From assembly GCA_963739715.1 (NCBI GenBank), contig CAVUBN010000014.1, positions 16,791 to 80,790 on the forward strand: a stretch of DNA of 64,000 bases, in the 5' to 3' direction. The notes under the pieces were generated by a model. That model was not told the DNA's origin and did no database searches. It saw only the letters and a list, made by a program, of their open reading frames with translations. The translations under genes were made by a program, and so were the position numbers. The DNA is from an uncultured Chloroflexia bacterium. GTDB taxonomy: Bacteria > Chloroflexota > Chloroflexia > Thermomicrobiales > Thermomicrobiaceae. Positions 1 through 64,000 of this stretch are shown in pieces. The stretch's first letter is position 1, and each line of letters begins with the position of its first letter.

Positions 1-137
1 CGCTTTGGTCGCAGTTCGAGTTTGACGTGACGATCGCTGAGGCATGATTTCAACCGCGAAGATCGCGGTCTGGGTATGGGGAAAGCCTACTGTCGCAAGC
101 CTCTCGACACTGCGTCATTCTGGTGTTCGCCGGGACT

Positions 138-839
138 CTACGCGATCAGCGACTCGATGGCCGAGAGGACCGCATCCACATCACTAAGATCGGCAAAGAG
201 GGCATCCGGCTCATGCGAAACGAGCTGGTCGAAGCTAAAGCGGCCGGTCGCCACCGCCATGACTCGTGTCTGATTGACCCTGGCAGCTTCGATATCGCGC
301 GGGGTATCACCAATCAACAGAGTCTGTCGTGGAGCGAAGTTGAGTCCGTAGTGAGACCTGGCTTCGCTCCAGGCTACCTCGACCAGATGTCCGCGTTCAC
401 GGGCGGAATCACCGAAGGCGCCGAACTCGAAGTATTGAAGGATCCCGGCGGCAGCCAGCTTGACGTGGGCCACCGAGCGGGCGTTGCCAGTCAGCACGCC
501 CAGGGCGTAGCGTTCGGTCTGCAACCGACTGGCCACCTCGATCACACCTGGCAGCACACGCTCGAGGCGATTCTGTTCGGCAATCGCTTGGGCGTAGTGT
601 TCTCCCATCATCTCGATCATTTTGGCGAGATCGGCGTCGATCTCATCCTCCGTCAGGCCATGACGGCTGAGAGACAGGCGCGCGATCTGGCTGTCGAGCA
701 TCCCTGCCAGCGGGACGCCATCGAGCGTCGCCGGTAGGCCGTAAACCTGCCTCATGGCGGAGACGAAGGCCATCTGATGATCTGTATCTCCTACCTTCAG
801 CAGTGTTCCATCGATGTCGAACAGAATCAGACCGCGCAC
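138..839 (-). CDS. HAD-superfamily hydrolase (phosphoglycolate phosphatase-like)
   Basis: 233-aa ORF. Motif I ILFDIDGTLL at the N-terminus, motif II VLTGN, motif IV LIGDTPRDI. Confidence 0.85.
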   Translation of the reverse strand: MRGLILFDIDGTLLKVGDTDHQMAFVSAMRQVYGLPATLDGVPLAGMLDSQIARLSLSRHGLTEDEIDADLAKMIEMMGEHYAQAIAEQNRLERVLPGVIEVASRLQTERYALGVLTGNARSVAHVKLAAAGILQYFEFGAFGDSARERGHLVEVAWSEARSHYGLNFAPRQTLLIGDTPRDIEAARVNQTRVMAVATGRFSFDQLVSHEPDALFADLSDVDAVLSAIESLIA

Positions 840-896
840 AGTTATCCTCCTGCGATCAGCTCTCCTGAGTAGGCAATCACCGTGGATTTACCAGGA

Positions 897-973
897 GTCA
901 TTCTAAGGCCGCAGCCAAAGAATCTCTCACGCTCACGCCAAACGAAGAGATTCCTCGCTTCGCTCGGAATGAC
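897..973. repeat. Imperfect palindromic intergenic element (GTCATTCT...GAATCTC / GAGATTC...GAATGAC), copy 1
   Basis: Inverted arms GTCATTCTAAGGCCGCAGCCAAAGAATCTCT and AGAGATTCCTCGCTTCGCTCGGAATGAC. Same family as the element at 16922-17011. Confidence 0.6.
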
Positions 974-990
974 ACATTCACGGTGGTCAA

Positions 991-2319
991 CTACTGAGCG
1001 TTACAGTACCGCGTCACGATCTCATACAGAGCCTGAGTTCCAAATTCCAGATTCGAGATCGAGATTCGCTCGTCGTGCGAGTGCGCCAGGCCAAACTCCT
1101 CCGGATGATCGCGAGTCGGCATGAAACCGTACACCTTCACCCCAGGGATGCTCCTGGCGTCCGTCCCGCCGGAGACCAGGAAGGGAACGACGGTCGCACC
1201 GGGGTCGAGCTCCGAGATCGTGCTCGAGATCGTCTCAAAAAGGGCTGAATTCGGATCGGCCTCGAGTCCCGTGGAGCCACTCGTCATCTCGACGTCGACG
1301 TCGTCGCCGATCAGTTCCCTCACTTCGTCGACGAACTTCTCCGGATCCTGCCCCGGCAGCACCCGCCCGTCAACATCGACCATCACCTCAGAGGGGATGA
1401 CGTTGATGCGATGCCCGCCATGAATGATGGTCGGAACGGCGGTGTTGCGCGTAGTCGCATAGAGGGAACGCAACTCGGCCTCACCGATCGGCAGCTTAGA
1501 CAGATTCTCCACGGTCGGATTTGCCAGGATCTGCTGAAACCGCTCGTGCTCGCTGGCGCCGAGCGCGCTGCCCATCGCGTTCAACATCTGCTGTACGGTC
1601 TGCGTCATGATGGTGGGGAACGTATGGTCGGTCAGTCGTGCCACAGCGCGTCCGGCCCGCCGCATCGCGGTGTCATCGAGTGGCACCGAAGCATGACCAG
1701 GCGCTCCACGGCCAGTCAACCGCATGCGAGCGCCACCCTTTTCACCGGTCTGGCAAAGGTAGAAGCGCTTGCCGCCAACGCTGATGGCCAGGCCGCCACC
1801 CTCGTTGATCGCGACTTCAGCGTCGATCAGGTCGCGATGGTTCTCCCACATCCAACCGGCACCGTAGCGGCCCCCCGCCTCTTCGTCGGCAAAGGTGGTC
1901 ATTATCAGATCACGGTCGAGCGTCAGGCCGGCACGCTTGATCAGCAGCATCACCATTAGCTCACAGGCGACGAGATCCTTGGTGTCGACCGCGCCGCGGC
2001 CCCAGATCTGACCGTTGGCGATGTCGCCACTGAATGGGTCGTGGGTCCACTTTTCAGGCTCGACGCTGACGACGTCGCTGTGAGCCATCAGCATAAGAGG
2101 ACGACGGCCATTGCCCGTTCCGGGAATGCGAGCCACGAAGTTGCCCCGCCCGGGCGTGCTCTCGAGCACTTTGGCCTCAATGCCTTCCCGCTCGACGATC
2201 TCGCGCAGATAGTTGGCGGCCAGGCTCTCATTTCCTGGTGGATTAACCGTGTTGAACTGGATCAGCCGCTGAAGATGTCCGGTGACCTCGTCACGGACGC
2301 TCTCCCACGAGATGTCCAT
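991..2319 (-). CDS. M20-family metallopeptidase (ArgE/DapE/dipeptidase-like)
   Basis: Motifs MAHSDVV, GRGAVDTKD, FADEEAGG. Start placed at MDISWES (ATG 2319) behind GGGAAGAGGAG. The ORF track extends to 2445. Confidence 0.85.
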   Translation of the reverse strand: MDISWESVRDEVTGHLQRLIQFNTVNPPGNESLAANYLREIVEREGIEAKVLESTPGRGNFVARIPGTGNGRRPLMLMAHSDVVSVEPEKWTHDPFSGDIANGQIWGRGAVDTKDLVACELMVMLLIKRAGLTLDRDLIMTTFADEEAGGRYGAGWMWENHRDLIDAEVAINEGGGLAISVGGKRFYLCQTGEKGGARMRLTGRGAPGHASVPLDDTAMRRAGRAVARLTDHTFPTIMTQTVQQMLNAMGSALGASEHERFQQILANPTVENLSKLPIGEAELRSLYATTRNTAVPTIIHGGHRINVIPSEVMVDVDGRVLPGQDPEKFVDEVRELIGDDVDVEMTSGSTGLEADPNSALFETISSTISELDPGATVVPFLVSGGTDARSIPGVKVYGFMPTRDHPEEFGLAHSHDERISISNLEFGTQALYEIVTRYCNAQ

Positions 2320-2817
2320 CTCCTCTTCCCTCCCGACAGCCAAACGAGACGCCTTGTTCACCGCGTCTCGCAAGCTCACGATCCAAAATTGCAAGCATGA
2401 CGATCCTACACGGGGATCGACGCATGCACAATGCGTTCCGGCCATCCCAAACGCGAGATGGGGTTCCGGTGGCGGCAGGTGCCGGCTCGATGGAACGGCT
2501 GGCGGCTGGAAGACGAAGTCAGATAATCAACACCGGCCAAGAGAAGAGAGCGGCGACCCAACTACCCCCGGTAGCCCGCATCCCGGATAGCGACGACGTC
2601 CCGGTCTGTAGCTGTTCGCATGCACGCGCAGATGCTGAGAGAAGCACCCTGACGGATCCAGTCATCAGGGCACTTTGTCCGTTCACGGCATGATGTACAT
2701 GTCAAATTACATATGCCTGCAACCTCGCTGCAATGTTCCAGCAAGAGCAGCCCATCAGACTAGGAACAACGTTAGTGGACTGCTGGTCAAAATGGGATCA
2801 GTGGATGAGGAAAGGAT

Positions 2818-2994
2818 ATGGCAGATGGCAAGCAAGCCAGGGTCTCACGAGTGGTGCGTTGCAACTGCGGAATCGAAATCCGAAGCACGGACGAGAAGTC
2901 CTCGGTCAGTTCGGTGCAGACCCACGCGCGCGAGGCGCATGAACTGAATCTGAGCGCGGAACAGGTGCGCTCAATGATGGAAATCGATCAATAG
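2818..2994 (+). CDS. Small DUF1059-like protein (58 aa)
   Basis: Not in the ORF track (under 60 aa). ATG preceded by GAGGAAAGGA. Translation is MADGKQARVSRVVRCNCGIEIRSTDEKSSVSSVQTHAREAHELNLSAEQVRSMMEIDQ, which fits the DUF1059 pattern. Confidence 0.5.
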   Translation: MADGKQARVSRVVRCNCGIEIRSTDEKSSVSSVQTHAREAHELNLSAEQVRSMMEIDQ

Positions 2995-3101
2995 CGAACT
3001 ATTCCACAAACGCGGGGTTAGAACCTACAACACGTAGCGCGATGCATTCATGATCTCTATCAGGTCGGGATCGGTGTCGCGCCGAATGACTGGGGAAGTA
3101 G

Positions 3102-4934
3102 ATGGGATTACCTTCGAAGAGAAATCAATTCAGAAACTCAACACGTTATCCGGTTCTCATCATGCTCGTAGCGATGATCGTGGGACTAGTTCCCTTCATG
3201 GCGGTGCCGCCGGTGGCCGCCGCTGGAGTGGTCGGAACGGGGACCGCGGCCAGTTGCACCGACGCAGCTCTCGACCGAGCCCTCGCTGGAGGAGGGCATA
3301 TCAGCTTCAACTGTGGCAGCGTGCTGACTACGATCATGATCACCCGCACCATTGCTATTCATCACGACATAGCGATTGACGGTGGTGGGCTCATTGCGTT
3401 GAGCGGCGAAAACGTGCATTTAGTCATGAGCATTGAACGTGGCGCGCACGTGAACCTGAAAGGGCTGACTATCGAGGACGGGCACGGTCTCGACGGTGGT
3501 GGGATCTTCAATTTCAACGGAATACTGACTATTAAGAATTGCAAGTTCCTTAATAACAAGTCGCTACGGGGAGGAGCGATCTACAACTGGACGCGATCGC
3601 AACTCCGGATCACCGGCTCCTTCTTCAATGATAACCACGCGGTCGCTCGCGCCCATCACCCCAATGCAGAAGGCGGCGCGATCTTCAACGCTCCAGGAGC
3701 TACTCTGGGCGTCGAAGGTACCACGTTCGCAAAGAACGATGCGTATCTGGGTGGCGCCATCTTCAGTGGCGCTCGATCCTCAACGCGAATCAACAACGGA
3801 ACCTTTCAGGCGAATCACGCTGGTCGGGAGGGTGGTGCCATCTGGAATCAGGGCAACATCAAGATCGCGCAGAGCCATTTCACCGAGAATCACTCAGACG
3901 ATCTCGGCGGAGCGATCATGAACACCGGTCATGGCGATCCTCCTGGACTTCCATCCGTCTATACAGGACACATGACGATCGATCACTCAGAACTGAGCAG
4001 CAATTCATCTCATCTATACGGTGGCGCTGTCGAGAATGACGGGATCATCACTATTACGCACAGCACGATATCCGGTAACTCTTCTGAGGGAGGAGCTGGC
4101 GTGGCCAGCTTCGGTAGCGCCACACTTGAGTACGACACAATAACAGGCAACCGCGCGACCGCGTATGCTGGCGGCGTTGGATTCAATGATCCCCATACTG
4201 GCGGGTCAATCGCCTTTAGCACGATCAGCGGAAATTCGGCCGGCTCTGGAGGTGGAATCTACGTCGGGCCAGGCGTCGGCTTGGTCATTAGCTCATCGAC
4301 CGTTACGACAAATACGGCCGTTCACATCGGAGGCGGATTGTATATAGACCGCTACACAGCCGGTGATTTGGCGGGCAACATCGGATCAGTGGATTTCTGG
4401 AACAGCACGATGTCGGGAAACTCTGCTGGCGACACGGGCGGCGGCATCGAATCTCGAGGGAGCCTAGACATCGAATCAAGCACGATCGTCGAGAACAGGG
4501 CACCAACTGCCGCCCAGTTGGACGATTCTTGCGGACACTGCGGCATCCCCCGGGGCCTTACGGACGGGCCCATCCACCTTCATCCGCGGATACTCCAGAT
4601 GCTGGATACGATCATCGCACAAAGCCCGCCTGGAGAAGACAACTGTCGCATCACCTACTATTGGACCGATATGGGCCACAACCTCAGCGACGATCGCTCC
4701 TGTTTCGCCACGGTCAGTGGGTCAGCATCGACCGATCAGGTGGTGTCGTCGGTCATGCTTGGTCCCCTAGCCGACAACACCGGCCCAACACAGACGCATC
4801 TCCCACAGTTTGGCAGCCCGGCCATAGACCATGGCACCTGCAAGTTTGAAGAAGATCAGCGAGGCGTCGCTCGCCCACAAGGTGGAGGATGCGACATCGG
4901 GTCGGTTGAAGCCGCGAAGCTGAACAAACCCTAG
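3102..4934 (+). CDS. Secreted right-handed beta-helix repeat protein (Pmp-type GGAI-FxN repeats, choice-of-anchor-Q-like C-terminus)
   Basis: Signal-anchor LIMLVAMIVGLVPFMAVPPVAAA. Many GGAIFN/GGAIYN/GGAIWN/GGAIMN repeats. C-terminal DQRGVARPQGGGCDIGSVEA motif. Confidence 0.8.
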   Translation: MGLPSKRNQFRNSTRYPVLIMLVAMIVGLVPFMAVPPVAAAGVVGTGTAASCTDAALDRALAGGGHISFNCGSVLTTIMITRTIAIHHDIAIDGGGLIALSGENVHLVMSIERGAHVNLKGLTIEDGHGLDGGGIFNFNGILTIKNCKFLNNKSLRGGAIYNWTRSQLRITGSFFNDNHAVARAHHPNAEGGAIFNAPGATLGVEGTTFAKNDAYLGGAIFSGARSSTRINNGTFQANHAGREGGAIWNQGNIKIAQSHFTENHSDDLGGAIMNTGHGDPPGLPSVYTGHMTIDHSELSSNSSHLYGGAVENDGIITITHSTISGNSSEGGAGVASFGSATLEYDTITGNRATAYAGGVGFNDPHTGGSIAFSTISGNSAGSGGGIYVGPGVGLVISSSTVTTNTAVHIGGGLYIDRYTAGDLAGNIGSVDFWNSTMSGNSAGDTGGGIESRGSLDIESSTIVENRAPTAAQLDDSCGHCGIPRGLTDGPIHLHPRILQMLDTIIAQSPPGEDNCRITYYWTDMGHNLSDDRSCFATVSGSASTDQVVSSVMLGPLADNTGPTQTHLPQFGSPAIDHGTCKFEEDQRGVARPQGGGCDIGSVEAAKLNKP

Positions 4935-5094
4935 CTCGCGATCGCAGAGACCACCATGGAGAGGCCGGATTGGCCTCTCCATACCGGAGGGCATCGGCTG
5001 CCGGTGGTTCCTACTATCGAACCAATGACGAACCCCTCAGCCAACGACGTAGAGCTTGATGGTCGTGAACAAGAGAGCTCTGTTCAGAAAGGCA

Positions 5095-5613
5095 ATGGAC
5101 AACATGATCCGAAGACGATTTCGTTTCCTGACACTCGTCAGCCTGGTTGCGCTGATTGGAGCAGTACTTGTTCCAGGCGCTGGAACGGCGCTGGCCGATC
5201 CCGCTCCCTGCGTTATTCGAACCGGGATCCCGTATGGGATCTGGCCCCACATCGCGACACGAGGTGCGTGTGTGACCGCACGTGTGCGTGTTCCATCAGA
5301 GTCGTATGGCAGCCATCCCAGCATAGGACTGGCAATTTCCGACTTCCCTTTAACATATGGCAGTACAGTCGAATTGGAGATTCCGATGAACGCCGACGGC
5401 TATGGAACCTTCAGGGTTCCGGATGCGGTGCCATATGGGCTAAACGAAGTGGACATGGATGTGATCGAGCAAAACGGGGTTGTAGTCTTGGGGCCGAATG
5501 AGCATCTCTACGTTGTCTCCGTGTTGCCGGACTTTTCGAAGATTCTTCCGGTCACCCCGCGGCCGATCTACCCTCCGCCATTCGGATTCAATCCACCGCC
5601 TGTACCGAGATAG
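5095..5613 (+). CDS. Secreted hypothetical protein with proline-rich C-terminal tail
   Basis: Signal peptide MIRRRFRFLTLVSLVALIGAVLVPGAGTALA/DP. Tail is PRPIYPPPFGFNPPPVPR. Paralogous to the next ORF. Confidence 0.55.
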   Translation: MDNMIRRRFRFLTLVSLVALIGAVLVPGAGTALADPAPCVIRTGIPYGIWPHIATRGACVTARVRVPSESYGSHPSIGLAISDFPLTYGSTVELEIPMNADGYGTFRVPDAVPYGLNEVDMDVIEQNGVVVLGPNEHLYVVSVLPDFSKILPVTPRPIYPPPFGFNPPPVPR

Positions 5614-5655
5614 CCGTAATTCAGGCACTCAGGCGGCCAAAGTGGGCTGAAGCGA

Positions 5656-6081
5656 GTGATGCGATTCGGTTGGCCTGATCACATGACGAGAACCTTCGAG
5701 AGATATGTGTCACGAGGAACGTGTGTCACCCTCTATTTGCTGGAAGATTATGACTACTGGCACGTCAACGCCGTTGTGACGATCGAAGGCGATCCGGGTC
5801 CTATCAATCTCGACATGCTGCCGGACGGATCAGGTGGGTACCGGACGGCGTTCAGAATTTCGTCTGATTTGTCGTACGGCTGGCATGCGGTGGCTGTTGT
5901 ATTCCATCTCTACTCCACGCCGAACGACCAATCTCCGAGCCTGTTCACTGAGGACTCCCTCATTCTCGTCACGCCGGCGTTCTTCTCGCCCTCACAGTTC
6001 TGGCCGGTTATTCCGGCGCCGAAGCCGTATCCGATTCCACCGCTCAATCTGAACCGGCCGTTCTTTCCGGGTCGGCCGTGA
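5656..6081 (+). CDS. Hypothetical protein, paralog of 5095-5613 lacking a signal peptide
   Basis: Shared blocks: SRGTCVT vs TRGACVT, DGSGGYRTAF vs DGYGTFRV, and the tail PVIPAPKPYPIPPLNLNRPFFPGRP. Confidence 0.5.
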   Translation: MMRFGWPDHMTRTFERYVSRGTCVTLYLLEDYDYWHVNAVVTIEGDPGPINLDMLPDGSGGYRTAFRISSDLSYGWHAVAVVFHLYSTPNDQSPSLFTEDSLILVTPAFFSPSQFWPVIPAPKPYPIPPLNLNRPFFPGRP

Positions 6082-6837
6082 GCAACTGCGAGGCGGCAGG
6101 TACCGCTATCTAAGGTAGAGCACGAAGGTTATCCGTGTTGTCGAGTAGAAGGTGGATTCCCTGCCGCCACGATCGTCACTCAGGGCAGCAGGATCGCGAC
6201 GATCGTGCTGCCAAAGACCAGGCAAAGTACGGCGACCAAATACAGGAAGCTGTTAACTGCGTTACTGATCGAGTGACCGCTAACATCGGTCCAGATGGTG
6301 GAGTTGTTGACCACATCGGCGTTCAGGTTATAGCCCTGCGATCCGGCGTGTCAGGTTGGACAGTATCGGCTGAGAGGAAGCGACCGGGCGCCAACGACAA
6401 GCCACTCTGGGAGCGAATCGTTCCGAAGATCTCGCATTCGGCAGTTCGCAAGGTTCCCCGGCACATTGAAATCAATCGTCTGACGCGGTGTGCTCATCAT
6501 ATCGGCGCAGATATCTGTGGTACCCAATCACACGGTAAACGCGATGTTTACCAGACGTTCACCGACCGTTCACCATATGCCACCCTCGGGTAACCGGCGT
6601 CTGGAATAGTAGTGAGTATCAATCTGTTTTCAGGCAATTCTGAGCAGATAATAGATTGACGCTTGAGGCCCGCCGCCCGAAAGACAAGTGTTGATCGAGC
6701 GTGCCTCGACCTTGCGCGTGATGACGGGGGTCACCAGACGACCATCTGGATGGTCATCTGCTTAGCCTCATAGATCTAACGTGACCGGTTGAACGAACCG
6801 GCTAACCGGTCGCGCTCGTGAACCAAGGAGTACGCCG

Positions 6838-7563
6838 TTGACCATGACCGCTCGTGTCACCGATACGTCACCACGCAGCCTTGCACGGTTCGCTGGACTG
6901 CTGTATCTGATCCTGGCCATTTGCGGCGGATTCGCCGAGTTTTTTGTTCGCCAGAATCTCGTTACGCCTGGAGACGCCACCGCTACCGCCAAGAACATCC
7001 TGGATTCTGAGACGCTCTTTCGACTTGGTATTGTGAGCGAACTGATCGGCCAGTCGGTATTCGTGCTGCTCGTTCTGGCGCTGTATCGACTACTCAAGCC
7101 GGTGAACAGAAACCATGCGTTGCTGATGGTGGTTCTGGCCTCAATCGCCGTGGCGACAACGAGCATCAACATGCTGAATCAGTTCGGCGCGTTGCTGGTT
7201 TTGAAGGGTGATGCCTACCTATCCGTATTCAATGCAGAACAACTGCGTGCGTTGTCGTTGCTGTTTCTCGAGCTTCATGACGCAGGATATGCTATCGCTC
7301 AGGTATTCTTTGGACTGTGGTTACTCCCGCTTGGATACCTGGTCTATCGCTCAGGTTTCCTCCCAAGAATTCTGGGTGTATTACTGATCGTTGCATGTTT
7401 CGGCTACGTCATAGATGTCTTCACATTCTTCCTCTTCCCGACGTTTGACGTGGTCATCAGCGAGTTCACGTTTGTTGGGGAGTTGCTCCTCCTGCTTTGG
7501 CTGCTGGTGAAAGGCGTCAACGTCGAGAGATGGAACGAACGCGCCATTGGATCCGCTGCATAG
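6838..7563 (+). CDS. DUF4386-like integral membrane protein
   Basis: N-terminus SLARFAGLLYLILAICGGFAEFFVR followed by about 6 hydrophobic helices. Confidence 0.75.
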   Translation: MTMTARVTDTSPRSLARFAGLLYLILAICGGFAEFFVRQNLVTPGDATATAKNILDSETLFRLGIVSELIGQSVFVLLVLALYRLLKPVNRNHALLMVVLASIAVATTSINMLNQFGALLVLKGDAYLSVFNAEQLRALSLLFLELHDAGYAIAQVFFGLWLLPLGYLVYRSGFLPRILGVLLIVACFGYVIDVFTFFLFPTFDVVISEFTFVGELLLLLWLLVKGVNVERWNERAIGSAA

Positions 7564-8074
7564 GCTCCCTGTCATGTAGATGGGGACGATGACACGAGCG
7601 GGATTCGAGAGCCAATTGCCGCAGAACTCACGCGCGACAGCGGATATCCGGCCGGGACAGACCATCCCGGTCGGGAGCCCCACGAAAGCCCACGCAAAAG
7701 ACTAGAGCCAGCACACGCCACGTAGGGAAAGCGGCAGCGATGACGATAATTATGTTATGCTCTGGGTTCTGGCAAGCTCTGATGGATCGGACACCGATCC
7801 ACAATCCACTGTTACAGCACTCGTTGACACGACGAACTGACCAGTCGCAGATGGTGAAATCAGTGGCAGCACACGACAGTGTTCCGAGACCTGTCGCCAC
7901 CATCGGCCGATCCCGGAGCCACTCGACGTTCGACGGCGGTTGAAGGAGATCGGTTCGGCGCGGCTCGGTACCAATCAGTGTGTATCGACGAAAGCCATCA
8001 TACGCTAGACCGGTTTCCACGGGACTGCGTTCAACATCGTCGTATGAGAATCAGTCCTTCGGGAGCCAGGCTGA

Positions 8075-9385
8075 ATGTTATCGCAGCTCAGATTACTCCA
8101 GCAGCGTCGACAAACGCAGATCGACGACCGTCTAGCCCTTGATTTTCAAGCTATCGGCAACGTCGCTACCTTGTCCGAAAGTCTGATCCCGCACGCGCTC
8201 ACCATGCTGCGCTGGGGGATTCTGGTAGCGACATTGGCTGTCACGCTCGCCTGGTCCTTCGATACACGGGTCCATTACCCTGTGTGGATCCTGGTGATCG
8301 GCTTCATCGGCTACAACCTCATCGCCGAAATACTGCGTCGCAAGACACAGGTATTTGGCTCGTTCGCCGCCATCGCACTGCTCGATCTTCCCTTTGCCGT
8401 GCTCGCCTATTGCCTCGATGAAGCACCGGGCGGACCACTTTTCATCATCTTTTTCCTCGGAATTATTTCAGCTGGTATGAGCATGACGACGAGGAATGCC
8501 GGTATTTATGTCGGTATCACCGTCGCGAGTTTTGCCATCATTGGAATTATCTTTCCAGGTTGGTCATTGTCGGAAACAGAGCTGCGGCAGCTCGGATCAC
8601 GGCTGATTGTGTTGTTGTCAGTCAGTGTCGGGACGATCCTGGTACGACGTCAACTGCTGTTGGAACGAAAGCATGCCATCCGGCTGAGCGAACTCGACCG
8701 CCGACGCACTGAGTTCATCGAGAGTCTGTCACACGACCTAAAAACGCCGTTTACATCAATACGGGCCGGGCTGGGGATGCTTGCGGAGCAGATTGAGGGT
8801 CGCCTTGAAATCAATGAACAGGGTTTGCTCAATAACGTTCGCCGGAACGTCGACCGATTGGGCATTCAGATCGACAATCTCCTGCTGCTGAATCAGCTCG
8901 ACAGTGGCACGTTGCAGCCAGATATGGAGCTACTCGATCTGCGTGGTCCGGTGAATGCAGCGGTCTCAACTGTACGGTTACTCATCAAAGAGAAGCGCCA
9001 AGAACTGGCGATGTCACTTCCGACGCCATTGCCGGTCTACGGTGATCCGTCGATGCTCGAACAGCTCATCGTCAACCTGCTCGTCAACGCCCATCGGCAT
9101 ACGCCAGCCGGTACACTGATCACAATCGCGGGAACGATCCATCACGCAGGGATCGCGCTGCGGGTGAGCGATACCGGACCAGGCATCAGTGCTGCCGACC
9201 AGAAACACATCTTCAAGCGTCATTACCGACGTGGGAAAGTGGGTGGTGGATCAGGGCTCGGGCTCGCCATTGTCGAAGCGTTCGCCACCTTCCATCACGG
9301 ACAAGTGGTCGTCGAGAGTCAGCTAGGAAATGGCACCGCGTTTGTCGTGACCATTCCAGTGGCCGGGGCAGATATCAATTCATGA
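8075..9385 (+). CDS. Membrane sensor histidine kinase
   Basis: N-terminal TM helices. H-box ESLSHDLKTP, N-box LLVNAHRHTP, G1 SDTGPGI, G2 GGSGLGLAIV. Confidence 0.9.
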   Translation: MLSQLRLLQQRRQTQIDDRLALDFQAIGNVATLSESLIPHALTMLRWGILVATLAVTLAWSFDTRVHYPVWILVIGFIGYNLIAEILRRKTQVFGSFAAIALLDLPFAVLAYCLDEAPGGPLFIIFFLGIISAGMSMTTRNAGIYVGITVASFAIIGIIFPGWSLSETELRQLGSRLIVLLSVSVGTILVRRQLLLERKHAIRLSELDRRRTEFIESLSHDLKTPFTSIRAGLGMLAEQIEGRLEINEQGLLNNVRRNVDRLGIQIDNLLLLNQLDSGTLQPDMELLDLRGPVNAAVSTVRLLIKEKRQELAMSLPTPLPVYGDPSMLEQLIVNLLVNAHRHTPAGTLITIAGTIHHAGIALRVSDTGPGISAADQKHIFKRHYRRGKVGGGSGLGLAIVEAFATFHHGQVVVESQLGNGTAFVVTIPVAGADINS

Positions 9386-10086
9386 GATTCCTGATTGCCG
9401 ACGACGAGCCGGATATCGCCGAGATTGTTGCCTTTGCCGTACGCATGAGCTGGCCGAACTGCGAGGTTGTCCAGGCCACGAGCGGCGCGGATGCGCTCGA
9501 ACGATTCAGTGAGGCAACCCCGGATCTCGTCATTCTGGACGTGTCCATGCCACCACCGGACGGCTTCGAGGTCTGCCGAAAGATCCGTGAGTCTTCGGAT
9601 GTTCCCATACTGATGCTCACGGTGCGGCGTAACACGCTCGACAAGGTACGCGCGCTCGACCTGGGAGCCGACGACTACCTGGTCAAGCCGTTCGACCACG
9701 TGGAGTTGATGGCGCGCCTGCGTGCGCTCCTGCGGCGTGCACATGGAGGGCAGGCGAGAGTCGAACAGCACTTCTCCGCGGGCGAGCTTTCCATCGATTA
9801 CGCTTCCCATGAGGTCCGATTGAACGGTGAGGTCGTCCCACTCACTCATACCGAGTACCGGCTGCTCGAAGAACTTGTGCGCCACGCTGGGAAGATAATG
9901 CCCCATCAATTGCTTCTCGACCGGGTCTGGGGAAGTGAATGGATCACGGACCAACGCTATCTCAAAGTGTTCATCCGACGGCTCCGCCAGAAGCTCGGCG
10001 ACGCTGCCGAGAACCCACGCTACATTCGCACAGAGCGCGGCATTGGCTACCGTTTCATCCTGCCGCCGGCGCTGCCTTCAATCTGA
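9382..10086 (+). CDS. OmpR-family response regulator
   Basis: ATGA overlap with the kinase gene. Receiver motifs ADDEPDI, LVILDVSMP, KPF. Winged-helix motif RTERGIGYRF. Confidence 0.92.
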   Translation: MRFLIADDEPDIAEIVAFAVRMSWPNCEVVQATSGADALERFSEATPDLVILDVSMPPPDGFEVCRKIRESSDVPILMLTVRRNTLDKVRALDLGADDYLVKPFDHVELMARLRALLRRAHGGQARVEQHFSAGELSIDYASHEVRLNGEVVPLTHTEYRLLEELVRHAGKIMPHQLLLDRVWGSEWITDQRYLKVFIRRLRQKLGDAAENPRYIRTERGIGYRFILPPALPSI

Positions 10087-10278
10087 TTCCACCCATCCAG
10101 ACGTCTCATGAGAATCCACCCGCGGTATCTACCGGGCTCAACAGCACACGCCCGTGCTTCAATCTCAGAAGATGAAGGAACCAAACACGGTCAATATTGC
10201 CTTCAACCGACAATGCTGACGGGGCTGACCTGACGGTAGCTCCGTCCACCCACTTCGAAGACGACGTTTTATGGCCTG

Positions 10279-10776
10279 TCAGGCGACTCCACCGGGTTCT
10301 TTCGGGGCGGTTGGATGCTCGTGACGGCCGTGTTTCGGATTGATCGAGAAGGTCCAGCGCGCGTTCGACAGGTAGTTCCAGGTCATGGCCATACTGATCG
10401 CAAACGCGTTCGCGATGAGATAGTGCAGCCCCAACCCATAGGTGAGCACGCCAAGGACCGTCACCGAAACCAGCAATCCACCCAAACCAAAGAGGTTGTA
10501 GCGCATGGCGCGCAGCAGGAACGGCGTCTCGCGACCGGAATCGCTGAAGGTCCACCGGTTGTTGAAGAAGAAGTTGCTTAAGATGGCGATCTCATTCGCC
10601 AGCGCGACCGCGATGAGGCGGTTGAGTCCGACCAACTCGACAAGCGAGATGAGAACGGCGTAGTTCACCAGCACTCCGCTGGTTCCTACGATTGCGAAAC
10701 GAATGAAGCGCCCGGCATGCATGCGTTGCATCGAGCGCACCCAGCCACCGATTTCGGCCACTGACGTCTCACGCAT
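10279..10776 (-). CDS. GtrA-family membrane protein
   Basis: FIRFAIVGTSGVLVNYAVL and ILSNFFFNNRWTF motifs. Start uncertain (10776, 10731 or 10851). Confidence 0.8.
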   Translation of the reverse strand: MRETSVAEIGGWVRSMQRMHAGRFIRFAIVGTSGVLVNYAVLISLVELVGLNRLIAVALANEIAILSNFFFNNRWTFSDSGRETPFLLRAMRYNLFGLGGLLVSVTVLGVLTYGLGLHYLIANAFAISMAMTWNYLSNARWTFSINPKHGRHEHPTAPKEPGGVA

Positions 10777-11047
10777 AACGGTAAGTTCCGGGCTGGGTTC
10801 GTCCCATTGACGCCCACGGGCGGGCAATTGACATTCGACGTATCTCCCCAAGATCGTTGTTATTCATCGGTGCAATCGTTCAAATACCAGTTTTCCTGCC
10901 GGGCTCGGAGCCGACGATCTCGAAGCCTATCTATACAACATACGTCCCAGACGCTCGTTTGCGCTCGTCCCCGAACCCAGACAGCCTGAGCCTGGGGTGC
11001 AATAATGGCGGAAATCACGCCACGTATCCACCCAGGAGAGGAACGAC

Positions 11048-11548
11048 GTGATCTCCGAGACGGACGCTCTCATACGCATTGTCATCGCGGCGCTGCTCGG
11101 TGCGACGCTTGGTCTTGAGCGTGAGCTGAGCGATAAGCCCGCTGGCCTTCGCACCCACATGCTGGTGACCGAAGGATCCGCGCTTTTCATGGTTGGCTCG
11201 CTGCTGTTGACCCAGCAATTCGACACTGGTTCAAGTTCCCTCTCGCTCGATCCAACCCGCGTTGCGTCGACCATTGTCACCGGAATCGGTTTTCTCGGCG
11301 GCGGCGCCATTTTACAATCTCGCGATCGCGTCAAGGGCATCACGACAGCCGCGGCGATCTGGGTGGCGGCAGCGGTCGGACTACTCGTCGGCGCAGGATT
11401 TTACCTCGTGGCGGTCGGCGGGGTGGTTATCGCCGTTGCCACGCTCGTGCTGCTCTCATTTCCGGAGCGGTGGATCGGCAGAAGTACCGAGCCGCGTTAT
11501 CACTTTCGCCGGAGACGCAACGATTCATCACCTCCCACTAGTGGATGA
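11048..11548 (+). CDS. mgtC: MgtC/SapB-family membrane protein
   Basis: GTG start after AGGAGAGG. Motifs RIVIAALLGATLGLERE, AGLRTHMLV, GITTAAAIWVAAAVG. Confidence 0.8.
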   Translation: MISETDALIRIVIAALLGATLGLERELSDKPAGLRTHMLVTEGSALFMVGSLLLTQQFDTGSSSLSLDPTRVASTIVTGIGFLGGGAILQSRDRVKGITTAAAIWVAAAVGLLVGAGFYLVAVGGVVIAVATLVLLSFPERWIGRSTEPRYHFRRRRNDSSPPTSG

Positions 11549-12164
11549 TTCGCCGTTCGCGGCGCAGCCACTTCTCCAAACGGGAATCGATCTCGAAGCT
11601 CGTCAACCGGGGTGTTTGATACAGGTTGGCGGCACGGCGTTGACGCAGGGCTTCATACAGTGTCACCGCGCACGCGACCGAGATATTCAGGCTCTGCACC
11701 ATGCCCATCATCGGAATGATTACCGATGCATCGGCCCCTTCGACTGCCTCGGCGGAGACGCCACGATGCTCATTACCAAAGACCACCGCCGTCGGCGCGG
11801 CGAGATCGAGGTCAAAGAGTTCGACCTGATTCTCGTCCAGGTGCGTAGCGTAGATGGTGAATCCATGATCTCGCAGATTATCGTAGCAACTGGTAACGCT
11901 GTCATGATCCACAACATCGAGCCAGCGTAAAGCACTGCCCGAGACACCACGACTGAGATCCGGGCGCTCTTCGATCGTATAAACCAGATGCACGGTGGCG
12001 ATACCGACCGCGTCGCAGGTGCGCAGCACGGCGCTGACATTATGCGGGTCGTGAACATTCTCGAGAACGACGGTCAGGTCGGGCTGGCGTCGTTCCAGGA
12101 CGTCGACCATGCGGCGACGGCGGCGTTCGGTGATTGGACGCGGTAGCGGTTTCTCACGTTTCAT
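11538..12164 (-). CDS. trmH: SpoU/TrmH-family RNA 2'-O-methyltransferase
   Basis: Motifs LENVHDPHNVSAVLRTCDAVG, VFGNEHRGVS, IPMMGMVQSLNISVA. Confidence 0.75.
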   Translation of the reverse strand: MKREKPLPRPITERRRRRMVDVLERRQPDLTVVLENVHDPHNVSAVLRTCDAVGIATVHLVYTIEERPDLSRGVSGSALRWLDVVDHDSVTSCYDNLRDHGFTIYATHLDENQVELFDLDLAAPTAVVFGNEHRGVSAEAVEGADASVIIPMMGMVQSLNISVACAVTLYEALRQRRAANLYQTPRLTSFEIDSRLEKWLRRERRIIH

Positions 12165-12245
12165 GCCTTGATTCTACGGATCTTGCGTCGCAGGCAACAA
12201 ACCGCGGCACGATCAGACGGTTAGGAGCGGGGTACAATCGAGGTC

Positions 12246-13394
12246 ATGGTGCGAGAAGACTTCCTCGAGGAAAGCAACCAGGCCTTAGTCGAAGAGCTGC
12301 GCGCGACGATCGAGCGTGAAGGACGGATCACCTTCGATCGGTTCATGCGCGAAGTACTCTATCACCCTCAACACGGCTACTACCGAAACGAAAAAGCTCG
12401 TCCGGGTCGCACTGGAGATTTCATTACGGCTCCGGAAGCCGACCCGATCTTCGGCCACACGCTGGCTCGCCAACTGGAGCAGATGGACGAACTGCTCAAC
12501 AGCCCCAACCCATTCACACTGCTCGAATATGGGGCTGGCGCGGGAACCCTCGCCCTGGCGATCCTGGACGGACTGAACATGCACACTCCGGATCTGCTTC
12601 AGCGCATCCGTTACCAGCCAGTCGAGATCAATCAGATCCGCTCAGACGAGCTACGAGTTGGATTCGACGAGGTGGGATTCGGCGAACAGCTTGTTGATTC
12701 ATCCGAGACACCAATCACCGGCTGCATTCTGGCAAACGAGTTTCTCGACGCTCTGCCGGTTCATCGAATTGAACGCGCGAGTGGGCAGATTCGGGAGCGG
12801 TACGTCGTCTGGCGTGATGGCTGGTTCGCCGAGGAGTTGGGGTCGCTCTCCTCAACCGTCATTGAGCGCTATCTCTCCCGTGGCGGCATCAAATTGACGG
12901 AAGGTCAGCGCGCCGAGATCAATCTGGGATTGGTGGAGTGGATCGGTGAGGTCGCGCGCAAGTTACGGCGTGGATACGTCCTCATCATCGATTATGGCTA
13001 TCCCGCAGAGAAACTGTATAGTCCCGATTATCACGAGGGAACGCTGCGGACTTACTACCAGCACTCTGTCAGCGATGATCCGTTTCGCGCGATCGGTTAT
13101 CAGGACTTGACCGCGCACGTCGATTTCAGCGCGTTGGAACAGTCGGCACGCGAGCATGGTCTGCAGGTGCTGGGACTGACCACCCAGGCCGAGTTCCTCG
13201 GTGGGGCCGGCATCGGCGAATTACTTGTCGAAGCTCAGCAGGAACCTGGCATGGCCTACGACGAGTACGTTGGAATCCGGTCGGCGGTAATTCGCATGAT
13301 CGATCCAGGCGCGATGGGACGCTTTCGCGTGCTGATCCTCGGTCGCGACGTGCCGGATGAGCCCCAGCTCATTGGGTTGACCCCATCGTTGTAG
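12246..13394 (+). CDS. SAM-dependent methyltransferase, MidA/NDUFAF7 (DUF185) family
   Basis: Motifs FMREVLYHPQHGYY, GDFITAPE, LLEYGAGAGTLA, ANEFLDALPVH. Confidence 0.85.
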   Translation: MVREDFLEESNQALVEELRATIEREGRITFDRFMREVLYHPQHGYYRNEKARPGRTGDFITAPEADPIFGHTLARQLEQMDELLNSPNPFTLLEYGAGAGTLALAILDGLNMHTPDLLQRIRYQPVEINQIRSDELRVGFDEVGFGEQLVDSSETPITGCILANEFLDALPVHRIERASGQIRERYVVWRDGWFAEELGSLSSTVIERYLSRGGIKLTEGQRAEINLGLVEWIGEVARKLRRGYVLIIDYGYPAEKLYSPDYHEGTLRTYYQHSVSDDPFRAIGYQDLTAHVDFSALEQSAREHGLQVLGLTTQAEFLGGAGIGELLVEAQQEPGMAYDEYVGIRSAVIRMIDPGAMGRFRVLILGRDVPDEPQLIGLTPSL

Positions 13395-13420
13395 CCGGTG
13401 CTCAGACAGAGGAGCTATCT

Positions 13421-13900
13421 ATGAGGACCGAATTAGCGCACAAAGTCACGACCATACCGGCACGTGGCGATCGGTTACCTGGCTTCTCGGGAAAGTCACC
13501 GGCCGGTCAGAATATCCGGCTGCGAGACTTCTATCTGCGGCGCAACCTCGCCCTTGTCTTCACCCACGACCAGCAATGCGCCGCTTGCCACCAGTACCTC
13601 ATTGATCTGGCGGAGCGCCGCGCGGCGGTTCAGGCTGAAGCAGGAGAGATCCTGGTTGTTGTTCCAGGCAACGCTGAGCACCTACCTGAGCTGCCATGTC
13701 CGATCGTCATAGACGACGATAGCGAGATTTACCGGCGCTACGGCCTCATCGGCACAGATGACCATTCACGCGCCGCGATATTCCTCGTTGATCGCTATGG
13801 GATCGTGTTCGAGGCATCGGTGGCTGATGGGGACCATACGATGCTGTCGGCCGCGGAGGTGCCGAAGTGGCTGGAGTTTATTGCCTGTCGCTGTTCGTAG
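13421..13900 (+). CDS. Thioredoxin-fold (AhpC/TSA-redoxin-like) protein
   Basis: Redoxin-like layout FSGKSPAGQNIRLRDFYLRRNLALVFTHDQQCAAC. Weak similarity only. Confidence 0.55.
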   Translation: MRTELAHKVTTIPARGDRLPGFSGKSPAGQNIRLRDFYLRRNLALVFTHDQQCAACHQYLIDLAERRAAVQAEAGEILVVVPGNAEHLPELPCPIVIDDDSEIYRRYGLIGTDDHSRAAIFLVDRYGIVFEASVADGDHTMLSAAEVPKWLEFIACRCS

Positions 13901-14014
13901 GCGAGGTCGATTTTTCGTTTGCGTGAATGTGAAGCGCCCGAACCGGCAGGCGCTACACGGACAAGAATCGTTCGCTGGACTCTGACGGATTAACAGATTT
14001 CTGGCCGCGAGGGG

Positions 14015-14278
14015 TCAGTTCCGTGGTCGCAGACGCAGAGTGGTCCCGAGGGTGACACACGCTCCTACGGCGCTTCCAACGAGTACAGCCACAAGCCAAT
14101 GGACTGATTCGAACGCAGTCCGAATGAGGAAGAACACCACCAAGAACACGATCAGGGTCGCAATGGTGATGAGATACACCTGACCAAGACTGATCCATGC
14201 CGGAATGGTAGGATCAACTCTCCTCGGGCCACTATCCATCGTTGACGTATCGGTTTTCTTGGTGTGATTGTCGGTCAT
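14015..14278 (-). CDS. Small membrane protein (87 aa), hypothetical
   Basis: ATG 14278 after GGAGAA. Two hydrophobic helices (LITIATLIVFLVVFFLI and LVAVLVGSAVGACVTL). Confidence 0.5.
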   Translation of the reverse strand: MTDNHTKKTDTSTMDSGPRRVDPTIPAWISLGQVYLITIATLIVFLVVFFLIRTAFESVHWLVAVLVGSAVGACVTLGTTLRLRPRN

Positions 14279-14525
14279 GGTGTTTCGTTCTCCATCACGG
14301 CAAAGCGCCAACTGCAACACAAGAAACCACCTTGAACAGCATAGCATCTCGGCAGCACCTTTTATTGGAGACAGAGGTTGCGAGTGGTGTGCCAGCACCA
14401 TCGAATGATGGGAGTGAGGCCTTGGTCCGAATGGACCTAGACATTACCAACGCTACTCTCTATCATTCATTCCGAAATTGATACGACGCTGCGGCTATCA
14501 TCTTTAAAATACTTAGGGGGACATC

Positions 14526-15389
14526 GTGCAGTTACGAACATTCGCACAACATCGCTTACGGACAAAACACATGATCGCACCATTCGCGATCGCCGCGGCA
14601 CTGGCACTGGCCGCCTGTGGCGGATCTTCCAGTAAAGCCACCAGTACCGCGGGGACTAGTTCAAGCACGGCGCAGACTTCGCAGGCGACCTCGACTCAGG
14701 TCGCAGGGCAGGCGACATCTGGAGCCACAAGTGCATCGACCGCAACGGCGACTACGGCCGCGACTACCGCGCCGGCAGCAACAACGGCCCCGACAGCTGC
14801 GGCGACGAAAGCCGCGACTGCAGCGGCGACCACCGCTTCCGGGTCGAGCACCGGCGTTCCCCTTGTTTCAGATTCGCCACTCAACCAGCTGTCCGAATCT
14901 TGGACGTCGCTCAAGTCGTACAAAATGTCGATCAAGATCTACGACAACGGTTCCGACACGCCGACTGTCACAGGTACCGTGGAGACGGTCGCGCCTGATA
15001 AATCTCATACCATCGTCAGCGTCTCTGGACAGCAAATCGAGACCATCAGCATCGGAAACACAACGTACATCAAACTTGGTGGAACCTGGCAGCAGACGTC
15101 AGGTGGGATCACAGATCAACTGCCGCCGATCAGTGGAAACGATATCCTACAAGAACTCGGGACCCCAGCCGCGTCGTCGGGTGACGTGAAGAAAACGGGC
15201 CAGGAGACCATCAGCGGAGTCAATTGCGACGTTTACGAGTTCACTGCCTCCGACTCATCCAAGACGACATTCTGGATCGGCCATAATGATCATCTGCCGT
15301 ACAAGATCACGAGCCAGGTGAACACGACGCGTACCGAGATTCTTTTCTCCGACTTCAACTCCGACATCACCATCAACGCCCCGATTTAG
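14526..15389 (+). CDS. Lipoprotein with Ala/Thr/Ser-rich linker
   Basis: Lipobox LALAACGG. About 90 aa of low-complexity linker, then a globular domain. GTG start behind GGGGGA. Confidence 0.75.
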   Translation: MQLRTFAQHRLRTKHMIAPFAIAAALALAACGGSSSKATSTAGTSSSTAQTSQATSTQVAGQATSGATSASTATATTAATTAPAATTAPTAAATKAATAAATTASGSSTGVPLVSDSPLNQLSESWTSLKSYKMSIKIYDNGSDTPTVTGTVETVAPDKSHTIVSVSGQQIETISIGNTTYIKLGGTWQQTSGGITDQLPPISGNDILQELGTPAASSGDVKKTGQETISGVNCDVYEFTASDSSKTTFWIGHNDHLPYKITSQVNTTRTEILFSDFNSDITINAPI

Positions 15390-15408
15390 TACGCCGGGAC
15401 GCAGATGC

Positions 15409-15440
15409 AAACGGGACGCTCAATCGGGCGTCCCGTTTTC
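15409..15440 (+). terminator. Intrinsic terminator-like hairpin after the lipoprotein gene
   Basis: AAACGGGACGC-tcaatcgg-GCGTCCCGTTT (11-bp stem) running into TTTTC. Confidence 0.55.
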
Positions 15441-15568
15441 GTTCCCGGAATTCGCCAATCTCCCAGTGGCTCACCGACAGGTGGGCCCACGCTCACCACG
15501 GCATGGTTCAATCGAAGAACATCAAGTATCGGCTCGGCGACATTGAGACATTGACCTGGAGGTTTGCC

Positions 15569-16048
15569 ATGCGCGTGATCATCGGTGCCGACCATGCCGG
15601 ATTCCCGCTCAAAGGAGCGGTGGTGGACGCGTTGCGTTCGTGGGGGCATGACGTGGAAGATGTTGGAACGCACAGCGTTGAACCGGTCGACTTTCCCCTA
15701 ATCACTCGGCGGGTCTGCGATCCATTACGCGCCGTTGAGTTCGACCGTGGCATCCTCGTCTGCGGCACAGGTATCGGCGCCTGTATCGCCGCCAACAAGA
15801 TCCCGGGCATCCGTGCCGCACTCTGTCACGACGTCTACTCCGCTCACCAATCAGTCGAGCACGACAACGCCAACGTTCTCTGTCTGGGTGCTCAGATCAT
15901 CGGTGACCGGCTGGCGCTCGATCTCATCCACACCTACCTGGAAGCTGAATGGAGCACCGAGGAGCATTTTCGCCGCCGGGTAGCCCAACTTTCCGAGATG
16001 GAACAGGCCGCAGCCGACGAGCTTCACGGGAAGACTTCAACCCGATGA
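15569..16048 (+). CDS. rpiB: Ribose-5-phosphate isomerase B
   Basis: MRVIIGADHAGFPLK, CGTGIGACIAANK, EHDNANVLCLG. ATG 15569 behind GGAGG. Confidence 0.9.
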   Translation: MRVIIGADHAGFPLKGAVVDALRSWGHDVEDVGTHSVEPVDFPLITRRVCDPLRAVEFDRGILVCGTGIGACIAANKIPGIRAALCHDVYSAHQSVEHDNANVLCLGAQIIGDRLALDLIHTYLEAEWSTEEHFRRRVAQLSEMEQAAADELHGKTSTR

Positions 16049-16848
16049 GCGAGAAGTCGCCCGATCTCTTTGCCAGCGCGGCCGCCTACTACCATCGCTA
16101 CCGTCCGCCATATCCCGAAGTGTTCTTCCAGCACGTGATCGAGCGTTTCGGCCTCGACGGGACAGGGCGGCTGCTCGATCTGGGATGCGGCACTGGACAA
16201 CTGGCAATTCCCTTCGCGCCGCATTTCGCTGAGGTCGTCGGACTCGATCCTGATCCGGCCATGCTGGCAGAAGCCACTCGCGTCGCCGCTGCGGCCGGTG
16301 TCCCGAACGCCCGCTGGATTCAAGGTCGCGACGTCGATCTGGAGCAGTTGAGCGCAGAAATCGGGCGGGTGCGGCTGGCGACGCTTGGCCGCGCGTTTCA
16401 CTGGGTGGACCAGCCGTCGGCGTTGCGCGCCCTCGATTCGCTCATCCAACCGAACGGCGGCGTGGTGATTGCCGCGGATGCCGAGCGGATCTGGCGCGTC
16501 GCCGGTGACTGGCAGCATGCGACGCAGGAGGTGATCCGGCACTGGTTAGGTGATGTGCGCCGGGCGGGAAGCGGCACCTATTCGGTGGAGCACGTGCCGT
16601 TCGAGGATACTCTGACCGCCTCGGCCTTCTCGCGAGTCGAGTATTTCACGACCATAGTCGAGCGCTTCCCAACGATCGACGATATCGTCGGCTACCTCTA
16701 CTCGACATCGTTCTGCTCGCACCACGTGCTTGGTGACAAACGCGCCGGCTTCGAAGCGGATCTGCGCCAAACCTTGACTGAGATCAGTCCCGACGGCCGC
16801 TTCTCCGAGAAGCTCGGCTTCGACGCCTGGCTGGCCCGGCGGCCGTAG
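16045..16848 (+). CDS. Class I SAM-dependent methyltransferase
   Basis: ATGA overlap with rpiB. SAM motif LLDLGCGTGQLA. Confidence 0.85.
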   Translation: MSEKSPDLFASAAAYYHRYRPPYPEVFFQHVIERFGLDGTGRLLDLGCGTGQLAIPFAPHFAEVVGLDPDPAMLAEATRVAAAAGVPNARWIQGRDVDLEQLSAEIGRVRLATLGRAFHWVDQPSALRALDSLIQPNGGVVIAADAERIWRVAGDWQHATQEVIRHWLGDVRRAGSGTYSVEHVPFEDTLTASAFSRVEYFTTIVERFPTIDDIVGYLYSTSFCSHHVLGDKRAGFEADLRQTLTEISPDGRFSEKLGFDAWLARRP

Positions 16849-16921
16849 ATCCTCCACGAACGGTACGCGTCACTACAGCGAATTGCATTAAGACTAACCA
16901 ACACTGGTCGGGGTGCGCCGA

Positions 16922-17011
16922 GTCATCCTGAGCCACAGCGAAGGATCTCCCCCGTCTCCGTATCGACCGGGAACAATGGAGGAGATGCTTCGGCTGCGGC
17001 CTCAGCATGAC
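16922..17011. repeat. Imperfect palindromic intergenic element, copy 2
   Basis: GTCATCCTGAGCCACAGCGAAGGATCTCC ... GGAGATGCTTCGGCTGCGGCCTCAGCATGAC between convergent genes. The arm matches the copy-1 arm. Confidence 0.6.
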
Positions 17012-17073
17012 CGGGAGGCGGCTGTCCATTTCTTGACTAACGGTTTTGCAAGCCGCTTTAGTGCTGGCCGCAC

Positions 17074-18141
17074 CTAGAACGGCGCGTTAACGCCAACCTC
17101 TTCACCGAGCTTGCGCAGATCATCCAGCACGCTTGGATGCACCGGGATTCCCCGCTCGCGCCGATCAGCTTCGGCGATATCCTCCGGATCGCCGGGGACA
17201 TAGACCCGATCATGGCCTGCGGTCGGCTCCAAGCCGCGCAGCTCCGACAGCATGCTGTCGATCTCGGCGTAGAACTCTTCCTCTGGCCGGAAGGCGTCGA
17301 TACGCCAGGCCATGAAGGCATGGCCAGTGTCGGATGGCCGCGGCGGGTCGACGCGTGAACCGGCGACGTAGCGACCCCAGGAGGATCCGGCAAGCTGCCC
17401 GCAAAGGACCTCGACGAAGAGAGCAAGGCCGTAGCCTTTGTGACTTCCGAGCTCGCGGGTCGAGCCAAGCGGCGCGAGCGAGACAGCTGCGAAGGGGTCA
17501 GTTGTCAAGTTCCCTTCGGCGTCATAGGCCCAACCGGCCGGTATCGACTTCCCTTCGCGTCGAGCAATCTCGATCTTGCCCCAGGCGACCGAACTGGTGG
17601 CCATGTCGATAACGATGGGACGCTGGTCTCGTGCCGGTATGGCCACCGCAATTGGGGCGGTACTGAGCACCGGCTCGCTGGCAAAGGTCGGAACGACCAG
17701 CGGAGTCGCGTTAGTCATCGCCATGCCGCAAAGGCCCTCTTCCAGCGCCATCATTGCGTAATAGCCAGCGATACCGAAGTGGTTGCTGTGACGTACCGTG
17801 GCCATGCAAAGACCGGTCTCTTTGGCCTTCTCGATGCAGCGCTGCATCGCACGGTACGAGGCAGGATGACCCATACCGTTGTTGGCATCGAACGCGACCG
17901 TGGCCGAAGTCTCGGTTACAACGGTTAGCTCCGCATCTATGTTAATCAGTCCCTGACGCAGGCGTTCAGCGTAGTAGCCCATGCGTGGAACGCCGTGTGA
18001 GTCGATGCCCCGGACGTCGGATGCGACCAAAACCTCAGCGGAGATGCGAGCATCCTCCGGTTTCAGGCCGAAGCCAACCAATACATCCACTGTAAATTGC
18101 TCGAGCGTCTCCGCATCGACCCGGTTCGCCTGCTCGGTCAT
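17074..18141 (-). CDS. Ldh_2-family (malate/L-lactate/ureidoglycolate-type) dehydrogenase
   Basis: RGIDSHGVPRMGYY and HSNHFGIAGYYAMMA motifs. ATG 18141 behind GGGAGGA. Confidence 0.85.
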   Translation of the reverse strand: MTEQANRVDAETLEQFTVDVLVGFGLKPEDARISAEVLVASDVRGIDSHGVPRMGYYAERLRQGLINIDAELTVVTETSATVAFDANNGMGHPASYRAMQRCIEKAKETGLCMATVRHSNHFGIAGYYAMMALEEGLCGMAMTNATPLVVPTFASEPVLSTAPIAVAIPARDQRPIVIDMATSSVAWGKIEIARREGKSIPAGWAYDAEGNLTTDPFAAVSLAPLGSTRELGSHKGYGLALFVEVLCGQLAGSSWGRYVAGSRVDPPRPSDTGHAFMAWRIDAFRPEEEFYAEIDSMLSELRGLEPTAGHDRVYVPGDPEDIAEADRRERGIPVHPSVLDDLRKLGEEVGVNAPF

Positions 18142-18465
18142 TCGTCCTCCCGCTCTTAGCGTCATATTCGTCTCAAAGGTTGATCCGTGCCTGAAAAGGC
18201 ATGATAGCGCAGCGAGGTCCACTCAGGCATCCTCTTCTCAACCAGCAGGTGCAGCCGGGGCCGTTATTCCAGCAGGAATTTGCAACGAAGATGACACGTT
18301 TGCGTGCATGGTGGTGTTTCTCGTTCACGTCTCCTCGGATAAACTTGATTGTGACGACGCGCGAGGCGGATGAGTTGGCGCGACGTGGGCGGATCCGGAG
18401 CCAACCCACGATCCATCACTACTGGTTGGGTTCCTGACCGTCACTTACGAAATGAAGGAGAGAAG

Positions 18466-19353
18466 ATGATCGGCACAGTCATTGTTCCGCTGGACGGATC
18501 GGAACTGGCAGAGCAAGCCATCCCCTACGCCGAGGCAATTGCGCGCAAATCAAACGCGCCGCTACACCTGATGCGCGTTGTTCCACCTGACGCACAGACA
18601 TCGGTGGAGGACGAGGCGCGTGCCTACCTTCGCGAGAAGGCTAAAGCCTACGGCGATCGCGTGCAGATCAGTGTTCGCATGGGACAACCGGCCGACCAAA
18701 TCGTCGACAGTTCCGACGAGATGGACGATCCGGTCATCATTATGACAACTCATGGGCGTAGCGGCATTGGCCGCTGGCTCTATGGGAGCGTCGCCGACCG
18801 GGTCGTGCGAGGCAGCGGAGCCCCGGTGCTGCTGATCCGCTCCGGCACCAAGGACCGCCGGGCGGAAACCGTAAAGACCGTCGTGGTATCGCTGGACGGA
18901 TCGGTTCACGCCGAAGCCGCGCTCCCGTATGGGAAAGAGATCGCCAGAACATTCGATGCTGAACTCGTGCTGGTGCGCGTCGCCGAGACGACCCAGCTCT
19001 ACGGCATGCTCGGCAGCGAGCCGATGGCTCCCGCCTCGGCCGACACATTCAATGAAATCGGCCAGCGGCTCGTTCAGGAGGCACAGGACTATCTGGCGGA
19101 AGTCGCCAAACCGTTGCAGGAGGATGGCGTCAACGTCCGAACCGAGACGCTCGAAGGATTCGCGGCCGATCAGCTACTGGCACTCGAGCGTGAGATGTCG
19201 GTCGATCTAATCGTCATGGCGACCCACGGCCGTAGCGGGCTCGGCCGGCTGGTCTTCGGCAGCGTCGCCGAGCGAATTCTCAAGGTCGGCACCACGCCGG
19301 TGATGATGATCAAGCCGACCGGCGAGGTCGGAGCCGAGGAAAGCAGCAAGTAA
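18466..19353 (+). CDS. Tandem universal stress protein (2 x UspA domain)
   Basis: Two copies of the pattern ending in THGRSGIGRWLYGSVADRV and THGRSGLGRLVFGSVAERI. ATG behind AAGGAGAG. Confidence 0.9.
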   Translation: MIGTVIVPLDGSELAEQAIPYAEAIARKSNAPLHLMRVVPPDAQTSVEDEARAYLREKAKAYGDRVQISVRMGQPADQIVDSSDEMDDPVIIMTTHGRSGIGRWLYGSVADRVVRGSGAPVLLIRSGTKDRRAETVKTVVVSLDGSVHAEAALPYGKEIARTFDAELVLVRVAETTQLYGMLGSEPMAPASADTFNEIGQRLVQEAQDYLAEVAKPLQEDGVNVRTETLEGFAADQLLALEREMSVDLIVMATHGRSGLGRLVFGSVAERILKVGTTPVMMIKPTGEVGAEESSK

Positions 19354-19425
19354 CGAGATTAGACGGCCGGCGGTTTACCGACGTCGTCGCCGGTCGTTCC
19401 TTCATCACCTGCGTCATCGACGGGT

Positions 19426-19971
19426 TCATACCAGGTCGACTCCGCGCCGGGTTCTTCCGGCGCGTTTCTCATATCCGCTTTGTCCGGGCGATCGTTGACG
19501 GCTGGATCGGCTGACGCTGGCGAAACAGGCGGGCTGCTCGTCGACTCCTCCGCACGTACCGTTCTCGTGGAACATGCTGCCCGAGACTGATGCGGCGCGA
19601 TGGCTCCCTCGAAACAGCGCTCTCCCTTCCTCACCGGCCAGGTAAACGAGGATCAGGATGGCGAGGACGGTCCAGATTGGGAAGACAACCAGCGCGGGAA
19701 TCGCCAGCAAGATGGCTCCGATGCGTGCCCACTCCCGCAACAAGAGCAGCCCGACCCCGACGATCCCCGAGGCGATGCCGAAGCCGAAGACGATGGTCAG
19801 CACCAGCCCCACGACAACAAAGCGCCTGATGAACTGTCCGAACCCATCCGACGCGAAGGGTATGATCAACAGCGCGATCGGGAGCACGACGCAGGCTGCG
19901 ATCAGAAGCATGGCAGCCATCACAAACTCGTAGATGGCGATCAAGATCAAGGCATCGGGGCGTCGCCGCAT
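19426..19971 (-). CDS. Hypothetical 4-TM membrane protein (C-terminal frame uncertain)
   Basis: Four hydrophobic helices. After about 19600 an alternative frame (ORF 19359-19634) gives a more protein-like acidic tail. Confidence 0.55.
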   Translation of the reverse strand: MRRRPDALILIAIYEFVMAAMLLIAACVVLPIALLIIPFASDGFGQFIRRFVVVGLVLTIVFGFGIASGIVGVGLLLLREWARIGAILLAIPALVVFPIWTVLAILILVYLAGEEGRALFRGSHRAASVSGSMFHENGTCGGVDEQPACFASVSRSSRQRSPGQSGYEKRAGRTRRGVDLV

Positions 19972-20366
19972 GTCGCTGTCCCCTCAATAAAGTGCGTTGG
20001 GTTCGCGCGATGATCTTCGTAAATGCGATTCGTTTCGCCGGTCATACGAGCATAGTTTAGTCGAAAAGCCGCTCCCGGCCTCTTCACATCACCCCGCCTG
20101 TCTGCTATCATCCGTTATGTTCGCTTTTTGCAGACGTGTCTCGTGGTGAGGCACGTATATTCGTTAAGGTGCGTCCACGCACCCTGGAGGAATGATGGAT
20201 ACGACTCCACGCTTCGCGACCGTTGCCGTCTTCGCTGGCACGTTCGGCGTCGCGTCGTCCAGTTCCTCCCGCTTCCGCCACTCCAGTAGTAGTACCCATA
20301 GTAGTCCATCAAGCTACTCCACCTGCTCCGGCGGCTTTGGCTTTGTGACGACTTTGGGGGTACTAC

Positions 20367-20960
20367 ATGGACACCACAATTCGTATCGCACTCGATCTTG
20401 ACGGAGTTCTTACCGAACATCCACGTCCGCTGGCCCACGCAGCGAATAAACAGTACGGACTCGATCTGCCGGATCACACCTTCATCGATTCGGCTGGGCT
20501 CAATGTGCCGCTTGAGATTCGCGAGTGGGTCTACAGCCCCGACGGTCCAGCGCGCGATCTGCTCCCGGCGGTCCGGCGCTCAGCAGTTCGTCGCGGTACT
20601 CATCGATGCCTTCGGTGCCGAGAACGTTTCGATCGTCACGGCCCGTCCTGGTCCCTGCAGCACCCTGACGAAAGACTGGCTCCGCAGGCACAGCTTCCCT
20701 GTCTGCAACGTCGTCTTTGCCGACGACAAGGTTGCAGTGGCCCGAGAGCTCGGCATCACCCACGCGGTCGAGGATAGCCGGCGGCACGCGACTGCCTATA
20801 CGGCAAATGGTGTCACCTGCCTGCTGCTGTCGAACGACCCGGCGCCGGATGGGGAATCTTCGGCGATCCGACGCGTTCCAGACCTTATAGCCGTGCAGAA
20901 CGAGCTCCGGGCGGCTCAGACACCCGGTCAATTCCGATCTGGACCAGGGAACTCCCGTTA
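20367..20960 (+). pseudogene. HAD-like 5'(3')-nucleotidase-type gene, reading frame broken
   Basis: N-terminus IALDLDGVL in frame 0, middle VSIVTARPG...WLRRHSFPVCNVVFADDK...GITHAVED in frame +1. Only frame 0 ends in a TGA overlapping the serA ATG. Confidence 0.5.
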
Positions 20961-22066
20961 TGATGAACGACACCAACCATCCGCGGATCGTCGTCAGCGA
21001 CATCATCGACGCTCAAGCACGAGCGACGCTGGCGACCGGGGCAGAGATCATCGATGTGGACGGCACCGATCTCGATGCGCTTCTCGCCGTTCTGCCGGAT
21101 GCCGACGCGTTGATCGTTCGGAGCGAGACGCAGGTCACCGCCGGCGTGCTGGCGGCCGGACACAAGCTACGCGTGGTCGCCCGGGCTGGGGTCGGCATCG
21201 ACAACATCGATTTACCGAGCGCCACGTCGGCCGGCATCCTCGTGCTCAATGCCCCCGGAGCGAACGCCATCTCGGCGGCCGAGCACACTATTGCGCTTCT
21301 CCTGGCGATTACGCGCTCAATTCCGGAGGCCAACAACTCGACGCACGCCGGGCTCTGGGAGCGCAAGCGCTTCAAGCCGTTCGACCTCAAAGGGAAGACG
21401 ATCGGCATCGTTGGGCTTGGGCACGTCGGCTCGGCGCTAGCACAGCGGCTGCATGGGTTCGAGCCGCGGCTGATTGGTCATGACCCCTACATCACCCGCG
21501 AGCGCTTCCAGCAGCTTGGAGTCGAGCCGGTCTCGTACGAGATGCTGCTCGAGACGTCGCACATCGTCACCTTCCACGTACCGGCTACGCCCGAGACGGT
21601 CCACATGCTCAACTCAACCACCATCGAATGGCTCAAGCCGGGAGCGCTGGTACTCAACTGTGCCCGGGGCGAGATCGTCGACGCCGGGGCACTTGCCGAT
21701 GCCCTGCGCGATGGACGAGTCGCCGCAGCGGGAGTCGACGTCTATCCACATGAGCCGGCTCGCGACAATCCGCTCTTCGGGCTTCCCAACGCGGTATTGA
21801 CGCCGCACATCGGCGGGTCGAGCAAAGAGGCTTTGGCGGCAGTCGGTCAGATGATCAGCACGACGACGCTGGCGGCTCTTCGTGGCGAAGCCGTGCCGAA
21901 CGCGGTCAATTTGCCGCCTGCCTCGCTGAACGCTCCCGATCTTCAGCGACTGACCCGGGTCGCGAGCGCCGCCGGACACCTGCTGGCCGTTCTCCATCCG
22001 GAGCGGCCCGGTTACGTACGCGTGACCACGCACGGATTGGTCTCCCCGATGTCGTCGAGCACGTGA
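20960..22066 (+). CDS. serA: D-3-phosphoglycerate dehydrogenase, catalytic/NAD-binding part (N-terminal ORF of a split serA)
   Basis: GIVGLGHVGSALAQRL, NCARGEIVD, TPHIGGSS. Stops at 368 aa, where long-form SerA would continue. Confidence 0.85.
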   Translation: MMNDTNHPRIVVSDIIDAQARATLATGAEIIDVDGTDLDALLAVLPDADALIVRSETQVTAGVLAAGHKLRVVARAGVGIDNIDLPSATSAGILVLNAPGANAISAAEHTIALLLAITRSIPEANNSTHAGLWERKRFKPFDLKGKTIGIVGLGHVGSALAQRLHGFEPRLIGHDPYITRERFQQLGVEPVSYEMLLETSHIVTFHVPATPETVHMLNSTTIEWLKPGALVLNCARGEIVDAGALADALRDGRVAAAGVDVYPHEPARDNPLFGLPNAVLTPHIGGSSKEALAAVGQMISTTTLAALRGEAVPNAVNLPPASLNAPDLQRLTRVASAAGHLLAVLHPERPGYVRVTTHGLVSPMSSST

Positions 22067-22599
22067 CGGCCGCGGCGCTGAGCGATGCACTCGCTCACTG
22101 GACCGATCGCCGTGTGACGCCGGTCAACGCGCGCTTGGTCGCTCAAGAGAGCGCGATACCAATTACCAATGTCGCGGCCGACACTGATGCCGACCGTGTA
22201 CCCGAGTTCACCTTCGAGGTGAATGGCGGCGATCCGCATCGGGTAACGGTCCGCTGGGATCGGGTCGACGCTGGCATCCTCGAAGTCGATCGCTTCTCGC
22301 TGGAGCGACCCCTCGCAGGTGATCTGCTTATCACCCATCACCGCGATCGCCCAGGTATCGTCGGTCGCATCGGTATGATCCTCGGTGCCCACCAGGTAAA
22401 CATCGCCGGCATGCAAGTGGCCCGGCACGAACGAGGTGGCGAGGCAATTATGGTAATGAACGTCGACGACGCCATTCCGGCTCAGGCACAGGAGGAGATC
22501 CTGGAGATCGATGGGATCAAGACGGCCTACATCGTTTCGCTGCCCCATGCGGCGGAGCTGATCGGCGCTGGAGTAGATACCCGGGCGCATTCCGGCTGA
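22063..22599 (+). CDS. serA: SerA C-terminal ASB + ACT domains (second ORF of the split serA)
   Basis: TAAALSDAL...VNARLVAQESAI...HHRDRPGIVGRIGMILGAHQVNIAGMQVAR. This frame stays open upstream through ...GLPDVVEHV. Confidence 0.8.
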   Translation: MTAAALSDALAHWTDRRVTPVNARLVAQESAIPITNVAADTDADRVPEFTFEVNGGDPHRVTVRWDRVDAGILEVDRFSLERPLAGDLLITHHRDRPGIVGRIGMILGAHQVNIAGMQVARHERGGEAIMVMNVDDAIPAQAQEEILEIDGIKTAYIVSLPHAAELIGAGVDTRAHSG

Positions 22600-22655
22600 T
22601 CGCACTGAATCGATGTGAGACCACGCGGGGCGGGCAACGGGCTCGCCCTCCCAAT

Positions 22656-23189
22656 TTGGCTCCAGGAGGTTCTCATGGCACGACTCGAGAGACCGTCGGA
22701 ACGCTGGCGGGCCAGTTTCCTGGCTGCGGTGGAGGAGTTCGAGCAGAAGGCCGCACCGCCCACTTCAATCTTCCAGAGCTTCAAAGGGATTTCCCGGCGT
22801 TCGTCCGCCGTGTCATCGGTTACAGCCGCGGCGAAGGCCTGCCAGAAGGATTCGTCCCCTCGACCGACTACTGGCTGATCGACGGCAACGAGTTCATCGG
22901 ACGCGTCTCGATCCGGCATGCACTGACCGACGGGTTACGCAAGATCGGTGGGCATATCGGTTATGAGATCCGTCCATCGAAACGCCGGATGGGATATGGG
23001 ACCCGAATCCTGGCGCTGGTGCTACCGAAGGCACGGGAGATCGGGATCACCCGAGCGCTGGTGACCTGCGACGAGGACAATATCGGCTCGCAGAAGATCA
23101 TCGAGGCAAACGACGGGATACTCGAGGACGCGATCGACGTCGAAGGATATACTCCGCGCGTGCTCAGATACTGGATCGAGTTGAACTAA
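22656..23189 (+). CDS. GNAT-family N-acetyltransferase (5' end apparently frameshifted)
   Basis: [23 protein letters not shown] and [20 protein letters not shown]. The native-looking N-terminus [24 protein letters not shown] (ATG 22675 behind AGGAGG) lies in another frame. Confidence 0.75.
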
Positions 23190-23350
23190 CCATTCGACGA
23201 GTAGGTCGATGCGCCGGTGATCACGAGGAAACTATGGCTAGGTCTGTGCGTCCACTCCGAGAAGGGCAAGTTGGTCGTCTGGAACACGGCCGAGCGCTCA
23301 GGCTGCTCGGCGATCACCTGGAACAAGAACTTGGCGCCGGCCTCGGCTAG
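23186..23350 (-). mobile_element. Relic of the 3' end of an IS21-family istB helper-ATPase gene
   Basis: Translation [30 protein letters not shown]...[13 protein letters not shown] resembles the IstB C-terminus (LLFQVISxRYERxS-IITSNxxFSEW...HHSHVITIxGxSYR). No N-terminal part and no istA. Confidence 0.5.
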
Positions 23351-23440
23351 CGGCACGACCGTCATCCCGACGCCACAGCCGATTGAGTGACGGTCACCCT
23401 CAGCTACCGTTTCACGCACGCGACGTACGAGTGGAAAGTG

Positions 23441-24802
23441 ATGTCCAAGATGCCGTTTGAGCGCTATCGCAATACCTGGCACAACATCCAGTCCAGTCTC
23501 TGGTTTCTGCCAACCGTCCTCGGACTCACCGCGTTCATCCTGTCGTACCTCCTCCCCGAAATCGATTTGCGGATGGCGCGGCAGCTAGCTGCTCATCGTG
23601 GCTGGCTCTTCTCTGGCTCCCCGAGTGCAGCCCGGACGCTCCTCTCGGTGCTCGCCGGATCGTTGATCACCGTCATCACGGTGCTCTTCTCCATCACAAT
23701 GCTCACCCTCCAGCAGGCATCGTCGCAATTCACGCCCCGGGTATTCCAGAACTTTATTGATGACCGCTGGAATCAATGGGTGCTAGGCACCTACATTGCC
23801 ACCTTCCTGTATTGCATCCTCGTCCTGCGCCAGGTGCGCAGCGAGACTGCCGCGCTCCACGATTTCGTGCCGGTGAGCGCCATTACCCTCGCGCTGGTCC
23901 TCGCCGTGGTCTGCATCGCCCTCTTGGTCTATTACATCCACCACACTGCCTCGCTCTTTCAGGCCGGGACGATCATCGAGCGTGTGCACCACGACCTCAT
24001 TGGCACGATCGATAGACTCTACCCCGAGTCACACGACCTGACGCAGCAGCCCGCGACAGAGGAACTCCAGTCCTTCAAGCAGCGCTTCATGGCCCAGGCG
24101 GAATACCGGATCCACAGCGAGGAGACTGGCTATCTCCGGAGTATTGATGAGGAAAGCATTTGTAGGGCGTTGCCGGGCGGGGCGTGTGCGGCCATCCGTC
24201 CTGCGGTCGGTCACTATATCGTCGCCAATACGGTACTCCTTGAGGCGACTGAAGTGATGGACGATGAACGACGCGTGCAGCAGGTCCGCGCGGCCTTCGT
24301 GCTGGACCGCGAACGCACGTTGAATCAAGATGCGCTCTTCGGTGTGCGCCAGTTGGTCGACATCGCGGTCAAGGCACTCTCCCCGAGCATCAATGACCCA
24401 ACCACGGCTCAGCATGCGATCTCCTGTCTCGGGAATGCCCTTATTCGGCTCGCTGGTCGCGCCTTTCCCACGCGGATTCGCGTTCACGGAGGCGAGGATG
24501 ACCAGACACGGGTCATGGTGTGGGTCAATCGGCCAGAGTTCGCCGACTATGTGGAGATGTCATTTAGCCAGATCCGGCGATCGGCACGCGATGATGTTGA
24601 GGTGACGTGGTATCTACTGGACGTTTTGGACGCGGTCGCGCAGAACACCTCGGACGATCGTGCCCACGTGATCCAGGAGCAGATTGACCGGATCGTGGCC
24701 CAGGTCAACGCCGCGAACTTCATCACAGCGGATCGTGAACGACTACTCGCAGCGGCTGCCGAGGCGATGGCAGCCACGACGTCAATCCCCCTCCAGGGCT
24801 GA
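23441..24802 (+). CDS. DUF2254-like membrane protein
   Basis: N-terminus with [22 protein letters not shown] plus further TM helices, then a large soluble C-terminal domain. Confidence 0.8.
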
Positions 24803-24843
24803 CAACGCTATGCTCGGTTCGCGCGGACTTCACGTCGGAGCCA

Positions 24844-24971
24844 GCAGTGGACCGTACTGCCGCATGGCCGCGTCGGTGAAGTGGGTCTTGACCGCCAGGA
24901 TGACCATCTCAAGCGGGCCGGCAAGCTCATCAGGCAGGATTGCCCGGATGGGATAATACTGGTCGCCTCTC
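24844..24971 (-). pseudogene. 128-bp relic of a panE-like (2-dehydropantoate 2-reductase) gene
   Basis: 120/128 nt identical to 31041-31168 inside the intact panE. No start or stop, and the flanks are unrelated. Confidence 0.7.
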
Positions 24972-25130
24972 GGAGATCGTCATGAGAGGATCTGTGCGAC
25001 GTGATGATTGAGGGGGATCGACCCCGGGAAGATGTTGTAAGAGTCTCGACGTATTGAGAGACACGTATACTGCAACGAAAGACGTTTCCTCTGTACGCTT
25101 TCGAATCGTTTCTTTAGCCAGTGTGATGCA

Positions 25131-25880
25131 ATGGCAAATGACAATGCCCATGATGCGATGTGGGAACTTCGCGAGAGAACGATTTTCCTGGCAGGAGTGC
25201 CGCTTTTTTCCCACCTGTCGGTAGATACGCTCAGGGCTATCGCTACCCAAATGCGTGTACGCCACATAGAAGACGGCGACTTCGTCTTCCTCGCGGGCAC
25301 AGTAGCCGACTCGGTCAATCTCCTCGCTGAAGGACGGATTAAAGTGATCCGTGAGACTGAGGCAGGGCAGGAAGTTATTCTCCGCATAATCCAACCGGGT
25401 GAATTGTTTGGCGGCGCTGGCGGTTGGGGCGAAGTACATTATCCGGCAAGCGCGGTTGCCCTCGGCCAGGCGGTGGTGCTTCGCCTGCCAGCGCGATCCT
25501 TTGCGTCACTGGTCGCTAAATATCCCGATTTTGCGATGGCAGTCATTCACCAACTCGCCGAACGGCTCAGATTGGCCGAACGACGGATCGAGGAGTTGCA
25601 GACCCAGCGGGTTGAACGGCGCATCGCGCACACGCTGCTACGGCTGGCGGAGAAGACGGGTGTGAAGACGGAGGACGGGATCCGCATCAACCTCCCGCTC
25701 TCGCGCCAGGACCTGGCCGACCTAACCGGAACCACCCTCAGTACCGCCAGTCGCACGCTGAGCGCCTGGGACCACCAGGGGCTGATTCGCGCTGGCCGCG
25801 AGCGAGTTACCATCCTTCAGGCTCACCGTCTCGTTGCCATCGCCAATGACCTGCCGGAATCTCATCCTAAAGACGAATAA
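25131..25880 (+). CDS. Crp/Fnr-family transcriptional regulator
   Basis: cNMP-binding-like barrel (GELFGG) and C-terminal HTH RQDLADLTGTTLSTASRTLSAW. Confidence 0.9.
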   Translation: MANDNAHDAMWELRERTIFLAGVPLFSHLSVDTLRAIATQMRVRHIEDGDFVFLAGTVADSVNLLAEGRIKVIRETEAGQEVILRIIQPGELFGGAGGWGEVHYPASAVALGQAVVLRLPARSFASLVAKYPDFAMAVIHQLAERLRLAERRIEELQTQRVERRIAHTLLRLAEKTGVKTEDGIRINLPLSRQDLADLTGTTLSTASRTLSAWDHQGLIRAGRERVTILQAHRLVAIANDLPESHPKDE

Positions 25881-25990
25881 CCGCCCAGTTTCCTTCCACA
25901 CTTTGTTCCAGCGCAAAGACTCGCAAGGTCGCCCGTGTCATCCTCCTGGAAGTACCGCACTTGTAGCGGCCCTAACCGAAGGAAACGATC

Positions 25991-26233
25991 GTGATTACGG
26001 GCGACCAATCATCCATTCAGTCTGATACCAACGTCGATTGGCTGCTGGAACGCGTGCCTGCCGTGATTCCTGTCTTCGTGCGGCGACGGTTGCACTGTGT
26101 CGGATGCCCACTGGCGCGCTTCGAGACGCTGACCGATGTCTGCGACATCTACGGCCTGAAACTCAACGACTTCCTGAGCGATCTGCGCGCATCCGCGAGC
26201 GGTTCGATTGGAGACATGGCGGGACGCCCGTGA
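25991..26233 (+). CDS. DUF1858-like small redox-disulfide domain protein
   Basis: GTG start. VDWLLERVPAVIPVFVRRRLHCVGCPLARFETLTDVC pattern. Confidence 0.7.
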   Translation: MITGDQSSIQSDTNVDWLLERVPAVIPVFVRRRLHCVGCPLARFETLTDVCDIYGLKLNDFLSDLRASASGSIGDMAGRP

Positions 26234-26273
26234 CGGGCGAACTTGATCGTCGTCAACACATTAAGGAGCATAC

Positions 26274-26561
26274 GTGACCTACGTAATTGCCGAGCCTTGT
26301 ATCGGGGTGAAGGACGGATCGTGTGTCGAGGTCTGTCCGGTCGACTGCATCCATACCGATGACGACGCGGAGCTGTACTTCATAGATCCGGACGAGTGTA
26401 TCGATTGCGGTGTCTGCGCCGAGGTCTGCCCAGTGGAGGCCATCTTCTTCGAGGACGACCTCCCCGAGCAATGGGCGAACTTCCTCGGACTGAATCGTCA
26501 GTACTTCACGCGCGCGCCTCGCGTAACAGACGACCAGGCAGCGATGAAGGAGAATCGATGA
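26274..26561 (+). CDS. Ferredoxin (7Fe FdxA-like)
   Basis: MTYVIAEPCIGVKDGSCVEVCPVDCIH and CIDCGVCAEVCPVEAI cysteine clusters. Confidence 0.85.
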   Translation: MTYVIAEPCIGVKDGSCVEVCPVDCIHTDDDAELYFIDPDECIDCGVCAEVCPVEAIFFEDDLPEQWANFLGLNRQYFTRAPRVTDDQAAMKENR

Positions 26562-26875
26562 TGACCGCGTTCCTGATGTCAACCGAGGCCGTCTGGGCAG
26601 CGCTCTCCGAGGTCTACGACCCCGAGCTGGGTGTCAACGTGGTCGATCTCGGCCTCGTCTACGATGTTGCGCTCGAGGACCGTCAGGTGCGAGTTAACAT
26701 GACACTCACCACGCCCGGCTGTCCGCTGCATGACAGCCTGATGACATCGGTTGACGAGGCGGTGCGCCTATTCGTGCCCGGCGTGGACACAGTCGAGGTG
26801 GAACTGGTCTGGGAGCCGCGCTGGACGCCGGAGCGGATCACCGCGGCTGGGCTGCGCGCCCTCGGCTGGAATTGA
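26558..26875 (+). CDS. DUF59/MIP18-family Fe-S assembly-type protein
   Basis: ATGA overlap with the ferredoxin gene. VYDPELGVNVVDLGLVYDV and TTPGCPL motifs. Confidence 0.8.
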   Translation: MMTAFLMSTEAVWAALSEVYDPELGVNVVDLGLVYDVALEDRQVRVNMTLTTPGCPLHDSLMTSVDEAVRLFVPGVDTVEVELVWEPRWTPERITAAGLRALGWN

Positions 26876-26891
26876 GGAGGTGGTTGGATCA

Positions 26892-27737
26892 ATGACGACT
26901 CCTGCCACGGAACGGGAGCCGATCCGGATCGACTGGAAAATCAGCGACGTGATCGGGCGCTACCCGCAACTCGTCGATGAATTGGTCGCGCTCAATCCGA
27001 CCTTCCGGCTGCTCAGGAATCCGGTTGCCCGGCGCGTCCAGTCACGACTGGTGACCGTGGCGCAGGCAGCACACATCGGCGGGATGGCACCCGAAGAACT
27101 CATCGCGCAACTGAACGCGGCGATCGGAGTCGAAGTGGGCGCGTCTCGAACAGAAGGTACCGTCGCGAACGAGTCTGATGAAGATGCACCTGGCTGGATC
27201 GGCGAGGCGCCGGTGGTGGCCGAAGTCGACGTGCGTGACCTTCAGCGGGCCGGAGAAGAGCCATTCGGGCGGATTATGGAGGCGGCTCGACGGACCACTG
27301 CCGGTCAGGTCTTGCGGCTACGCTCGAGCTTCGAACCAGTGCCGCTCTACAGCGTGATGGTGCAACGCGGCTTCGACCACTGGACGCAACGTCATGCCGA
27401 GGACGACTGGGAGGTATGGTTCCGGAATACGGGACGCCCGCGTGAGACGACTGCGGCACCAACGACGACGACGCATGCCACCGACGCCGTCAACTGGACC
27501 ACTGCGTCGGCCACGATCACCATCGACGTGAGCGAACTCGTACCTCCAGAGCCGCTGATCCGTATCATGAGCGCGCTGGATGATCTGCCGCCTGGCGCGA
27601 GTCTGCTGGTGCATCACGTGCGGCGTCCGATCTACCTCTACCCCCAGCTCGACGAGGCGGGTTATCGGTACCAGACCCGGGATCTCGGTCCAGGGAAGGT
27701 CGAGCTCCTCATCGAAAAACCGGCCGGCACGCAATGA
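26892..27737 (+). CDS. DUF1858 + 2 x DUF2249 fusion protein
   Basis: N-terminus ISDVIGRYPQLVDELVALNP...VTVAQAA, followed by two DUF2249-like segments (VDVRDLQRAGEEPF... and IDVSELVPPEPL...). Confidence 0.7.
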   Translation: MTTPATEREPIRIDWKISDVIGRYPQLVDELVALNPTFRLLRNPVARRVQSRLVTVAQAAHIGGMAPEELIAQLNAAIGVEVGASRTEGTVANESDEDAPGWIGEAPVVAEVDVRDLQRAGEEPFGRIMEAARRTTAGQVLRLRSSFEPVPLYSVMVQRGFDHWTQRHAEDDWEVWFRNTGRPRETTAAPTTTTHATDAVNWTTASATITIDVSELVPPEPLIRIMSALDDLPPGASLLVHHVRRPIYLYPQLDEAGYRYQTRDLGPGKVELLIEKPAGTQ

Positions 27738-29092
27738 CGGCGCCGAACCACACAGGCTCGGGGATCTCCGTAAACTCTTCCCCGGCGCTGGATCTCCCCG
27801 CACGGTTTCTGGCGCTCGGTATGCTATGCCTGCTCGGGGTCACGGTCACTTCACCGTTCGCCCTGCCACTTCTGGCTAACGGTTACGGCGGCCCGCACGT
27901 GCTCGCCTTCGTGCACTTGAATACGCTCGGCGTGGTGGCGACTGTCATCGTTGGGGCGGGCTATCAACTGGTGCCGGTCGTGCTTCAGAGCGCGCTCGCC
28001 TCCGAACGGCTCGGCCGAATCGCCTTCTGGTTACACCTGTGCGGCCTGATGCTCTTCCTTCCTGGTCTGCTGCGTAGCTGGGTGCCCGGAATCGGGATCG
28101 GCGCTACCCTCCTCTTCACCGGGTTGCTCCTGACCGTCTCCGTTATCGTGCGTACGTTCCTGCGAACGCCGCACCGTGACGTAGTCGCCTGGCATTTGCT
28201 CGTGGCTCAGGCTGGGCTTGTGGGTGGCGTCTTCTTCGGGCTACTGCTCGCGCTCAACGAGGCTACGGGCTTCCTCGGAGCCCGTACTCCCCGCTTGCTC
28301 GCGGCACACATCACCCTGCTCTTTGGTGGCTGGATCGCCGTGATGCTGAGCGGGGTCGCCTATCGGCTCGTCGGCATGTTCACCCTAAGCAAGGAGGATC
28401 TCTGGACACCGGCGGCCTGGACCGGGCTGGCGCTGACCGCGGGCGGCGCCTGGTGGCTAGCGCTCGGCTTCGTGCTCGGCGCCGACCATCGCATCCTGTT
28501 GAGCGGCGCGCTCGCACTGCTGCTTGGACAAATCCTCTTTGCCATCCAGTTGCTTCGTCTCTACCGCGTCCGGCGTCGACGCGGGGCTGACGTGCACATC
28601 CCGTTTGCCTTGGTGGCCACCGCCTGCGGCCTCACCTCCGCCGGGCTCCTCTCCGCCGGTTTCCTGTCCGGCACCGGTCCCGGCTCCCCTCTCTGGATCG
28701 CGGTCGTTTGGTTAGCGCTGGCCGGGTTAGCCGAAACCGCGATCCAGGGATTCCTCTACAAGATCGCCACCTTCCTGGTCTGGCTACGTCGTTACGCACC
28801 GCTGGCTGGACGCTGGAAGGTACCTAAATTGGAAGACCTCTACGACATTCGTCTGGCTCGTCTGGGCTGGGGGTTCTGGACGACCGGTCTGCTACTGGAG
28901 GTCAGCGGCATCCTGACGAGCAGTGCGTCGCTCTGCCGGATCGGCGGACTGGCCGCAGGACTTGGACTGACGCTGTTTCTGTTCAATCTAGCGCGCATCG
29001 TGGGACACCGACAACCATTGGAGCGAAACGAGACACTCGCGCGACTCCGGGTGGAGCACGCGGATACGGTATACGAAGGGAAACTATCATGA
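27734..29092 (+). CDS. Polytopic (about 12 TM) membrane protein, family not recognised (possibly distant heme-copper-oxidase subunit I-like)
   Basis: ATGA overlaps on both sides. 452 aa and almost entirely hydrophobic helices, several carrying His (FVHLNTLG, FWLHLCG, AAHITLLFGGW). Confidence 0.65.
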   Translation: MTAPNHTGSGISVNSSPALDLPARFLALGMLCLLGVTVTSPFALPLLANGYGGPHVLAFVHLNTLGVVATVIVGAGYQLVPVVLQSALASERLGRIAFWLHLCGLMLFLPGLLRSWVPGIGIGATLLFTGLLLTVSVIVRTFLRTPHRDVVAWHLLVAQAGLVGGVFFGLLLALNEATGFLGARTPRLLAAHITLLFGGWIAVMLSGVAYRLVGMFTLSKEDLWTPAAWTGLALTAGGAWWLALGFVLGADHRILLSGALALLLGQILFAIQLLRLYRVRRRRGADVHIPFALVATACGLTSAGLLSAGFLSGTGPGSPLWIAVVWLALAGLAETAIQGFLYKIATFLVWLRRYAPLAGRWKVPKLEDLYDIRLARLGWGFWTTGLLLEVSGILTSSASLCRIGGLAAGLGLTLFLFNLARIVGHRQPLERNETLARLRVEHADTVYEGKLS

Positions 29093-29358
29093 GTTCCGCC
29101 TCAGATGAAATGGTCACGATCGATGTGCGTGACATGGTACCGCGCGAGCGACACCCGCTCATCTTCGCCACATTCGATCAACTAACGCCCAGTCAGGCCA
29201 TGCTGCTGGTCAACGATCACGATCCGAAGCCGCTCTACTATCAGTTGATGGCTGAGCGACCGGAGCAAGCGGGTTGGGAGTACATCGAGCAGGGACCTGA
29301 GGTGTGGCGCGTGCACATCACAAAGCTCGCTTCGACGACGACTACGGAAGAAGGGTGA
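29089..29358 (+). CDS. DUF2249-family protein
   Basis: IDVRDMVPRERHPLIFATFDQL...LLVNDHDPKPLYYQL...WEY...GPEVWRVHITK. Confidence 0.8.
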   Translation: MSSASDEMVTIDVRDMVPRERHPLIFATFDQLTPSQAMLLVNDHDPKPLYYQLMAERPEQAGWEYIEQGPEVWRVHITKLASTTTTEEG

Positions 29359-29359
29359 C

Positions 29360-29917
29360 ATGCAATCGACCGAGACGTTACGGCAGGAGCACGATGCCGT
29401 GTTGGTGGTACTTGACCAGCTCGAACTAGCGGTGCAAGCGGCGGAGCAGGGAGCGCCAGTTCCCGCAGACATCTTCACCGATGTCGGCGAATTCTTTACC
29501 GTCTTCGTGGACCAGTGTCATCACGGGAAAGAGGAGAGCGCCGTCTTCGCACAGTTGAGTGGCGTAGACGGCCAACAGGTGACACGATCGCTCACAGACG
29601 AACACCAGCAAGGACGAGCGCTCGCCGCAACTTACCGGGAAGCGGTCGCAAACTACATTCCCGGTGATTCAGAAACCGTCCATCCGTTGGCCCAAGCCGC
29701 GCGAGCCTACGACGCAATGCTGCGCGCACATATCGAGGAGGAGAACACCGACCTCTTCCCATTGATGGAGCAGTCGCTTACCGATCGAGACGCCGAACTC
29801 ACGGCAGAATTCGATCGCATCGAGCTCGAGGAACTCGGAGCTGGTACGCACGAGCGTCTACACGCGATGATCGACACGCTCCCGGAACGGATTCGCCCGT
29901 GGACGTCAGTCAATTGA
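29360..29917 (+). CDS. Hemerythrin (HHE cation-binding) domain protein
   Basis: LRQEHD, HHGKEE, DEHQQG and HIEEEN His/Glu motifs. Begins 1 nt after the previous stop. Confidence 0.85.
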   Translation: MQSTETLRQEHDAVLVVLDQLELAVQAAEQGAPVPADIFTDVGEFFTVFVDQCHHGKEESAVFAQLSGVDGQQVTRSLTDEHQQGRALAATYREAVANYIPGDSETVHPLAQAARAYDAMLRAHIEEENTDLFPLMEQSLTDRDAELTAEFDRIELEELGAGTHERLHAMIDTLPERIRPWTSVN

Positions 29918-30282
29918 CGACACCGGTCGTCGCTCTCCGTCGCGACGACCCTACGAGCGCGGAGCTCCAGGATCAGCATCGCTCTGCTTCCACCTTCGAA
30001 ACCCGGGCAGGGCAAGTCTCGAACACGTCGGATACTGCGGTGCGACCGGCAAAAACCGTCGATGGCCACACTGGACTTCGATCGCCAGCCGCTTGTTTTG
30101 GCCTGCGAGTGAACGCAGGCCTGCAACCTTGCCTGCGTTCACTGTCGAGCCGACGCTAACTCGCGGCGTCACCCACTGGAGTTGACCACTACGGAACCGT
30201 TGTGTTAACGACCCCACTCGATAACATTTCGATTTGACACGGCCCCGCAGGTCGTTACGGCTTTTTGCGACCGTGCCCATCT

Positions 30283-31314
30283 TCAACCAGATGACCGGTC
30301 ATCTGCAGCCATGTGCGCGGCAAGCGTCTCCAGGTTGTCCCAGCCCATGCCTCGCTCGCCCCGTTCGATCTCGCGGATCAACGCGACGATAGCCCGATTC
30401 AGGGGCATCGCGAGACCCAGCGACTCCCCTCGGGCCGCTACCTCGTTATGACGCTCCACTTCAGTTACGCGGCGCTTCACCCGCAAGTCGCGCCAGACGC
30501 CGGTATGCTGCTTGATCGAGTGCGCCATCTCATCAGCAACGCGATCGAGACTGCCGTTGGCACGCTCTTCCCAACCGGGTCCCGGCAGAAAATCGGTGGG
30601 ATCAAACGGACCAATCGGTTCCAATTGGTAGCCCTGGGCAGCACCGACACGCGCGGTTTCACTGGCCGCCGTGCGCGCCACCTGCCGCGCTAGCGGGTTC
30701 GCCAGCACCTCCGGCGCCGGTGCGTCGACGCAGGAGATCACAAACGACATCGTGCCATAGACCAGCTTGCCCCAGAGGTAGCCCCATATGTTCGGGGTGA
30801 GATAGGTCGGCATGACCGCGCTCAGCACGTTCTGCAGTTCGTGCAGACGTGACGTGATCTCGCCGTTCAGTTCGCCGAGAAAGATGTCGTGCTCCTGGCC
30901 GAGCTGGATCAACCCAGGCGCAATGTAGTCAGCACCAAAATGAATAAATGCACCCACCGTCCGCTCCGGGCCAATGTGTCGGGCGATGATCTCCTCGTTC
31001 AAGCCGTTTTGGAACGAGACGACGTATCCGTCTGGCGCGAGCAGTGGTCCGTACTGCCGCATGGCCGCGTCGGTGAAATGAGTCTTCACCGCCAGGATGA
31101 CCGTCTCAAGCGGGCCGGAAAGCTCATCAGGCAGGATTGCCCGGACGGGATAATACCGGTCGCCTCTCACACCGGTCAGGTGCAGGCCCCGCTCGTTCAT
31201 GAGCCGAACGTGCTCCGGGATAACATCGACGACCGTGACGTCGTTTCCCGCCTGGGTCAGAAATGCACCGGTCGTCCCACCGATCGCACCTGCTCCGATG
31301 ATCGTAATCTTCAT
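30283..31314 (-). CDS. panE: 2-dehydropantoate 2-reductase (ApbA/PanE family)
   Basis: MKITIIGAGAIGG Rossmann start (ATG 31314 behind GGAGGA). ApbA-like C-terminal half. Confidence 0.85.
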   Translation of the reverse strand: MKITIIGAGAIGGTTGAFLTQAGNDVTVVDVIPEHVRLMNERGLHLTGVRGDRYYPVRAILPDELSGPLETVILAVKTHFTDAAMRQYGPLLAPDGYVVSFQNGLNEEIIARHIGPERTVGAFIHFGADYIAPGLIQLGQEHDIFLGELNGEITSRLHELQNVLSAVMPTYLTPNIWGYLWGKLVYGTMSFVISCVDAPAPEVLANPLARQVARTAASETARVGAAQGYQLEPIGPFDPTDFLPGPGWEERANGSLDRVADEMAHSIKQHTGVWRDLRVKRRVTEVERHNEVAARGESLGLAMPLNRAIVALIREIERGERGMGWDNLETLAAHMAADDRSSG

Positions 31315-31858
31315 AGGTCCTCCAATTACAGACGGCGGTACGTCGATCCACGCGTGCGGACCTCGATTAGACAACGAATTTCTGAGCGTGTAAGCAGCGG
31401 CTAACACCGACGGGCATGACTGACAAGTTAGAATACCTCGCGAGCTTCTCATACCGTGGGTGCCAGTGCCTGTCAAGATCGTCCGCGACATAGCGTAGAA
31501 CCGGCGTAGGAGACGCTGTAGCCAGGCCCCCAGTTATCGTGGAATCTGACATAATATTGTAATATCTCAACCCTTTTCTTCCAGTCTTTCTTAATCGTTC
31601 AGTCCATATGATAGTTCTGCGTTCTTCACCTACTGGCTGGCTGTTAGGCAACCACGCCTGATCAGGTCATTGGAGCTGGAGTGCTGTGGAGTGCAAACAT
31701 GCGGAGCAATGTTCAGCCGCACCGAACAGAATTCTTTGCTATTGCGAGAAGGAATTCGGCTCTGATGTGCGCTCACTCTGTGGCGTTCATCTATCCACCC
31801 ACATTTTAGCCCGTCACCGTCGTCGCGAATTCGATGTTCGGGTGAAGGAAGGGCCTGA

Positions 31859-32086
31859 ATGACGGCAACGATCTTTTTCCGCAACGGTGACCAGCACGTC
31901 GTGGTCGAGGCAATCGCCGTGGCAGAAGAACTTTTGCTCACTCCCGACGGATTTCGCAAACACCTTGTATGCCGGGATCACACGGGACACATTGTCGCGC
32001 AATTCGATCGAGACACGGTCCTCGGATATCGCCGGATCCATTCGAAAGACGAACACGTGATCGAATTACCTCCCAGTTCGCCATGA
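31859..32086 (+). CDS. Hypothetical small protein (75 aa)
   Basis: ATG behind GGAAGGG. No recognisable family. Confidence 0.35.
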   Translation: MTATIFFRNGDQHVVVEAIAVAEELLLTPDGFRKHLVCRDHTGHIVAQFDRDTVLGYRRIHSKDEHVIELPPSSP

Positions 32087-32118
32087 AGAGCGGCCACCCG
32101 CGCGCAGGCAGGAGAGGA

Positions 32119-32358
32119 ATGATGACGGCTTTTTCGTTGATCGATGGACATGTATATCGCTTACCCACTGGACGCGAGTTTCTGGTGCACATCGATGGCC
32201 GGCGATGCGAGCTCTTCAACCATGCCGAGTGGCTCGAACATACCCACGCAGCCTATGCCGTTGAGGTAGACGGTACGATCAGCTTTCAGGGGCTCGATAC
32301 CGGCTGGCGCGCCGATGATCTCTCGGATACCGGGCGGAACAGTGAGGCGTGGGATTGA
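32119..32358 (+). CDS. Hypothetical small protein (79 aa)
   Basis: ATGATG behind CAGGAGAGGA, 33 nt after the previous ORF. No recognisable family. Confidence 0.4.
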   Translation: MMTAFSLIDGHVYRLPTGREFLVHIDGRRCELFNHAEWLEHTHAAYAVEVDGTISFQGLDTGWRADDLSDTGRNSEAWD

Positions 32359-32770
32359 GGCATTGCGGAACCGGAGCTGCCATGTCCGTATTGAACCTTG
32401 CCAAAGTCGCGCATGGATGGTGCTTCCCTCACGGACCTCATGACCAGGATGGCGGTACGCAAAATGCGCTTAGTGTACCGCGGTCGTGTCTTCACTCCAA
32501 TCTTCTTTGATCCGCAAAACCTCGGGGAATAGCAATCTGTTCGTTGTACCGAGGAACGACCTGATCAGCATTTACGTCAAGGAGAACACCGCCCGCAGTG
32601 TTCGCGCCTGGAGATGAGATCCCGACGCCGTTCGGCATCACAACAGGACATCCTTTCCTGCTCAATTGGCGCGATGCACTTTTGACGATTGGATCGATGT
32701 TTCGATCAAATTCTTGGGAGGCAGCGTCTTCTGAACCGTCGCTGCTCGCAGGTGACGAGAGGAGTTCGAT

Positions 32771-33442
32771 ATGGATCTTGGACTTGGTAAGCGCGTCATG
32801 AGTCGTGATGGCCAGCATGTCGGTCATGTCGATGGTCTGGTGCTGAACTACGACACGCGTGACATTGAGAGCTTTATCATTCGTTCCGGTGTGTTCTTGA
32901 CCCACGATCGGTTCGTTTCCCTGGAGCTGATTGATCACATCAGCCCGGATGGCGACGTCTCGCTCACGATCACGGCCCCGGAAGTCGAGAAACTACCGGA
33001 ATTCACTGAACGCGATTTTGTCGCCGCCACCCGCGACGATCTTGGGACGATGCCGGACGCGTGGACCTCCATGGCGACGGGCGCACTACCGGTCTATTTT
33101 GGCACGGGCTCTGATGCGCTCGGATTTAGAAGTACCGGGATGTCCAACGAGGCAGCCAGGCGGGACTCCCCTGGATATGAATCCGATTCCAACCTTCCAT
33201 CTCAAGACATCGTGATCGACAGTGGCACGAACGTCATCGGAAGTGATGGGAAAAAGCTCGGGACCGTAGATGAGATAACGTACGGGCCAGAAGGTCAACT
33301 TACCGGTTTTATCGTCCGAGCCGGGTTCCTCTTCCATCATGATGTGACCGTTCCCGCGGAGTTGATTGAGAGTATCGGCGAAGATCACGTGCGGCTGCGC
33401 GTGACCGAAGAGAAATTGGAACAGCAGTCGAGCTCCACGTAA
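32771..33442 (+). CDS. Protein with two PRC-barrel domains
   Basis: Two repeats of the pattern G..V...DG..VG.V..L (RVMSRDGQHVGHVDGLVL and NVIGSDGKKLGTVDEITY). Confidence 0.8.
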   Translation: MDLGLGKRVMSRDGQHVGHVDGLVLNYDTRDIESFIIRSGVFLTHDRFVSLELIDHISPDGDVSLTITAPEVEKLPEFTERDFVAATRDDLGTMPDAWTSMATGALPVYFGTGSDALGFRSTGMSNEAARRDSPGYESDSNLPSQDIVIDSGTNVIGSDGKKLGTVDEITYGPEGQLTGFIVRAGFLFHHDVTVPAELIESIGEDHVRLRVTEEKLEQQSSST

Positions 33443-33573
33443 GCTCCGAGCGGCGACCTATCAACGTCTCAGTGCAACCCGGTATGCATTGCTGTTACCT
33501 AACCTTCTCGCTGTCGAAGCAACCAGACGGGACGGGTGAGCATGACAGAAACGCTGAACCGGCAGGGAGCATC

Positions 33574-34989
33574 TTGAGCGGAGGCCAGAGACCGGAACCA
33601 TCGAATCAGCAGCCGAACGGCAGATTTGTCTACGTCGCGGTACTCTTCGCCGCCCTCGGAGGTCTGCTGTTTGGCTACGACACTGGAGTGATCTCCGGAG
33701 CGATCCTCTTCGTCAAAGACCAGTTTGCGCTCTCTTCCGGCACGGAGTCTGAAGTCGTCAGCAGCGTCCTCTGGGGAGCGGTCGTCGGCGCATTATTTGG
33801 CGGCTGGCTCGCGGATCGATTCGGCCGCCGGCCCGTCATCCTCGGCGCGGCGATCCTCTTCGTCATCGGTGCAATTGGAACTGCGGTCACTCCGACCGTC
33901 TCCTGGCTCATCGTCGGCCGGGTTGTCGTGGGGCTCGGTATCGGTGTAGCGTCGCTTATTGCTCCGATGTACATCGCCGAGATCGCGCCGCCGGCCATTC
34001 GCGGAACTCTCGTCTCCATCAATCAGCTTGCTTTGGTCAGCGGGATACTCGTGGCCTACCTCGTCGACTACGCACTCTCTGGGGCTGAAGCCTGGCGCTG
34101 GATGTTCGCCTTGGCGGCGTTACCAGCGGCCGTGCTCGCTATCGGCATGGTCTTCCTGCCAGAGAGCCCGCGCTGGCTTATCACCCACGACCGACTCGAT
34201 CAAGGACGCCAGGTTCTCACGCGAATCCGTGGCGGGAAATCTGCCGAGACCGAACGAGAGATTGCCGATATTCGCTCCGGGCTCGCGCAGCAGTCTCGTG
34301 GCTGGAACGAACTCCGCCATCCTGGTGTCCGTCCTGCCCTCGTGGTTGGTGTTCTGCTTGCCCTCTTTCAGCAACTGACCGGCATCAACACGGTGATCTA
34401 CTATGCCCCGACCATCTTTAAGTACGCTGGAATCACGTCGTCGTCCGCCGCGATTCTGGCTACGGTTGGTGTCGGAGTAATCAATGTGCTCACGACGATC
34501 GTCGCGGTGAAACTCATTGATCGCGCCGGTCGTCGCCCATTGTTGCTCGTGAGCCTGATTGGGATGACGGTAAGTCTGGTGGCATTGGGCTTGGCATTCA
34601 GATCACCAAGCACGGGCGGAGTCGTCGGCTTGTTCGCGGCGATCAGCCTCGCGGTCTACATCGCCTCATTCGCGGTTGGGCTAGGACCAGTGTTCTGGTT
34701 GCTGATCTCCGAGATTTATCCCTCAAGTGTGCGGGGAATGGGCATGAGCCTGGCGACCGTCGTGAATTGGGTCACGAATCTTCTCGTCGCGCTCACGTTC
34801 CTGACGTTCATCGACCACCTGGGAAAGCCTGGAACGTTCTGGTTGTATGCCTCGATCACTGTGGTTGCGGTGGTCTTCTCGATCCTCTTCGTCCCCGAAA
34901 CCAAAGGAAAAACGCTGGAAGAGATCGAAGCCCATTGGCATGCCGGCGGGCGGTTACAGGAGTTGGTACACCATACGGACGCAGATTGA
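33574..34989 (+). CDS. Sugar-porter-family MFS transporter
   Basis: GLLFGYDTGVISGA, GRRP, PESPRWL, PETKGKTLEEIE. TTG 33574 behind GGGAG is preferred. The ORF stays open up to 33472. Confidence 0.9.
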   Translation: MSGGQRPEPSNQQPNGRFVYVAVLFAALGGLLFGYDTGVISGAILFVKDQFALSSGTESEVVSSVLWGAVVGALFGGWLADRFGRRPVILGAAILFVIGAIGTAVTPTVSWLIVGRVVVGLGIGVASLIAPMYIAEIAPPAIRGTLVSINQLALVSGILVAYLVDYALSGAEAWRWMFALAALPAAVLAIGMVFLPESPRWLITHDRLDQGRQVLTRIRGGKSAETEREIADIRSGLAQQSRGWNELRHPGVRPALVVGVLLALFQQLTGINTVIYYAPTIFKYAGITSSSAAILATVGVGVINVLTTIVAVKLIDRAGRRPLLLVSLIGMTVSLVALGLAFRSPSTGGVVGLFAAISLAVYIASFAVGLGPVFWLLISEIYPSSVRGMGMSLATVVNWVTNLLVALTFLTFIDHLGKPGTFWLYASITVVAVVFSILFVPETKGKTLEEIEAHWHAGGRLQELVHHTDAD

Positions 34990-35131
34990 TTTATGTCGTA
35001 TGGTGGGTCACAAGGAGTTGATTTGAGCTGGCTCCTTGGCCGTCCGAGAGCATGCCGCTGCATCGATACCATGGATATAGTCTGGTGGCTGGCCCAGGAG
35101 ATGCTGACCTATCGGAGGAAACGAGGCCCGT

Positions 35132-37609
35132 ATGACATCGCAAGGAACCGGCGAGTCTTCAGCAGCGGATCTGCGTACCTTGCCTCTCCCAGACGTCGAA
35201 GCTCGCCTCGAGGCGACGACGGCGGGCCTCAGCCAGGCCGAGGCTCAACGGCGGCTCGCGAAATACGGTCCCAATGCGTTACCCGAGACGCGTCCCAATT
35301 TGCTCTGGAAGGTACTGAGCTATTTTTGGGGGCCGATTCCGTGGATGATCGAGGTAGCAGCGATCCTCTCATTCCTGGTACGTCACTGGGCGGATTTCGG
35401 CATCATCTTGGCCCTGCTTATCGCCAATGCGGTGGTCGGCTTCTGGGAGGAATACCAGGCCGGTAACGCGATCAGTGCCCTCCGGGCGACGCTTGCCCTC
35501 CAAGCCCGCGTACTTCGCGATGGTGGCTGGCTCCAGCTCCCGGTTCGGGAATTGGTGCCGGGTGACGTGATACGCCTGCGCAACGGCGACATCGTACCCG
35601 CCGACGCCCGGCTCCTTGAGGGTGATCCGGTCGAGATCGACCAGTCCGCCCTCACCGGCGAATCGCTGCCGGTCACACGAAGCTCCACCGAGACCGTCTA
35701 CTCCAGTTCCATCGTCAAACGCGGAGAGATCGACGCACTTGTGTACGCCACGGGGACGAAAACCTATTTTGGCAAGACTGCTGAACTGGTCGAAGGTGCC
35801 CATACCGTCAGCCATTTTCAGCGCGCAGTCTTGAAAATCGGGAACTACCTCATCGTCATCGCGATCGCCCTGGCAATCGTCATCCTCACCGTTGCGCTCG
35901 TTCGGGGCGATCGGCTGATCACCACGCTACAGTTCACCCTGATTCTGACGGTCGCGGCAATTCCGGTCGCAATGCCGACTGTTCTTTCGATTACCATGGC
36001 CGTAGGCGCACGCATGCTCGCGCAGCGGGAGGCGATCGTCAGCCGGCTGGCGGCGATCGAGGAACTCGCCGGCATGGATGTCCTCTGCTCGGACAAGACC
36101 GGTACGTTGACGCAGAATCAGCTCACCCTCGGAGCACCATTCTGCGTCGATGACGTCACGCCACAAGAGATCATCCACGCCGCGGCGCTGGCGTCACGAG
36201 CTGAAAATCAGGATCCGATTGATCTCGCCGTACTGAGTGGTCTGTCTGCTGACGAGACGACGACAAACGAGCAGGTGGTTCAGTTTCAGCCATTCGACCC
36301 GGTCAGCAAGCGCACAGAGGCCACCGTGCGCGGCGTGGACGGTGGCACGTTCCAGGTATCCAAGGGAGCCCCGCAGGTCATACAGGCACTGGCCGCCAAC
36401 GCGGCGCAGGTGCAGGACGCGGTCGATCACGCCATCACCGATTTCGCTGCGCGGGGATTCAGGTCACTCGGTGTGGCACGCACCGACGCCCAGGGATCCT
36501 GGCGTTTTCTCGGCGTGCTGCCCTTGTCCGATCCACCACGGGTCGATTCGCACGCGACCATCGAAAGTGCCAAGGAGATGGGCATTTCCGTCAAGATGCT
36601 CACTGGTGACCAGTTGGCAATCGCACGGGAGATCGCGGGTCAACTCGGCTTAGGATCGAATATTCTGGAGGCCGATCACCTGGACGCACATAACGGTGAG
36701 TCTGCCGAGAAGCTTGCTGACGTGATCGAGAAGGCTGATGGCTTTGCTCAGGTCTTCCCCGAGCACAAGTTCCGCATCGTCGAGTCACTCCAGCACCATG
36801 GACACATCGTTGGCATGACTGGGGACGGCGTCAACGACGCACCCCCTCTCAAGCAGGCCGACGCCGGTATTGCCGTCTCCGGCGCCACCGATGCGGCTCG
36901 GGCCGCTGCCGACATCGTACTGCTGGCACCTGGACTAGCCGTCGTCATCGATGCCATCAAGGAAAGCCGCAAGATCTTCCAGCGCATGACGAGCTACGCC
37001 ATCTACCGCATCGCCGAGACCATCCGGGTGCTCCTATTCCTCACACTCTCGATCACACTTTTCAACTTCTACCCGATTACCGCAGTGATGATCGTGCTGC
37101 TCGCACTGCTCAACGATGGGGCGATTCTCAGCATCGCCTACGACCGGGTTCACTACTCCGACCAGCCTGAACGATGGAACATGCCGGAGGTGCTTACGAT
37201 CGCCACGGTGCTTGGAATCGCTGGCGTGGTCGCTTCGTTCACGCTGTTCGCACTGGCCGAGCGCCAATTCCACCTCGACCGGAGCACGATCCAGACGCTG
37301 ATGTACCTCAAGCTGTCGGTGGCCGGACATCTGACGATCTTCGTGACACGCACGCGCGGCCCGTTCTGGTCGATTCGACCAGCCCGAATACTCGTCGGAG
37401 CTGTACTCGGCACGCAGCTACTGGCCACTGCAATCGCGCTTTCAGGGGTGCTTATGGCTCCACTCGGGTTGGGCTGGGTTGCCCTCGTGTGGCTGTATGC
37501 TCTGGCATGGTTCCTGGTCAACGACCGGGTTAAGCTACTCACCTACCGAATTCTGGATCGCCGCCGTCACACGACCCGACTACTTCGGGCGCAGACGTCT
37601 TCGCAGTAG
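35132..37609 (+). CDS. P-type ATPase, plasma-membrane H+-ATPase-like (P3A)
   Basis: GLSQAEAQRRLAKYGPNALPE, TGESLPV, CSDKTGTLTQN, MTGDGVNDAPPLKQADAGIAV. Confidence 0.9.
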   Translation: MTSQGTGESSAADLRTLPLPDVEARLEATTAGLSQAEAQRRLAKYGPNALPETRPNLLWKVLSYFWGPIPWMIEVAAILSFLVRHWADFGIILALLIANAVVGFWEEYQAGNAISALRATLALQARVLRDGGWLQLPVRELVPGDVIRLRNGDIVPADARLLEGDPVEIDQSALTGESLPVTRSSTETVYSSSIVKRGEIDALVYATGTKTYFGKTAELVEGAHTVSHFQRAVLKIGNYLIVIAIALAIVILTVALVRGDRLITTLQFTLILTVAAIPVAMPTVLSITMAVGARMLAQREAIVSRLAAIEELAGMDVLCSDKTGTLTQNQLTLGAPFCVDDVTPQEIIHAAALASRAENQDPIDLAVLSGLSADETTTNEQVVQFQPFDPVSKRTEATVRGVDGGTFQVSKGAPQVIQALAANAAQVQDAVDHAITDFAARGFRSLGVARTDAQGSWRFLGVLPLSDPPRVDSHATIESAKEMGISVKMLTGDQLAIAREIAGQLGLGSNILEADHLDAHNGESAEKLADVIEKADGFAQVFPEHKFRIVESLQHHGHIVGMTGDGVNDAPPLKQADAGIAVSGATDAARAAADIVLLAPGLAVVIDAIKESRKIFQRMTSYAIYRIAETIRVLLFLTLSITLFNFYPITAVMIVLLALLNDGAILSIAYDRVHYSDQPERWNMPEVLTIATVLGIAGVVASFTLFALAERQFHLDRSTIQTLMYLKLSVAGHLTIFVTRTRGPFWSIRPARILVGAVLGTQLLATAIALSGVLMAPLGLGWVALVWLYALAWFLVNDRVKLLTYRILDRRRHTTRLLRAQTSSQ

Positions 37610-37753
37610 CTCTTCTAGCCCCCCGGTGTGCTCGGCGAGGCGCCGCAATGTCTCAATCAGATCGGTAGATCTGTCGGCAAGTGTCTAGAAGCAGTTTAGG
37701 TATCGGCATCTGTTGGCTAACACAAACAACAGGCATCTTGTGTTGCCAGATAA

Positions 37754-37781
37754 TTGACATTCGACGACAGACGTTTATGCT
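37754..37781 (+). promoter_or_regulatory. Sigma-70-like promoter candidate upstream of the DUF4157 gene
   Basis: TTGACA, 16-nt spacer, TATGCT, in an AT-richer gap about 90 nt before ATG 37873. Confidence 0.3.
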
Positions 37782-37872
37782 AGTCGGCATACCGATATGA
37801 ATTCAACTGCGAATAGGGACACCTTCGGCGCGATTCTTGCCAGCGCTTTCGTTCTACCGATTGGATGCCACA

Positions 37873-38781
37873 ATGAATCGGGCTTCTCGACTCCGCCGCA
37901 GCAAACCGTCGATTTCCCACGAGAATACCCAGCCGTCGTTGGCCGAGCCTTTCACGTCTCTCACCGCACCACCTGGTTCAGCGCCAAACGCTGCGCCTCT
38001 CTCGCCCGCACCGGAAGGGCTAAATGGGTCTCCTGGCTACGAATTCGGGCAGATCTCGATCAACCCACCTGGCCAGGCGCCAGAAGCTGGGACCTCGCAT
38101 CTAGAACCTGGACCCAGAATCCAGCGTCAAACGCAGATTGAGATAGAGGGATCAACAGCGTCTCATCCGATGGGTCCCGAGGGTGGCGCCATCGACGCCA
38201 CCGTGCGCGATCGGATTGATGGAGCACGCGGCGGAGGTGCACCGCTCGACTCTGCAGTGCGTACAGAGATGGAACCACTCTTCCAGCACGATTTCGGGAA
38301 GGTTCGGATCTTCGCGGATGCCGAATCTGACACGCTTAACCGACAATTCGGGGCAACCGCGTTTACGACCGGCAGCGATATCTTCTTTCGCCCCGGCGCC
38401 TATAACCCTGCGAGCCAGCAAGGACGCGAACTCCTGGCGCATGAGCTGACCCACGTCGTGCAGCAATCCCCAGCGTCAAATGGCGTCCCGCAGGTTGTGA
38501 CCTCAGCGACAGATGTCCATGAACAGGCTGCCGACACGGCTGCACGCCAGGTGGCATCAAACACTCGCTCTGCGAAAATATCGAACATTCCCACGTCCGA
38601 CTCTGCGACCACGACCTGCTCGTCCGGCGCAAAGCATCGACAGACCTTGACGGAATGGCCGAAGCAGGCGGAGCGCAAGCCCTCTCTGACGAAAAGCGAG
38701 AGCGGGCAAATAACACGGAACCACCTATCCAGCGGGTCCCAAATGTGTCCGATGTTCGCGCGGCGCAGAGAACTCGCATAG
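37873..38781 (+). CDS. DUF4157-domain protein (zincin-like HExxH)
   Basis: LDSAVRTEMEPLFQHDFGKVRIFADAESDTLNRQFGATAFTTGSDIFFRPGAY...LAHELTHVVQQ. The last ~90 codons look compositionally odd. Confidence 0.75.
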   Translation: MNRASRLRRSKPSISHENTQPSLAEPFTSLTAPPGSAPNAAPLSPAPEGLNGSPGYEFGQISINPPGQAPEAGTSHLEPGPRIQRQTQIEIEGSTASHPMGPEGGAIDATVRDRIDGARGGGAPLDSAVRTEMEPLFQHDFGKVRIFADAESDTLNRQFGATAFTTGSDIFFRPGAYNPASQQGRELLAHELTHVVQQSPASNGVPQVVTSATDVHEQAADTAARQVASNTRSAKISNIPTSDSATTTCSSGAKHRQTLTEWPKQAERKPSLTKSESGQITRNHLSSGSQMCPMFARRRELA

Positions 38782-38808
38782 ACGAGATAAGAAAATGGCG
38801 AGGTCAAT

Positions 38809-39577
38809 ATGCATGAGGGAGCGGGTGCTGGCGATGCGCCTTCACGGCTAGCCGAGGGACATGTCGTTCTCGCTAAGATAGCGGCGAATGAAACGGCAAT
38901 TAGCCAGCTCGACGATCATCCATCACCGGGAGCGAGCAAGGCCGGAGCGTTGGGATCTTGCCTCGACGCGATAGCCGAAGTAACGGTAGATCTAGAGGCT
39001 AAAGCCCATCACAGAGGTTCGTAATGCGAGTTTAGGAAGAGCGTGATGAGCGCGTCGAAAAGGCGGGAAGAGCGCGAGGTCGAAGATCGTCAAATTCATT
39101 AACGACGCACTGCTCGAAATCCAACCCCGCACGGTTGGCATGATCAACGCAGTCGCAAAACAAAGGCGACCACTCACGTTTGCTTATTCAAAAGCCGCCG
39201 GTGCCGAACACCAGATGCAAGGGTTCCATTTCCGGCCAAGGCGCTGAGATCATTACGGCGCTAGACAAAGCAGCGAAGGCATTCCATCAGAAGATTCAAA
39301 CCGCTACACCAGCCATGTTCCAGGAAGTCCTTACCGAGCGCTTTGCTGGCATGGGAGGCCAATATGTTGACCGCTTACGCAAGGTGTCTACGAAAACGCT
39401 CATATCTATCTGAATGCTCGGGTCAAACATGATGGCGATTCCTGGACCATCGATACGATTGATGACGCATGGGAACTGAGAACCAACGCTCCGAAGGCGG
39501 CTAATGTTGCTGCCAGCCTTAGAGCAACGCCCATCAGAACCCGGCGGACCGACTTCGGGGGGTATTCCGAACTATGA
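38809..39577 (+). pseudogene. Degenerate coding region: protein-like segments that hop between three frames
   Basis: Segments 38809-39024 (frame 1), 39050-39247 (frame 2), 39180-39413 (frame 0), 39371-39577 (frame 2). GC looks lower than in the flanks. Confidence 0.3.
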
Positions 39578-39874
39578 GCCGAACCGTTCTTCCATGCGAA
39601 CGGCGGTTGGGGCTACCAGTGCTCTCTGCAGCATCTGCGAATCCGCTCATACGGGACGTCGCGGGGGTCGGCGAGGGCGCGGCAAACGTAGGAATCAATG
39701 CTACCGTAGACTGAAGCGATCAAGCCGATGCAGCAGTATCGCCAGGAGGTCGACCCGAATGTCGCGAAGCACTAGCGCAAGCTATGGACCTGCGGATGGA
39801 TACAGGGATGCCAACCTCTGCCGGTGGCGCAGCCCCAACACCGAGGAGGGCAAACCAAGTTGGATGTAGCGGCG

Positions 39875-40249
39875 TCAATGCGTATTGTGGTATGAGATGG
39901 ATTCCCAGCGCGTCGCGCTGACGTCGTCATGGCGTAGCACGCGCGGAGCAACGCGATCGATACGCACGATTAGCCCGCAGGCCGGGTCAGGACAGGTGAC
40001 GCGGGCATCGCTCTCCATCCAATCGGCTGGGTGATTCTGTCGCTGCTTGGCGGGCAGGAGCGGCAGAACCGAATTGAGCGCGTAGAGGCAGAAGTCGGCG
40101 TTGTCCGGAAGCGAGAGCTTGCCGCTGCGCAGGTGGAAGCGATCGCCGAGAGACATGGCGCAGGTGCACTCACCGTTAATCTCCTCAACGACGACATCCA
40201 GATCGTAAAGCGTGAATTCATCTTCACGCCGCGTCTCGTCCTGGCCCAT
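39875..40249 (-). CDS. TIGR04076-like small Cys-containing protein
   Basis: ATG 40249 behind GAGGGAG. CTCAMSLGDRF...FCLYALNSVLPLLPA...VTCPDPACGLIVRIDR pattern. Confidence 0.7.
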   Translation of the reverse strand: MGQDETRREDEFTLYDLDVVVEEINGECTCAMSLGDRFHLRSGKLSLPDNADFCLYALNSVLPLLPAKQRQNHPADWMESDARVTCPDPACGLIVRIDRVAPRVLRHDDVSATRWESISYHNTH

Positions 40250-40292
40250 CTTCACTCCCTCGTTCATAACGTATCGCGAATGATGCTTCTAG

Positions 40293-41273
40293 CTAATCCC
40301 TCACGCGTAGCGCCGGTAGGACGCGCTCTCCAAGGAGTCGCAGACCTTCATTCTCGTTAAGGCCATGTGGCGTCCCGAACTCGATCCGGTCGACACCCGC
40401 CTCGAACAGCTCGAGCGCCTGGTCAGCCACCTCCTCAGGCGTCCCGGCGAACGCGATGCGCCGCAACAGCTCGTCGGAAATGTAGCGGCCAGCGGTGTCG
40501 AAGTCGTATGCCGCAGCGGCTTGACGGATCCCACTCAGAATCTCAGGATCAATATCGAGCTTCGGCCCGAGCTCGGCGACAACCGGCAGATAGAGAGCAA
40601 CTTCACGACGTGCCAGCGCGCGGGCCCGTGCGCCATCTTCGTCCACCACCGTGACCGCTCCCACGACCAATCCGACCGTCACGTCCCCAGTCCGCGCGCG
40701 AAACCAGGCTGCTACGTCCGGATTAGCGGTACCACCCAGCTTGACTTCTTCCACAAACGGCAGACCCTCACGAAGCATACGCGGGCCCCAGCTACCGAGC
40801 AGAAACGGAATATCGGGTCGAATCGCCTCCCAGCGAAGCGCATCGCCACCGGATACGCTGAAGATCTCCCCCTTCAACGGTGACCTAACACGCTGAAGCA
40901 GGTGCCGCACGCAAGCCATTGCTTCTTTGACGGCCGCCACCGGGCTCTCCGGCTCAAGCCCGACAAAGTCGAGCCAGGCACCACGGGCGAAGCCGAGATA
41001 GGCGCGTCCCTGAGAGGCTTCATCGATCAAGGCGATATTGGCAGCGATGTTGACCGGGTGGCAGGTGAACGGATTGACCGCGGCCGGACCGATCCGCACC
41101 CGGCTCGTATGGCGCGCAATCTCCAACAATGGCAGCCAAGCTGGTTGATAGAGCATGTCATTGAAGACACTGACTCCGTCGAAGCCATACTGCTCGGCGG
41201 TCGCCGCCAGCGATCCATATGCCGTTAACGGCTTATTCGTCTGAAACGCAATGCTAACCGAACGTGATCTCAC
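40293..41273 (-). CDS. LLM-class (luciferase-like, probably F420-dependent) oxidoreductase
   Basis: GFDGVSVFNDMLYQPAWL, IGPAAVNPFTCHP, GTPEEVADQALELFEAGVDRIEFG. Confidence 0.85.
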   Translation of the reverse strand: MRSRSVSIAFQTNKPLTAYGSLAATAEQYGFDGVSVFNDMLYQPAWLPLLEIARHTSRVRIGPAAVNPFTCHPVNIAANIALIDEASQGRAYLGFARGAWLDFVGLEPESPVAAVKEAMACVRHLLQRVRSPLKGEIFSVSGGDALRWEAIRPDIPFLLGSWGPRMLREGLPFVEEVKLGGTANPDVAAWFRARTGDVTVGLVVGAVTVVDEDGARARALARREVALYLPVVAELGPKLDIDPEILSGIRQAAAAYDFDTAGRYISDELLRRIAFAGTPEEVADQALELFEAGVDRIEFGTPHGLNENEGLRLLGERVLPALRVRD

Positions 41274-41501
41274 CTAACAGCCTCCGTACGTCTCACCCTG
41301 GAAGCGATTCTCAACACCGGCCTGCCGTACATGCGCGACGAGAGTCCACACTAGAGGATGCAGCACAAAACTGCATTTCTGCGGCCTATTGTCTCTCACC
41401 GTTCGTGTCAGAATCAGGGTTTCTCCATAATTGGTCCTGGACCGATTTTGCAACGTGCCCCTTCACAATGCACGTGCTGCGAAGAATCGAGCACCCAAAG
41501 G

Positions 41502-42953
41502 TTATCCCCGCGCTACGTCCGCCAGGTATTGCGCGCGATTGAGCGGATTCAATCCGATGCGAGTTCTGACTGGCACGTCACCGGTCACCGAAACGTGCCC
41601 TGCAAAAGTTGACATCCAGCTTCCATCTCCACGAGTCAAAGATGGAAGCTGTTGCTCGACGGCACGTAGCTCCACAGTGGGAATCTCACAGATAACGCGG
41701 TATGACACGCCTTCAAGAAACGCATTTCGGATGGTCGCACGCGCGTTCACCAATGCTCCGCAGACTGCCCCAAACGTATCCTCCGGAATTTCGAGATCAA
41801 ACTCCTCGACCGGCTCACAGACCTTGGTCCCCGCAGCACGCAAGGCCTGCATCAGCACAAGTGGAGTCAGCTTACGGAAGTCTCCGGCAGTACTCAACAC
41901 CGAGTTAAATCCCGCGGAAGTGAGCGTGACGATACAATCGGTCACCTCCCAGCCATACAATCCCTGAGAGAACGTCTCGTATACCGTCTCCTCGATGGCA
42001 CGGTAAAACGCGAGTGGCAACGACCCGAGATCACGAACATAGCGAACGCCGCTCCCGGGTTCGGCCGGCTCAACGCGAAACGCGACCGTCGCATAGAATG
42101 GATTTGGGGCCTCGAAGATGATCTCGGCACACTCTCCGGTTCCAACCGGACGCTCGATGCAGATTGTCTGGCTGGGTCCGAACGTCACGCCAACGCCATA
42201 TTCTCGCGAAAGCGTCTCCTGCACGACCTCCTTCTGGACCTCGCCATAGAGACGAATCGATATTTCTCCCTCTTCGTTGCGTTGGCGCAGCGAAATGAGT
42301 GGATCTTGTTCCGCAAGTTCTTCGAGTGCCGCTCGTAATTGCGTGACGTCGTTCAGGTCAACCGGGCGCACAACGCTTTCCAGAGACGGCTCTGGAAACA
42401 TCGAGGTGATCTCTCCAACATCCGATTCGTCGACACCGATGCGGTCGCCGATACGTGCTGAACGGAGCCCATGTAAGGCAACGATTTCCCCGGCACTCAC
42501 CGACTCCGTTGGTGAGTCTGTTCCCGCAGCGAAGCAATCAATTCCGGTAATACGCTCGTCAACCTGCTGTATCTCACTGAATACGTCGCGACGCCGTAGC
42601 GCCACACGCTCTCGCACCGCCAGACTTCCCGCGAAGAGCCGGACATAGACGATCTTCTCTCCAGAAGCCCGGCGGACGATCTTGAAGACTTCACCGGAAA
42701 CCGGAACGTCGTTCTCTCTCCCAGCCTCAGGGAACCACTCCTCAATCCCAGCTAAGAGTTCGGGGACACCGGCGCCGGTAATCGCCGATCCGAAGAAGAC
42801 TGGAACGATATTGCACGCCCCTACCTGTTCCCGCAGCTCTGCCCGTAGAAACGAGCTGTCCAGATGCCCTCCGGTACGATCGAACTCCTCGATCACGTTC
42901 TCGCTTGTCTCAGCGAGAAGATCGATCACCGAGTCTCGCCAGCTCGGGCTCAT
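41502..42953 (-). CDS. Tet(M)/Tet(O)/OtrA-type ribosomal protection GTPase, domains II-V (second ORF of a split gene)
   Basis: VPVFFGSAITGAGVPELL, EF-G-like domains. Overlaps the G-domain ORF by 44 nt in another frame. Confidence 0.85.
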   Translation of the reverse strand: MSPSWRDSVIDLLAETSENVIEEFDRTGGHLDSSFLRAELREQVGACNIVPVFFGSAITGAGVPELLAGIEEWFPEAGRENDVPVSGEVFKIVRRASGEKIVYVRLFAGSLAVRERVALRRRDVFSEIQQVDERITGIDCFAAGTDSPTESVSAGEIVALHGLRSARIGDRIGVDESDVGEITSMFPEPSLESVVRPVDLNDVTQLRAALEELAEQDPLISLRQRNEEGEISIRLYGEVQKEVVQETLSREYGVGVTFGPSQTICIERPVGTGECAEIIFEAPNPFYATVAFRVEPAEPGSGVRYVRDLGSLPLAFYRAIEETVYETFSQGLYGWEVTDCIVTLTSAGFNSVLSTAGDFRKLTPLVLMQALRAAGTKVCEPVEEFDLEIPEDTFGAVCGALVNARATIRNAFLEGVSYRVICEIPTVELRAVEQQLPSLTRGDGSWMSTFAGHVSVTGDVPVRTRIGLNPLNRAQYLADVARG

Positions 42954-43473
42954 CGCGATTCGATTCGACGACCTCGGCAGTCAAATCACCGATCCCAATG
43001 GGGATATTCATCGGCACGACGCGCAGATTCAGCTTACGGCCAATATCCCCCAGAAGTGGCTCACCCCGTGCGCCGAGACGATCGATCTTGTTGACGAAGA
43101 TCAGCATCGGGAGATTTGCCGCGCGGATGGCCCGCGCGAGGCGACGGGTCTGCGGCTGCACGCCCTCCACGGACGAGACGACCAGCACGATGCCATCGAG
43201 GACGCGCAGTGATCGCTCAACCTCGGCGACAAAGTCTCCATGGCCGGGAGTATCGATCAGATTGACTTTAAGGTGGTGAAGCTGAAAGGAGACCACCGCG
43301 GATTTAATAGTGATTCCACGGGATCGTTCCAGATCCATCGTGTCGGTTTGAGTCGTGCCTTTGTCGACACTCCCGACCGTCTTAATCACACCAGTTTCGA
43401 AGAGGATACGCTCAGTTAGGCTGGTTTTACCAGCGTCTACGTGCGCCAGGATTCCGATATTGACAATCGCCAT
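42910..43473 (-). CDS. Tet(M)/OtrA-type ribosomal protection GTPase, G domain (first ORF of the split gene)
   Basis: MAIVNIGILAHVDAGKTSLTERIL, SVDKGTTQTD, DTPGHGDF, NKIDR. Very close to the OtrA/TetM N-termini. Confidence 0.88.
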   Translation of the reverse strand: MAIVNIGILAHVDAGKTSLTERILFETGVIKTVGSVDKGTTQTDTMDLERSRGITIKSAVVSFQLHHLKVNLIDTPGHGDFVAEVERSLRVLDGIVLVVSSVEGVQPQTRRLARAIRAANLPMLIFVNKIDRLGARGEPLLGDIGRKLNLRVVPMNIPIGIGDLTAEVVESNRDEPELARLGDRSSR

Positions 43474-43641
43474 GCACCACTCTCTCGTTGAAGACCATTC
43501 CGATTGCTGGATTCTTCAACGATTGCCGCATGGGACTCTCCTTCTGTGTACGCAAGGACATCAACGTCAGCCGGCGGTATCACCATATGCGCCTCAACAC
43601 GACGCGCCGTAGACCAAGAGATCAGACCGTGCCGCATTCTA
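43474..43641 (-). promoter_or_regulatory. Promoter (-10 TAGAAT) and 5' leader with leader-peptide ORF and 9-bp-stem hairpin, copy 1
   Basis: -10 at 43636-43641, RBS GAAGGAGAG at 43536-43544, leader ATG 43531, hairpin CGTTGAAGA-N18-TCTTCAACG at 43486-43521. Duplicated at 47447-47614. Confidence 0.5.
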
Positions 43642-43701
43642 GCAGCGTGGCACGTGATGGCGCTACTATGGTTAGCGATCGCACATCATGTGACCGTAGT
43701 G

Positions 43702-45492
43702 TCAGACCAGCGAAACCGGATCATCCGCATCGTGCCACAGGGAACGCATCTCGGCGCAGGTTTCCAGCAAGAAGGCCAGCGTGCCCTCAGCTTCGACACG
43801 ACCTTCCTTCAACACGACGATATGGTCGGCACGGCGCAGCGCAACACGACGATGAGACACAGCCAGGCACGTCACGTCACCACTCGCCAGCAGGCGCTCC
43901 CACAAGACACGCTCCGTCTCGACATCCAGCGCACTCGAGAGGTCGTCAATCACCAGCAGTTCGGCGCGGCGCACCAACATGCGTGCTGCCGCAGTTCGCT
44001 GCACCTGACCACCGGAGAGCTTGACGCCGCGCGTGCCGACCGGAGTGTTCAATCCGTCCTCCAGTGTCTGCACGTCCTGCTCCAGAACAGCACCACGCAC
44101 GGCGGCGGTCAGCGCAACTGGGTCATCGGGTAACCCCAGGAGAATGTTCTCCTTGAGCGTTTCGCTGAAGAGACGTGGCACCTGCGCCGTATACGCCGCT
44201 CGCGGCGGCAGGAAAAACGAGGCCGGATCGTCTACGATCTGGCCATTCCAGCGAATCTCGCCTGCCTCCCGGGGCAGCAAACCCAAAAGAGCCCGCAAGA
44301 GTGTTGTTTTACCTGAGCCAACACGTCCCGTCACGACCGTCAGCGTTCCTCGCGGTAGCCGCAAATCCACCGCTTCGATACCGCTCCCCGACTGACGGTA
44401 GCGATAGGTCAAGCCGCGCGCTTCCACAACGACCAACGATTCACTGGCATCAAGTGCTGGTGATGGCGACAGGGTCGGTAGAGGGCCGCGTAGATATAGC
44501 GGAGTTGGCGCCAACAGGGCAGCCGGTGGCGCGTCTCCCAACAAGGCGAACATGCGTGAGAACGCGACGCCGGTCTGCTGGTAGTGAGCCAGGAAATTGC
44601 CAAGCCCTTTAGTGAACCCGGCAATGAAACCCAGGTAGGAGATAAACAGGACAAAGTCGCCCACGGTTAAGCTACCGCTGCGCAGGCTTCCGGCGGCCAA
44701 CAACATGATGAGACCGGTGCCTATGCTCACCGCGTTGGCCGTGATAGCGTCCAGAGCCTGCGTCATCAGGCGATCAGAGAGCATAGCGGCCCGGCGCTGC
44801 TCGTTCAGTCGCCGGAAATGGGCCACGATGCGCTCTTCGGCGCCGGCCGCCTGCACCGTTTGGACCGCACCCAGGATATCGCCGATGGCTCCGGTGACCT
44901 GACTTGTAGCCTGGCTGCTGGCGGCACGGTAACGACCAAGCGCGGTGCTGGCACGTCGTGCGATGACTACTACGACCACGAGGGGCAGGAAGACAACGAA
45001 CGTCATACGAGCGTTGATATGCAACAGCACCAGGAACGCCACGATGGCAAACAGACCCGTGCCGAGAATGTCGTCGGCCCAATCCAGGTTGTCCTCGGCC
45101 TCGTGCGCATCGTCGCGAAAACGGCTGATTGTCTCCCCAATGGAGAAGGGAAGCGCAGCGGCGCCCGGTCGATCCAGGACAGACCGCAGCAGGTTGCGGC
45201 GGAGCAGTCCACTCATGATGAACCGCATGACAATTTCGGCCAGGCCACCGGCAAGCCAGAGAGCCGCACTCACCACGGCGATTACGACCAGCATCACGAT
45301 TAGTCCGGTCGTGCCAACGCGAAGGTGCGCCTGACCGGTGAGCGTATCGAAGAAGGCTCGGGCGATCAGCCCCGGCAGCAGGGGCGACAGGTGAATTAGA
45401 CTCCACAATACCGCGTGGGTCAGGGAGATCCGGGGCGAGTAGCGGACCATTGCCAGGAGGTTGCGCCAGGTCGACCGCTCTCGTTCCTTCAT
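43702..45492 (-). CDS. ABC exporter, fused permease/ATPase (half-transporter B)
   Basis: 6 TM helices plus [31 protein letters not shown]. Confidence 0.9.
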
Positions 45493-47240
45493 GAGGAGAC
45501 CTCCTCAGCGGCAACCCTCAATAATCCCGCAAAGTGTGAGGTGGGGTCAGCCGCGAGGTGACCTCGCGGCCCGTGCTCCCGAACCTGCCCGTCCTCCAGA
45601 ACAAGAATGTCATCCGCAAAGGCAATCGTGGACAGCCGATGTGCGACAACGATGCCAGTTCGGCCCTCAAGCAGCCGTCCCAACGCGGTGTGCACCAGCC
45701 GCTCGGTCGCTGGATCAAGGCGCGAAGAAGCTTCATCTAGGATCACCAGGTCCGGATCATGGAGGAAAACACGCGCACAAGCCAGCACCTGAGCCTGCCC
45801 GGCGGAGAGCCCAATCCCTCCGGGACCTAGCATCGTGTCCAGCCCACCCGGTAGCTCTCGCAGCCAGCCGGCTAGGCCGAGCGTATCCAGCACAGCGCCG
45901 ACCCGGTCATCCGGTACGCTACCGTCGAAGAGGGTCAGGTTATCGCGCACGCTCGCGCTAAAGAGATGCACCTCCTGAGTGACCAGCCCGATGCGCGCAC
46001 GAACCGCCGCGATGCGGACGGTACGCAGATCGACTCCTCCCAGCCGCACCTCACCGGCTTTCGGATCGTAGAAGCGCGGGAGTAGCCGTGTGAGCGTTGT
46101 CTTCCCGCTACCGGTTCGGCCCACCACACCCAGCACCCGTCCCGGCTCCAGGCACACACTAACGTCGCGCAGCACCAGATTGCCGTTTGCGTAGCCAAAT
46201 GAGACACCGTCGAGTTCCACGGCCAGCGGACCGGGTGGCAACGAGACGCCGTGTCCATCGACGAGACACGGAGATGTGCTTAGTAGCTCCTCGATACGGC
46301 CTATGCTGGCGTCCGCCTGTTGAAGGTCCTGCGCTTCTCTGCGGATCTGCTCGGACGGCTGACGCAACACCGCCGTGTATTGGAAGACCAGATAGACGGT
46401 GCCGATCGTTAGCTGGCCATCCCTGTACAGCATGGCACTCAGGGCAAAGGCGACTGCCGTGCCAAGCGCAAACAGCCCTTGACTGGTGGCGACCATCGCG
46501 TAACCCCACATCTCAGCCTTGAGCGTCACGGCCAGCCACGACCGCATCACCTCGGCGCATCGGCGCAACACGAAGGCACCCGCTCCGCTCGATCGAACAT
46601 CCTCCATGCCGGCCAGATATTCACCCAGAAAGCCATAGAAATTGGCACTGGCCTGGCGTTCTTCAGCCCAGGATGGGGTGGCAACGACCCGGATTCGCAG
46701 CATAGCCGTCAAGCCCAACACCACAAAGGCAGTCAGGCCCAGACCAATCCGCCAATCCACGTGATAAAGGAGCCCGAGCACCGCAAGTATCAAGATTCCG
46801 TTGCCGAGCACATAGACCACAAACCGAGAGAAGAAGCGGGCCAGTGTGGCGACATCCCCATCGACCCGCTCGATCAGCTCACCCGGCGTATGGGCATTGT
46901 GAAACGATGCATCCAGTCGCAGCAGATGTGTGATCAGGTCGGCACGTAGCGTGTTGGTCGCCGTCCAGGCAACATTCTCGGCCAGGTACGTTTCGGCAAC
47001 GGCCATACCCTGTCCCGCCAGGGAAAGACCCATGGTCAGCAGCGCCAGGAAGATCAGACCGTGTAGAGCCCCGCCGGAGGTAGCCTGGTCGATGAAGCGG
47101 CTCGCCAGCAACGGCGTGACTACCTGAGCGCCGATGAGACCGCCGAGGACAGCGGCGAGAAGAATCATCCGCAACCAGTACGGCCGCAGGTAGTGGGCTA
47201 GCAAGCGCCAGTAACGATGCAGTTCCTGAAAAGGATTCAT
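45489..47240 (-). CDS. ABC exporter, fused permease/ATPase (half-transporter A)
   Basis: [35 protein letters not shown] overlap with the downstream partner. ATG 47240 overlaps the stop of the upstream relic ORF. Confidence 0.9.
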
Positions 47241-47446
47241 GGGAAGCACCTCGTCTCGTCACGCATACCGAGACGATCGATGGCGTTTACGAATCCGGAC
47301 ACCGTGAGATCTGAAACAACGAGCAGGTTAGACTCGGACTGGTTCGGTTGAAACCAGACCCTTACCGGTTCACTGAGGTTATGTTGTGTGAGACAGGTTC
47401 TACCAGCGTCTAGATGCGCTCGGGCTCCGATATTGACGATCGCCAT
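47237..47446 (-). pseudogene. Relic of the 5' end of a second ribosomal-protection GTPase gene (69 codons)
   Basis: MAIVNIGARAHLDAGRT... and FVNAIDRLGMRDE match MAIVNIGILAHVDAGKT and FVNKIDRLGARGE of the intact gene, with internal deletions. Confidence 0.7.
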
Positions 47447-47614
47447 GCATTACTCTCTCGTTGAAGACCATTCCGATTGCTGGGTTCTTCAACGTCTTCT
47501 GCATGGGATTCTCCTTGGTTATGGTGCCAATGTATCGAAACCGTACAACCTGCGTTGTGGGTCCGTCAAAAACGACGCGCTCTCGAGACGAAACATGAGA
47601 TCTTCTCGGATTCT
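47447..47614 (-). promoter_or_regulatory. Promoter (-10 TAGAAT) and 5' leader with leader-peptide ORF and hairpin, copy 2
   Basis: -10 at 47609-47614, RBS AAGGAG at 47511-47516, leader ATG 47504, hairpin at 47459-47494. The -10 and ATG sit at the same spacing as in copy 1. Confidence 0.5.
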
Positions 47615-47968
47615 AGCAGCATGGCACGCGTCCGCGCTACCGTGAGCGGCGACAGCGTATCCTGACAGAAGTGTTACGCGGGTGAAATCAGATCCTCAAC
47701 ATCCTGATGGCGTTCAGTGATGGTGTCACCACATACGAGTACTTTGAGTTCTGGCGTGCGGGAGAGTGCCTGGAGGACCGCGTCATCTCGACCCGGCTAC
47801 AGCTCTGAACCTGATCACATAGTGACAGGAAACGTTTTGAAGAAGCGCTTCATCCCCAGCCGAGGATGGAGCGCTCACCGGGCTGATCGACGACTGCGAC
47901 ATAATCGACGCCTCGTGAGCAAGGGGAGTTGCCACGGTCTCGCGACGCTCCGCTGTGGGTACCGTTCG

Positions 47969-48565
47969 TCACCAGATGTGGGGAATTAACCGGTAAGGCA
48001 CGCAGCCGCAGTAACCTTGGTACCCGTCAAGGTGGTTCACAAGATATCGTTCTTCATCCGAGAGGCGCCAGATAAGGATACCGAGCAGCGGAAGCACGAG
48101 GACAAGTCCCCACCACGACCCCAGTGCCGGTGGGAAACCGAGAAACACCAGCAGCAGCCCACTATACATCGGGTGACGCACGTAGGCATAGGGTCCGCTC
48201 GAAATCACGGGTTGTTGAGGCTCCACGGTTACGGTGGCCGCTGCAAAGGGATTGGCACGAAAGACCAGCCATAACAGTACCAGGCCACACGCGAACAACA
48301 GATCCCCGAACAGCACAACGGAGGGAGGCACAGAAGACCAGCCGTGATCGTGATCGATCGCCGAGACTGCGGCCAGGGTCAGAATATCGAACTGCAAGAA
48401 CACGACTATGACCTTTTGGATGGGTTCATGCTCAGACAGCGGTCCGCTGCGCAGTCGTCGCAGCAAGAGTGCCGGATGAGTCACGAGGTGGGTGAACAAG
48501 GGAAGGCCGCTCACCACTCCGACGACGAGGAGGACTCTGGCTTGCCACCACGATGACGGGCTCAT
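47969..48565 (-). CDS. ICMT/PEMT-family membrane methyltransferase
   Basis: GPYAYVRHPMYSG...RLSDEERYL motif and 4-5 TM helices. ATG 48565 behind AAGGAG. Confidence 0.8.
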   Translation of the reverse strand: MSPSSWWQARVLLVVGVVSGLPLFTHLVTHPALLLRRLRSGPLSEHEPIQKVIVVFLQFDILTLAAVSAIDHDHGWSSVPPSVVLFGDLLFACGLVLLWLVFRANPFAAATVTVEPQQPVISSGPYAYVRHPMYSGLLLVFLGFPPALGSWWGLVLVLPLLGILIWRLSDEERYLVNHLDGYQGYCGCVPYRLIPHIW

Positions 48566-48943
48566 CCTCCAATCTCCTTGTCGCAAAGGACGCGGAAATC
48601 CTGAAAGCGAAACCGGAGTTCGAGAGGCTCCCCTTCGTTGACGGGTTCAACGTGCTGATGTCTGGTTATTTGCACGATAGCCTACCTCCTGGACGATAGT
48701 ACACTATGGTACGGTCTTACCAACCGAACGGCAGCGACAGAATTGCGTACCCTATCACCGACTTTCTGCTTTTTGGGGTTCGTTGTGGGGTTGCTTGGCT
48801 GTTGCTGGATGGACTTGGCCCTGAACCAACAGGTTCCTGCCGCTTTCTTGTTCGACTGGGAACAGTTTGAGAAGGCAGCCGACTAACCTATCAGGTGGAC
48901 CAATCTGAGGATCCGGTCACCTGGCCCAAATCCCTCTTGTGGC

Positions 48944-49807
48944 TCAGACAGAATGGAGGTTACCGTCGATCTGTCGCTCCAGCCAGGCGAGTAGATCGCC
49001 GGTGACCGTCTCGTGCCCGACATCGTTGTGGACCTGATGATAGGCGCCGGGATATTCATGCAATGTCTTGTCATCCGTTCCGGCGTTCGCCATGAAGCGA
49101 CGGCTGCCGTCTGGCCGTGCGATCCGATCCGCATCACCGTGCTGAATCAGGAGCGGCACGCGCAGCTCGCCAGCATGCGACTGGACCCAGGCGACGGTCC
49201 GTTCGGTCTCCGCTGCCAGCCGCGCGGTACCACGATCGTGCACGAGTGGATCGGCCCGATAGGCGGCGACGAACTGTGGGTCACGGGAGATCGCAGTGAC
49301 GTCCAGCCCGGTACGTAGTGAGAACGAGGGCCACGCGCGCGACATGATCCGAGCGATGGTCATCAGCGCAGGTGAGACACCGATCTCGCCAATCGCCGGT
49401 CCGATCGCAACAACACCGCACAGATCTTCCGGATAACGCAGGGCGTAATCGAGCACGATGATGCCCCCGAGACTGTGACCGAGGAGGAAGATCGGCTGGC
49501 TCGACTGCTGTTCGGAGACGAAGTGTACGAAGGCATGCAGGTCCTGCCGATAATCATCCCATGATTTGATGAATCCCCGCTGCCCGGGAGAGCGGCCATG
49601 GCCACGTAGATCGAATCCATACGTCACGAACCCTGCTGGCGTGAGACGTTCCACTACATTATCGTAGGCCCCGCTATGCTCTCCAATGCCGTGGACGATG
49701 ATTGTTGCGGCGCGCTGTGGGACGCTTTCCGCAGCCCAGGACTGTTGATACAGGGTCAGTCCGCCAAACCCAGCAAAAGTCCCTTCCCGATGCGCGATCC
49801 CAGCCAT
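48944..49807 (-). CDS. Alpha/beta hydrolase (lysophospholipase/monoacylglycerol-lipase-like)
   Basis: HGIGEHSGAY, nucleophile elbow GHSLGG, C-terminal HQVHND. Confidence 0.85.
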   Translation of the reverse strand: MAGIAHREGTFAGFGGLTLYQQSWAAESVPQRAATIIVHGIGEHSGAYDNVVERLTPAGFVTYGFDLRGHGRSPGQRGFIKSWDDYRQDLHAFVHFVSEQQSSQPIFLLGHSLGGIIVLDYALRYPEDLCGVVAIGPAIGEIGVSPALMTIARIMSRAWPSFSLRTGLDVTAISRDPQFVAAYRADPLVHDRGTARLAAETERTVAWVQSHAGELRVPLLIQHGDADRIARPDGSRRFMANAGTDDKTLHEYPGAYHQVHNDVGHETVTGDLLAWLERQIDGNLHSV

Positions 49808-49864
49808 TTACCCCTCCGAAGGCCACTCCAGACGAGTCGCGACATGTTGCCCATCCATCGACAC

Positions 49865-50743
49865 TTACGTCTGCTGCAGCGTGGGGACGCGCTCGATCTC
49901 CTGACGCCGGTCGAGACGCCAGATCGTCATGGTGCTATAACAGCCGCCAATGAGAACCGCGAAGAGATAGATGACGTAAAGCCAGGTACCAGGCCGGTGC
50001 CATTCGACTATCGTATGGAAGCGCGCCAACGCCACGAGCTGGAGCAGGCCAACGATGAGATAGGGGACGCTTCCAACGCGGCCGCGGGTCCAGTCCTTCT
50101 CCTGAAAGAACCAGAACGAGGCGATCGCGATGGTGAGGAAGACGGTACCGGTCGTCTGCGCCGTCAAGGTGGTCAGCTGCCAGGGCCAGAGGGACAAGAG
50201 CCGATCCGAAACCAGGAACAGCGTCAGACCGACGACGAGCGAGACGGCTGCATTAGCACCCAGGAGCAGGCGGATCCAGAGGGGCACGGGCGCGATCCTG
50301 TCAGGATCCCCACCTGGCATACGGACTTGCAGGACAACAAACGCCAGGATCGCGAATGGGACGACCACATAGACAACGAGCCAGGCCCAGGCCGCGACAC
50401 GCGGGCCAACATCGTGACTGTGGAAGTGGAATGGGGAGAGATGCATGAATGTTGTGAGGGTGATGAACGGCACGAAGGTCAACACCGCTGCCATCGCAAC
50501 ACGAACGTTGGCCCAGGCCGACTCACGCACGGAAATCAGGAGTAATAGCGTACCGGCCCAGAACCCACCACCCAGAAAGGCAGCCGAGAGGGGATTTCCG
50601 ATCGTCCAGGCGAAATATCGATCGGTGCGATCGGCAAGCACGTAGAGTTGCACGCCCGCGATGCCAGCCAGGATGATCGACAGAGTAAAGACGGCACGTG
50701 TAATGGGAAGAACCGGTTTCACCGCAGGGACGTCGGTCGTCAT
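49865..50743 (-). CDS. Hypothetical polytopic membrane protein (about 8 TM)
   Basis: 292 aa, hydrophobic throughout. No recognised family. Confidence 0.6.
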   Translation of the reverse strand: MTTDVPAVKPVLPITRAVFTLSIILAGIAGVQLYVLADRTDRYFAWTIGNPLSAAFLGGGFWAGTLLLLISVRESAWANVRVAMAAVLTFVPFITLTTFMHLSPFHFHSHDVGPRVAAWAWLVVYVVVPFAILAFVVLQVRMPGGDPDRIAPVPLWIRLLLGANAAVSLVVGLTLFLVSDRLLSLWPWQLTTLTAQTTGTVFLTIAIASFWFFQEKDWTRGRVGSVPYLIVGLLQLVALARFHTIVEWHRPGTWLYVIYLFAVLIGGCYSTMTIWRLDRRQEIERVPTLQQT

Positions 50744-51124
50744 CGTTTCCTCGAATCACACGAGCTACCGCGCGAGACTTTGCAGGCTACGGATCGAACC
50801 CGAACTACTCGCACGATGAGCCGATAACCAAACACCCCCGGACCAGGTAATCCAAGATGAATACTGTGCATCTCTGAATCGGTTCGGCTAGTCTACTTCA
50901 CCCGGTTTCTCTTTGAAAAGATCACCGACAGTGCTCTTTGACACCGTGGCCTGGATTATTCATCAAGCTCGGGAGCGGCCCATCTGATCCGGAAGTTGCG
51001 TGACTCATCAAGCACTTCGTGACCTGGTAGACGGGGCAAATTGGGTCTCATGAATGGTCCGGGCCTCGTCGTAGCCGGCTATCTTCAGACCGATCACTGG
51101 CTCGGACAGACCCGTCACATGCAA

Positions 51125-51149
51125 ATGGGCCGTCATAGTGACGGCCCAT
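51125..51149 (-). terminator. Intrinsic terminator-like hairpin after the metal ATPase gene
   Basis: ATGGGCCGTCA-cta-TGACGGCCCAT (11-bp stem) followed by TTTGCAT on the minus strand, 33 nt after the stop. Confidence 0.5.
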
Positions 51150-51181
51150 ACTTCTATTCATGCTGAGTTATGTCGAACAGA

Positions 51182-53590
51182 TCAATCAGACGCGAATGCC
51201 GGAACCGACATTACCTTCTCGATGTGCGGCTGGGCGAAGCGCAACAGCCGAAGTCCATTCATGACGACGAGGATCGTGCCACCTTCGTGCGCGACAACGC
51301 CGACCGGAAGCGGAACCAACCCAACTACCGCACCCATCGAGAAGAAGACAATCACACTCAGCGCGAAGATCATGTTTTGGGTAATGATCTGGCGAGCCCG
51401 GCGACTGAGCTCAACCGCATAGGGCAGCTTGGTCAGATCGTCCGACATCAGCACGACGTCGGCCGTCTCGAGCGCCACGTCGGTCCCGGCTGCACCCATG
51501 GCAATACCGAGCGTCGCGGTCGCCAGCGCTGGGGCGTCATTGACACCATCACCGACCATCGCCACCTTCACGCCTGCCTGCTGTAGCTCACGAATGACGT
51601 CGAGCTTCTCTTCCGGCAGTAGACCTGCACGCCATTCATCGATGCCGACCTGGCGCGCGATGGCTCGCGCTGCCCGTTCGTTATCACCGGTTAGCAGAAT
51701 CGTCTTCTTGACGCCGATGCGGTGCAGTTCCTGGATGACTGCCGGAGCGACTGGCCGAATCACATCAGCCACGGCAATCACGCCGAGCGGTTGGTCGTCG
51801 GCCATCACGTACATCGTGGTCTCGCCATTTTCTCGGAAGGTGTTCGCTTGATCGCTGAGCTTCTCCGGCAGCGCAACCCCTTCAACCTCAAACAAAGCAT
51901 CATTGCCAATACGGATCATTCGACCCTGTACGTTGGCACGGACACCGCGCCCCGGCACCGACTGCAATCCGGAGATGTCACCCTCATCGATCAGGCTGCC
52001 GAATCCGTTGGACTCAGCATATTGGACGACCGCCGTGCCGAGGGGGTGTTCTGATAGTCGCTCAACCGCTGCCGCGATCGAGAGCATCTCACGCTCTTCG
52101 ACGCCTTCCCATGGAATGACGTCGGTCACGCGTGGGCGACCAAGCGTCAGCGTACCAGTCTTGTCGAAGGCGATTGCCGTAATGACACCAGCGTTTTCCA
52201 GATGAACGGCGCCTTTGAACAGGATGCCTTGCCGCGCGCCGTTCGCCAGGGCCGAGAGGATCGACGCCGGAGTCGAGATGACCAGCGAACAGGGTGACGC
52301 GACGACCAGCAGCGTCATTGCACGATAAAACCACGCGTGAAACTCTCCGGTTCCAAAGAGGAGCATCGGTATGGTGAAGGTCAGCGTCGAGATGCCCATC
52401 ACTCCGATGGCATATGCGCCTTCGAAGCGATCGGTAAAGCGCTGCGTTGCGGATTTCTGGCCACGTGCCTCTTCGACGATGCGAATGATCTTCGCCAGTG
52501 TGCTTTCGTGAGCGACACGTTCGACGCTCAGTCGCAGCAGTCCGTGACCGTTAATCGTTCCAGCGAAGACATTGTCGCCGGTCCTTTTGCCGACGGGAAT
52601 CGACTCACCGGTGATGGGCGACTGATCGACCGACGACTCACCACTGATGACCTGAGCATCAGCCGGGATCCGCTCGCTCGGCCGCACCATGACAACGTCA
52701 CCGATCACCAGTTCCTCTACTGGGATACGGCGCTCTTGACCGTCCCGAATGACGAGGGCGTCTTCCGGGCTCAACTCCATCAGCGAGCGGATAGCCCGAT
52801 GGGTACGGCCAAGCGCAAAATGCTCGAGCGAGTTACCGAGGGAAAAGAGGAAGAGTAGAATGCCACCTTCGACCCAGCCACCGATGGTTGCCGCGCCGAT
52901 CGCTGCTACGACCATCAGCAGGTCGACCTCGACACTACCCTGTCTCAGCGCCCGAATCGCGTCTCGCGTGGCGAACGTGCCGCCAGCGAGATAGGTCAGC
53001 ACGTAGAACACAATCTGGACATTATGTGGGATCAGTCCAAGCGCACCCAGGCCCCATCCGTTGATCAGGAAGAGTGCGGTAACCCCGGCCATGACCATGA
53101 GCTTGTTTTCTTCCCACCAACCCTCTTCTTCTTCCGATTCTCTCTTGGTGGGGGGCTCAGATTCGCTCGACCGCACGGAGACGCCCGAGTCGCCGATCTC
53201 TCTCGAGATTTCTGGAAGCTGTTCGCGCGTGCCTACATACTCCACGCTCAGACTTCTACTGGGAACATTGGCGCTAGCCCAGATGATGTCGTCCCGTCCC
53301 TTGAGGCGCCGTTCAATGGCGACACTACATGAGCGACAGGAAACACCGTCCATTCGTAGCGAGCAACGATGATAGCGTTCACCAAGCTGCGCACCGACGC
53401 GCGCGGCAACGCGCTCGACCGCCGCCAGCGACACGATATTTGGGTCATACCTCAGCTTGATAGCACTTTGTTCGGTATCGAATTCAATTGCCCCGATACC
53501 TTTGTAGCCCGTCAGTGTCTGGAGCAACAGCTCCGCACAATGCTCTTCATCGCCGTCTTCCAGCGTTATCGGGATTGTTCGTTCGCGCAT
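51182..53590 (-). CDS. Heavy-metal-translocating P1B-type ATPase (SPC-motif subtype)
   Basis: HMA-like MDGVSCRSC, TM motif ASPCSLVISTP, DKTGTLT, GDGVNDAPAL. Confidence 0.92.
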   Translation of the reverse strand: MRERTIPITLEDGDEEHCAELLLQTLTGYKGIGAIEFDTEQSAIKLRYDPNIVSLAAVERVAARVGAQLGERYHRCSLRMDGVSCRSCSVAIERRLKGRDDIIWASANVPSRSLSVEYVGTREQLPEISREIGDSGVSVRSSESEPPTKRESEEEEGWWEENKLMVMAGVTALFLINGWGLGALGLIPHNVQIVFYVLTYLAGGTFATRDAIRALRQGSVEVDLLMVVAAIGAATIGGWVEGGILLFLFSLGNSLEHFALGRTHRAIRSLMELSPEDALVIRDGQERRIPVEELVIGDVVMVRPSERIPADAQVISGESSVDQSPITGESIPVGKRTGDNVFAGTINGHGLLRLSVERVAHESTLAKIIRIVEEARGQKSATQRFTDRFEGAYAIGVMGISTLTFTIPMLLFGTGEFHAWFYRAMTLLVVASPCSLVISTPASILSALANGARQGILFKGAVHLENAGVITAIAFDKTGTLTLGRPRVTDVIPWEGVEEREMLSIAAAVERLSEHPLGTAVVQYAESNGFGSLIDEGDISGLQSVPGRGVRANVQGRMIRIGNDALFEVEGVALPEKLSDQANTFRENGETTMYVMADDQPLGVIAVADVIRPVAPAVIQELHRIGVKKTILLTGDNERAARAIARQVGIDEWRAGLLPEEKLDVIRELQQAGVKVAMVGDGVNDAPALATATLGIAMGAAGTDVALETADVVLMSDDLTKLPYAVELSRRARQIITQNMIFALSVIVFFSMGAVVGLVPLPVGVVAHEGGTILVVMNGLRLLRFAQPHIEKVMSVPAFASD

Positions 53591-53668
53591 GTTCCCTCAC
53601 CATGTATCCGCTACGGAGATGTTCTTAGTTTGAGAAATCCAATTGAGAATGAGTCCTATTTCCATGGC

Positions 53669-53697
53669 AGCATACTGAACGTGCGCCTGCCTGTCAA
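53669..53697 (-). promoter_or_regulatory. Sigma-70-like promoter candidate for the metal ATPase
   Basis: Minus strand TTGACA, 17-nt spacer, TATGCT, about 75 nt upstream of ATG 53590. Confidence 0.4.
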
Positions 53698-53826
53698 TGG
53701 AATTCCAAACATTAATGTTGACTAATTTTCTCGGAATACACGCGGTTTTCAGACCAGTGGGTCCATCTGGCGCGTCAGTCCCCGGTTGACCGATTATGTA
53801 GATCTATGTGTCGCCGCAGGACTCCT

Positions 53827-54318
53827 CTACCAGACACGCAGGCTTAGCCGTTGCGTGTCGTTTTCCGTCTCTCGGCTGTACTCGAAATCGCTCCCCGCCG
53901 CCGCGGATCCAAACACGTCAAGTACCCGATTCAGTTCCTCACGTGTCAGTCCAGCCGCTGCCAGAAGCTCCTCATCACGGAGGATCACCTCGAAGCGATG
54001 CTCCACTTCATCACGAATGCGCTGACCCGGCAGGCTCTTAACTACGATTTCAGCTCCTTCAGGATTTACCGCTCGCGAGATAACCTCGCCGCCGATAGAC
54101 TCGACATTAAGTAGCAATCCGAGAAGCGCGCTCTCGACTCCACCACCAGGAACACCCATTGATAGTCCAGCCAAGCGTTCGCTCCAGAACTGTGTCAAGC
54201 CATCCACCGAGCCCTCACGATCCCTGGTATAGGACATTGCCGCTCCCACTAGGGAAAGCAAGAGTAAGCGGCACCAGGCGAGCAATTCATTCGGGGAGTA
54301 AGGTCGTTGCTGCAGCAT
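53827..54318 (-). CDS. Hypothetical protein
   Basis: 163-aa ORF with no recognised family. The true start may be the internal MSYTRD. Confidence 0.45.
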   Translation of the reverse strand: MLQQRPYSPNELLAWCRLLLLSLVGAAMSYTRDREGSVDGLTQFWSERLAGLSMGVPGGGVESALLGLLLNVESIGGEVISRAVNPEGAEIVVKSLPGQRIRDEVEHRFEVILRDEELLAAAGLTREELNRVLDVFGSAAAGSDFEYSRETENDTQRLSLRVW

Positions 54319-54404
54319 CCTTCACATCCTTTCCATCGACTTTGAGACCGTATCGTGACCAGACGTCACGAAAAGACAGAACATCGGTTCCAATTCCCGT
54401 GGAA

Positions 54405-54590
54405 TGTGGATAAGGTCGTACCACCTGTGGATAACATGCCATACCTGTGGAAAGACTTGTGTACAGCGATCGTTTCCTTTTGGATAACCGCATCAGCAGC
54501 GTGGGCAGCCTGGGGACAGGCCGGCATGTGACAATTAAGGCAAGGGACAGTCAACTAAATTCCTGTGGATCTGTGGAGAAGTAACCCACA
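54405..54590. other. DnaA-box cluster (candidate oriC or DnaA-binding locus)
   Basis: TGTGGATAA at 54405 and 54426 (both perfect), TTTGGATAA 54479 and TGTGGAGAA 54572 (8/9), TGTGGAAAG 54446, TGTGGATCT 54564 and inverted TAACCCACA 54582 (7/9). Confidence 0.55.
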
Positions 54591-54725
54591 GCATAGGGAC
54601 GGCATTTTTCCTATCTACAAGCGGAGAGGAACGACTTTTCCCCGTCTGCACAGGCTCTACGACGACCGACGAATATTCTTTAAAGAATAACTCTCTTAAT
54701 ACACAGTACTTATAGTGGCACCACA

Positions 54726-55706
54726 TCAGTAATAGATTGTTCGGGTGTGGTGATACGGACGCACATTGCCTTGAAGGTCCTGACCGACTTGCCAGAGCAT
54801 CCAATCGAGCTCAAAAGAGGCGAGGGACATACCGAGTCGCTCCAGGGCTTGTCGCAGACTCTCGACAGCCCAGATCGTAGCTGCACGGATTTCAATCTCC
54901 AGGGGATCGCCAGCCGTGATTTCAATCTGCCCATTGAGAACACGTAGAAGTGTGTCGTCATATTCAAGGACGTTTAGCTGATTGAGAACCTGGGGAACCT
55001 TATAGTCGGCGAACGCGGTAAGTTGGTGAAGATCGTTGAAGGATCCCAATCCTCGGCCGCCGAAGGAGCCCGCGAGATCGCTGGCAAGAATCTGGGCGCG
55101 CTTGTAAAACCGGACCTCATGTCCCTGGTAGGTTGTGATGTCGTTGAAAGATGGGAACTCGGAGACGACCCGTTGGACGAGATTGATGGCGCTGCCGGCG
55201 GCCTGGCGAATGAGGTGGCTGAATTGTCCGTCGTGGTGGTTGAGAAGCACGCGGCCAACTTCACGTAGGTTCTCGACGCGTTGTGACAGTAGCGGGATGG
55301 TGTGCTCACCAGCAAGAATCTTTCCCAGAGTAGGCTCGTCGATGGAAGCCAGAAAGCCAGCGTCAATCAGTGGAAGGCCCTGCTGCATGGCCCGGGTAAG
55401 CGCAGCGGCGAGTGCCCAGTAACCGTTGTATCGTTGGCCGTCGTGACTGACGATCCAGCGAGGCTCACCCCAGAAGCAGAAATTGAGCGCATCCAGCACT
55501 AGGATGAAATTAGCAGTCTCGTTCGCGCCACCACTCCAGTGAAGTTGATTGTCCCAGCCAACGGGAGTGAAGTGGTTGCGGGCGATCTTCTGGGCCAGCA
55601 GTTCGACCGACTGGAAGTTAATACTGACTGATCGGGCCTGCTCGACAACCAGCAGCGTGCTGCTAAGAACGCCAAGTGGATCTGGTTTGTCTGGGAGCGT
55701 CAGCAT
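54726..55706 (-). CDS. Queuosine-salvage protein family (DUF2419/Qng1-like)
   Basis: FILVLDALNFCFWGEPRW, YNGYWALAAAL, RFYKRAQILASDL, LTAFADYKVPQVL. ATG 55706 behind GAGGA. Confidence 0.8.
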   Translation of the reverse strand: MLTLPDKPDPLGVLSSTLLVVEQARSVSINFQSVELLAQKIARNHFTPVGWDNQLHWSGGANETANFILVLDALNFCFWGEPRWIVSHDGQRYNGYWALAAALTRAMQQGLPLIDAGFLASIDEPTLGKILAGEHTIPLLSQRVENLREVGRVLLNHHDGQFSHLIRQAAGSAINLVQRVVSEFPSFNDITTYQGHEVRFYKRAQILASDLAGSFGGRGLGSFNDLHQLTAFADYKVPQVLNQLNVLEYDDTLLRVLNGQIEITAGDPLEIEIRAATIWAVESLRQALERLGMSLASFELDWMLWQVGQDLQGNVRPYHHTRTIYY

Positions 55707-55823
55707 GTGAGAGTCCTCGAGGTACGACGAGCACGAGACAGCGCAACGAGCATAGCAGATGCCAGATTTATGTCGGTGCGGGAGAGTGGCGGTCACTGAC
55801 CGGCAGCATCGAGGAGATAGCAG

Positions 55824-56559
55824 ATGGCAGACAACAGCAAGATCGAGCAGTTCATCCGGCGCATGCCGAAAACTGAACTGCATATTCACCTCGAGGGATC
55901 GGTACGGCCGCGGACGTTGCTGGAACTGGCTGAACGACACGGCATGGTCTTGCCTGCGGGACGCCGAGATTGAAACGAACTGGGCCGCCGCGCGCTACGC
56001 CGCTCAGGTTGCCGGCGATGGAATCGTAGGAATTGGGCTCGGTGGCATCGAAGCGGGCTTCCCACCGGAAGATTATGTTGATATGTTCGACTATGGTCGA
56101 GCTGCAGGATTACGCAGTACCCCGCATGCCGGCGAATCGGTCGGGCCGAAGAGCATCTGGGGAGCGATCCACTCACTCAAGGCGGAACGGATCGGCCACG
56201 GGATCCGCGCTATTGATGATCCCGTTCTGGTTGACGAACTCAGAGAACGCCAGATTACGCTCGAGGTCTGCCCCACAAGCAATGTTTGCACCGGTGTGGT
56301 GGGGTCCCTGGCTGAACATCCGATCCGTCAGCTGTTCGAGGCAGGAGTGCCGGTCACGGTAAATAGCGACGACCCTCCAATGTTCGGTACGACGTTCCTC
56401 GATGAACAGCTACTTCTTGTGTATGAGTTTGAATTCAGCATTGCCGATATCGAACATATCAATTTACAGGGAATCAATGCGTCCTTCTTGCCGGAAGGCG
56501 ACCGACGCCAGCTCGACGCTGAGTACGTGCGCCTGCGGCACGAGCTTCGGATAGATTAA
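55824..56559 (+). pseudogene. add: Adenosine deaminase gene with internal deletion and frame change
   Basis: N-terminal 49 codons (MPKTELHIHLEGSVRP) stop at 55973. The C-terminal two-thirds (HAGE, RIGHG, CPTSN, NSDDPPMF) are in another frame. About 100 codons are missing. Confidence 0.75.
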
Positions 56560-57788
56560 GACCTCGATTGATCAGGTTGGCTAGATTGCGAGTGAATTTG
56601 CGGAACCCGCGCTTCCGGTCGATCCATAGCGCGAAGTGCTGGGACGGCTACGATCATCGCTGGCATCAGAAGTGAAAGTGCGGCCACTGAAATGAGCGCA
56701 CTCGTGAGACTGAAGATTTGAATGAGGTAACCGGCGAGTATGACGCCGAGCGGAGTCGCCAGTCGGTGGAGGGCGAAAAGAGCGCCGAAGACGCGACCTC
56801 GCAGAAGAGCGGGCACACGCTCCTGGTAGACGGTGAAGGTGAGCGGGCCGATGATCCCAAAGGCTATGCCGTCTAGGACAAGGGTAATCGCACTGAGGGT
56901 AAGTCCAGGGGTCGCTGCCAGCGCTGCCAACGCCAGGAATGAAATGCTGAAAGCCGTAATGAGTGCTGGACGCCGTGGCCAGCGGTGCCCCACCAAGCCG
57001 AAAACGATTGTGCCCACCAGCGCACCACCACCGTCAGCCGCGATCAGAACGCCGAGCGCGATCGAGCTATCGAAGATGCGTTGTGCGAAGACCGGGAGCA
57101 GCACGGCCATCAGTGCCGCGCCTACTAAATTGACATAAGATGCGATGAGGGCAAGTGACCGGATGATTTGATCGGCTTGGATAAACTGTATGCCTTCGCG
57201 CAATGCTGCAATGTACCGTCTTTCGGGCTGTCCTATCTTGGGAACTGACGCTGGGGTGAGTGTGGCTACCACGATGGCCGAGAGTCCGAAGCTTACGGAA
57301 TCGACCCACAGGACATTACGTGCGGAAATCGTGGCAATCAGGAGTCCAGCGAGGAGCGGTCCGCCGAGTGAGGCGAAGTTCCTGATTCCCTCATCCAATG
57401 AGGTGGCGCGTTCGAGCCGCATCTGAGCCAGTTCAGCAAGATCGGGTAGGATGCCGCCCCGAGCCGTTGACCCTGGAGTATTGAACATAGCGACACAGAG
57501 AATGAGAAGCAGAAGCTCCCAGAAAGCGAGACCGAAGACGTAATCGAATAGCGGAATGAGCACAATGGAGATTCCGCTGGCACAGTCGGCGAGAACGCTC
57601 GAGCGGCGAAAGCCAATCCGGTCGACGAGTGCGCCGCCGAAAAATGAAGAGAGGATAATTCCGGCTGCCTCGATCGCCCCGGCCAGCCCAACACGAGCTG
57701 GACTGCCAGTTGTTTGCAGCACATACCAGGGCAACGCCAGGAGCGCCAACTGATTCCCGGTCAAGGAGACTATGTTGGCACTCATCAA
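56556..57788 (-). CDS. MFS transporter (MFS_3/EntS-like)
   Basis: 12 TM helices. LALPWYVLQTTGS, GGALVDRIGFRR. Confidence 0.85.
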   Translation of the reverse strand: MMSANIVSLTGNQLALLALPWYVLQTTGSPARVGLAGAIEAAGIILSSFFGGALVDRIGFRRSSVLADCASGISIVLIPLFDYVFGLAFWELLLLILCVAMFNTPGSTARGGILPDLAELAQMRLERATSLDEGIRNFASLGGPLLAGLLIATISARNVLWVDSVSFGLSAIVVATLTPASVPKIGQPERRYIAALREGIQFIQADQIIRSLALIASYVNLVGAALMAVLLPVFAQRIFDSSIALGVLIAADGGGALVGTIVFGLVGHRWPRRPALITAFSISFLALAALAATPGLTLSAITLVLDGIAFGIIGPLTFTVYQERVPALLRGRVFGALFALHRLATPLGVILAGYLIQIFSLTSALISVAALSLLMPAMIVAVPALRAMDRPEARVPQIHSQSSQPDQSRS

Positions 57789-58074
57789 CGCATAGATCGG
57801 AGTTCGGCTAACCTGACCAGGCCTTACCGTGATGTCCCCTCAAATTTCATTGGCCAGTCGCCCCGTTGACCGTACATCACAACAGGCTAATTGGGAGTAT
57901 TAGGCTACCAGGGCAGCTTGAGTGGACCGACACGCAATTCTTATACTGTAACCTACATGTATTGTGCCTGGCGGTCGGCGGAAATCCACCAGGCGGTATG
58001 AAGGCTCCGAATGTTCTTCTTTGGCGACGTGAGAGACGCATGCCGCACATAATGTCGAGAGAAGCGAGGTTGCA

Positions 58075-60201
58075 ATGGCCGTCCGTCCACTGACAGAGGC
58101 AGTCCAGCAAGCAGAAGAAGCCATAAGCGGGGGAAATTATCAGCTTGCTGTGGAAACCTGCCGTCGTGTGCTGGGACAGTTCCCGGAATTCGCTACGGCG
58201 CACAGATTATTGGCAGAGGCATATCTTGAAGAGGGAGATGTCGCCGCAGCGGAGCGTGCATTCAATGAGACACTGCAGCGTGATCCCCAAAGTGCGGCTG
58301 CGTTTGCCGGATTGGCAACGATTGCTGATGGCCGGGGTGATAGCAACGGTGCGCTCGCCTATGCGCAAGCCGCCTGGGAGATCATGCCGCAACGGGAAGA
58401 TCTGCGAGATCGTGTCACCGTGCTGTCGGAGCGTCTGTTTGGCAAAGGTGGTCGCCTGCACCTAACTCGTGCGGCGCTGACCTCGCTGCATTTCCGCGCC
58501 GGTCGCTGGTCGCGCGCGGCAGCTGAAGCCGCCTCGGTTCTGGCCGAGCACCCAATGCGCGTGGACGTGCAACTCCGAATGGCCGAAGCGTTGTGGCGCC
58601 GCGGTAGTCTTCCTGCCGCAGCCAAAGCCTGCCGTGCTGTGCTGGACTCTGCTCCGTCAGCCGTGATGGCGTTACTGATGCTGGCGGATATAGAGCGGCG
58701 TCAGGGCAATCAGGAAACGGCAACGCAGCTGCTTGATCGTGCCCGCGCAATCGATCCGAATGGGGTTCACGCGGCAGACCTTGTCACCATTGGCGAGAAC
58801 GATCTGGCTGACTTCATTCTGCCTGCTAGAACCGCAGAGTTCGACGACTCGGTGGAACTCACGACCGAGGTCGAGCGTCCTCGTATCGCTCCCGCTCCCG
58901 ACTTTAGCTGGACACAACCGACTGAAGTGGAGAAACCGGCGGAAGTTGACCGTCTCGTGGCGGAAACTTCGGTAGCGCCGGAGACAGTTGAGGCGTCGGC
59001 AGCAACTGATGAGGGCGGATTCGATGTGAGCCTGCCAGATGACGCTGAGATAGAGGCAGCGCGACCAACGGGTGAGCGCCCACACGGCTATACGTCGATG
59101 TTGGAGTCACTGCACGATGAGGGCTTGAAGCCCTTCCGGCTTGAGGGTGACGAAAGTGATGACTCAGATGAAGGGTTCGCCCCGGCTGCGGAAGCTACCA
59201 GTGCTGAAGAAGTCTTTGGTCTCGTGAGTGATGAAGAAATCGATGCAGCACGCCCACCGGATGAGCGCCCACACGGTTACACATCACTTCTCAACTCGCT
59301 TGATGAAAGCGGACTCTCCCCGTTTGAAGTGGAAGGGGAATCCGGTTATCCGACCGAACCAGCTGTGCCGACCGAGTCGGTCGCTGAAGTTGAGATGCCG
59401 ACCGCAGCGCCGGAATCGGTCGATTACGGAACCGATCTAACCGCTGGGTGGGACGACATCGATGCTGAGATTGAGCGTGCAACGCCTCCGGACGAGGCCT
59501 CCCTAAAAGACTACACTGGGCAACTGCGTGATCTCGATGAAATCGGAATTCAACCCTTCTCGATGGAGACGGTCGACGACGAAGTAAACGCTGAAGCGGA
59601 ATTTGCGGATGAGATCGATCTCGATGCATCTTATGGAGATGATCTAGCCTTCCTTGATGCCGCACCTGTGGCCGAAGGCGATCGGCCGGATCGGAACATG
59701 TCAATGTCGGTTGACGTTGATCTGACCGACGGTTGGGCCAGTATCGATGAAGAAATCCAGAACGCGATTCCGACCGAAACTCCGCCGGGTTATACCGATG
59801 AACTGAACGAGCTCAACGAGAGTGGTGTCGAGCCATTCTTCGTTGAGGCGGACGAGTTGGACCTCGACGAAGAAGTTGAAACCGAGGAATTGGTGGCCGA
59901 ATCCGGTGAGGACAGAGTACCGGATGATCTCGCCGTTGGTATCGACCTCTGGACGTTCGAAAACGAGCCCGACACAGTTGCTTCTAACATCGATACCGAC
60001 GCCACCCAGGTCGAGACTGAGGCTGTCTCCGACGCGGACCTGTTCGATTTCGCCGATACCGAGAGTGGCGACGAATCCCCATTCGAAGTGGTTGAAGAGT
60101 CGCAGCCAGCTGAACCAGCAGCCACTGCACCGGTTGATGAGCCGATCGAAGTGGTTGAAGAGTCGCAGCCAACTGAACTAGCTGGCAACTGCACCGGTTG
60201 A
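58075..60201 (+). CDS. TPR-repeat protein with long acidic repeat-containing region (first ORF of a probably single gene)
   Basis: N-terminal TPR-like helices. Four modules with GYT..L..L.E.G..PF. Ends inside a 63-bp tandem repeat. Confidence 0.8.
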   Translation: MAVRPLTEAVQQAEEAISGGNYQLAVETCRRVLGQFPEFATAHRLLAEAYLEEGDVAAAERAFNETLQRDPQSAAAFAGLATIADGRGDSNGALAYAQAAWEIMPQREDLRDRVTVLSERLFGKGGRLHLTRAALTSLHFRAGRWSRAAAEAASVLAEHPMRVDVQLRMAEALWRRGSLPAAAKACRAVLDSAPSAVMALLMLADIERRQGNQETATQLLDRARAIDPNGVHAADLVTIGENDLADFILPARTAEFDDSVELTTEVERPRIAPAPDFSWTQPTEVEKPAEVDRLVAETSVAPETVEASAATDEGGFDVSLPDDAEIEAARPTGERPHGYTSMLESLHDEGLKPFRLEGDESDDSDEGFAPAAEATSAEEVFGLVSDEEIDAARPPDERPHGYTSLLNSLDESGLSPFEVEGESGYPTEPAVPTESVAEVEMPTAAPESVDYGTDLTAGWDDIDAEIERATPPDEASLKDYTGQLRDLDEIGIQPFSMETVDDEVNAEAEFADEIDLDASYGDDLAFLDAAPVAEGDRPDRNMSMSVDVDLTDGWASIDEEIQNAIPTETPPGYTDELNELNESGVEPFFVEADELDLDEEVETEELVAESGEDRVPDDLAVGIDLWTFENEPDTVASNIDTDATQVETEAVSDADLFDFADTESGDESPFEVVEESQPAEPAATAPVDEPIEVVEESQPTELAGNCTG

Positions 60202-60209
60202 TGAACTTG
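60083..60209 (+). repeat. Two-unit tandem direct repeat (63 + 64 bp) inside the TPR gene
   Basis: TCGAAGTGGTTGAAGAGTCGCAGCC... recurs at 60083 and 60146. Unit 2 has one extra base. Confidence 0.8.
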
Positions 60210-60802
60210 TGGATGAGCAGATCTTGACGAGCGAGCCGCAGGCGGCCTCGTTGGTCGAGACCGACCTGGTCGAGCCGGTCGTGGAAGATCTCCCGGTAGA
60301 ATCTGCTGTCTCGCCTGTGGCTGACAAATGGCCGGAAGAGGCCGTACGAGCGGCCATCGCGCATCTCGGAGTCGACGCGCTGCTCTTTGACCGCGTTCGC
60401 GGAGCCAAGGCGCAGCTGATGGAATCTGGCCGAATTCAGGGTGATCAGTTGCTTCCGGGTGTCGAACCACCAGGCCCATCGCTCGAGATGCTGGAGCAGA
60501 TGGTTCAGGAGAACGCTGAAGATCAGGATCTGCGGCGACAGTTCGCGGAAGCGCTCCTTGCAGTCGAGGCGTTTGAGCGTGCGTTCTCTGAATACCAATG
60601 GATGTTCCGGAAGCGACTGAGCTTCGACGATCAGGATCTGAGCAATCTGAACCAGGTCACTGATCGTGGCAGAGAGCACCAGGTGGCGGGTCACCGCCTT
60701 CTGGGAGCGATCTATCGGAGATCGGGAAATTTCGGCCTGTCGGCACACCATTACCAGTTATCGCTCTCGGGTTACCGTGGTGACGTGGGGAAAGAGGCCT
60801 AG
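60209..60802 (+). CDS. C-terminal continuation of the TPR/acidic protein (second ORF)
   Basis: In frame with unit 1 of the repeat once the extra base is removed. Acidic N-terminus, then helical TPR-like segment (LRRQFAEALLAVEAFERA). Confidence 0.6.
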   Translation: MDEQILTSEPQAASLVETDLVEPVVEDLPVESAVSPVADKWPEEAVRAAIAHLGVDALLFDRVRGAKAQLMESGRIQGDQLLPGVEPPGPSLEMLEQMVQENAEDQDLRRQFAEALLAVEAFERAFSEYQWMFRKRLSFDDQDLSNLNQVTDRGREHQVAGHRLLGAIYRRSGNFGLSAHHYQLSLSGYRGDVGKEA

Positions 60803-61135
60803 ATGGAAGAGCAACTTCTCTCGCTGCTGAATTATCAGGATATCCTGGGCGCGGTTGCCAGTACGCATGATGGGCTGGTCGTGGCGTCGTCAGGACTCGA
60901 GATGCTGGACGCAGAGATGGTCGCGGCGGCCGCCTCAGCATTGGTGTCCGGCGCTGGCGGCGATGATCCAGCGCTGGCGATCGACTTGGACGGGGGTTCG
61001 TTGTTCCTGACACGAGGCGAAGAGCTGATGCTGGTGGTATTAGCTGAGGGCTCAGTGGCACAAGATCCACTAGCGAACGTCATGCTTGAATCGGTCGCGG
61101 CGATCGACTCAGAACTCGCGGGTGACGGGCTATAA
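60803..61135 (+). CDS. Roadblock/LC7 (MglB-like) domain protein
   Basis: ILGAVASTHDGLVVASSG...LFLTRGEELMLVVLAE pattern. The ATG directly abuts the previous stop. Confidence 0.85.
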   Translation: MEEQLLSLLNYQDILGAVASTHDGLVVASSGLEMLDAEMVAAAASALVSGAGGDDPALAIDLDGGSLFLTRGEELMLVVLAEGSVAQDPLANVMLESVAAIDSELAGDGL

Positions 61136-61225
61136 ATCGAGCCGTAAGGCTGTGGTAGGCTTCGGACCGCTGGCCGTTTGGCTGGCGGTCTTGCTGTTAA
61201 AGATGTCGATCGTAGAGGAGTTGGT

Positions 61226-61678
61226 GTGGAGCGGACGCTCATCATTGTCAAGCCAGATGGAGTGCAACGCGGACTGATTGGTGAAGTTCTCGGTCGATTC
61301 GAACGTCGTGGTCTTAAGATTGTCGGTCTGAAGATGATGCAGATTTCCGGTGAACTAGCGCGGCGCCATTACGGCGTGCACGAAGGCAAGCCATTTTTTG
61401 CGGGGCTGGTTGATTTCATCACGTCGTCGCCGGTCGTGGTTGGAGTGCTTGAAGGACCGAACGCAATCGAGATCACCCGTTCCACCGTCGGGGCGACAAA
61501 CCCGGGAACCGCCACCCCTGGTACAATCCGCGCTGATTTCGGATTGACCATCGGACGCAACCTGATTCACGCCTCGGATGGTGCTGAGACCGCTCGGCAT
61601 GAGATCGAGCTGTTCTTTAAGTCTGAAGAACTAGTGAGCTACGAGCGTGCCATCGATACCTGGCTGATCGAAGACTAA
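61226..61678 (+). CDS. ndk: Nucleoside-diphosphate kinase
   Basis: ERTLIIVKPDGVQRGLIGE, GKPFF, NLIHASDG. GTG 61226 behind AGAGGAG. Confidence 0.93.
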   Translation: MERTLIIVKPDGVQRGLIGEVLGRFERRGLKIVGLKMMQISGELARRHYGVHEGKPFFAGLVDFITSSPVVVGVLEGPNAIEITRSTVGATNPGTATPGTIRADFGLTIGRNLIHASDGAETARHEIELFFKSEELVSYERAIDTWLIED

Positions 61679-61682
61679 CGAG

Positions 61683-61731
61683 GTTTCACGTGAAACGTTG
61701 CTTGGGTCCGTCCGGACGTTTCACGTGAAAC
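61683..61731. repeat. Two copies of the perfect 14-bp palindrome GTTTCACGTGAAAC, 35 bp centre to centre
   Basis: Copies at 61683-61696 and 61718-61731, flanking the palindrome GTCCGGAC. Begins 5 nt after the ndk stop. Confidence 0.6.
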
Positions 61732-61838
61732 ATTGAGTCCCAAAGGCAGATCCATCTCCTATATCAGGATCAGATCTCGCGATTATCTCTCACGGCGTAC
61801 CCACGTTCATCCTTCTCTTTCCGCCCGGAGGTCATCAA

Positions 61839-62510
61839 CTGGACGATATTCAGGAACTCAAGTCTCGTCTCTCACACGTTCTCTGGATCGGCGGCCCACC
61901 CGATTGCGGCAAGACTTCAGTTGCCGATCGGCTAGCGACCAAATACGGCCTGCAGGTTTATCATTTCGACCATCACGAGCCTGCCCATTTTAGCCGCGCT
62001 GATCCACATCACTCCCCCGCGCTCTTTCAGGCTCACCCCGATCGCCTAACAACCGAAGAACGTTGGCTCGGGTCGTCACCGCAGGAGATGGCGACCGCGA
62101 CGATCGCGAGCTGGACCGAACGTGTCTCGATGGCGATCGACGATATTCTCGCTATGTCATCGTCTTCGGGAATCGTCGCTGAAGGGCCCGGCTTCTTCCC
62201 GGAACGTCTTGCGCCAGTCTTGTCCGATCCGGCTCAGGCGATCTGGCTTGTTCCATCGACCGAGTTCAAGATCGCCTCGGCCATCCGCCGCAGCAAACCC
62301 GGCAACCGCGGGGAGACCTCCGATCCCGAACGAGCACAGCGCAATCTGATCGAACGGGATCTACTGATGGGAGAGCACATCCGTCGTACAGCTCAACAGC
62401 TCGGGCTCGCGACGTATGAAGTGGATGGATCCGAGGCTCTAGAGCACGTGTCACAGGCGGTGGAGGCGTATTTTGGGATTTTGCTAGAGGTGGCACCACA
62501 CGGCCACTAG
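61839..62510 (+). CDS. P-loop NTPase/kinase-like protein (start codon unresolved)
   Basis: The frame is open from 61737. Walker A WIGGPPDCGKTSVADRLA lies upstream of the first ATG (62088). No ATG/GTG/TTG occurs before it. Confidence 0.5.
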   Translation: MDDIQELKSRLSHVLWIGGPPDCGKTSVADRLATKYGLQVYHFDHHEPAHFSRADPHHSPALFQAHPDRLTTEERWLGSSPQEMATATIASWTERVSMAIDDILAMSSSSGIVAEGPGFFPERLAPVLSDPAQAIWLVPSTEFKIASAIRRSKPGNRGETSDPERAQRNLIERDLLMGEHIRRTAQQLGLATYEVDGSEALEHVSQAVEAYFGILLEVAPHGH

Positions 62511-62608
62511 CTTGCGGCGAGAACGCACATTTACCGAACCCGCTGCAAGGGCGGTCGTGAACAACATCGCGCCCGAATTTGGAGTGGCGCGGATTCCGTC
62601 GAAATGCG

Positions 62609-63022
62609 CTAGCTGTCGGTGTGGTGGATCAGCAGCGGCTGCATGTTCCAGTGCGAGAGAAGCTCTGCCAGTAAATTTCGCAGCTGTTGAATCGTCAACG
62701 TCTCTGGAACCGGTCGTACTCCTCCGAACGGAACTCCGGAAAACTTCTCCTTGTTGGCGCTCGATCGGACGTCATTACGCCAGCCGACCATGTTGATCTG
62801 GGCGAAGATTTGCTGTCCGTCGGTCATAAAATAGAGGCCGTAGGCAGGATCGAGCATGATCCCAAAGTAGCCGCCAAAGTCAACATCATTCATGATGACC
62901 GGATAATCCGGCCCGGTTCTCGTCTCATACTCTTTGGCGACTTCCTGCAGCATCGGGAGAATCCGATCCCGTAACCGTCGCAAGGCTGCGACGCCGTTCA
63001 TCTCAGCTGATTCCGCGCTCAT
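62609..63022 (-). CDS. Hypothetical protein
   Basis: 137-aa ORF with protein-like composition. No recognised family. Confidence 0.55.
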   Translation of the reverse strand: MSAESAEMNGVAALRRLRDRILPMLQEVAKEYETRTGPDYPVIMNDVDFGGYFGIMLDPAYGLYFMTDGQQIFAQINMVGWRNDVRSSANKEKFSGVPFGGVRPVPETLTIQQLRNLLAELLSHWNMQPLLIHHTDS

Positions 63023-63085
63023 ACCGTCTATTCTCTCCTGATCGGTCGCTTTAGCCGGCCGAACGATGTATACAAACAGCCTGGG

Positions 63086-63865
63086 TCAGTCGCCACTCTC
63101 TGGGCGCATCCGTCTGCGGGACCGAGGGATATTGGCATTGCCTCCCCTGGTTGACAGACCAAAGATACGAAAGCCGATTCCGACCGCGGGCCCCACCACA
63201 AGAGCGAAGATGATCGTGCCGATGCCGAACGCTCCGCCGAGAATGATACCTATGATAACGACAACAACCTCGATCATCCAACGATTCACGTGCACAGGTA
63301 GCCCGGTAATCTCCGTCAGCGCCAGCATGAATGAGTCACGTGGCCCGGCTCCCAGCCCACTACTAATATACATGCCCGAGGCGAGCCCGATCACCACCAC
63401 GGCACCAACGAGCATCAGGAAGCGAAGCGGGTAGGGGCCAGCCTTATCGACAAGGCCGGTGCCGAGAATAACGTCGACGAAGAATCCGACCAGGATCATG
63501 TTCAAGACCGTGCCGATTCCCGGTGCGATCCCGACGATCCAACTTACCAGGAGCATGACGAGACCCGTGATTTGGGTTGCCTGACCAATGGTGATCGGGG
63601 TCTGTCGCGAGATTCCGTCACTCAGCACAGTCCAGGAGTTCGCTCCCAGGTTGCTCTGCAGGCTCAGTACTACCGCCACCGCGAAGAAGAAGAGACCGCC
63701 GATCAGGATCGTGAGACGGCCCGCTAGGTTGAGCCAGGTCGACACGTCCCAGCGCCGGATATCTCGCAGCCGAATCTCAGCCCGTCGATTCTGCGTCTTG
63801 GCTGCGGAACTGCGCGATCCCACCATTCGGCCTGTATCCCACCGTTGGTTCCGGGCGCGAGCCAC
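63086..63865 (-). CDS. YczE/YitT-like membrane protein
   Basis: GANSWTVLSDGIS, GLGAGPRDSFMLAL, GGAFGIGTIIFALVVGP. Confidence 0.8.
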   Translation of the reverse strand: MARARNQRWDTGRMVGSRSSAAKTQNRRAEIRLRDIRRWDVSTWLNLAGRLTILIGGLFFFAVAVVLSLQSNLGANSWTVLSDGISRQTPITIGQATQITGLVMLLVSWIVGIAPGIGTVLNMILVGFFVDVILGTGLVDKAGPYPLRFLMLVGAVVVIGLASGMYISSGLGAGPRDSFMLALTEITGLPVHVNRWMIEVVVVIIGIILGGAFGIGTIIFALVVGPAVGIGFRIFGLSTRGGNANIPRSRRRMRPESGD

Positions 63866-64000
63866 CGCCCACCAGTTCGGGCCCGCCGCACTATACCACG
63901 CACCGTTACGTCACTCGTCACCGAGCGATAGACGGACATTTAGCGTAACAACGCGCCCAAACTCATACTTGATACGTTGAAAACATCGACAGTGCGAACG

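Follow-up and report, generated by a model that had tools for sequence, protein, structure and literature searches.

The two leaders found in the analysed window, the whole 64-kb stretch, are copies of one conserved cis-regulatory device, which on balance probably operates by ribosome-sensing translational attenuation. One precedes a gene for a translational GTPase resembling ribosomal protection proteins (RPP), the other the decayed remainder of such a gene and a pair of ABC half-transporter genes. On the minus strand, the order is leader 2, relic ORF, ABC-A, ABC-B, leader 1 and RPP-like GTPase:

~47640-47447, minus strand: leader 2
47610..47640, minus strand: leader 2 promoter block, GTAGCGC...GCGTGCCATGCTGC TAGAAT
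47615-47610, minus strand: leader 2 -10, with the extended-10 TG at 47618-47617
47517..47609, minus strand: leader 2 middle of the 5'UTR, islands GCGCGTCGT and TTTCGATA kept despite divergence from copy 1
47400..47516, minus strand: leader 2 core, SD1 AAGGAG at 47516-47511
47504-47400, minus strand: uORF2, 34 codons, MQKTLKNPAIGMVFNERVMHGDRQYRSPSASRRW, stop TAG
47494-47485 and 47468-47459, minus strand: arms of the leader 2 P3 hairpin
47237..47446, minus strand: relic ORF, 69 codons; its start is the retained GTPase AUG2, 47446-47444
45489..47240, minus strand: ABC-A, half-transporter, 583 aa, ABC_membrane and ABC_tran
43702..45492, minus strand: ABC-B, half-transporter, 596 aa
~43666-43474, minus strand: leader 1
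43636..43666, minus strand: leader 1 promoter block, GTAGCGC...ACGTGCCACGCTGC TAGAAT; -10 at 43641-43636
43544..43635, minus strand: leader 1 middle of the 5'UTR
43427..43543, minus strand: leader 1 core, SD1 AAGGAG at 43543-43538
43531-43427, minus strand: uORF1, 34 codons, MRQSLKNPAIGMVFNERVVHGDCQYRNPGARRRW; stop TAA from the P-loop codons GGT-AAA
43521-43512 and 43495-43486, minus strand: leader 1 P3 arms
~43485-43479, minus strand: leader 1 SD2, GAGAGAG
43534-43527 with 43476-43470, minus strand: leader 1 P2, the uORF AUG pairing with the GTPase AUG
41502..43473, minus strand: OtrA/Tet(M)-like translational GTPase, +1 frameshift in the window

The preliminary description had placed the same promoter and leader before the GTPase and the ABC pair, in this gene order, which is borne out by alignment and by a covariance model of the core, with exactly two matches in the window (E = 2.6e-21 and 4.1e-20). 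Formal alignment gives 26/31 identical positions in the promoter block and 105/122 from the SD to GTPase codon 17 (a 142-nt repeat, 83%). Some details required correction. Both shared TAGAAT boxes are present, that of copy 1 at 43636-43641 as described and that of copy 2 at 47610-47615 instead of 47609-47614; the distance from the -10 to the ATG, given as 163 nt in both, is 163 nt in copy 1 and 164 nt in copy 2. The A of the quoted block ending in N-ACGTGCCAY is not common to both, copy 2 reading GCGTGCCAT. The middle of the leader has indeed diverged, with only 62/92 positions identical, near the ~60% of unrelated flanks, but two islands, GCGCGTCGT and TTTCGAT/TTGAT, are kept in both copies. 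RNAalifold found no consensus structure in the mid-leader of copy 2, and the leader has no match in Rfam. The variable uORF loop shows 1 difference in 18 nt between the window copies, versus at least 4 to any ortholog, which looks more like gene conversion between the copies.

Each leader is made of five parts: an extended -10 (TGnTAnnnT), a 5'UTR of ~100 nt, a strong SD, a 34-codon uORF, and the hairpin P3 with the helix P2. The uORF start lies 58 nt before AUG2, the start codon of the GTPase; reading in a frame different from the GTPase, the uORF crosses AUG2 and stops 46 nt inside the GTPase gene, within the P-loop codons. The same -10 block, SD, uORF at -58, P3 and GCAUGG start were found in GTPase relatives picked by protein similarity alone (L001, L002, L081, L084, L167, L170, L172, L176). 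With the ~55 further loci from a pattern scan, the leader is present at >50 Thermomicrobiales loci. The uORF is exactly 34 codons long in the ~55 pattern-scan loci and has one codon more in L172, among the loci found via protein similarity. TGnTAnnnT lies 44-119 nt 5' of the uORF in 49/56 related leaders (5% expected from shuffles). The uORF stop is retained at the same codon in relic leaders (w2 GGT-AGA, L095 GGT-AAT, L110 GGT-AAC), and in L103 and L134 it is kept though GTPase similarity is gone. In relic leaders, the GTPase frame overlapped by this stop is no longer constrained. At uORF codon 19, 50/51 leaders have NNG, with a variable amino acid. For the P-loop Gly codon from which the stop arises, GGT is used in 37/49 OtrA-like loci, most of them at ~70% G+C, and in just 3/29 Tet(M/O/W/Q)-like loci. 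The same leader architecture, with other sequences, is present at OtrA-like GTPase genes from Actinomycetota and further phyla.

In the window, an extra A near 42950 shifts the frame of the GTPase gene, leaving two ORFs of 187 and 483 aa. In the sibling assembly L171, 99.78% identical to the window over 11.6 kb, the gene is intact (656 aa). The intact protein stays under the NCBI curated cut-offs for tetracycline protection proteins, with 652 bits against 775 for NF012153 and 673 bits against 900 for NF000120. The ABC pair matches none of the curated drug-exporter equivalogs. Because of both results, "resistance" is itself a label that we infer for these genes. ABC-A homologs are also 583 aa long, and ABC-B homologs at 76-84% identity are common across Chloroflexota. 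The ABC-A stop is overlapped by the ABC-B start (ATGA), and the ABC-A ATG by the relic-ORF stop TGA (ATGA).

The copy on the ABC side is very probably the relic of an operon and not an insertion. The relic ORF, without match in a Pfam search, keeps decayed remnants of G1 (MAIVNIGARAHLDAGRT) and G4 (FVNAIDRLG), the stretch from G1 to G4 having undergone a net in-frame loss of 222 nt. Intact leader-GTPase-ABC-A-ABC-B operons exist, one of them with a nonsense codon in the GTPase, and in L167/L168, L170, L172 and L176/L177 one leader heads a shared operon of the GTPase and the ABC pair. These single-operon relatives make the functional tie between the two modules stronger than previously guessed. 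Comparison shows leader-GTPase-ABC-A-ABC-B to have been the ancestral unit, and shows that in the window lineage an internal deletion took the operon GTPase from codon ~138 to its end, the remainder now evolving neutrally. Immediately following the ABC pair is a second leader-GTPase copy, which is intact apart from the frameshift that the window carries. At the relic junction, GTPase codon ~137 is followed by what were the final ~20 nt of the spacer that once separated GTPase and ABC-A (GAGACGAGG..CCC-ATG). This junction of an internal deletion, together with the fact that no 3' GTPase fragment is found downstream of ABC-B, contradicts the earlier suggestion that the ABC pair was inserted into a duplicated protection gene. 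Copying of the leader cassette in front of the ABC genes was also rejected, since the junction fits a deletion within the first gene of the operon.

The GTPase relic was found in the window and in at least six metagenomic loci, with equivalents in L099, L103, L110, L134, L137 and L144. Its dN/dS is 1.28, versus 0.05 for the adjoining ABC-A, and mean identity among relic loci is 82% for the core leader, 78% for ABC-A and 45% for the relic. Every relic ORF is open, with its stop +1 to +19 nt from where the ABC-A start codon begins, or with an in-frame fusion. Non-fused relic ORF stops are always in the same +1 frame, and net indels are multiples of 3, an open frame being likely by chance at single loci (P = 0.16-0.36 per locus). 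Although the relic evolves neutrally, its leader core, with the 34-codon uORF, has been kept, as have the second ATG and the open frame to the ABC-A start; the leader is therefore very likely functional and conserved, with a translated uORF. Function had previously been concluded from conserved ends and a diverged spacer; the conclusion holds, with its evidence coming from other genomes instead. These data support both window leaders as real, homologous and under selection, not a neutral leftover, and hence the proposal that the two modules stand behind the same kind of control device, which in relatives heads a single operon.

The predicted P3 is a 9-10 bp hairpin within the uORF whose end abuts SD2, the main gene's weak SD, and in P2 the sequence around the uORF start (CCCAUGCG) pairs with that around AUG2 (YGCAUGG). 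Both were recovered by RNAalifold. Standard pairs fill 96.4% of the P2 and P3 cells over 51 leaders, against 30-49% with partners slid, and G-U, A-U and G-C all occur at the 9th pair of P3. Covariation in Thermomicrobiales is weak (double changes at 2 pairs, not above shuffles), and part of the invariance (ATGC, GTTGAAGA and TCTTCRACG) is imposed by the search pattern. In actinobacterial-type leaders, the arms are very different (CGUCCAUGUCC/GGACAUGACG, GACUCCUCG/CGAGGACUC and others), but the architecture is the same; the mean probability that SD2 pairs with the uORF's 5' part is 0.74 versus 0.20 in shuffles, and that of start-to-start pairing 0.38 versus 0.05. With the uORF start blocked in silico, SD2/AUG2 accessibility in these leaders goes up from 0.23 to 0.42, with an increase in 25/28. 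The same ribosome block does not raise it in Thermomicrobiales leaders (0.34 to 0.33), and in window copy 1 it drops from 0.37 to 0.24. As the Thermomicrobiales SD2 lies just outside P3, masking there would be mainly via the short P2 helix.

Control is somewhat more likely to act on initiation at AUG2 than elsewhere, and ribosome-targeting antibiotics are a plausible, though tentative, signal. In unstressed cells, AUG2 would be held in P2/P3 or overrun by ribosomes translating the uORF. Ribosome arrest at or near the uORF start, by A-site inhibitors such as tetracyclines, would keep the 5' arms inside the ribosome, freeing SD2/AUG2 for initiation. This initiation could be relayed to the exporter via translational coupling or protection from polarity; the retention of the leader, AUG2 and the open frame into the ABC-A start suggests that it is still passed on in regulated form. 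The attenuation model does not account for the conserved islands of the mid-leader, nor for the block around -35.

The uORF might instead work at the transcript level, its translation and that of the relic setting Rho or unrecognised-attenuator termination before the main genes, with RBS unmasking secondary or absent. Translation repression is tied to Rho termination in toiL-topAI (PMC12121999), transcription attenuation is used by tet(M) and bmrB (bioRxiv 10.1101/2021.03.24.436905; PMC4191407), and protection from polarity would call for just such an open, translated frame before ABC-A as the relic ORF of 69-143 codons. However, neither leader has a predicted intrinsic terminator (regional terminator-like hits 6 versus 4.8 expected from shuffles), and AUG2 and its pairing partner, retained after GTPase decay, point to initiation control, leaving this route a small but real chance. 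It is quite unlikely that a DNA- or RNA-binding protein recognises the promoter block and mid-leader islands, with a constitutive uORF merely tuning translation. The 26/31 identity of the -35/-10 block and the islands GCGCGTCGT and TTTCGA(C/T)A, which lack predicted RNA structure, would suit such a protein, but the window, L171 and other contexts have no adjoining regulator gene, their neighbours varying by genome, and the fixed uORF length, retained stop and GGT codon bias would be unaccounted for.

Slightly less probable again is a positive coupling, in which the main gene depends on uORF translation, which melts P2/P3, to be expressed efficiently and constitutively, and no drug is sensed. 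AUG2 is predicted to be paired in free RNA, SD2 is weak, and the uORF spans AUG2 with a conserved stop 46 nt downstream; yet out-of-frame uORF ribosomes crossing AUG2 should compete with initiation there, and the downstream genes are of resistance type, usually inducible as a class. That the leader similarity is a functionless neutral residue of a recent segmental duplication is highly improbable, as the preliminary description had held. The copies are 4 kb apart and their uORF loops nearly identical, but the comparative data already contradict this origin: the leader-relic-ABC layout is common to lineages with ABC-A only ~75% identical, the relic is far more diverged than the adjoining core leader, and the leader is kept in >50 orthologous loci, with its architecture across phyla.

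Translational attenuation has precedents. The tetQ-rteA-rteB leader of Bacteroides CTnDOT also places a short leader ORF before an operon-heading RPP-type GTPase, and is controlled by translational attenuation, with a constitutive transcript whose translation is released by tetracycline (PMC3809561). It has no detectable sequence similarity to the window leaders, and the downstream partners are regulators, not ABC half-transporters. The tetQ leader peptide reportedly has only 3 aa; the window uORF, by contrast, is 34 codons long, runs across the main start and terminates within the gene. At toiL, upstream of topAI-yjhQ in E. coli, the main RBS is occluded by RNA structure, as proposed for P2 here; tetracycline stalls ribosomes at the uORF start codon, which relieves the occlusion, and Rho involvement has been shown (PMC12121999). 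Differences are the toxin-antitoxin genes, the unrelated sequence and a uORF without overlap with the main ORF.

In Tn916, the tet(M) orf12 leader likewise encodes a putative peptide upstream of an RPP gene, with tetracycline-inducible expression (bioRxiv 10.1101/2021.03.24.436905). This leader works by a rho-independent terminator, of which none is predicted in the window leaders, and the role of its peptide is disputed; the Tet(M)-type loci sampled are without the overlapping uORF and the GGT P-loop codon. On the exporter side, the heterodimeric ABC exporter bmrCD of Bacillus subtilis is induced by ribosome-targeting antibiotics via the translated leader ORF bmrB (PMC4191407). Its control is transcription attenuation and its leader is not derived from another gene, whereas here a decayed GTPase gene has contributed its leader and 5' end as the exporter "leader". 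In mef(E)/mel (Mega), a single inducible operon supplies both efflux and ribosome protection (PMC10019249). There, the protection protein is an ABC-F ATPase and the pump an MFS protein, and the system is macrolide specific and unrelated in sequence. Inducible control of mef(E)/mel is said to act through a single leader.

The two leader copies lie on the minus strand, leader 1 before an OtrA/Tet(M)-like GTPase gene and leader 2 before a relic ORF followed by the ABC-A/ABC-B pair.

Genes around the two leaders, in gene order, with positions counted within the window
48586-47969, minus strand, ICMT-like methyltransferase, first in order, before leader 2
47446-47237, minus strand, relic ORF of 69 codons, between leader 2 and ABC-A
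47240-45489, minus strand, ABC-A, 583 aa
45492-43702, minus strand, ABC-B, 596 aa
43473-41502, minus strand, OtrA/Tet(M)-like GTPase, after leader 1
Minus strand, luciferase-like oxidoreductase, last in order, after the GTPase

Each leader consists of an extended -10, a 5'UTR of ~100 nt, a Shine-Dalgarno sequence (SD1), a 34-codon upstream ORF (uORF) overlapping the GTPase start, and the helices P2 and P3. The start codon and weak SD of the main gene (GTPase or relic ORF) are called AUG2 and SD2. Alignment of the two copies reproduces the likeness reported in the preliminary description, with 26 of 31 positions identical in the promoter block and 105 of 122 from the SD to codon 17. The leader middle has diverged as claimed (62/92 identical, near background). 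Searched with a covariance model of the core, the 64-kb window yields these two copies and no others. The TAGAAT boxes are present in both leaders, the one in copy 2 at a corrected position, 47610-47615; the spacing from the -10 to the ATG, described as exactly 163 nt in both copies, is nearly equal, at 163 and 164 nt. Two islands, GCGCGTCGT and TTTCGA(C/T)A, persist in the diverged middles (43545-43630 and 47518-47609) and in orthologs. RNAalifold gave no consensus RNA structure for this part, and the islands could bind a protein or pair with a distant stretch of the RNA.

The same architecture is found in other genomes and metagenomes, from which the comparison loci (L001-L178) were drawn. 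Loci retrieved via their protein only (L001, L002, L081, L084, L167, L170, L172 and L176) have a leader layout like that of the window. At the 5' end, this layout comprises a TGnTAnnnT box, a leader of ~100 nt, an AGGAG SD and a uORF opening with ATGC at -58; at the 3' end, a hairpin GUUGAAGA-N18-UCUUCAAC, a weak SD2 (GGGAG, GAGAG or GAAAG) and GCAUGG at the gene start. Scanned against metagenomes, the leader pattern matched 82 loci: about 55 have a true leader with the GTPase behind it, and about 20 are chance matches in unrelated genes. ATGC, GTTGAAGA and TCTTCRACG are invariant in this scanned set by construction; the protein-ascertained loci show these bases to be real all the same. An extended -10 is recognisable in 49 of 56 leaders, compared with 5% in shuffles. 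A generic promoter scan gave no sigma-70 match at its threshold in the leaders, the promoter being of the extended -10 type and recognised by comparison. A GTPase-profile scan of a genome collection returned at least two Thermomicrobiales loci among the matches listed, and its distant loci fed the cross-phylum comparison. In Rfam 15, the window has no match at gathering scores, and leader 1 and one Streptomyces leader gave chance-level matches only, in E-value mode. The papers searched contain no description of a Thermomicrobiales- or actinobacterial-type leader, and the leader class appears to be undescribed. One locus, L091, has the leader and GTPase start twice, in inverted orientation (1390-1434 and 4571-4616), with several frameshifts; as a probable palindromic assembly artefact, it was left out of the analyses.

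The uORF has its own SD, AAGGAG, located 6-7 nt ahead of its ATG. The ~55 pattern-scan loci all have a uORF of exactly 34 codons; in L172, a locus found by protein similarity, it is one codon longer. In the pattern-scan loci, the uORF stop is always a TAA or TAG made by the P-loop codons GGT-AAR of the GTPase. In relic leaders, where the overlapped GTPase frame has been released from constraint, this stop has not moved: window copy 2 reads GGT-AGA, L095 GGT-AAT and L110 GGT-AAC, and L103 and L134 keep it with no remaining GTPase similarity at all. By these features, the uORF behaves like a translated ORF. GGT encodes the P-loop glycine at 37 of 49 OtrA-like loci (L003-L051), most of them in genomes of ~70% G+C, versus 3 of 29 Tet(M/O/W/Q)-type loci, apparently because GGT-AAG creates the stop of the overlapping uORF. 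The choice among synonymous codons of a catalytic motif, the OtrA-like P-loop, is in this case constrained by a uORF.

Two helices are predicted by both RNAfold and RNAalifold. P3 lies inside the uORF (columns 43-52 of alignment A4 pair with 69-78), and P2 forms between the start regions of the uORF and of the main gene, AUGCG pairing with YGCAU and CC with GG. Standard pairs occupy 96.4% of the P2/P3 cells in 51 leaders, compared with 30-49% when the partners are slid. Covariation is weak because the leader sequences are so similar. Two hints of structure lie outside what the search pattern imposes. The ninth P3 pair is G-U (23), A-U (14) or G-C (10), and codon 19 of the uORF is NNG in 50 of 51 leaders yet encodes eight different amino acids. 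A terminator scan detected no terminator-like site in either leader; the overlap of the uORF with the gene start leaves no room for one.

Outside the Thermomicrobiales, at least 29 of 49 OtrA-like loci have an SD-led uORF (MR.A.MS...KDMTL...RRR*) that starts 52-67 nt before the gene, including those of Streptomyces, Actinoplanes, Gaiellales, a Vicinamibacterales MAG and a Mesorhizobium MAG. The hairpin arms of these leaders have entirely different sequences, which differ again among subgroups. In each predicted fold, the 3' arm of the hairpin bears the SD of the gene, and in most the start regions are paired. RNAalifold on a MAFFT alignment of the actinobacterial leaders, broken by gaps, gave no pairs, and these leaders were assessed instead by per-sequence folds and a gapless count. 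In actinobacterial-type leaders, SD2 is paired with the 5' part of the uORF at a mean probability of 0.74 (shuffles, 0.20), and the two starts are paired with each other at 0.38 (shuffles, 0.05). In a gapless set of 13 leaders, 77.8% of the cells are paired, versus 24-47% when slid. The Thermomicrobiales covariance model has zero matches in the actinobacterial loci because the sequences are too different. As predicted folds, the leaders of other phyla provide stronger structural evidence than the covariation within Thermomicrobiales. Sequence comparison establishes that the leader is conserved and that its predicted P2/P3 architecture is recurrent.

The GTPase has hundreds of relatives of 655-657 aa at 70-80% identity, and those with names belong to the Thermomicrobiales. 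All domains of the EF-G-like five-domain architecture are present (GTP_EFTU, D2, EFG_III, EFG_IV and EFG_C). The best NCBIfam matches are models of ribosomal protection proteins (RPP), at about twice the EF-G score. Since the intact GTPase of L171, a near-identical sibling assembly, scores below the curated cut-offs (652 vs. 775 bits for tet_protect, NF012153; 673 vs. 900 for Otr(A), NF000120), the protein is named RPP-like, not a confirmed tetracycline resistance protein. In the window, the gene is broken by a single extra A near 42950. L171 has the same layout at 99.78% identity across 11.6 kb and carries an intact GTPase of 656 aa, so the frameshift is an assembly error or a very recent variant; a programmed frameshift is ruled out by the same intact gene. 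A second 1-nt indel between the window and L171 is located near 51113, and both resemble errors of long-read assembly or very recent differences between strains.

ABC-A and ABC-B are adjacent half-transporters, each with an ABC_membrane and an ABC_tran domain, and the ends of their genes overlap (ATGA). Their homologs, at 76-84% identity, are spread across Chloroflexota, including Ktedonobacteria. The pair resembles BmrCD, SmdAB and TetAB(46)-type heterodimers in its two adjacent TMD+NBD half-transporters but does not match the curated drug-exporter equivalogs: every NCBIfam drug-exporter match of the pair is far under its cut-off (137-165 bits vs. 1250 for Tet(46)A/B; 149-234 vs. 746-845 for SmdA/B). 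On a Chloroflexota contig (L178, 1788-7601), the same ABC pair, at 78% identity, is flanked by an rsgA-like ORF and rpsF-ssb, a translation-related neighbourhood.

The ORF between leader 2 and ABC-A starts MAIVNIGARAHLDAGRT, where the intact GTPase has MAIVNIGILAHVDAGKT, and its FVNAIDRLG corresponds to FVNKIDRLG of the intact protein. The repeats between the relic and the intact gene have offsets of 3973 and 4195 nt, which implies a net in-frame loss of 222 nt between them. Its stop TGA overlaps the ATG of ABC-A. In origin, this ORF of 69 codons is a fossilised GTPase gene. A functional small GTPase is ruled out by its decayed motifs and by a dN/dS of about 1.

The origin of this arrangement was addressed with ABC-B homologs sampled independently of leader presence. 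In L167/L168, L170 and L172, the leader, the GTPase, a spacer of 35-38 nt, ABC-A and ABC-B form a single operon. L176/L177 have this operon too, with a TGA at GTPase codon 508, and L171 has a layout identical to that of the window. The ABC pair occurs without a GTPase in L173/L174 and in L175 (Ktedonobacteria bacterium brp13), and another context lies upstream of it in L178. The pattern scan added seven loci (L095, L099, L103, L110, L134, L137 and L144) in which the leader and uORF are followed by 0-138 recognisable GTPase codons and then by ABC-A, at 73-78% identity to that of the window. Relics with surviving similarity end past the G4 region and continue into what were the final ~20 nt of the ancestral spacer (GAGACGAGGAG..CCC-start). 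A comparison of related genomes had been proposed as a way to see whether the ABC genes were inserted into a duplicated GTPase gene. That comparison corrects the evolutionary reading: operon-type loci carry leader-GTPase-ABC-A-ABC-B, and the junction with the ancestral spacer indicates an internal deletion instead of an insertion. On the strength of these alignments and gene orders, descent of the relic from a leader-GTPase-ABC operon can be regarded as demonstrated. Because its junction falls within a GGYGAG microhomology, the deletion may have recurred; a tree of ABC-A N-termini did not separate one relic origin from several. Comparison with L172 revealed no simple rearrangement path that puts leader 1 and the GTPase downstream of ABC-B.

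Some further loci show other states of this region. In the operon GTPase of L176/L177 (1194-3164), the in-frame TGA at codon 508 changes W to a stop (GLSG*NVTDC). The protein, P0137, is recorded on four contigs, and both of those examined (L176 and L177) carry this stop. The locus resembles an early step towards the decayed state of the window relic. In L175 (AP024096.1, ~3700-4253), an ORF MYVQLRRSWRFLITYLKPQQGRVLL... precedes the ABC pair and ends near the ABC-A start; its sequence resembles a duplicated, decayed ABC-A N-terminus. L173/L174 retain only the first codons (MYVQ) ahead of the pair. The ~30 nt before the ABC-A start (GCCGTTCGCGGCGAGACGAGGAGTTTCCC) are conserved in Ktedonobacteria and Thermomicrobiales, with a possible GCCG-UUCG-CGGC hairpin.

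Mean identity among the relic loci
Core, SD1 to AUG2: 82% (~74% minus pattern-imposed bases)
ABC-A: 78%
Relic: 45%
Upstream leader: 65%, near alignment background

Between L099 and L137, dN/dS is 1.28 for the relic and 0.05 for ABC-A; intact GTPases have 0.08-0.22. Every relic ORF is open from AUG2 and ends +1 to +19 nt relative to base 1 of the ABC-A start codon, in the same frame throughout, and in L103 it is fused to ABC-A. The other two frames of the relics contain 1-4 stops each. As the chance of openness is 0.16-0.36 per locus, the open relic frame is suggestive in aggregate only. The function that had been attributed to the leaders from their conserved ends and diverged spacer is supported, on better grounds than that contrast. 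The 18-nt P3 loop is the most variable part of the core; the window copies differ there at one position and the nearest ortholog at 4-5. The first uORF codons of copy 2 (MQKT) are nearer those of operon-type leaders, MQAT in L172 and L134 and MQLT in L095. The simplest reading of the shared sequence would be a gene-conversion tract between the window copies.

The leader would fall within the already known uORF-attenuator kind, and its retention past the death of its original gene is unusual. In toiL-topAI, tetracycline traps ribosomes on uORF start codons, opening a masked RBS (PMC12121999). Translational attenuation is described for tetQ (PMC3809561), bmrB controls bmrCD (PMC4191407), and tet(M) is controlled via a terminator (bioRxiv 10.1101/2021.03.24.436905). 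Tn916-type tet(M) has a rho-independent terminator between leader peptide and gene, whereas the window leaders have no predicted one. In the mechanism proposed here, ribosomes held at or near the uORF start would enclose the 5' arms of P2 and P3, leaving SD2/AUG2 exposed, and unimpeded translation of the uORF would cross AUG2, which would stay silent. At the exporter, regulated initiation at AUG2 would be relayed via the relic ORF. When the uORF start is blocked in silico, SD2/AUG2 opens (0.23 to 0.42), as seen in 25 of 28 leaders of the actinobacterial type. The sensing mechanism is a well-motivated hypothesis; against it stand the Thermomicrobiales leaders, in which the same block produces no opening (0.34 to 0.33, with a fall in window copy 1), and the mid-leader islands, which it leaves unaccounted for.

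Taken as a whole, the following proposal is tentative, and we hold it somewhat more likely to fail than to stand. OtrA-like GTPase genes of at least four phyla would have in common an undescribed leader class, in which an overlapping uORF, its start pairing with the main start, acts as a sensor of start-codon occupancy that reports blockage of the ribosomal A site. In Chloroflexota, it would govern a combined GTPase and ABC-exporter module, and its importance would be such that, after loss of the GTPase, the first GTPase codons were long kept as a translated bridge relaying regulated initiation to the exporter. Should this hold up, ribosomal protection genes of the environmental OtrA-type branch, the regulation of which is essentially unstudied, would have a widespread control element that can be defined by sequence. 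The leader is small enough for direct tests by reporter fusion. A target-protection-like GTPase is tied to a conserved heterodimeric ABC exporter by a common operon or a like leader, and this partnership should help to identify the targets of both. The relic loci form a natural deletion series, which shows the indispensable parts of the leader (promoter, 34-codon uORF, hairpin, second start and open frame), a type of evidence usually obtained by mutagenesis alone. For annotation, a 69-codon "hypothetical protein" encoded ahead of ABC genes can turn out to be the fossil of a gene, kept for regulation.

A few genes downstream of the GTPase, at ~38200-40000 of the window, lies a gene of 610 aa with an eCIS_core domain (contractile injection system), which corresponds to 11644-13476 of L171.

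Follow-up and report, generated by a model that had tools for sequence, protein, structure and literature searches.

A widespread, apparently undescribed mRNA leader of tetracycline-type ribosomal-protection genes, present twice on one Thermomicrobiales contig

In a stretch of 64,000 nucleotides from an uncultured Chloroflexia bacterium (the window), a gene for a ribosomal-protection-type GTPase and a pair of genes for ABC exporters are each preceded by a copy of the same short leader, which holds a small upstream open reading frame (uORF) and a hairpin. The question is what this leader does, and how one device could serve both kinds of gene. Soil Actinomycetota and Chloroflexota are rich in Otr(A)-like ribosomal-protection genes, which are viewed as a reservoir of clinical tetracycline resistance. 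The literature searched contains no description of such a leader, and nothing on how Otr(A)-like ribosomal-protection genes are switched on. Both window copies are members of a widespread, apparently undescribed mRNA leader of tetracycline-type ribosome-protection genes. The preferred reading, to which we give a probability of roughly 60%, is that each copy is a ribosome-dependent translational attenuator; as modeled, the protection gene is probably made only when ribosomes are stalled by a drug.

The two copies in the window

All features described here lie on the minus strand. The gene behind copy 1 (41502-43473) was recognized by profile matches as coding for an Otr(A)-like ribosomal-protection-type GTPase. 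As read in the window, a 1-nt insertion near 42950 breaks this gene into two ORFs (43473-42910 and 42953-41502), which score 260.6 + 405.7 bits with the Otr(A) model and 253.6 + 385.2 bits with tet_protect (the NCBIfam models for the Otr(A)/Tet family are NF000120 and NF012153). Intact orthologues score 688-698 and 665-677 bits, respectively, and do not reach the curated cut-offs of 900 and 775. Because the profile alignment runs end to end, the protein is, judged by its sequence, a relative of the ribosomal-protection proteins, with a putative function in resistance. A single gene composed of uORF and GTPase joined by frameshifting was considered and rejected, as the family profiles match the GTPase from their residue 1-4 onward.

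The promoter-like block of copy 1 (43636-43666) carries an extended -10-like element, TGn-TAGAAT (TAGAAT at 43641-43636), and has 84% identity over 31 nt to its counterpart in copy 2 (47640-47610, TAGAAT at 47615-47610). The motif ..CTG(C/A)TAGAAT.. is also seen in orthologues. A scan for consensus -35/-10 promoters found nothing, so a promoter function is proposed from conservation only. Further downstream, a strong Shine-Dalgarno (SD) sequence, GAAGGAGAG (43536-43544), is separated by 4 nt (not 5, as first described) from the ATG at 43531 of a uORF of 34 codons plus TAA (43427-43531), which encodes MRQSLKNPAIGMVFNERVVHGDCQYRNPGARRRW. This uORF crosses the SD and ATG of the GTPase out of frame and stops (TAA, 43429-43427) 44 nt past the GTPase ATG, inside the GGT-AAA codons (Gly-Lys) of the P-loop.

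The hairpin of copy 1 consists of two helices. The inner helix, P2, identified from the MFE fold and from covariation, pairs UCGUUGAAGA (43513-43522; uORF codons 3-7, beginning 9-10 nt past the uORF ATG) with UCUUCAACGA (43485-43494), and includes a core hairpin of 9 bp with arms CGTTGAAGA (43521-43513) and TCTTCAACG (43494-43486) and an 18-nt loop. The outer helix, P1, pairs AGUCCCAUGCG (43527-43537), which includes the uORF start codon, with UGCAUGGCGAUU (43465-43476), which includes the GTPase ATG (43473-43471) and codons 2-3; the evidence for it comes from the MFE fold, pair counts and a test of cognate against non-cognate duplexes. The weak SD of the GTPase, GAGAGAG (43480-43486; GGGAG, GAAAG or GAGAG at this position in orthologues), lies in the internal loop between P2 and P1. 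The leader ORFs of both copies, the hairpin arms, GAGAGAG and the GTPase ATG at 43473 were all found on the minus strand exactly where the earlier note had placed them.

Copy 2 (47400-47516) has the SD AAGGAG (47516-47511) and a uORF that runs from ATG 47504 to TAG 47402-47400 and encodes MQKTLKNPAIGMVFNERVMHGDRQYRSPSASRRW. Its P2 arms are at 47494-47486 and 47467-47459, P1 pairs ~47510-47500 with ~47449-47438, and it matches the covariance model of the leader with 96.6 bits (E = 1e-22). The two copies represent one 121-nt DNA duplication with 87% identity (47516-47396 vs 43543-43423), so the identity of their peptides is trivial. Synonymous changes between them, previously offered as evidence of translation, carry almost no weight when taken from two duplicated copies, and codons 2-4 differ at 4 of 9 nt rather than the 5 counted before. 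The duplication in the window covers exactly the promoter block plus the block from the SD to the uORF stop.

Under copy 2 are two overlapping half-size ABC exporter genes (43702-47240; ABC1 47240-45489, ABC2 45492-43702). They are preceded by a 69-codon ORF (47237-47446), here called the relay ORF, which is opened by the relic GTPase ATG at 47446. Its first ~16 codons are decayed GTPase codons (AHLDAGRT) and the remainder is unrelated, while its TGA (47239-47237) overlaps the ABC1 ATG (47240-47238) as ATGA (47240-47237), the arrangement of a coupled gene pair. The layout recurs on a second contig (L197), where the relay peptide is unalignable, the TGA is 2 nt before the ATG, and GAGGAG lies upstream. 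In three other loci (L084, L091 and L092) a homologous ABC pair is located 3' of the GTPase in one operon. The relic copies have retained the uORF stop although the P-loop is dead. Copy 2 is the same module set before two ABC-exporter genes, and would act via the relic start of the protection gene.

The leader among its homologues

The meaning of the leader comes from comparison among homologues, not from the two window copies. Altogether 55 distinct homologous leaders were collected, the majority on Thermomicrobiales-like contigs; the leader is present in 10/10 orthologous loci fetched by protein identity, and in every Thermomicrobiales-type orthologue examined. A scan of genome contigs with a protein alignment, which relied on the generic GTPase motifs AHVDAGKT and NLIDTPGH, gave no Thermomicrobiales orthologue among the matches listed, and these matches were used only as outgroup and negative set. 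Common to the 55 leaders are a strong SD and ATG ~58 nt 5' of the start of the Otr(A)-like GTPase, the helices P2 and P1 with the weak GTPase SD in the internal loop, and a uORF that crosses the GTPase ATG and stops 34-44 nt beyond it, at stops embedded in P-loop codons. Analogous leaders occur upstream of homologues of the protection gene in Actinomycetota and Acidobacteriota; because the covariance model from Thermomicrobiales-type leaders barely detects the actinobacterial versions, their kinship is one of shared architecture and not of statistical match. Streptomyces prunicolor NBRC 13075 (L016), Paractinoplanes globisporus DSM 43857 (L007) and Actinoplanes sp. CA-142083 (L001) are candidate cultivable carriers. 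Rfam 15 gave no covariance-model match at E <= 1 on either strand of the region 40000-50000.

In 64 kb, chance alone should yield ~7 perfect 9-bp stems that close loops of <=30 nt (64,000 x 28 x 4^-9), so the hairpin by itself is not significant; significance comes from the z-scores of the local fold, the presence of the element in orthologues, and covariation. Compared with dinucleotide shuffles, the local 96-nt fold has z = -4.2 in copy 1 (-34 kcal/mol) and z = -3.6 in copy 2. P2 is 94.7% paired, and in 7 of its 10 pairs both partners have changed in a compensatory way (UA to CG in 11 sequences, GC to AU in 11, AU to GC in 6). RNAalifold recovers P2 unaided, and the model-based alignment agrees. 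Slid controls show 29-50% pairing vs 86%, and the covariation score was reached by 0/500 shuffles, a statistic that overstates independence because the leader sequences share phylogeny. P1 is 86% paired, with a cognate duplex of -17.5 kcal/mol vs -11.2 +/- 3.5 when shuffled, and in divergent clades exchanging the cognate partner for a non-cognate one costs 5-11 kcal/mol. Synonymous sites in GTPase codons 2-16 are less variable than in the rest of the gene (0.239 vs 0.421, p = 0.0096).

Position-wise conservation was assessed on an aligned set of 52 leaders, all of which have a GGAG-type SD 5-8 nt before the uORF ATG. The invariant positions are a G of the SD (alignment G13) and the uORF ATG; pairing with the main CAUG could account for part of the constraint on this ATG. 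The uORF, 31-40 codons long, is open across the main start in 55/55 leaders. The main stop pattern is TAA in GGT-AAR. GGT is used in 57/73 GC-rich sequences with a crossing uORF vs 6/51 without one (Fisher p = 1e-13, likewise inflated by the relatedness of the sequences). Leaders that stop at TGA in GTT-GAC are without GGT in 6/7 cases, and frame-shifted leaders stop at TAG in GTA-GAC. The position of the uORF stop is conserved or compensated, and the stop is under selection. With a conserved SD and start, an open frame and a selected stop, the uORF has the features of a translated frame, and its ATG is also part of P1.

The peptide behaves differently from the helix. MRQ(S/T)LKSP at the N-terminus and FFN recur in the main clade, and both are encoded by helix arms; the C-terminal half has its sequence set by the GTPase codons that it overlaps. 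Codons of the loop vary freely. A 1-nt insertion after codon 3 in L125 and L183 rewrites the peptide (MRQFVEAS...) and leaves the hairpin and the open frame in place, and in other clades the peptides are unrelated while the helix is retained. A conserved leader peptide, as first claimed, is thus not what these loci share. The wider proposal of an attenuator-like device fared better: there is a conserved cis-regulatory leader with an apparently translated uORF and a hairpin adjoining the GTPase RBS, in an attenuator layout before resistance-type genes, and the proposal was incomplete in lacking P1. The selected P-loop stops, and the relay ORF that links copy 2 to the ABC-exporter genes, had also been missed.

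Proposed mechanism and rival explanations

Mutually exclusive structures, which had been envisaged earlier, were not found: the fold of the 208-nt predicted 5' UTR has z = -0.9 and offers no alternative that competes with P1/P2. The switch therefore seems to be ribosome occupancy and not a second RNA fold. In the model, the main RBS of a free mRNA opens at a cost of 19.8 +/- 3.2 kcal/mol, which falls to 10.2 +/- 2.4 once a ribosome occupies the uORF ATG (n = 55), leaving ~10 kcal/mol of residual structure in the modeled ON state. Placing a ribosome on the uORF start has only a modest effect on the predicted probability that the main RBS is unpaired, which averages 0.35 before and 0.43 after; the main SD itself is in the internal loop and the main ATG is paired. 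Opening energies are more informative here than the modeling of unpaired probabilities. At 20.8 kcal/mol, the RBS of the uORF is buried just as deeply as that of the main gene, so the model must assume that ribosomes load during transcription or invade with the help of the SD. The frameshift in the window's own GTPase gene also counts against the model.

In the OFF state, free mRNA would form the bipartite hairpin, with P1 pairing the uORF start region with the main start region, and P2 joining uORF codons 3-7 to the sequence just 5' of the main SD, so that the main RBS could be opened only at ~20 kcal/mol. Ribosomes would load on the uORF, because it has the stronger SD and is transcribed first. 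Without drug, the uORF ribosome would pass P2, occlude the main SD and ATG and terminate 34-44 nt into the gene, after which the hairpin would re-form. Under an A-site or initiation inhibitor, e.g. tetracycline, the ribosome may stall on the uORF start or the codons just after it; with the ATG in its P site, a ribosome could reach the beginning of the P2 5' arm, and the arrested ribosome would cover the P1 5' strand and most of that arm. The main SD and ATG would then be single-stranded and free of traffic, allowing drug-free ribosomes to start the protection gene. At copy 2, ribosomes would start at the relic GTPase start, translate the 69-codon relay ORF and pass to the ABC exporter via ATGA. 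What the analysis shows is the anatomy of the leader, its conservation, covariation, stop-codon selection and predicted energetics. We infer that the uORF is translated, where ribosomes stall, which compound induces and in which direction regulation runs, the latter two from the family of the GTPase, which is itself assigned below the NCBIfam cut-offs.

A bolder form of this reading is tentative, and somewhat less than evenly probable: a one-shot sensor, peptide-independent and possibly co-transcriptional, in which the start codons of the uORF and of the resistance gene are mutually paired. The first ribosome would already have loaded on the uORF when transcription reaches its pairing partner. 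Were it arrested at initiation or early elongation, the start of the resistance gene could never close; were it not, it would sweep the gene start and terminate at the stop embedded in the P-loop, and the mRNA would lock. The module would be ancient, common to Otr(A)-like genes of at least 3 phyla, and portable, so that it could be grafted onto unrelated genes with the regulated start kept as a relay ORF.

Of the rival explanations, constitutive translational coupling survives best, and is unlikely. The uORF ribosome would unwind P1/P2 and either re-initiate backward or leave the site open, making the uORF an activator of basal expression and not a drug sensor. Overlapping uORFs acting in this way are documented in Sinorhizobium (PMC13285730), and the equal sequestration of both RBSs fits, as does a uORF that in every case reads through the main start and ends a short, conserved distance later. 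However, a passing ribosome would occlude the main start, and a weak main SD behind a strong uORF SD before resistance-type genes is the usual inducible design. Re-initiation 34-44 nt upstream of a stop would be inefficient, judging from re-initiation studies.

It is improbable that the leader is a drug-independent element in which P1/P2 merely lower translation or protect the 5' region of the mRNA, or that uORF ribosomes occlude the main RBS permanently while regulation occurs elsewhere, e.g. at the promoter. The strong local structure of copy 1 and a conserved promoter block duplicated along with the leader are compatible with this, and occlusion of RBSs by upstream RBSs has been proposed in the literature, but it leaves unexplained the selected uORF stops, the fixed spacing of 9-10 nt from ATG to P2, and the SD-to-stop module kept before ABC genes in two lineages. 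Transcription attenuation, in place of or besides control of initiation, is decidedly improbable. Terminators controlled by uORFs are used by tet(M) and whiB7, and untranslated topAI undergoes Rho termination; against this, a terminator scan of 43380-43760 found no stem plus U-run and no terminator-like site, the hairpin of copy 1 being followed by AGAGAGUGG. A functional uORF peptide of 31-40 residues, or a ligand-binding, riboswitch-like hairpin, is most improbable, since the recurring peptide motifs that speak for the former are encoded by helix arms, the C-terminal half follows from the GTPase codons, frame-shifted variants (L125, L183) and other clades have unrelated peptides with the helix kept, and the variable P2 loop and internal loop are unexpected for a ligand pocket. 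Rfam gives no match either.

As a ribosome-dependent attenuator, this conserved, sequence-definable leader would offer a testable mechanism for the sensing of tetracycline by the ribosome itself. With its covariance model, genomes and metagenomes can be searched for inducible resistance genes and for other genes that the module has captured, e.g. ABC exporters. It also provides a natural case in which stops selected inside a catalytic P-loop serve an overlapping frame, and a small, inducible building block for the synthetic biology of high-GC bacteria.

Comparison with known systems

In Sinorhizobium meliloti, overlapping uORFs act by coupling or RBS occlusion (PMC13285730). As here, upstream frames overlap the main start and exert their influence via ribosome traffic; they belong to individual housekeeping or regulatory genes, without a conserved bipartite helix or a link to resistance genes. 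The orf12 leader of tet(M) in Tn916 (Su et al. 1992, listed in PMC5418344) is a short leader ORF with induction by tetracycline. It shares with the present leader its place upstream of a ribosomal-protection gene, but the earlier comparison with tet(M) fails mechanistically: regulation of tet(M) works through terminators, by transcription attenuation, and its leader ends 5' of the gene, whereas no terminator-like site was found in the present leader and the uORF runs into the gene in 55/55 cases.

The tetQ leader peptide reportedly has three codons only, with alternative hairpins, and this leader is unrelated to the present one in sequence, host phylum and architecture. The likeness is in the principle: as summarized in PMC5418344 and PMC3809561, tetQ of the Bacteroides element CTnDOT (Wang et al. 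2005) has a constitutive mRNA and is subject to translational, not transcriptional, attenuation by tetracycline, which is what is proposed here for another ribosomal-protection gene.

With ermC, cat and cmlA the leader has in common that codons of the leader ORF lie in a helix that sequesters the RBS of the resistance gene (here P1/P2, at 19.8 kcal/mol), a helix that is opened by a stalled ribosome, as is proposed here. The likeness to erm drawn in the earlier note stands to this extent. In those systems stalling depends on the particular drug and peptide and takes place at one defined codon within a leader that stops short of the main start; here there is neither a conserved stalling peptide nor a defined stall codon, the arm lies 9-10 nt past the ATG, and the ORF crosses the main start.

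In E. coli, tetracycline arrests ribosomes at start codons genome-wide, that of the uORF toiL included, and so opens a pairing between toiL and the RBS downstream; toiL, which controls topAI-yjhQP, needs no special nascent peptide for this response, and lack of translation of topAI triggers Rho termination (PMC12121999). Here, too, the uORF region is base-paired to the initiation region of the gene behind it, in a way that a ribosome sitting at the uORF start would break, given that the uORF ATG lies in the P1 5' strand, that the P2 arm starts at +9/+10, and that the modeled opening cost halves. There is no sequence relationship between the two. toiL has 8 codons, ends 5' of the main gene and serves a toxin-antitoxin operon with Rho termination, whereas the present uORF is 31-40 codons long and extends over the main start to a stop within the gene, its target is a resistance-type GTPase and, unlike in toiL, the two start codons pair with each other.

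Layout of the two leaders and their genes

Both leaders lie on the minus strand, one (copy 1) in front of a GTPase gene starting at 43473 and the other (copy 2) in front of two overlapping ABC half-transporter genes, ABC1 and ABC2 (47240–45489 and 45492–43702). Each follows a promoter-like block, with TAGAAT at 43641–43636 and 47615–47610, respectively. In copy 1, a Shine-Dalgarno (SD) sequence at 43544–43536 precedes an upstream reading frame (uORF) running from ATG 43531 to TAA 43429–43427, while in copy 2 the SD is at 47516–47511 and the uORF extends from ATG 47504 to TAG 47402–47400. The earlier note is right about the coordinates, the two peptides, the arms of 9 bp, the loop of 18 nt and the GAGAGAG adjoining the 3' arm; codons 2–4, however, differ between the copies at 4 of 9 nt rather than 5, and the ATG begins 4 nt after the SD, not 5. 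A 9-bp stem alone is expected by chance about 7 times per 64 kb. The copies form a single duplicated block of 121 nt (47516–47396 and 43543–43423, 87% identical), so that the synonymous changes between them, which had been taken as a sign of translation, are a weak argument. Within the window, it is how far the duplication reaches that is informative: it takes in a 31-nt promoter block, then precisely the uORF SD through the uORF stop, with no detectable similarity in the ∼95 nt between them.

The GTPase has EF-Tu/EF-G type domains and, among protein families, best fits Otr(A) and the general model for tetracycline ribosomal protection. The alignments jointly cover these profiles end to end, with scores under the curated cut-offs (intact orthologues reach 665–698 bits vs cut-offs of 775 and 900), and we therefore refer to it as an RPP-like GTPase (RPP, ribosomal-protection protein). 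An inserted nucleotide near 42950 (42940–42960) breaks the window's gene into two ORFs, 43473–42910 and 42953–41502. The site reads CGCGATGAGCCC, compared with CGCGA-AAGCCC in four orthologues, and lies outside any homopolymer; the split gene is a pseudogene unless the assembly is in error. The nearest relatives (∼70–80% identity, 655–657 aa) are intact and come from metagenomes, those with names being mostly assigned to Thermomicrobiales. A luciferase-like (F420-type) monooxygenase gene occurs near the RPP-like gene in the window (40293–41273) and in three comparison loci (L084, L091 and L092; ∼4400–5400 in L084). It is found on differing sides among contigs, indicating local rearrangement within a small conserved neighbourhood.

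Conservation and pairing of the leader

The leader element was present in all ten different orthologues that were chosen by protein identity, a sample unbiased as to the leader. Scanning metagenomes with the GTPase P-loop codon pattern, the Gly codon being left unconstrained, gave 120 loci, and these together with the earlier loci contain 55 distinct window-type leaders. In these, a GGAG-type SD lies 5–8 nt before the uORF ATG, which is 58 nt upstream of the GTPase start (rarely 59, 61 or 64). The 5' arm of the helix begins 9–10 nt past this ATG (8–13 in a few leaders), the 3' arm finishes 10–17 nt upstream of the GTPase start, and a weak SD (GAGAG, GGGAG or GAAAG) lies between the 3' arm and that start. 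Run over the window, a covariance model built from 52 leaders matches the two copies (111.1 and 96.6 bits) and nothing else. Several human-gut GTPase loci (L105–L110, L119, L127, L133 and similar) match the P-loop codon pattern, have neither uORF nor helix, and served as negative controls; their genes come after a tRNA-like end and a terminator-like hairpin (AAGCCCTTACG..CGTAAGGGCTTT).

Local folds of 96 nt give a bipartite hairpin, at −34.1 kcal/mol (z = −4.2) for copy 1 and −27.5 kcal/mol (z = −3.6) for copy 2. The inner helix, P2 (43522–43513 with 43494–43485 on the minus strand in copy 1), is the hairpin of the earlier note, and we regard it as established: across 52 leaders aligned with MAFFT it is 94.7% paired, and seven of its ten pairs have changed on both sides. 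The exchanges include U-A to C-G and G-C to A-U (11 sequences each) and A-U to G-C (6 sequences), and one position takes G-C, A-U, C-G and U-A. RNAalifold finds P2 unguided, and the result holds in a model-based alignment of 58 distinct matches.

The outer helix, P1, was absent from that note. It pairs the uORF start region (AGUCCCAUGCG, 43537–43527, minus strand, copy 1) with the GTPase start region (UGCAUGGCGAUU, 43476–43465), placing the two start codons face to face. Part of this pairing is automatic since CAUG is self-complementary, but the flanks covary: C at −2 of the uORF ATG and G at +4 of the GTPase ATG become G and C in a clade with CGG as the second GTPase codon. Duplexes of cognate partners average −17.5 kcal/mol vs −11.2 ± 3.5 for shuffled partners, and in divergent clades (L099, L146, L175, L156, L198, L122) the cognate partner is better than non-cognate ones by 5–11 kcal/mol. 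For P1 and P2 together, the observed covariation score was never reached in 500 shuffles, and pairing falls from 86% to 29–50% when the partner is slid by 1–3 columns. We regard P1 as well supported. When the uORF start is masked in folding, the P2 loop CAAUCG (43506–43501) pairs with GTPase codons 2–4, CGAUUG (43469–43464), over 6 bp on the minus strand, a pairing that by eye is not consistently conserved in orthologues.

Close to their predicted 5' ends, both transcripts have a third short conserved block (GCGCGTCGT.., minus strand, 43608–43590 and 47586–47570), which is also present in several orthologues (GCGTGTCGTTTCGAGGCGCAT). This block may form a stem-loop at the 5' end; folded as a whole, the UTR gives no significant signal (z = −0.9).

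Analogous leaders occur in other phyla. A profile scan of genomes sampled RPP-like genes of other phyla, Thermomicrobiales orthologues not being among them. Among the matches listed, at least 15 of the 17 closest RPP-like genes have an SD followed by an ATGCG.. (M-R-..) uORF, which lies ∼60–90 nt upstream, crosses the gene start and usually stops at the same GGT-AAR; essentially none of the remaining, EF-G-like matches listed has one. The sources are Actinoplanes, Paractinoplanes, Streptomyces, Actinosynnema, Mycobacterium, Thermoleophilia, other Actinomycetota and a Vicinamibacterales MAG (Actinomycetota/Acidobacteriota loci L001–L017, L111, L150, L164, L169, L184, L193 and L214). The arms are clade-specific yet complementary (UCAUGUCC/GGACAUGA and CUCCUCGGAA/UUCUCGAGGA). 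The Streptomyces leaders, too, show pairing of the two starts, between AUGCG of the uORF and CGCAUG at the start of the gene, and have the main SD (GAGGA) inside the 3' arm. The covariance model gives no statistical link from window-type to other-phyla leaders, which are therefore best described as sharing an architecture, their homology being unproven.

Reading frames across the leader

Contrary to the earlier note, the uORF peptide is not the conserved entity. In L125 and L183 a 1-nt insertion past codon 3 changes it to MRQFVEAS..FLQRGCC.. with helix and open frame kept; in L085 and L191 one additional nt 3' of the helix causes the overlap to be read in the other frame; and other clades have MAELSRTH.., MRGLENF.. 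or MGCTSKTQ.., with arms that differ accordingly but remain complementary. Translation of the uORF is nevertheless supported by three independent features, namely its SD and ATG, the open frame and the stop pattern. The SD and ATG are invariant, although the ATG also belongs to P1. In every window-type leader the uORF reads through the GTPase start without meeting a stop.

Most uORFs terminate at the TAA formed by GGT-AAR, the P-loop Gly-Lys codons. Among GC-rich sequences, 57 of the 73 in which a uORF crosses the start use GGT vs 6 of the 51 in which none does (Fisher p = 1e-13), and of these six at least two (L001, L010), probably four, are leaders that the detector missed. In seven leaders the stop is TGA from GTT-GAC, 9 nt earlier, and GGT is absent in six of them; frame-shifted leaders stop at TAG from CAT-GTA-GAC, and two have GGG. 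Relic copies in which the P-loop is no longer functional keep the stop, as GGT-AGA (window copy 2) and GGT-AAG (L197). GTPase codons 2–16 are the stretch of lowest synonymous variability in the first 150 (0.239 vs 0.421 for codons 17–150; 11 unbiased loci, one-sided Mann-Whitney p = 0.0096). As the sequences are related, both p-values overstate independence, and the stop-codon compensation is the stronger argument. Thermomicrobiales-type genes mostly use Val GTA, rare in GC-rich DNA, in CAT-GTA-GAC (P-loop His-Val-Asp, 43446–43438), which closes the second alternative frame with TAG; together with GGT-AAR, this means that both out-of-frame readings are closed within 45 nt of the start.

In L084, L091 and L092 the ABC pair is downstream of the GTPase in one operon, while in the window it has its own promoter and leader copy. 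There a relic GTPase ATG (47446, minus strand) is retained with its SD; the first 16 codons are decayed (AHLDAGRT), and the frame continues through unrelated sequence as a relay ORF of 69 codons, its TGA overlapping the ABC1 ATG as ATGA. The two-leader arrangement of the window recurs in an independent contig, L197 (metagenome contig Ga0307373_10034740, 1–5742), as leader, relic ATG, 101-codon ORF, ABC1, ABC2, promoter, leader and GTPase, with the relay TGA 2 nt before the ABC1 ATG and GAGGAG upstream. ABC1 is 81% identical between the two contigs; no alignment of the relay peptides was obtainable, and the relay DNA is alignable only with indels of 14, 7 and 80 nt. In both, the relay frame is the sole stop-free frame of three (chance of staying open in shuffled spacers, 0.127 and 0.105). 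It seems that translation of the relay is kept, rather than its product, and we infer that ribosomes beginning at the regulated start are passed on by it to the exporter gene.

Proposed control at initiation and known systems

Mutually exclusive folds had been envisaged; folding the whole 5' UTR gave no competing structure, and no terminator-like site was found in 43380–43760, which makes control at initiation the simplest reading. Opening the main RBS (−15 to +12) costs 19.8 ± 3.2 kcal/mol in free mRNA, 10.2 ± 2.4 with a ribosome footprint on the uORF ATG and 9.7 with one at codon 4 (n = 55). In the window, placing the modelled ribosome weakens the total structure from −49.9 to −26.8 kcal/mol; unpaired probability rises modestly, from 0.35 to 0.43. 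The uORF RBS, at 20.8 kcal/mol, is as sequestered as the main one.

Arrest, opening, occlusion and loading are all steps that we infer. A ribosome arrested at the uORF start or first codons would keep P1 and most of P2 open and halt traffic, leaving the main start accessible. Without drug, the uORF ribosome would pass over the main start, occluding it (compare PMC13285730), and end at the embedded stop, whereupon the hairpin would form again. The first ribosome probably loads co-transcriptionally or via the strong SD at the base of P1.

No Rfam family is matched by the leader, and full-text literature searches turned up no account of leaders belonging to Otr(A)-like genes. A sensory uORF opening the sequestered RBS of a resistance gene is of a well-known kind (ermC, cat, tetQ, toiL). 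The window-type leader has neither the terminators nor the upstream-ending leader frame that define the tet(M) attenuator, and it lacks the conserved stalling peptide of erm and cat. What sets it apart is that the two starts pair with each other, that the uORF overlaps the gene and has selected stops within the P-loop codons, and that the element is re-used via a relay ORF.

Follow-up and report, generated by a model that had tools for sequence, protein, structure and literature searches.

We conclude that positions 54356-54718 very probably constitute the chromosomal origin of replication (oriC) of this uncultured Thermomicrobiales (Chloroflexota) bacterium, and that it is an origin of an ordinary kind placed in an unusual, non-classical gene neighbourhood. 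Reading the DnaA-box cluster as oriC is well supported, being based on what was observed of its sequence elements, their conservation and the composition of the surrounding strands: the GC skew switches with the polarity of an origin at this very site, both in the window (the whole 64-kb stretch of DNA analysed here) and in relatives; the tract of lowest GC content in the window lies beside a box pair and a DnaA-trio; sequence, spacing and synteny are conserved throughout the order; and no other cluster of at least three boxes occurs in the 1.28 Mb of Chloroflexota DNA that was fetched. No paper describing a Thermomicrobiales origin was found in the literature searched, and the present analysis provides a sequence-level, comparatively supported oriC for one order of the Chloroflexota. 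A reliable origin is of value as an anchor for replication-rate (peak-to-trough) estimates from soil metagenomes, as an aid to orienting and closing long-read MAGs, and as a thermophile-related origin available for biochemical study, and two features described below, the dyad that relatives share and a trio array of reduced length, represent testable leads on variation of the initiation module outside the model phyla.

Architecture of the DnaA-box cluster and the candidate unwinding module

The proposed origin is located in an intergenic gap of 407 bp (54319-54725), the GC content of which is 48% as against 59% for the window. Its elements, together with the two flanking genes, are as follows.

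53827-54318, minus strand: hyp163, a lineage-restricted flanking gene transcribed away from the origin
54356-54718, no strand assigned: proposed oriC, comprising a DnaA-assembly region and an unwinding module, lying between the start of hyp163 (54318) and the stop of Qng1 (54726)
54356-54368, no strand assigned: dyad 1, TGACCAGACGTCA, motif TGMC-N5-GNCA, in the same alignment column in 25 of 25 sequences
54405-54413, minus strand: perfect DnaA box, TTATCCACA on the minus strand, at most one mismatch in 25 of 25 relatives
54426-54434, minus strand: perfect DnaA box, 21 bp from the 54405 box, at most two mismatches in 25 of 25 relatives
54446-54454, minus strand: DnaA box matching 7/9, CTTTCCACA on the minus strand, at most two mismatches in 22 of 25 relatives
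54479-54487, minus strand: DnaA box matching 8/9, TTATCCAAA on the minus strand, at most two mismatches in 12 of 25 relatives
54529-54542, no strand assigned: dyad 2, TGACAATTAAGGCA, motif TGMC-N6-GNCA, in the same alignment column in 18 of 25 sequences
54564-54580, minus strand: overlapping tandem DnaA boxes, TGTGGATCT (7/9) and TGTGGAGAA (8/9)
54582-54590, plus strand: DnaA box matching 7/9 in the opposite orientation, TAACCCACA, at most two mismatches in 21 of 25 relatives
54636-54652, plus strand: weak tandem DnaA boxes beside the unwinding element, TTTTCCCCG and GTCTGCACA, matching 6/9 each
54653-54656, plus strand: GC-rich 4-bp spacer, GGCT (GCCC, GCCT or CCCC in relatives)
54657-54670, plus strand: trio-like region, CTA CGA CGA CCG AC, its first triplet being 3'-GAT-5' on the bottom strand
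54671-54718, no strand assigned: AT-rich tract, candidate DNA-unwinding element, 27% GC (13/48)
54726-55940, minus strand: Qng1 (queuosine salvage, PF10343), its 3' end abutting the AT tract; synteny anchor in relatives

All seven of the boxes listed in the initial annotation were recovered where it had placed them, and the cluster is denser than expected by chance: the 64-kb window was subjected to 300 dinucleotide-preserving shuffles, none of which attained the density of the cluster. Four boxes with at most one mismatch fall within 200 bp (shuffle maximum three, n = 300), and nine with at most two mismatches fall within 300 bp (shuffle maximum six, n = 300). The perfect copies of TGTGGATAA lie at 54405 and 54426, 21 bp apart; these two strong boxes carry no more than one to two mismatches in all 25 aligned sequences, and their spacing is held at 20-22 bp. 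Of the weaker boxes, the one at 54479 is kept mainly in closer relatives (12/25), and the 8/9 box at 54572 retains at most two mismatches in 15 of 25. Box orientation switches at 54582-54590, and the 54564-54580 pair forms, with 54634-54654, an imperfect inverted repeat of 21 nt. The earlier feature list, although sound as regards its seven boxes, had overlooked the tandem pair at 54636-54652, the trio at 54657-54659, both dyads and the skew minimum at 54398. At the positions of this tandem pair the alignment of relatives gives TTATCCCCA plus nTnTCCACA; the proximal box has at most two mismatches in 16 of 22 relatives and three in the window.

The AT-rich tract conforms to its initial description, with 13 G or C residues in 48 positions and a perfect 16-bp palindrome, TATTCTTT/AAAGAATA, at 54674-54689. 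No 40-mer in the 64-kb window is poorer in GC than the one contained in this tract, and in 14 of 26 relatives the tract at the same position has the lowest GC content of its whole locus. Between the tract and the spacer lies a conserved DnaA-trio, 3'-GAT-5', at 54657-54659; as its reverse complement (TAG), the first triplet is found in 22 of 25 sequences, and the second triplet likewise in 10 of 25. Read by eye in the conserved frame, the window possesses one canonical trio (CTA, then CGA CGA), and most of the aligned relatives possess one or two.

At 54660-54670 and the equivalent positions elsewhere, conserved in-frame ACG/CGA triplets stand where canonical NAN trios would be expected, and ACG ACG follows the first trio in frame in many relatives.

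The two dyads share the motif TGMC-N5/6-GNCA, for which the background rate is 0.42 per kb. In dyad 1 none of the 25 sequences departs from T, G, C / G, C, A. The possibility that the dyad forms a hairpin was considered and rejected, as inspection of the aligned dyads by eye revealed no covariation at the variable positions; for the same reason the dyad looks like a protein-bound element, and dyad 1 is a candidate site for a second origin-binding factor, with a putative regulatory role.

Conservation of the locus and its strand composition

Relatives were collected by a scan for Qng1 in one genome per species, which yielded loci from the Thermomicrobiales and from other Chloroflexota, the best Qng1 match being 81% identical. 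Just downstream of Qng1, 26 fetched loci (L083 and 25 of the first 80) have a cluster of at least three boxes; among their hosts are Nitrolancea hollandica, Sphaerobacter, Thermomicrobium and many MAGs. In an alignment of 25 sequences the elements keep one and the same order: first comes the AT tract, then the trio with the GC spacer next to it, then the tandem boxes and the inverted box group (54564-54590), followed, in window coordinates, by dyad 2, the boxes at 54479 and 54446, the strong boxes at 54426 and 54405, and dyad 1. This order holds between genomes in which the flanking proteins are only 45-60% identical. The window itself is 99.8% identical to approximately 68.5-132.5 kb of ENA ERZ25039500 contig_7788 (569,808 bp), and a single base differs between the two in the origin region.

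When G-C is cumulated over the 64-kb window, its lowest value is reached at 54398, within the box cluster. Over the roughly 73 kb of this genome covered, skew is on average negative across the 54 kb to the left of the site and, following extension along the contig, positive across some 19 kb to the right. With L082 (20.7 kb) the right arm is lengthened by about 10 kb; in this stretch the minimum still lies in the same intergenic gap, and mean skew on the lengthened arm is 0.045 in the orientation of the window. This negative-to-positive switch is the polarity of an origin. As the initial annotation had noted for the genes to the left, all large ORFs of 40293-54318 are on the minus strand, their transcription leading away from the site. 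On the right arm, plus-strand skew is positive (0.076-0.127) in three minus-strand and in three plus-strand genes alike, so the direction of transcription alone does not explain the switch.

In relatives, where about 21 kb was covered per locus, skew is in most of them negative to the left and positive to the right of the cluster, the negative values being on the Qng1 side and the positive values on the other. Among the 17 relatives flanked by 5 kb or more on either side of the cluster, the local cumulative-skew minimum is no more than 420 bp from the cluster in 13, while in none of 24 control loci, which contain Qng1 and lack the cluster, is it as close as 1 kb to the corresponding point; in most of these controls skew keeps a single sign. 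The patterns of the relatives are not fully independent of one another, since many share the same flanking genes; among loci with flanks unlike those of the window, about five of nine still show a minimum no farther than 420 bp from the cluster, L035 and L039 being among those that do not.

The identity of the left-hand neighbour bears on a different interpretation of the cluster. The product of hyp163 (163 aa) has no Pfam or NCBIfam match and approximately 32 homologues, all of them hypothetical; in the public annotation the gene begins at Met28 (136 aa), and the 27 codons upstream are conserved as protein. An AlphaFold2 model built from 28 sequences is of low confidence (mean pLDDT 52.6), too uncertain to serve in a fold search. 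A heavy-metal P-type ATPase gene is next after hyp163 on the left flank. In model bacteria DnaA is also a transcription factor, approximately 90-115 bp separate the perfect boxes from the hyp163 start codon downstream of them, and the gene adjoins the cluster in many relatives; the cluster could on these grounds be a DnaA-regulated promoter or operator of hyp163 that has no origin function. However, hyp163 is absent in other relatives, and the cluster is kept without it, beside other genes, in L009, L010, L016, L017, L020, L027, L030, L035, L039, L046, L056 and L083, so that the gene is dispensable for keeping the cluster and a purely regulatory role is unlikely. Furthermore, no sigma-70-like promoter was found in 54100-54900, and regulation would leave unexplained both the skew switch and the module of AT tract and trio, which sits at the end far from hyp163. 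We consider a regulatory role of this exclusive kind to be extremely improbable, while regulation of hyp163 could coexist with the origin function that we favour.

Some further properties of the region were noted. In the window there was no Rfam match at gathering thresholds and no tRNA or tmRNA was found; neither a promoter nor a terminator was found in 54100-54900. An RNA element was rejected as a candidate, given the lack of an Rfam match and given that single-strand folding of 54630-54725 was no better than that of shuffles (z = -0.19). The TPR gene at 58075-60802 (plus strand) is split in the window by a stop at 60199-60201, yet is a single ORF of 908 aa in the 99.8%-identical ENA contig and in locus L001; conversely, the MFS gene at 56556-57788 (minus strand) is intact in the window and split into 131 and 288 aa in the ENA contig. 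These splits are probably long-read indel errors rather than biology. An EF-G-like ORF at 41502-42953 (minus strand), which adjoins two ABC transporter genes, has domains III, IV and C only; its GTPase part may be encoded in the overlapping upstream ORF at 42910-43473 (minus strand), which would indicate a frameshift. An eCIS core domain (PF13699) is present in the protein encoded at 37837-38781 (plus strand), the surroundings of which are otherwise metabolic.

Published origin calls and the identity of the replicon

The initial annotation had remarked on the absence of dnaA and dnaN from the vicinity, which was borne out: a DnaA or DnaN domain was found neither in window ORFs with a length of 300 aa or more nor in the genes that flank the site, and no signature motif of DnaA, DnaX, GyrB, ParB or DnaB was detected in the loci scanned. 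This agrees with the situation published for T. roseum, in which dnaA, dnaN, gyrA, gyrB, spo0J and gidA are dispersed and the origin was set from GC skew, beside the DNA polymerase III tau/gamma gene, dnaX (PMC2615216). Neither a Qng1 nor an ATPase orthologue from T. roseum DSM 5159 was among the best 120 matches, and Thermomicrobium sp. 4228-Ro (JAPFQM010000001.1, a contig of 2.05 Mb; L083) was employed as a stand-in. The conserved cluster is present in 4228-Ro, and dnaX lies approximately 12 kb from it (L083 1-317 versus 12250-12490), a proximity that is consistent with the T. roseum skew call at its likely resolution. Local skew in 4228-Ro is noisy, with a minimum 1.6 kb from the cluster and positive values more than 4 kb to the left.

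In a table based on DoriC 6.5, T. roseum is assigned a weak basal unwinding system (BUS) at 1,777,688-1,777,715, with a very low score of 4 (Pelliciari et al. 2021). The two published calls for T. roseum are thus in conflict, one placing the origin at bp 1 near dnaX on the basis of GC skew and the other at about 1.778 Mb. The latter position agrees with neither the position of dnaX nor any fetched locus; the 27-mer of the listed BUS is absent from all fetched loci, its alignment scores being at noise level.

These data also bear on the second half of the original proposal, which had offered the site as an origin or a DnaA-titration locus. Were the cluster a non-origin site of DnaA titration or reactivation resembling datA, DARS or DBC, the true oriC would have to be sought at another place, such as next to dnaA. 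Clusters of this type exist and are conserved in model bacteria (PMC3245932); in addition, dnaA and dnaN were not found near the site, as judged from window ORFs and flanking genes, and the DoriC-derived table puts the T. roseum oriC at another coordinate, although that entry is very weak. Titration loci, however, need neither an unwinding element nor a position at a skew switch, whereas this cluster lies within a few hundred bp of the skew minimum in the window and in most relatives and combines a box pair with a spacer, a trio and an AT tract whose GC content is the lowest of the window. The coincidence with the skew minimum and the layout of an unwinding element disfavour a titration locus, which we regard as very unlikely, while the origin half of the proposal gains from the skew, the AT tract and the conservation of the site.

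If the site is an origin, it might still belong to a secondary replicon such as a chromid or megaplasmid rather than to the main chromosome. T. roseum possesses a 0.92-Mb megaplasmid in addition to its chromosome (PMC2615216), and the contig to which the window belongs is incomplete, at only 570 kb. On the other hand, the locus in relatives is carried on contigs of 1.5-3.6 Mb, one of them labelled as chromosome 1, and on the 2.05-Mb contig in 4228-Ro, and no rep or par genes were found near the site. A plasmid origin was examined as a candidate and rejected: there was no DNA match in PLSDB, and the sole Qng1 protein match was weak and to an unrelated Azospira plasmid. On account of the size and labelling of the host contigs and the lack of plasmid matches, we judge the prospect of a secondary replicon to be exceedingly slim. 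With host contigs reaching 3.3-3.6 Mb and one labelled 'chromosome: 1', the evidence points to a location of the oriC on the main chromosome.

Proposed initiation mechanism and comparison with known origins

Given the arrangement of a BUS-like box pair, a spacer, a trio and an AT tract, we infer from sequence alone how DnaA binding, unwinding and origin firing might proceed at 54356-54718. DnaA would occupy the strong boxes at 54405 and 54426, 21 bp apart, as anchors, and would then fill the weaker boxes of the same orientation at 54446, 54479 and 54564-54580, as well as the oppositely oriented boxes at 54582-54590 and 54636-54652. The pair at 54636-54652, located 4 bp from the 3'-GAT-5' trio, would steer the DnaA oligomer onto one strand of 54657-54718; the trio and the AT-rich tract would melt, the helicase would be loaded, and forks would leave in both directions. 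It is tempting to suggest, though we hold it to be unlikely, that Thermomicrobiales origins employ a modified module in which one or two GAT trios are followed by ACG/CGA triplets and in which the dyads bind a lineage-specific regulator, possibly the hyp163 product itself.

Among the features by which an oriC is recognised, a density of boxes beyond chance, a flanking AT tract and conservation in relatives are all present at this locus; adjacency to dnaA/dnaN, which is frequent rather than defining, is absent. With regard to the BUS of B. subtilis, which comprises boxes 6 and 7, a GC spacer, DnaA-trios and an AT tract (PMC6669920, PMC8287927), both the order and the polarity of the elements are shared, as are a tandem pair in the TTATCCACA orientation, a GC spacer of 4 bp, a box-nearest 3'-GAT-5' and an AT tract. 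In relatives the better box is about 13 bp from the first trio, within the published BUS peak of 10-13 bp. Unlike the B. subtilis BUS, the window has a single canonical trio and its relatives have one or two, and partly conserved, GC-containing CGA/ACG triplets come next; the proximal boxes of the window have three mismatches each; and the origin is not beside dnaA/dnaN. The BUS rule of Pelliciari et al. (2021) specifies a box with at most two mismatches at 0-16 bp from the first trio, an optional tandem box with at most four mismatches, and at least three consecutive 3'-NAN-5' DnaA-trios. The window, having a single canonical trio, falls short of the last of these numbers, and it does possess the short GC spacer and the AT-rich region beyond the trios that are expected of a BUS.

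The oriC of E. coli is compact, extending over a few hundred bp between gidA/mnmG and mioC, with a DUE at its edge and both strong and weaker boxes. The proposed origin shares with it this compactness, the DUE at the edge, the combination of strong and weak boxes and the presence of two oppositely oriented box arrays. The E. coli oriC is, moreover, separated from dnaA (PMC8287927), a trait that the proposed origin also shows within the window. The proposed origin differs from that of E. coli in being flanked by Qng1 and hyp163 and in having TGMC-N5/6-GNCA dyads in two copies; no GATC/SeqA, IHF or Fis sites were identified in it.

Sites for a further regulator besides DnaA, such as CtrA, Spo0A, MtrA, AdpA or HP1021, are present in Caulobacter crescentus Cori and in other origins as well. 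The Thermomicrobiales locus resembles origins of this type in possessing, besides its DnaA boxes, a conserved dyad in two copies that would suit a lineage-specific regulator, and its motif is one that we take to differ from the sites of those five proteins. As regards datA, DARS and the DnaA-box clusters of B. subtilis, all of them non-origin DnaA sites (PMC3245932), the similarity lies in clusters of consensus boxes in an intergenic position away from dnaA. Unlike those loci, the cluster characterised here coincides with the minimum of local skew, and a candidate unwinding module adjoins it.
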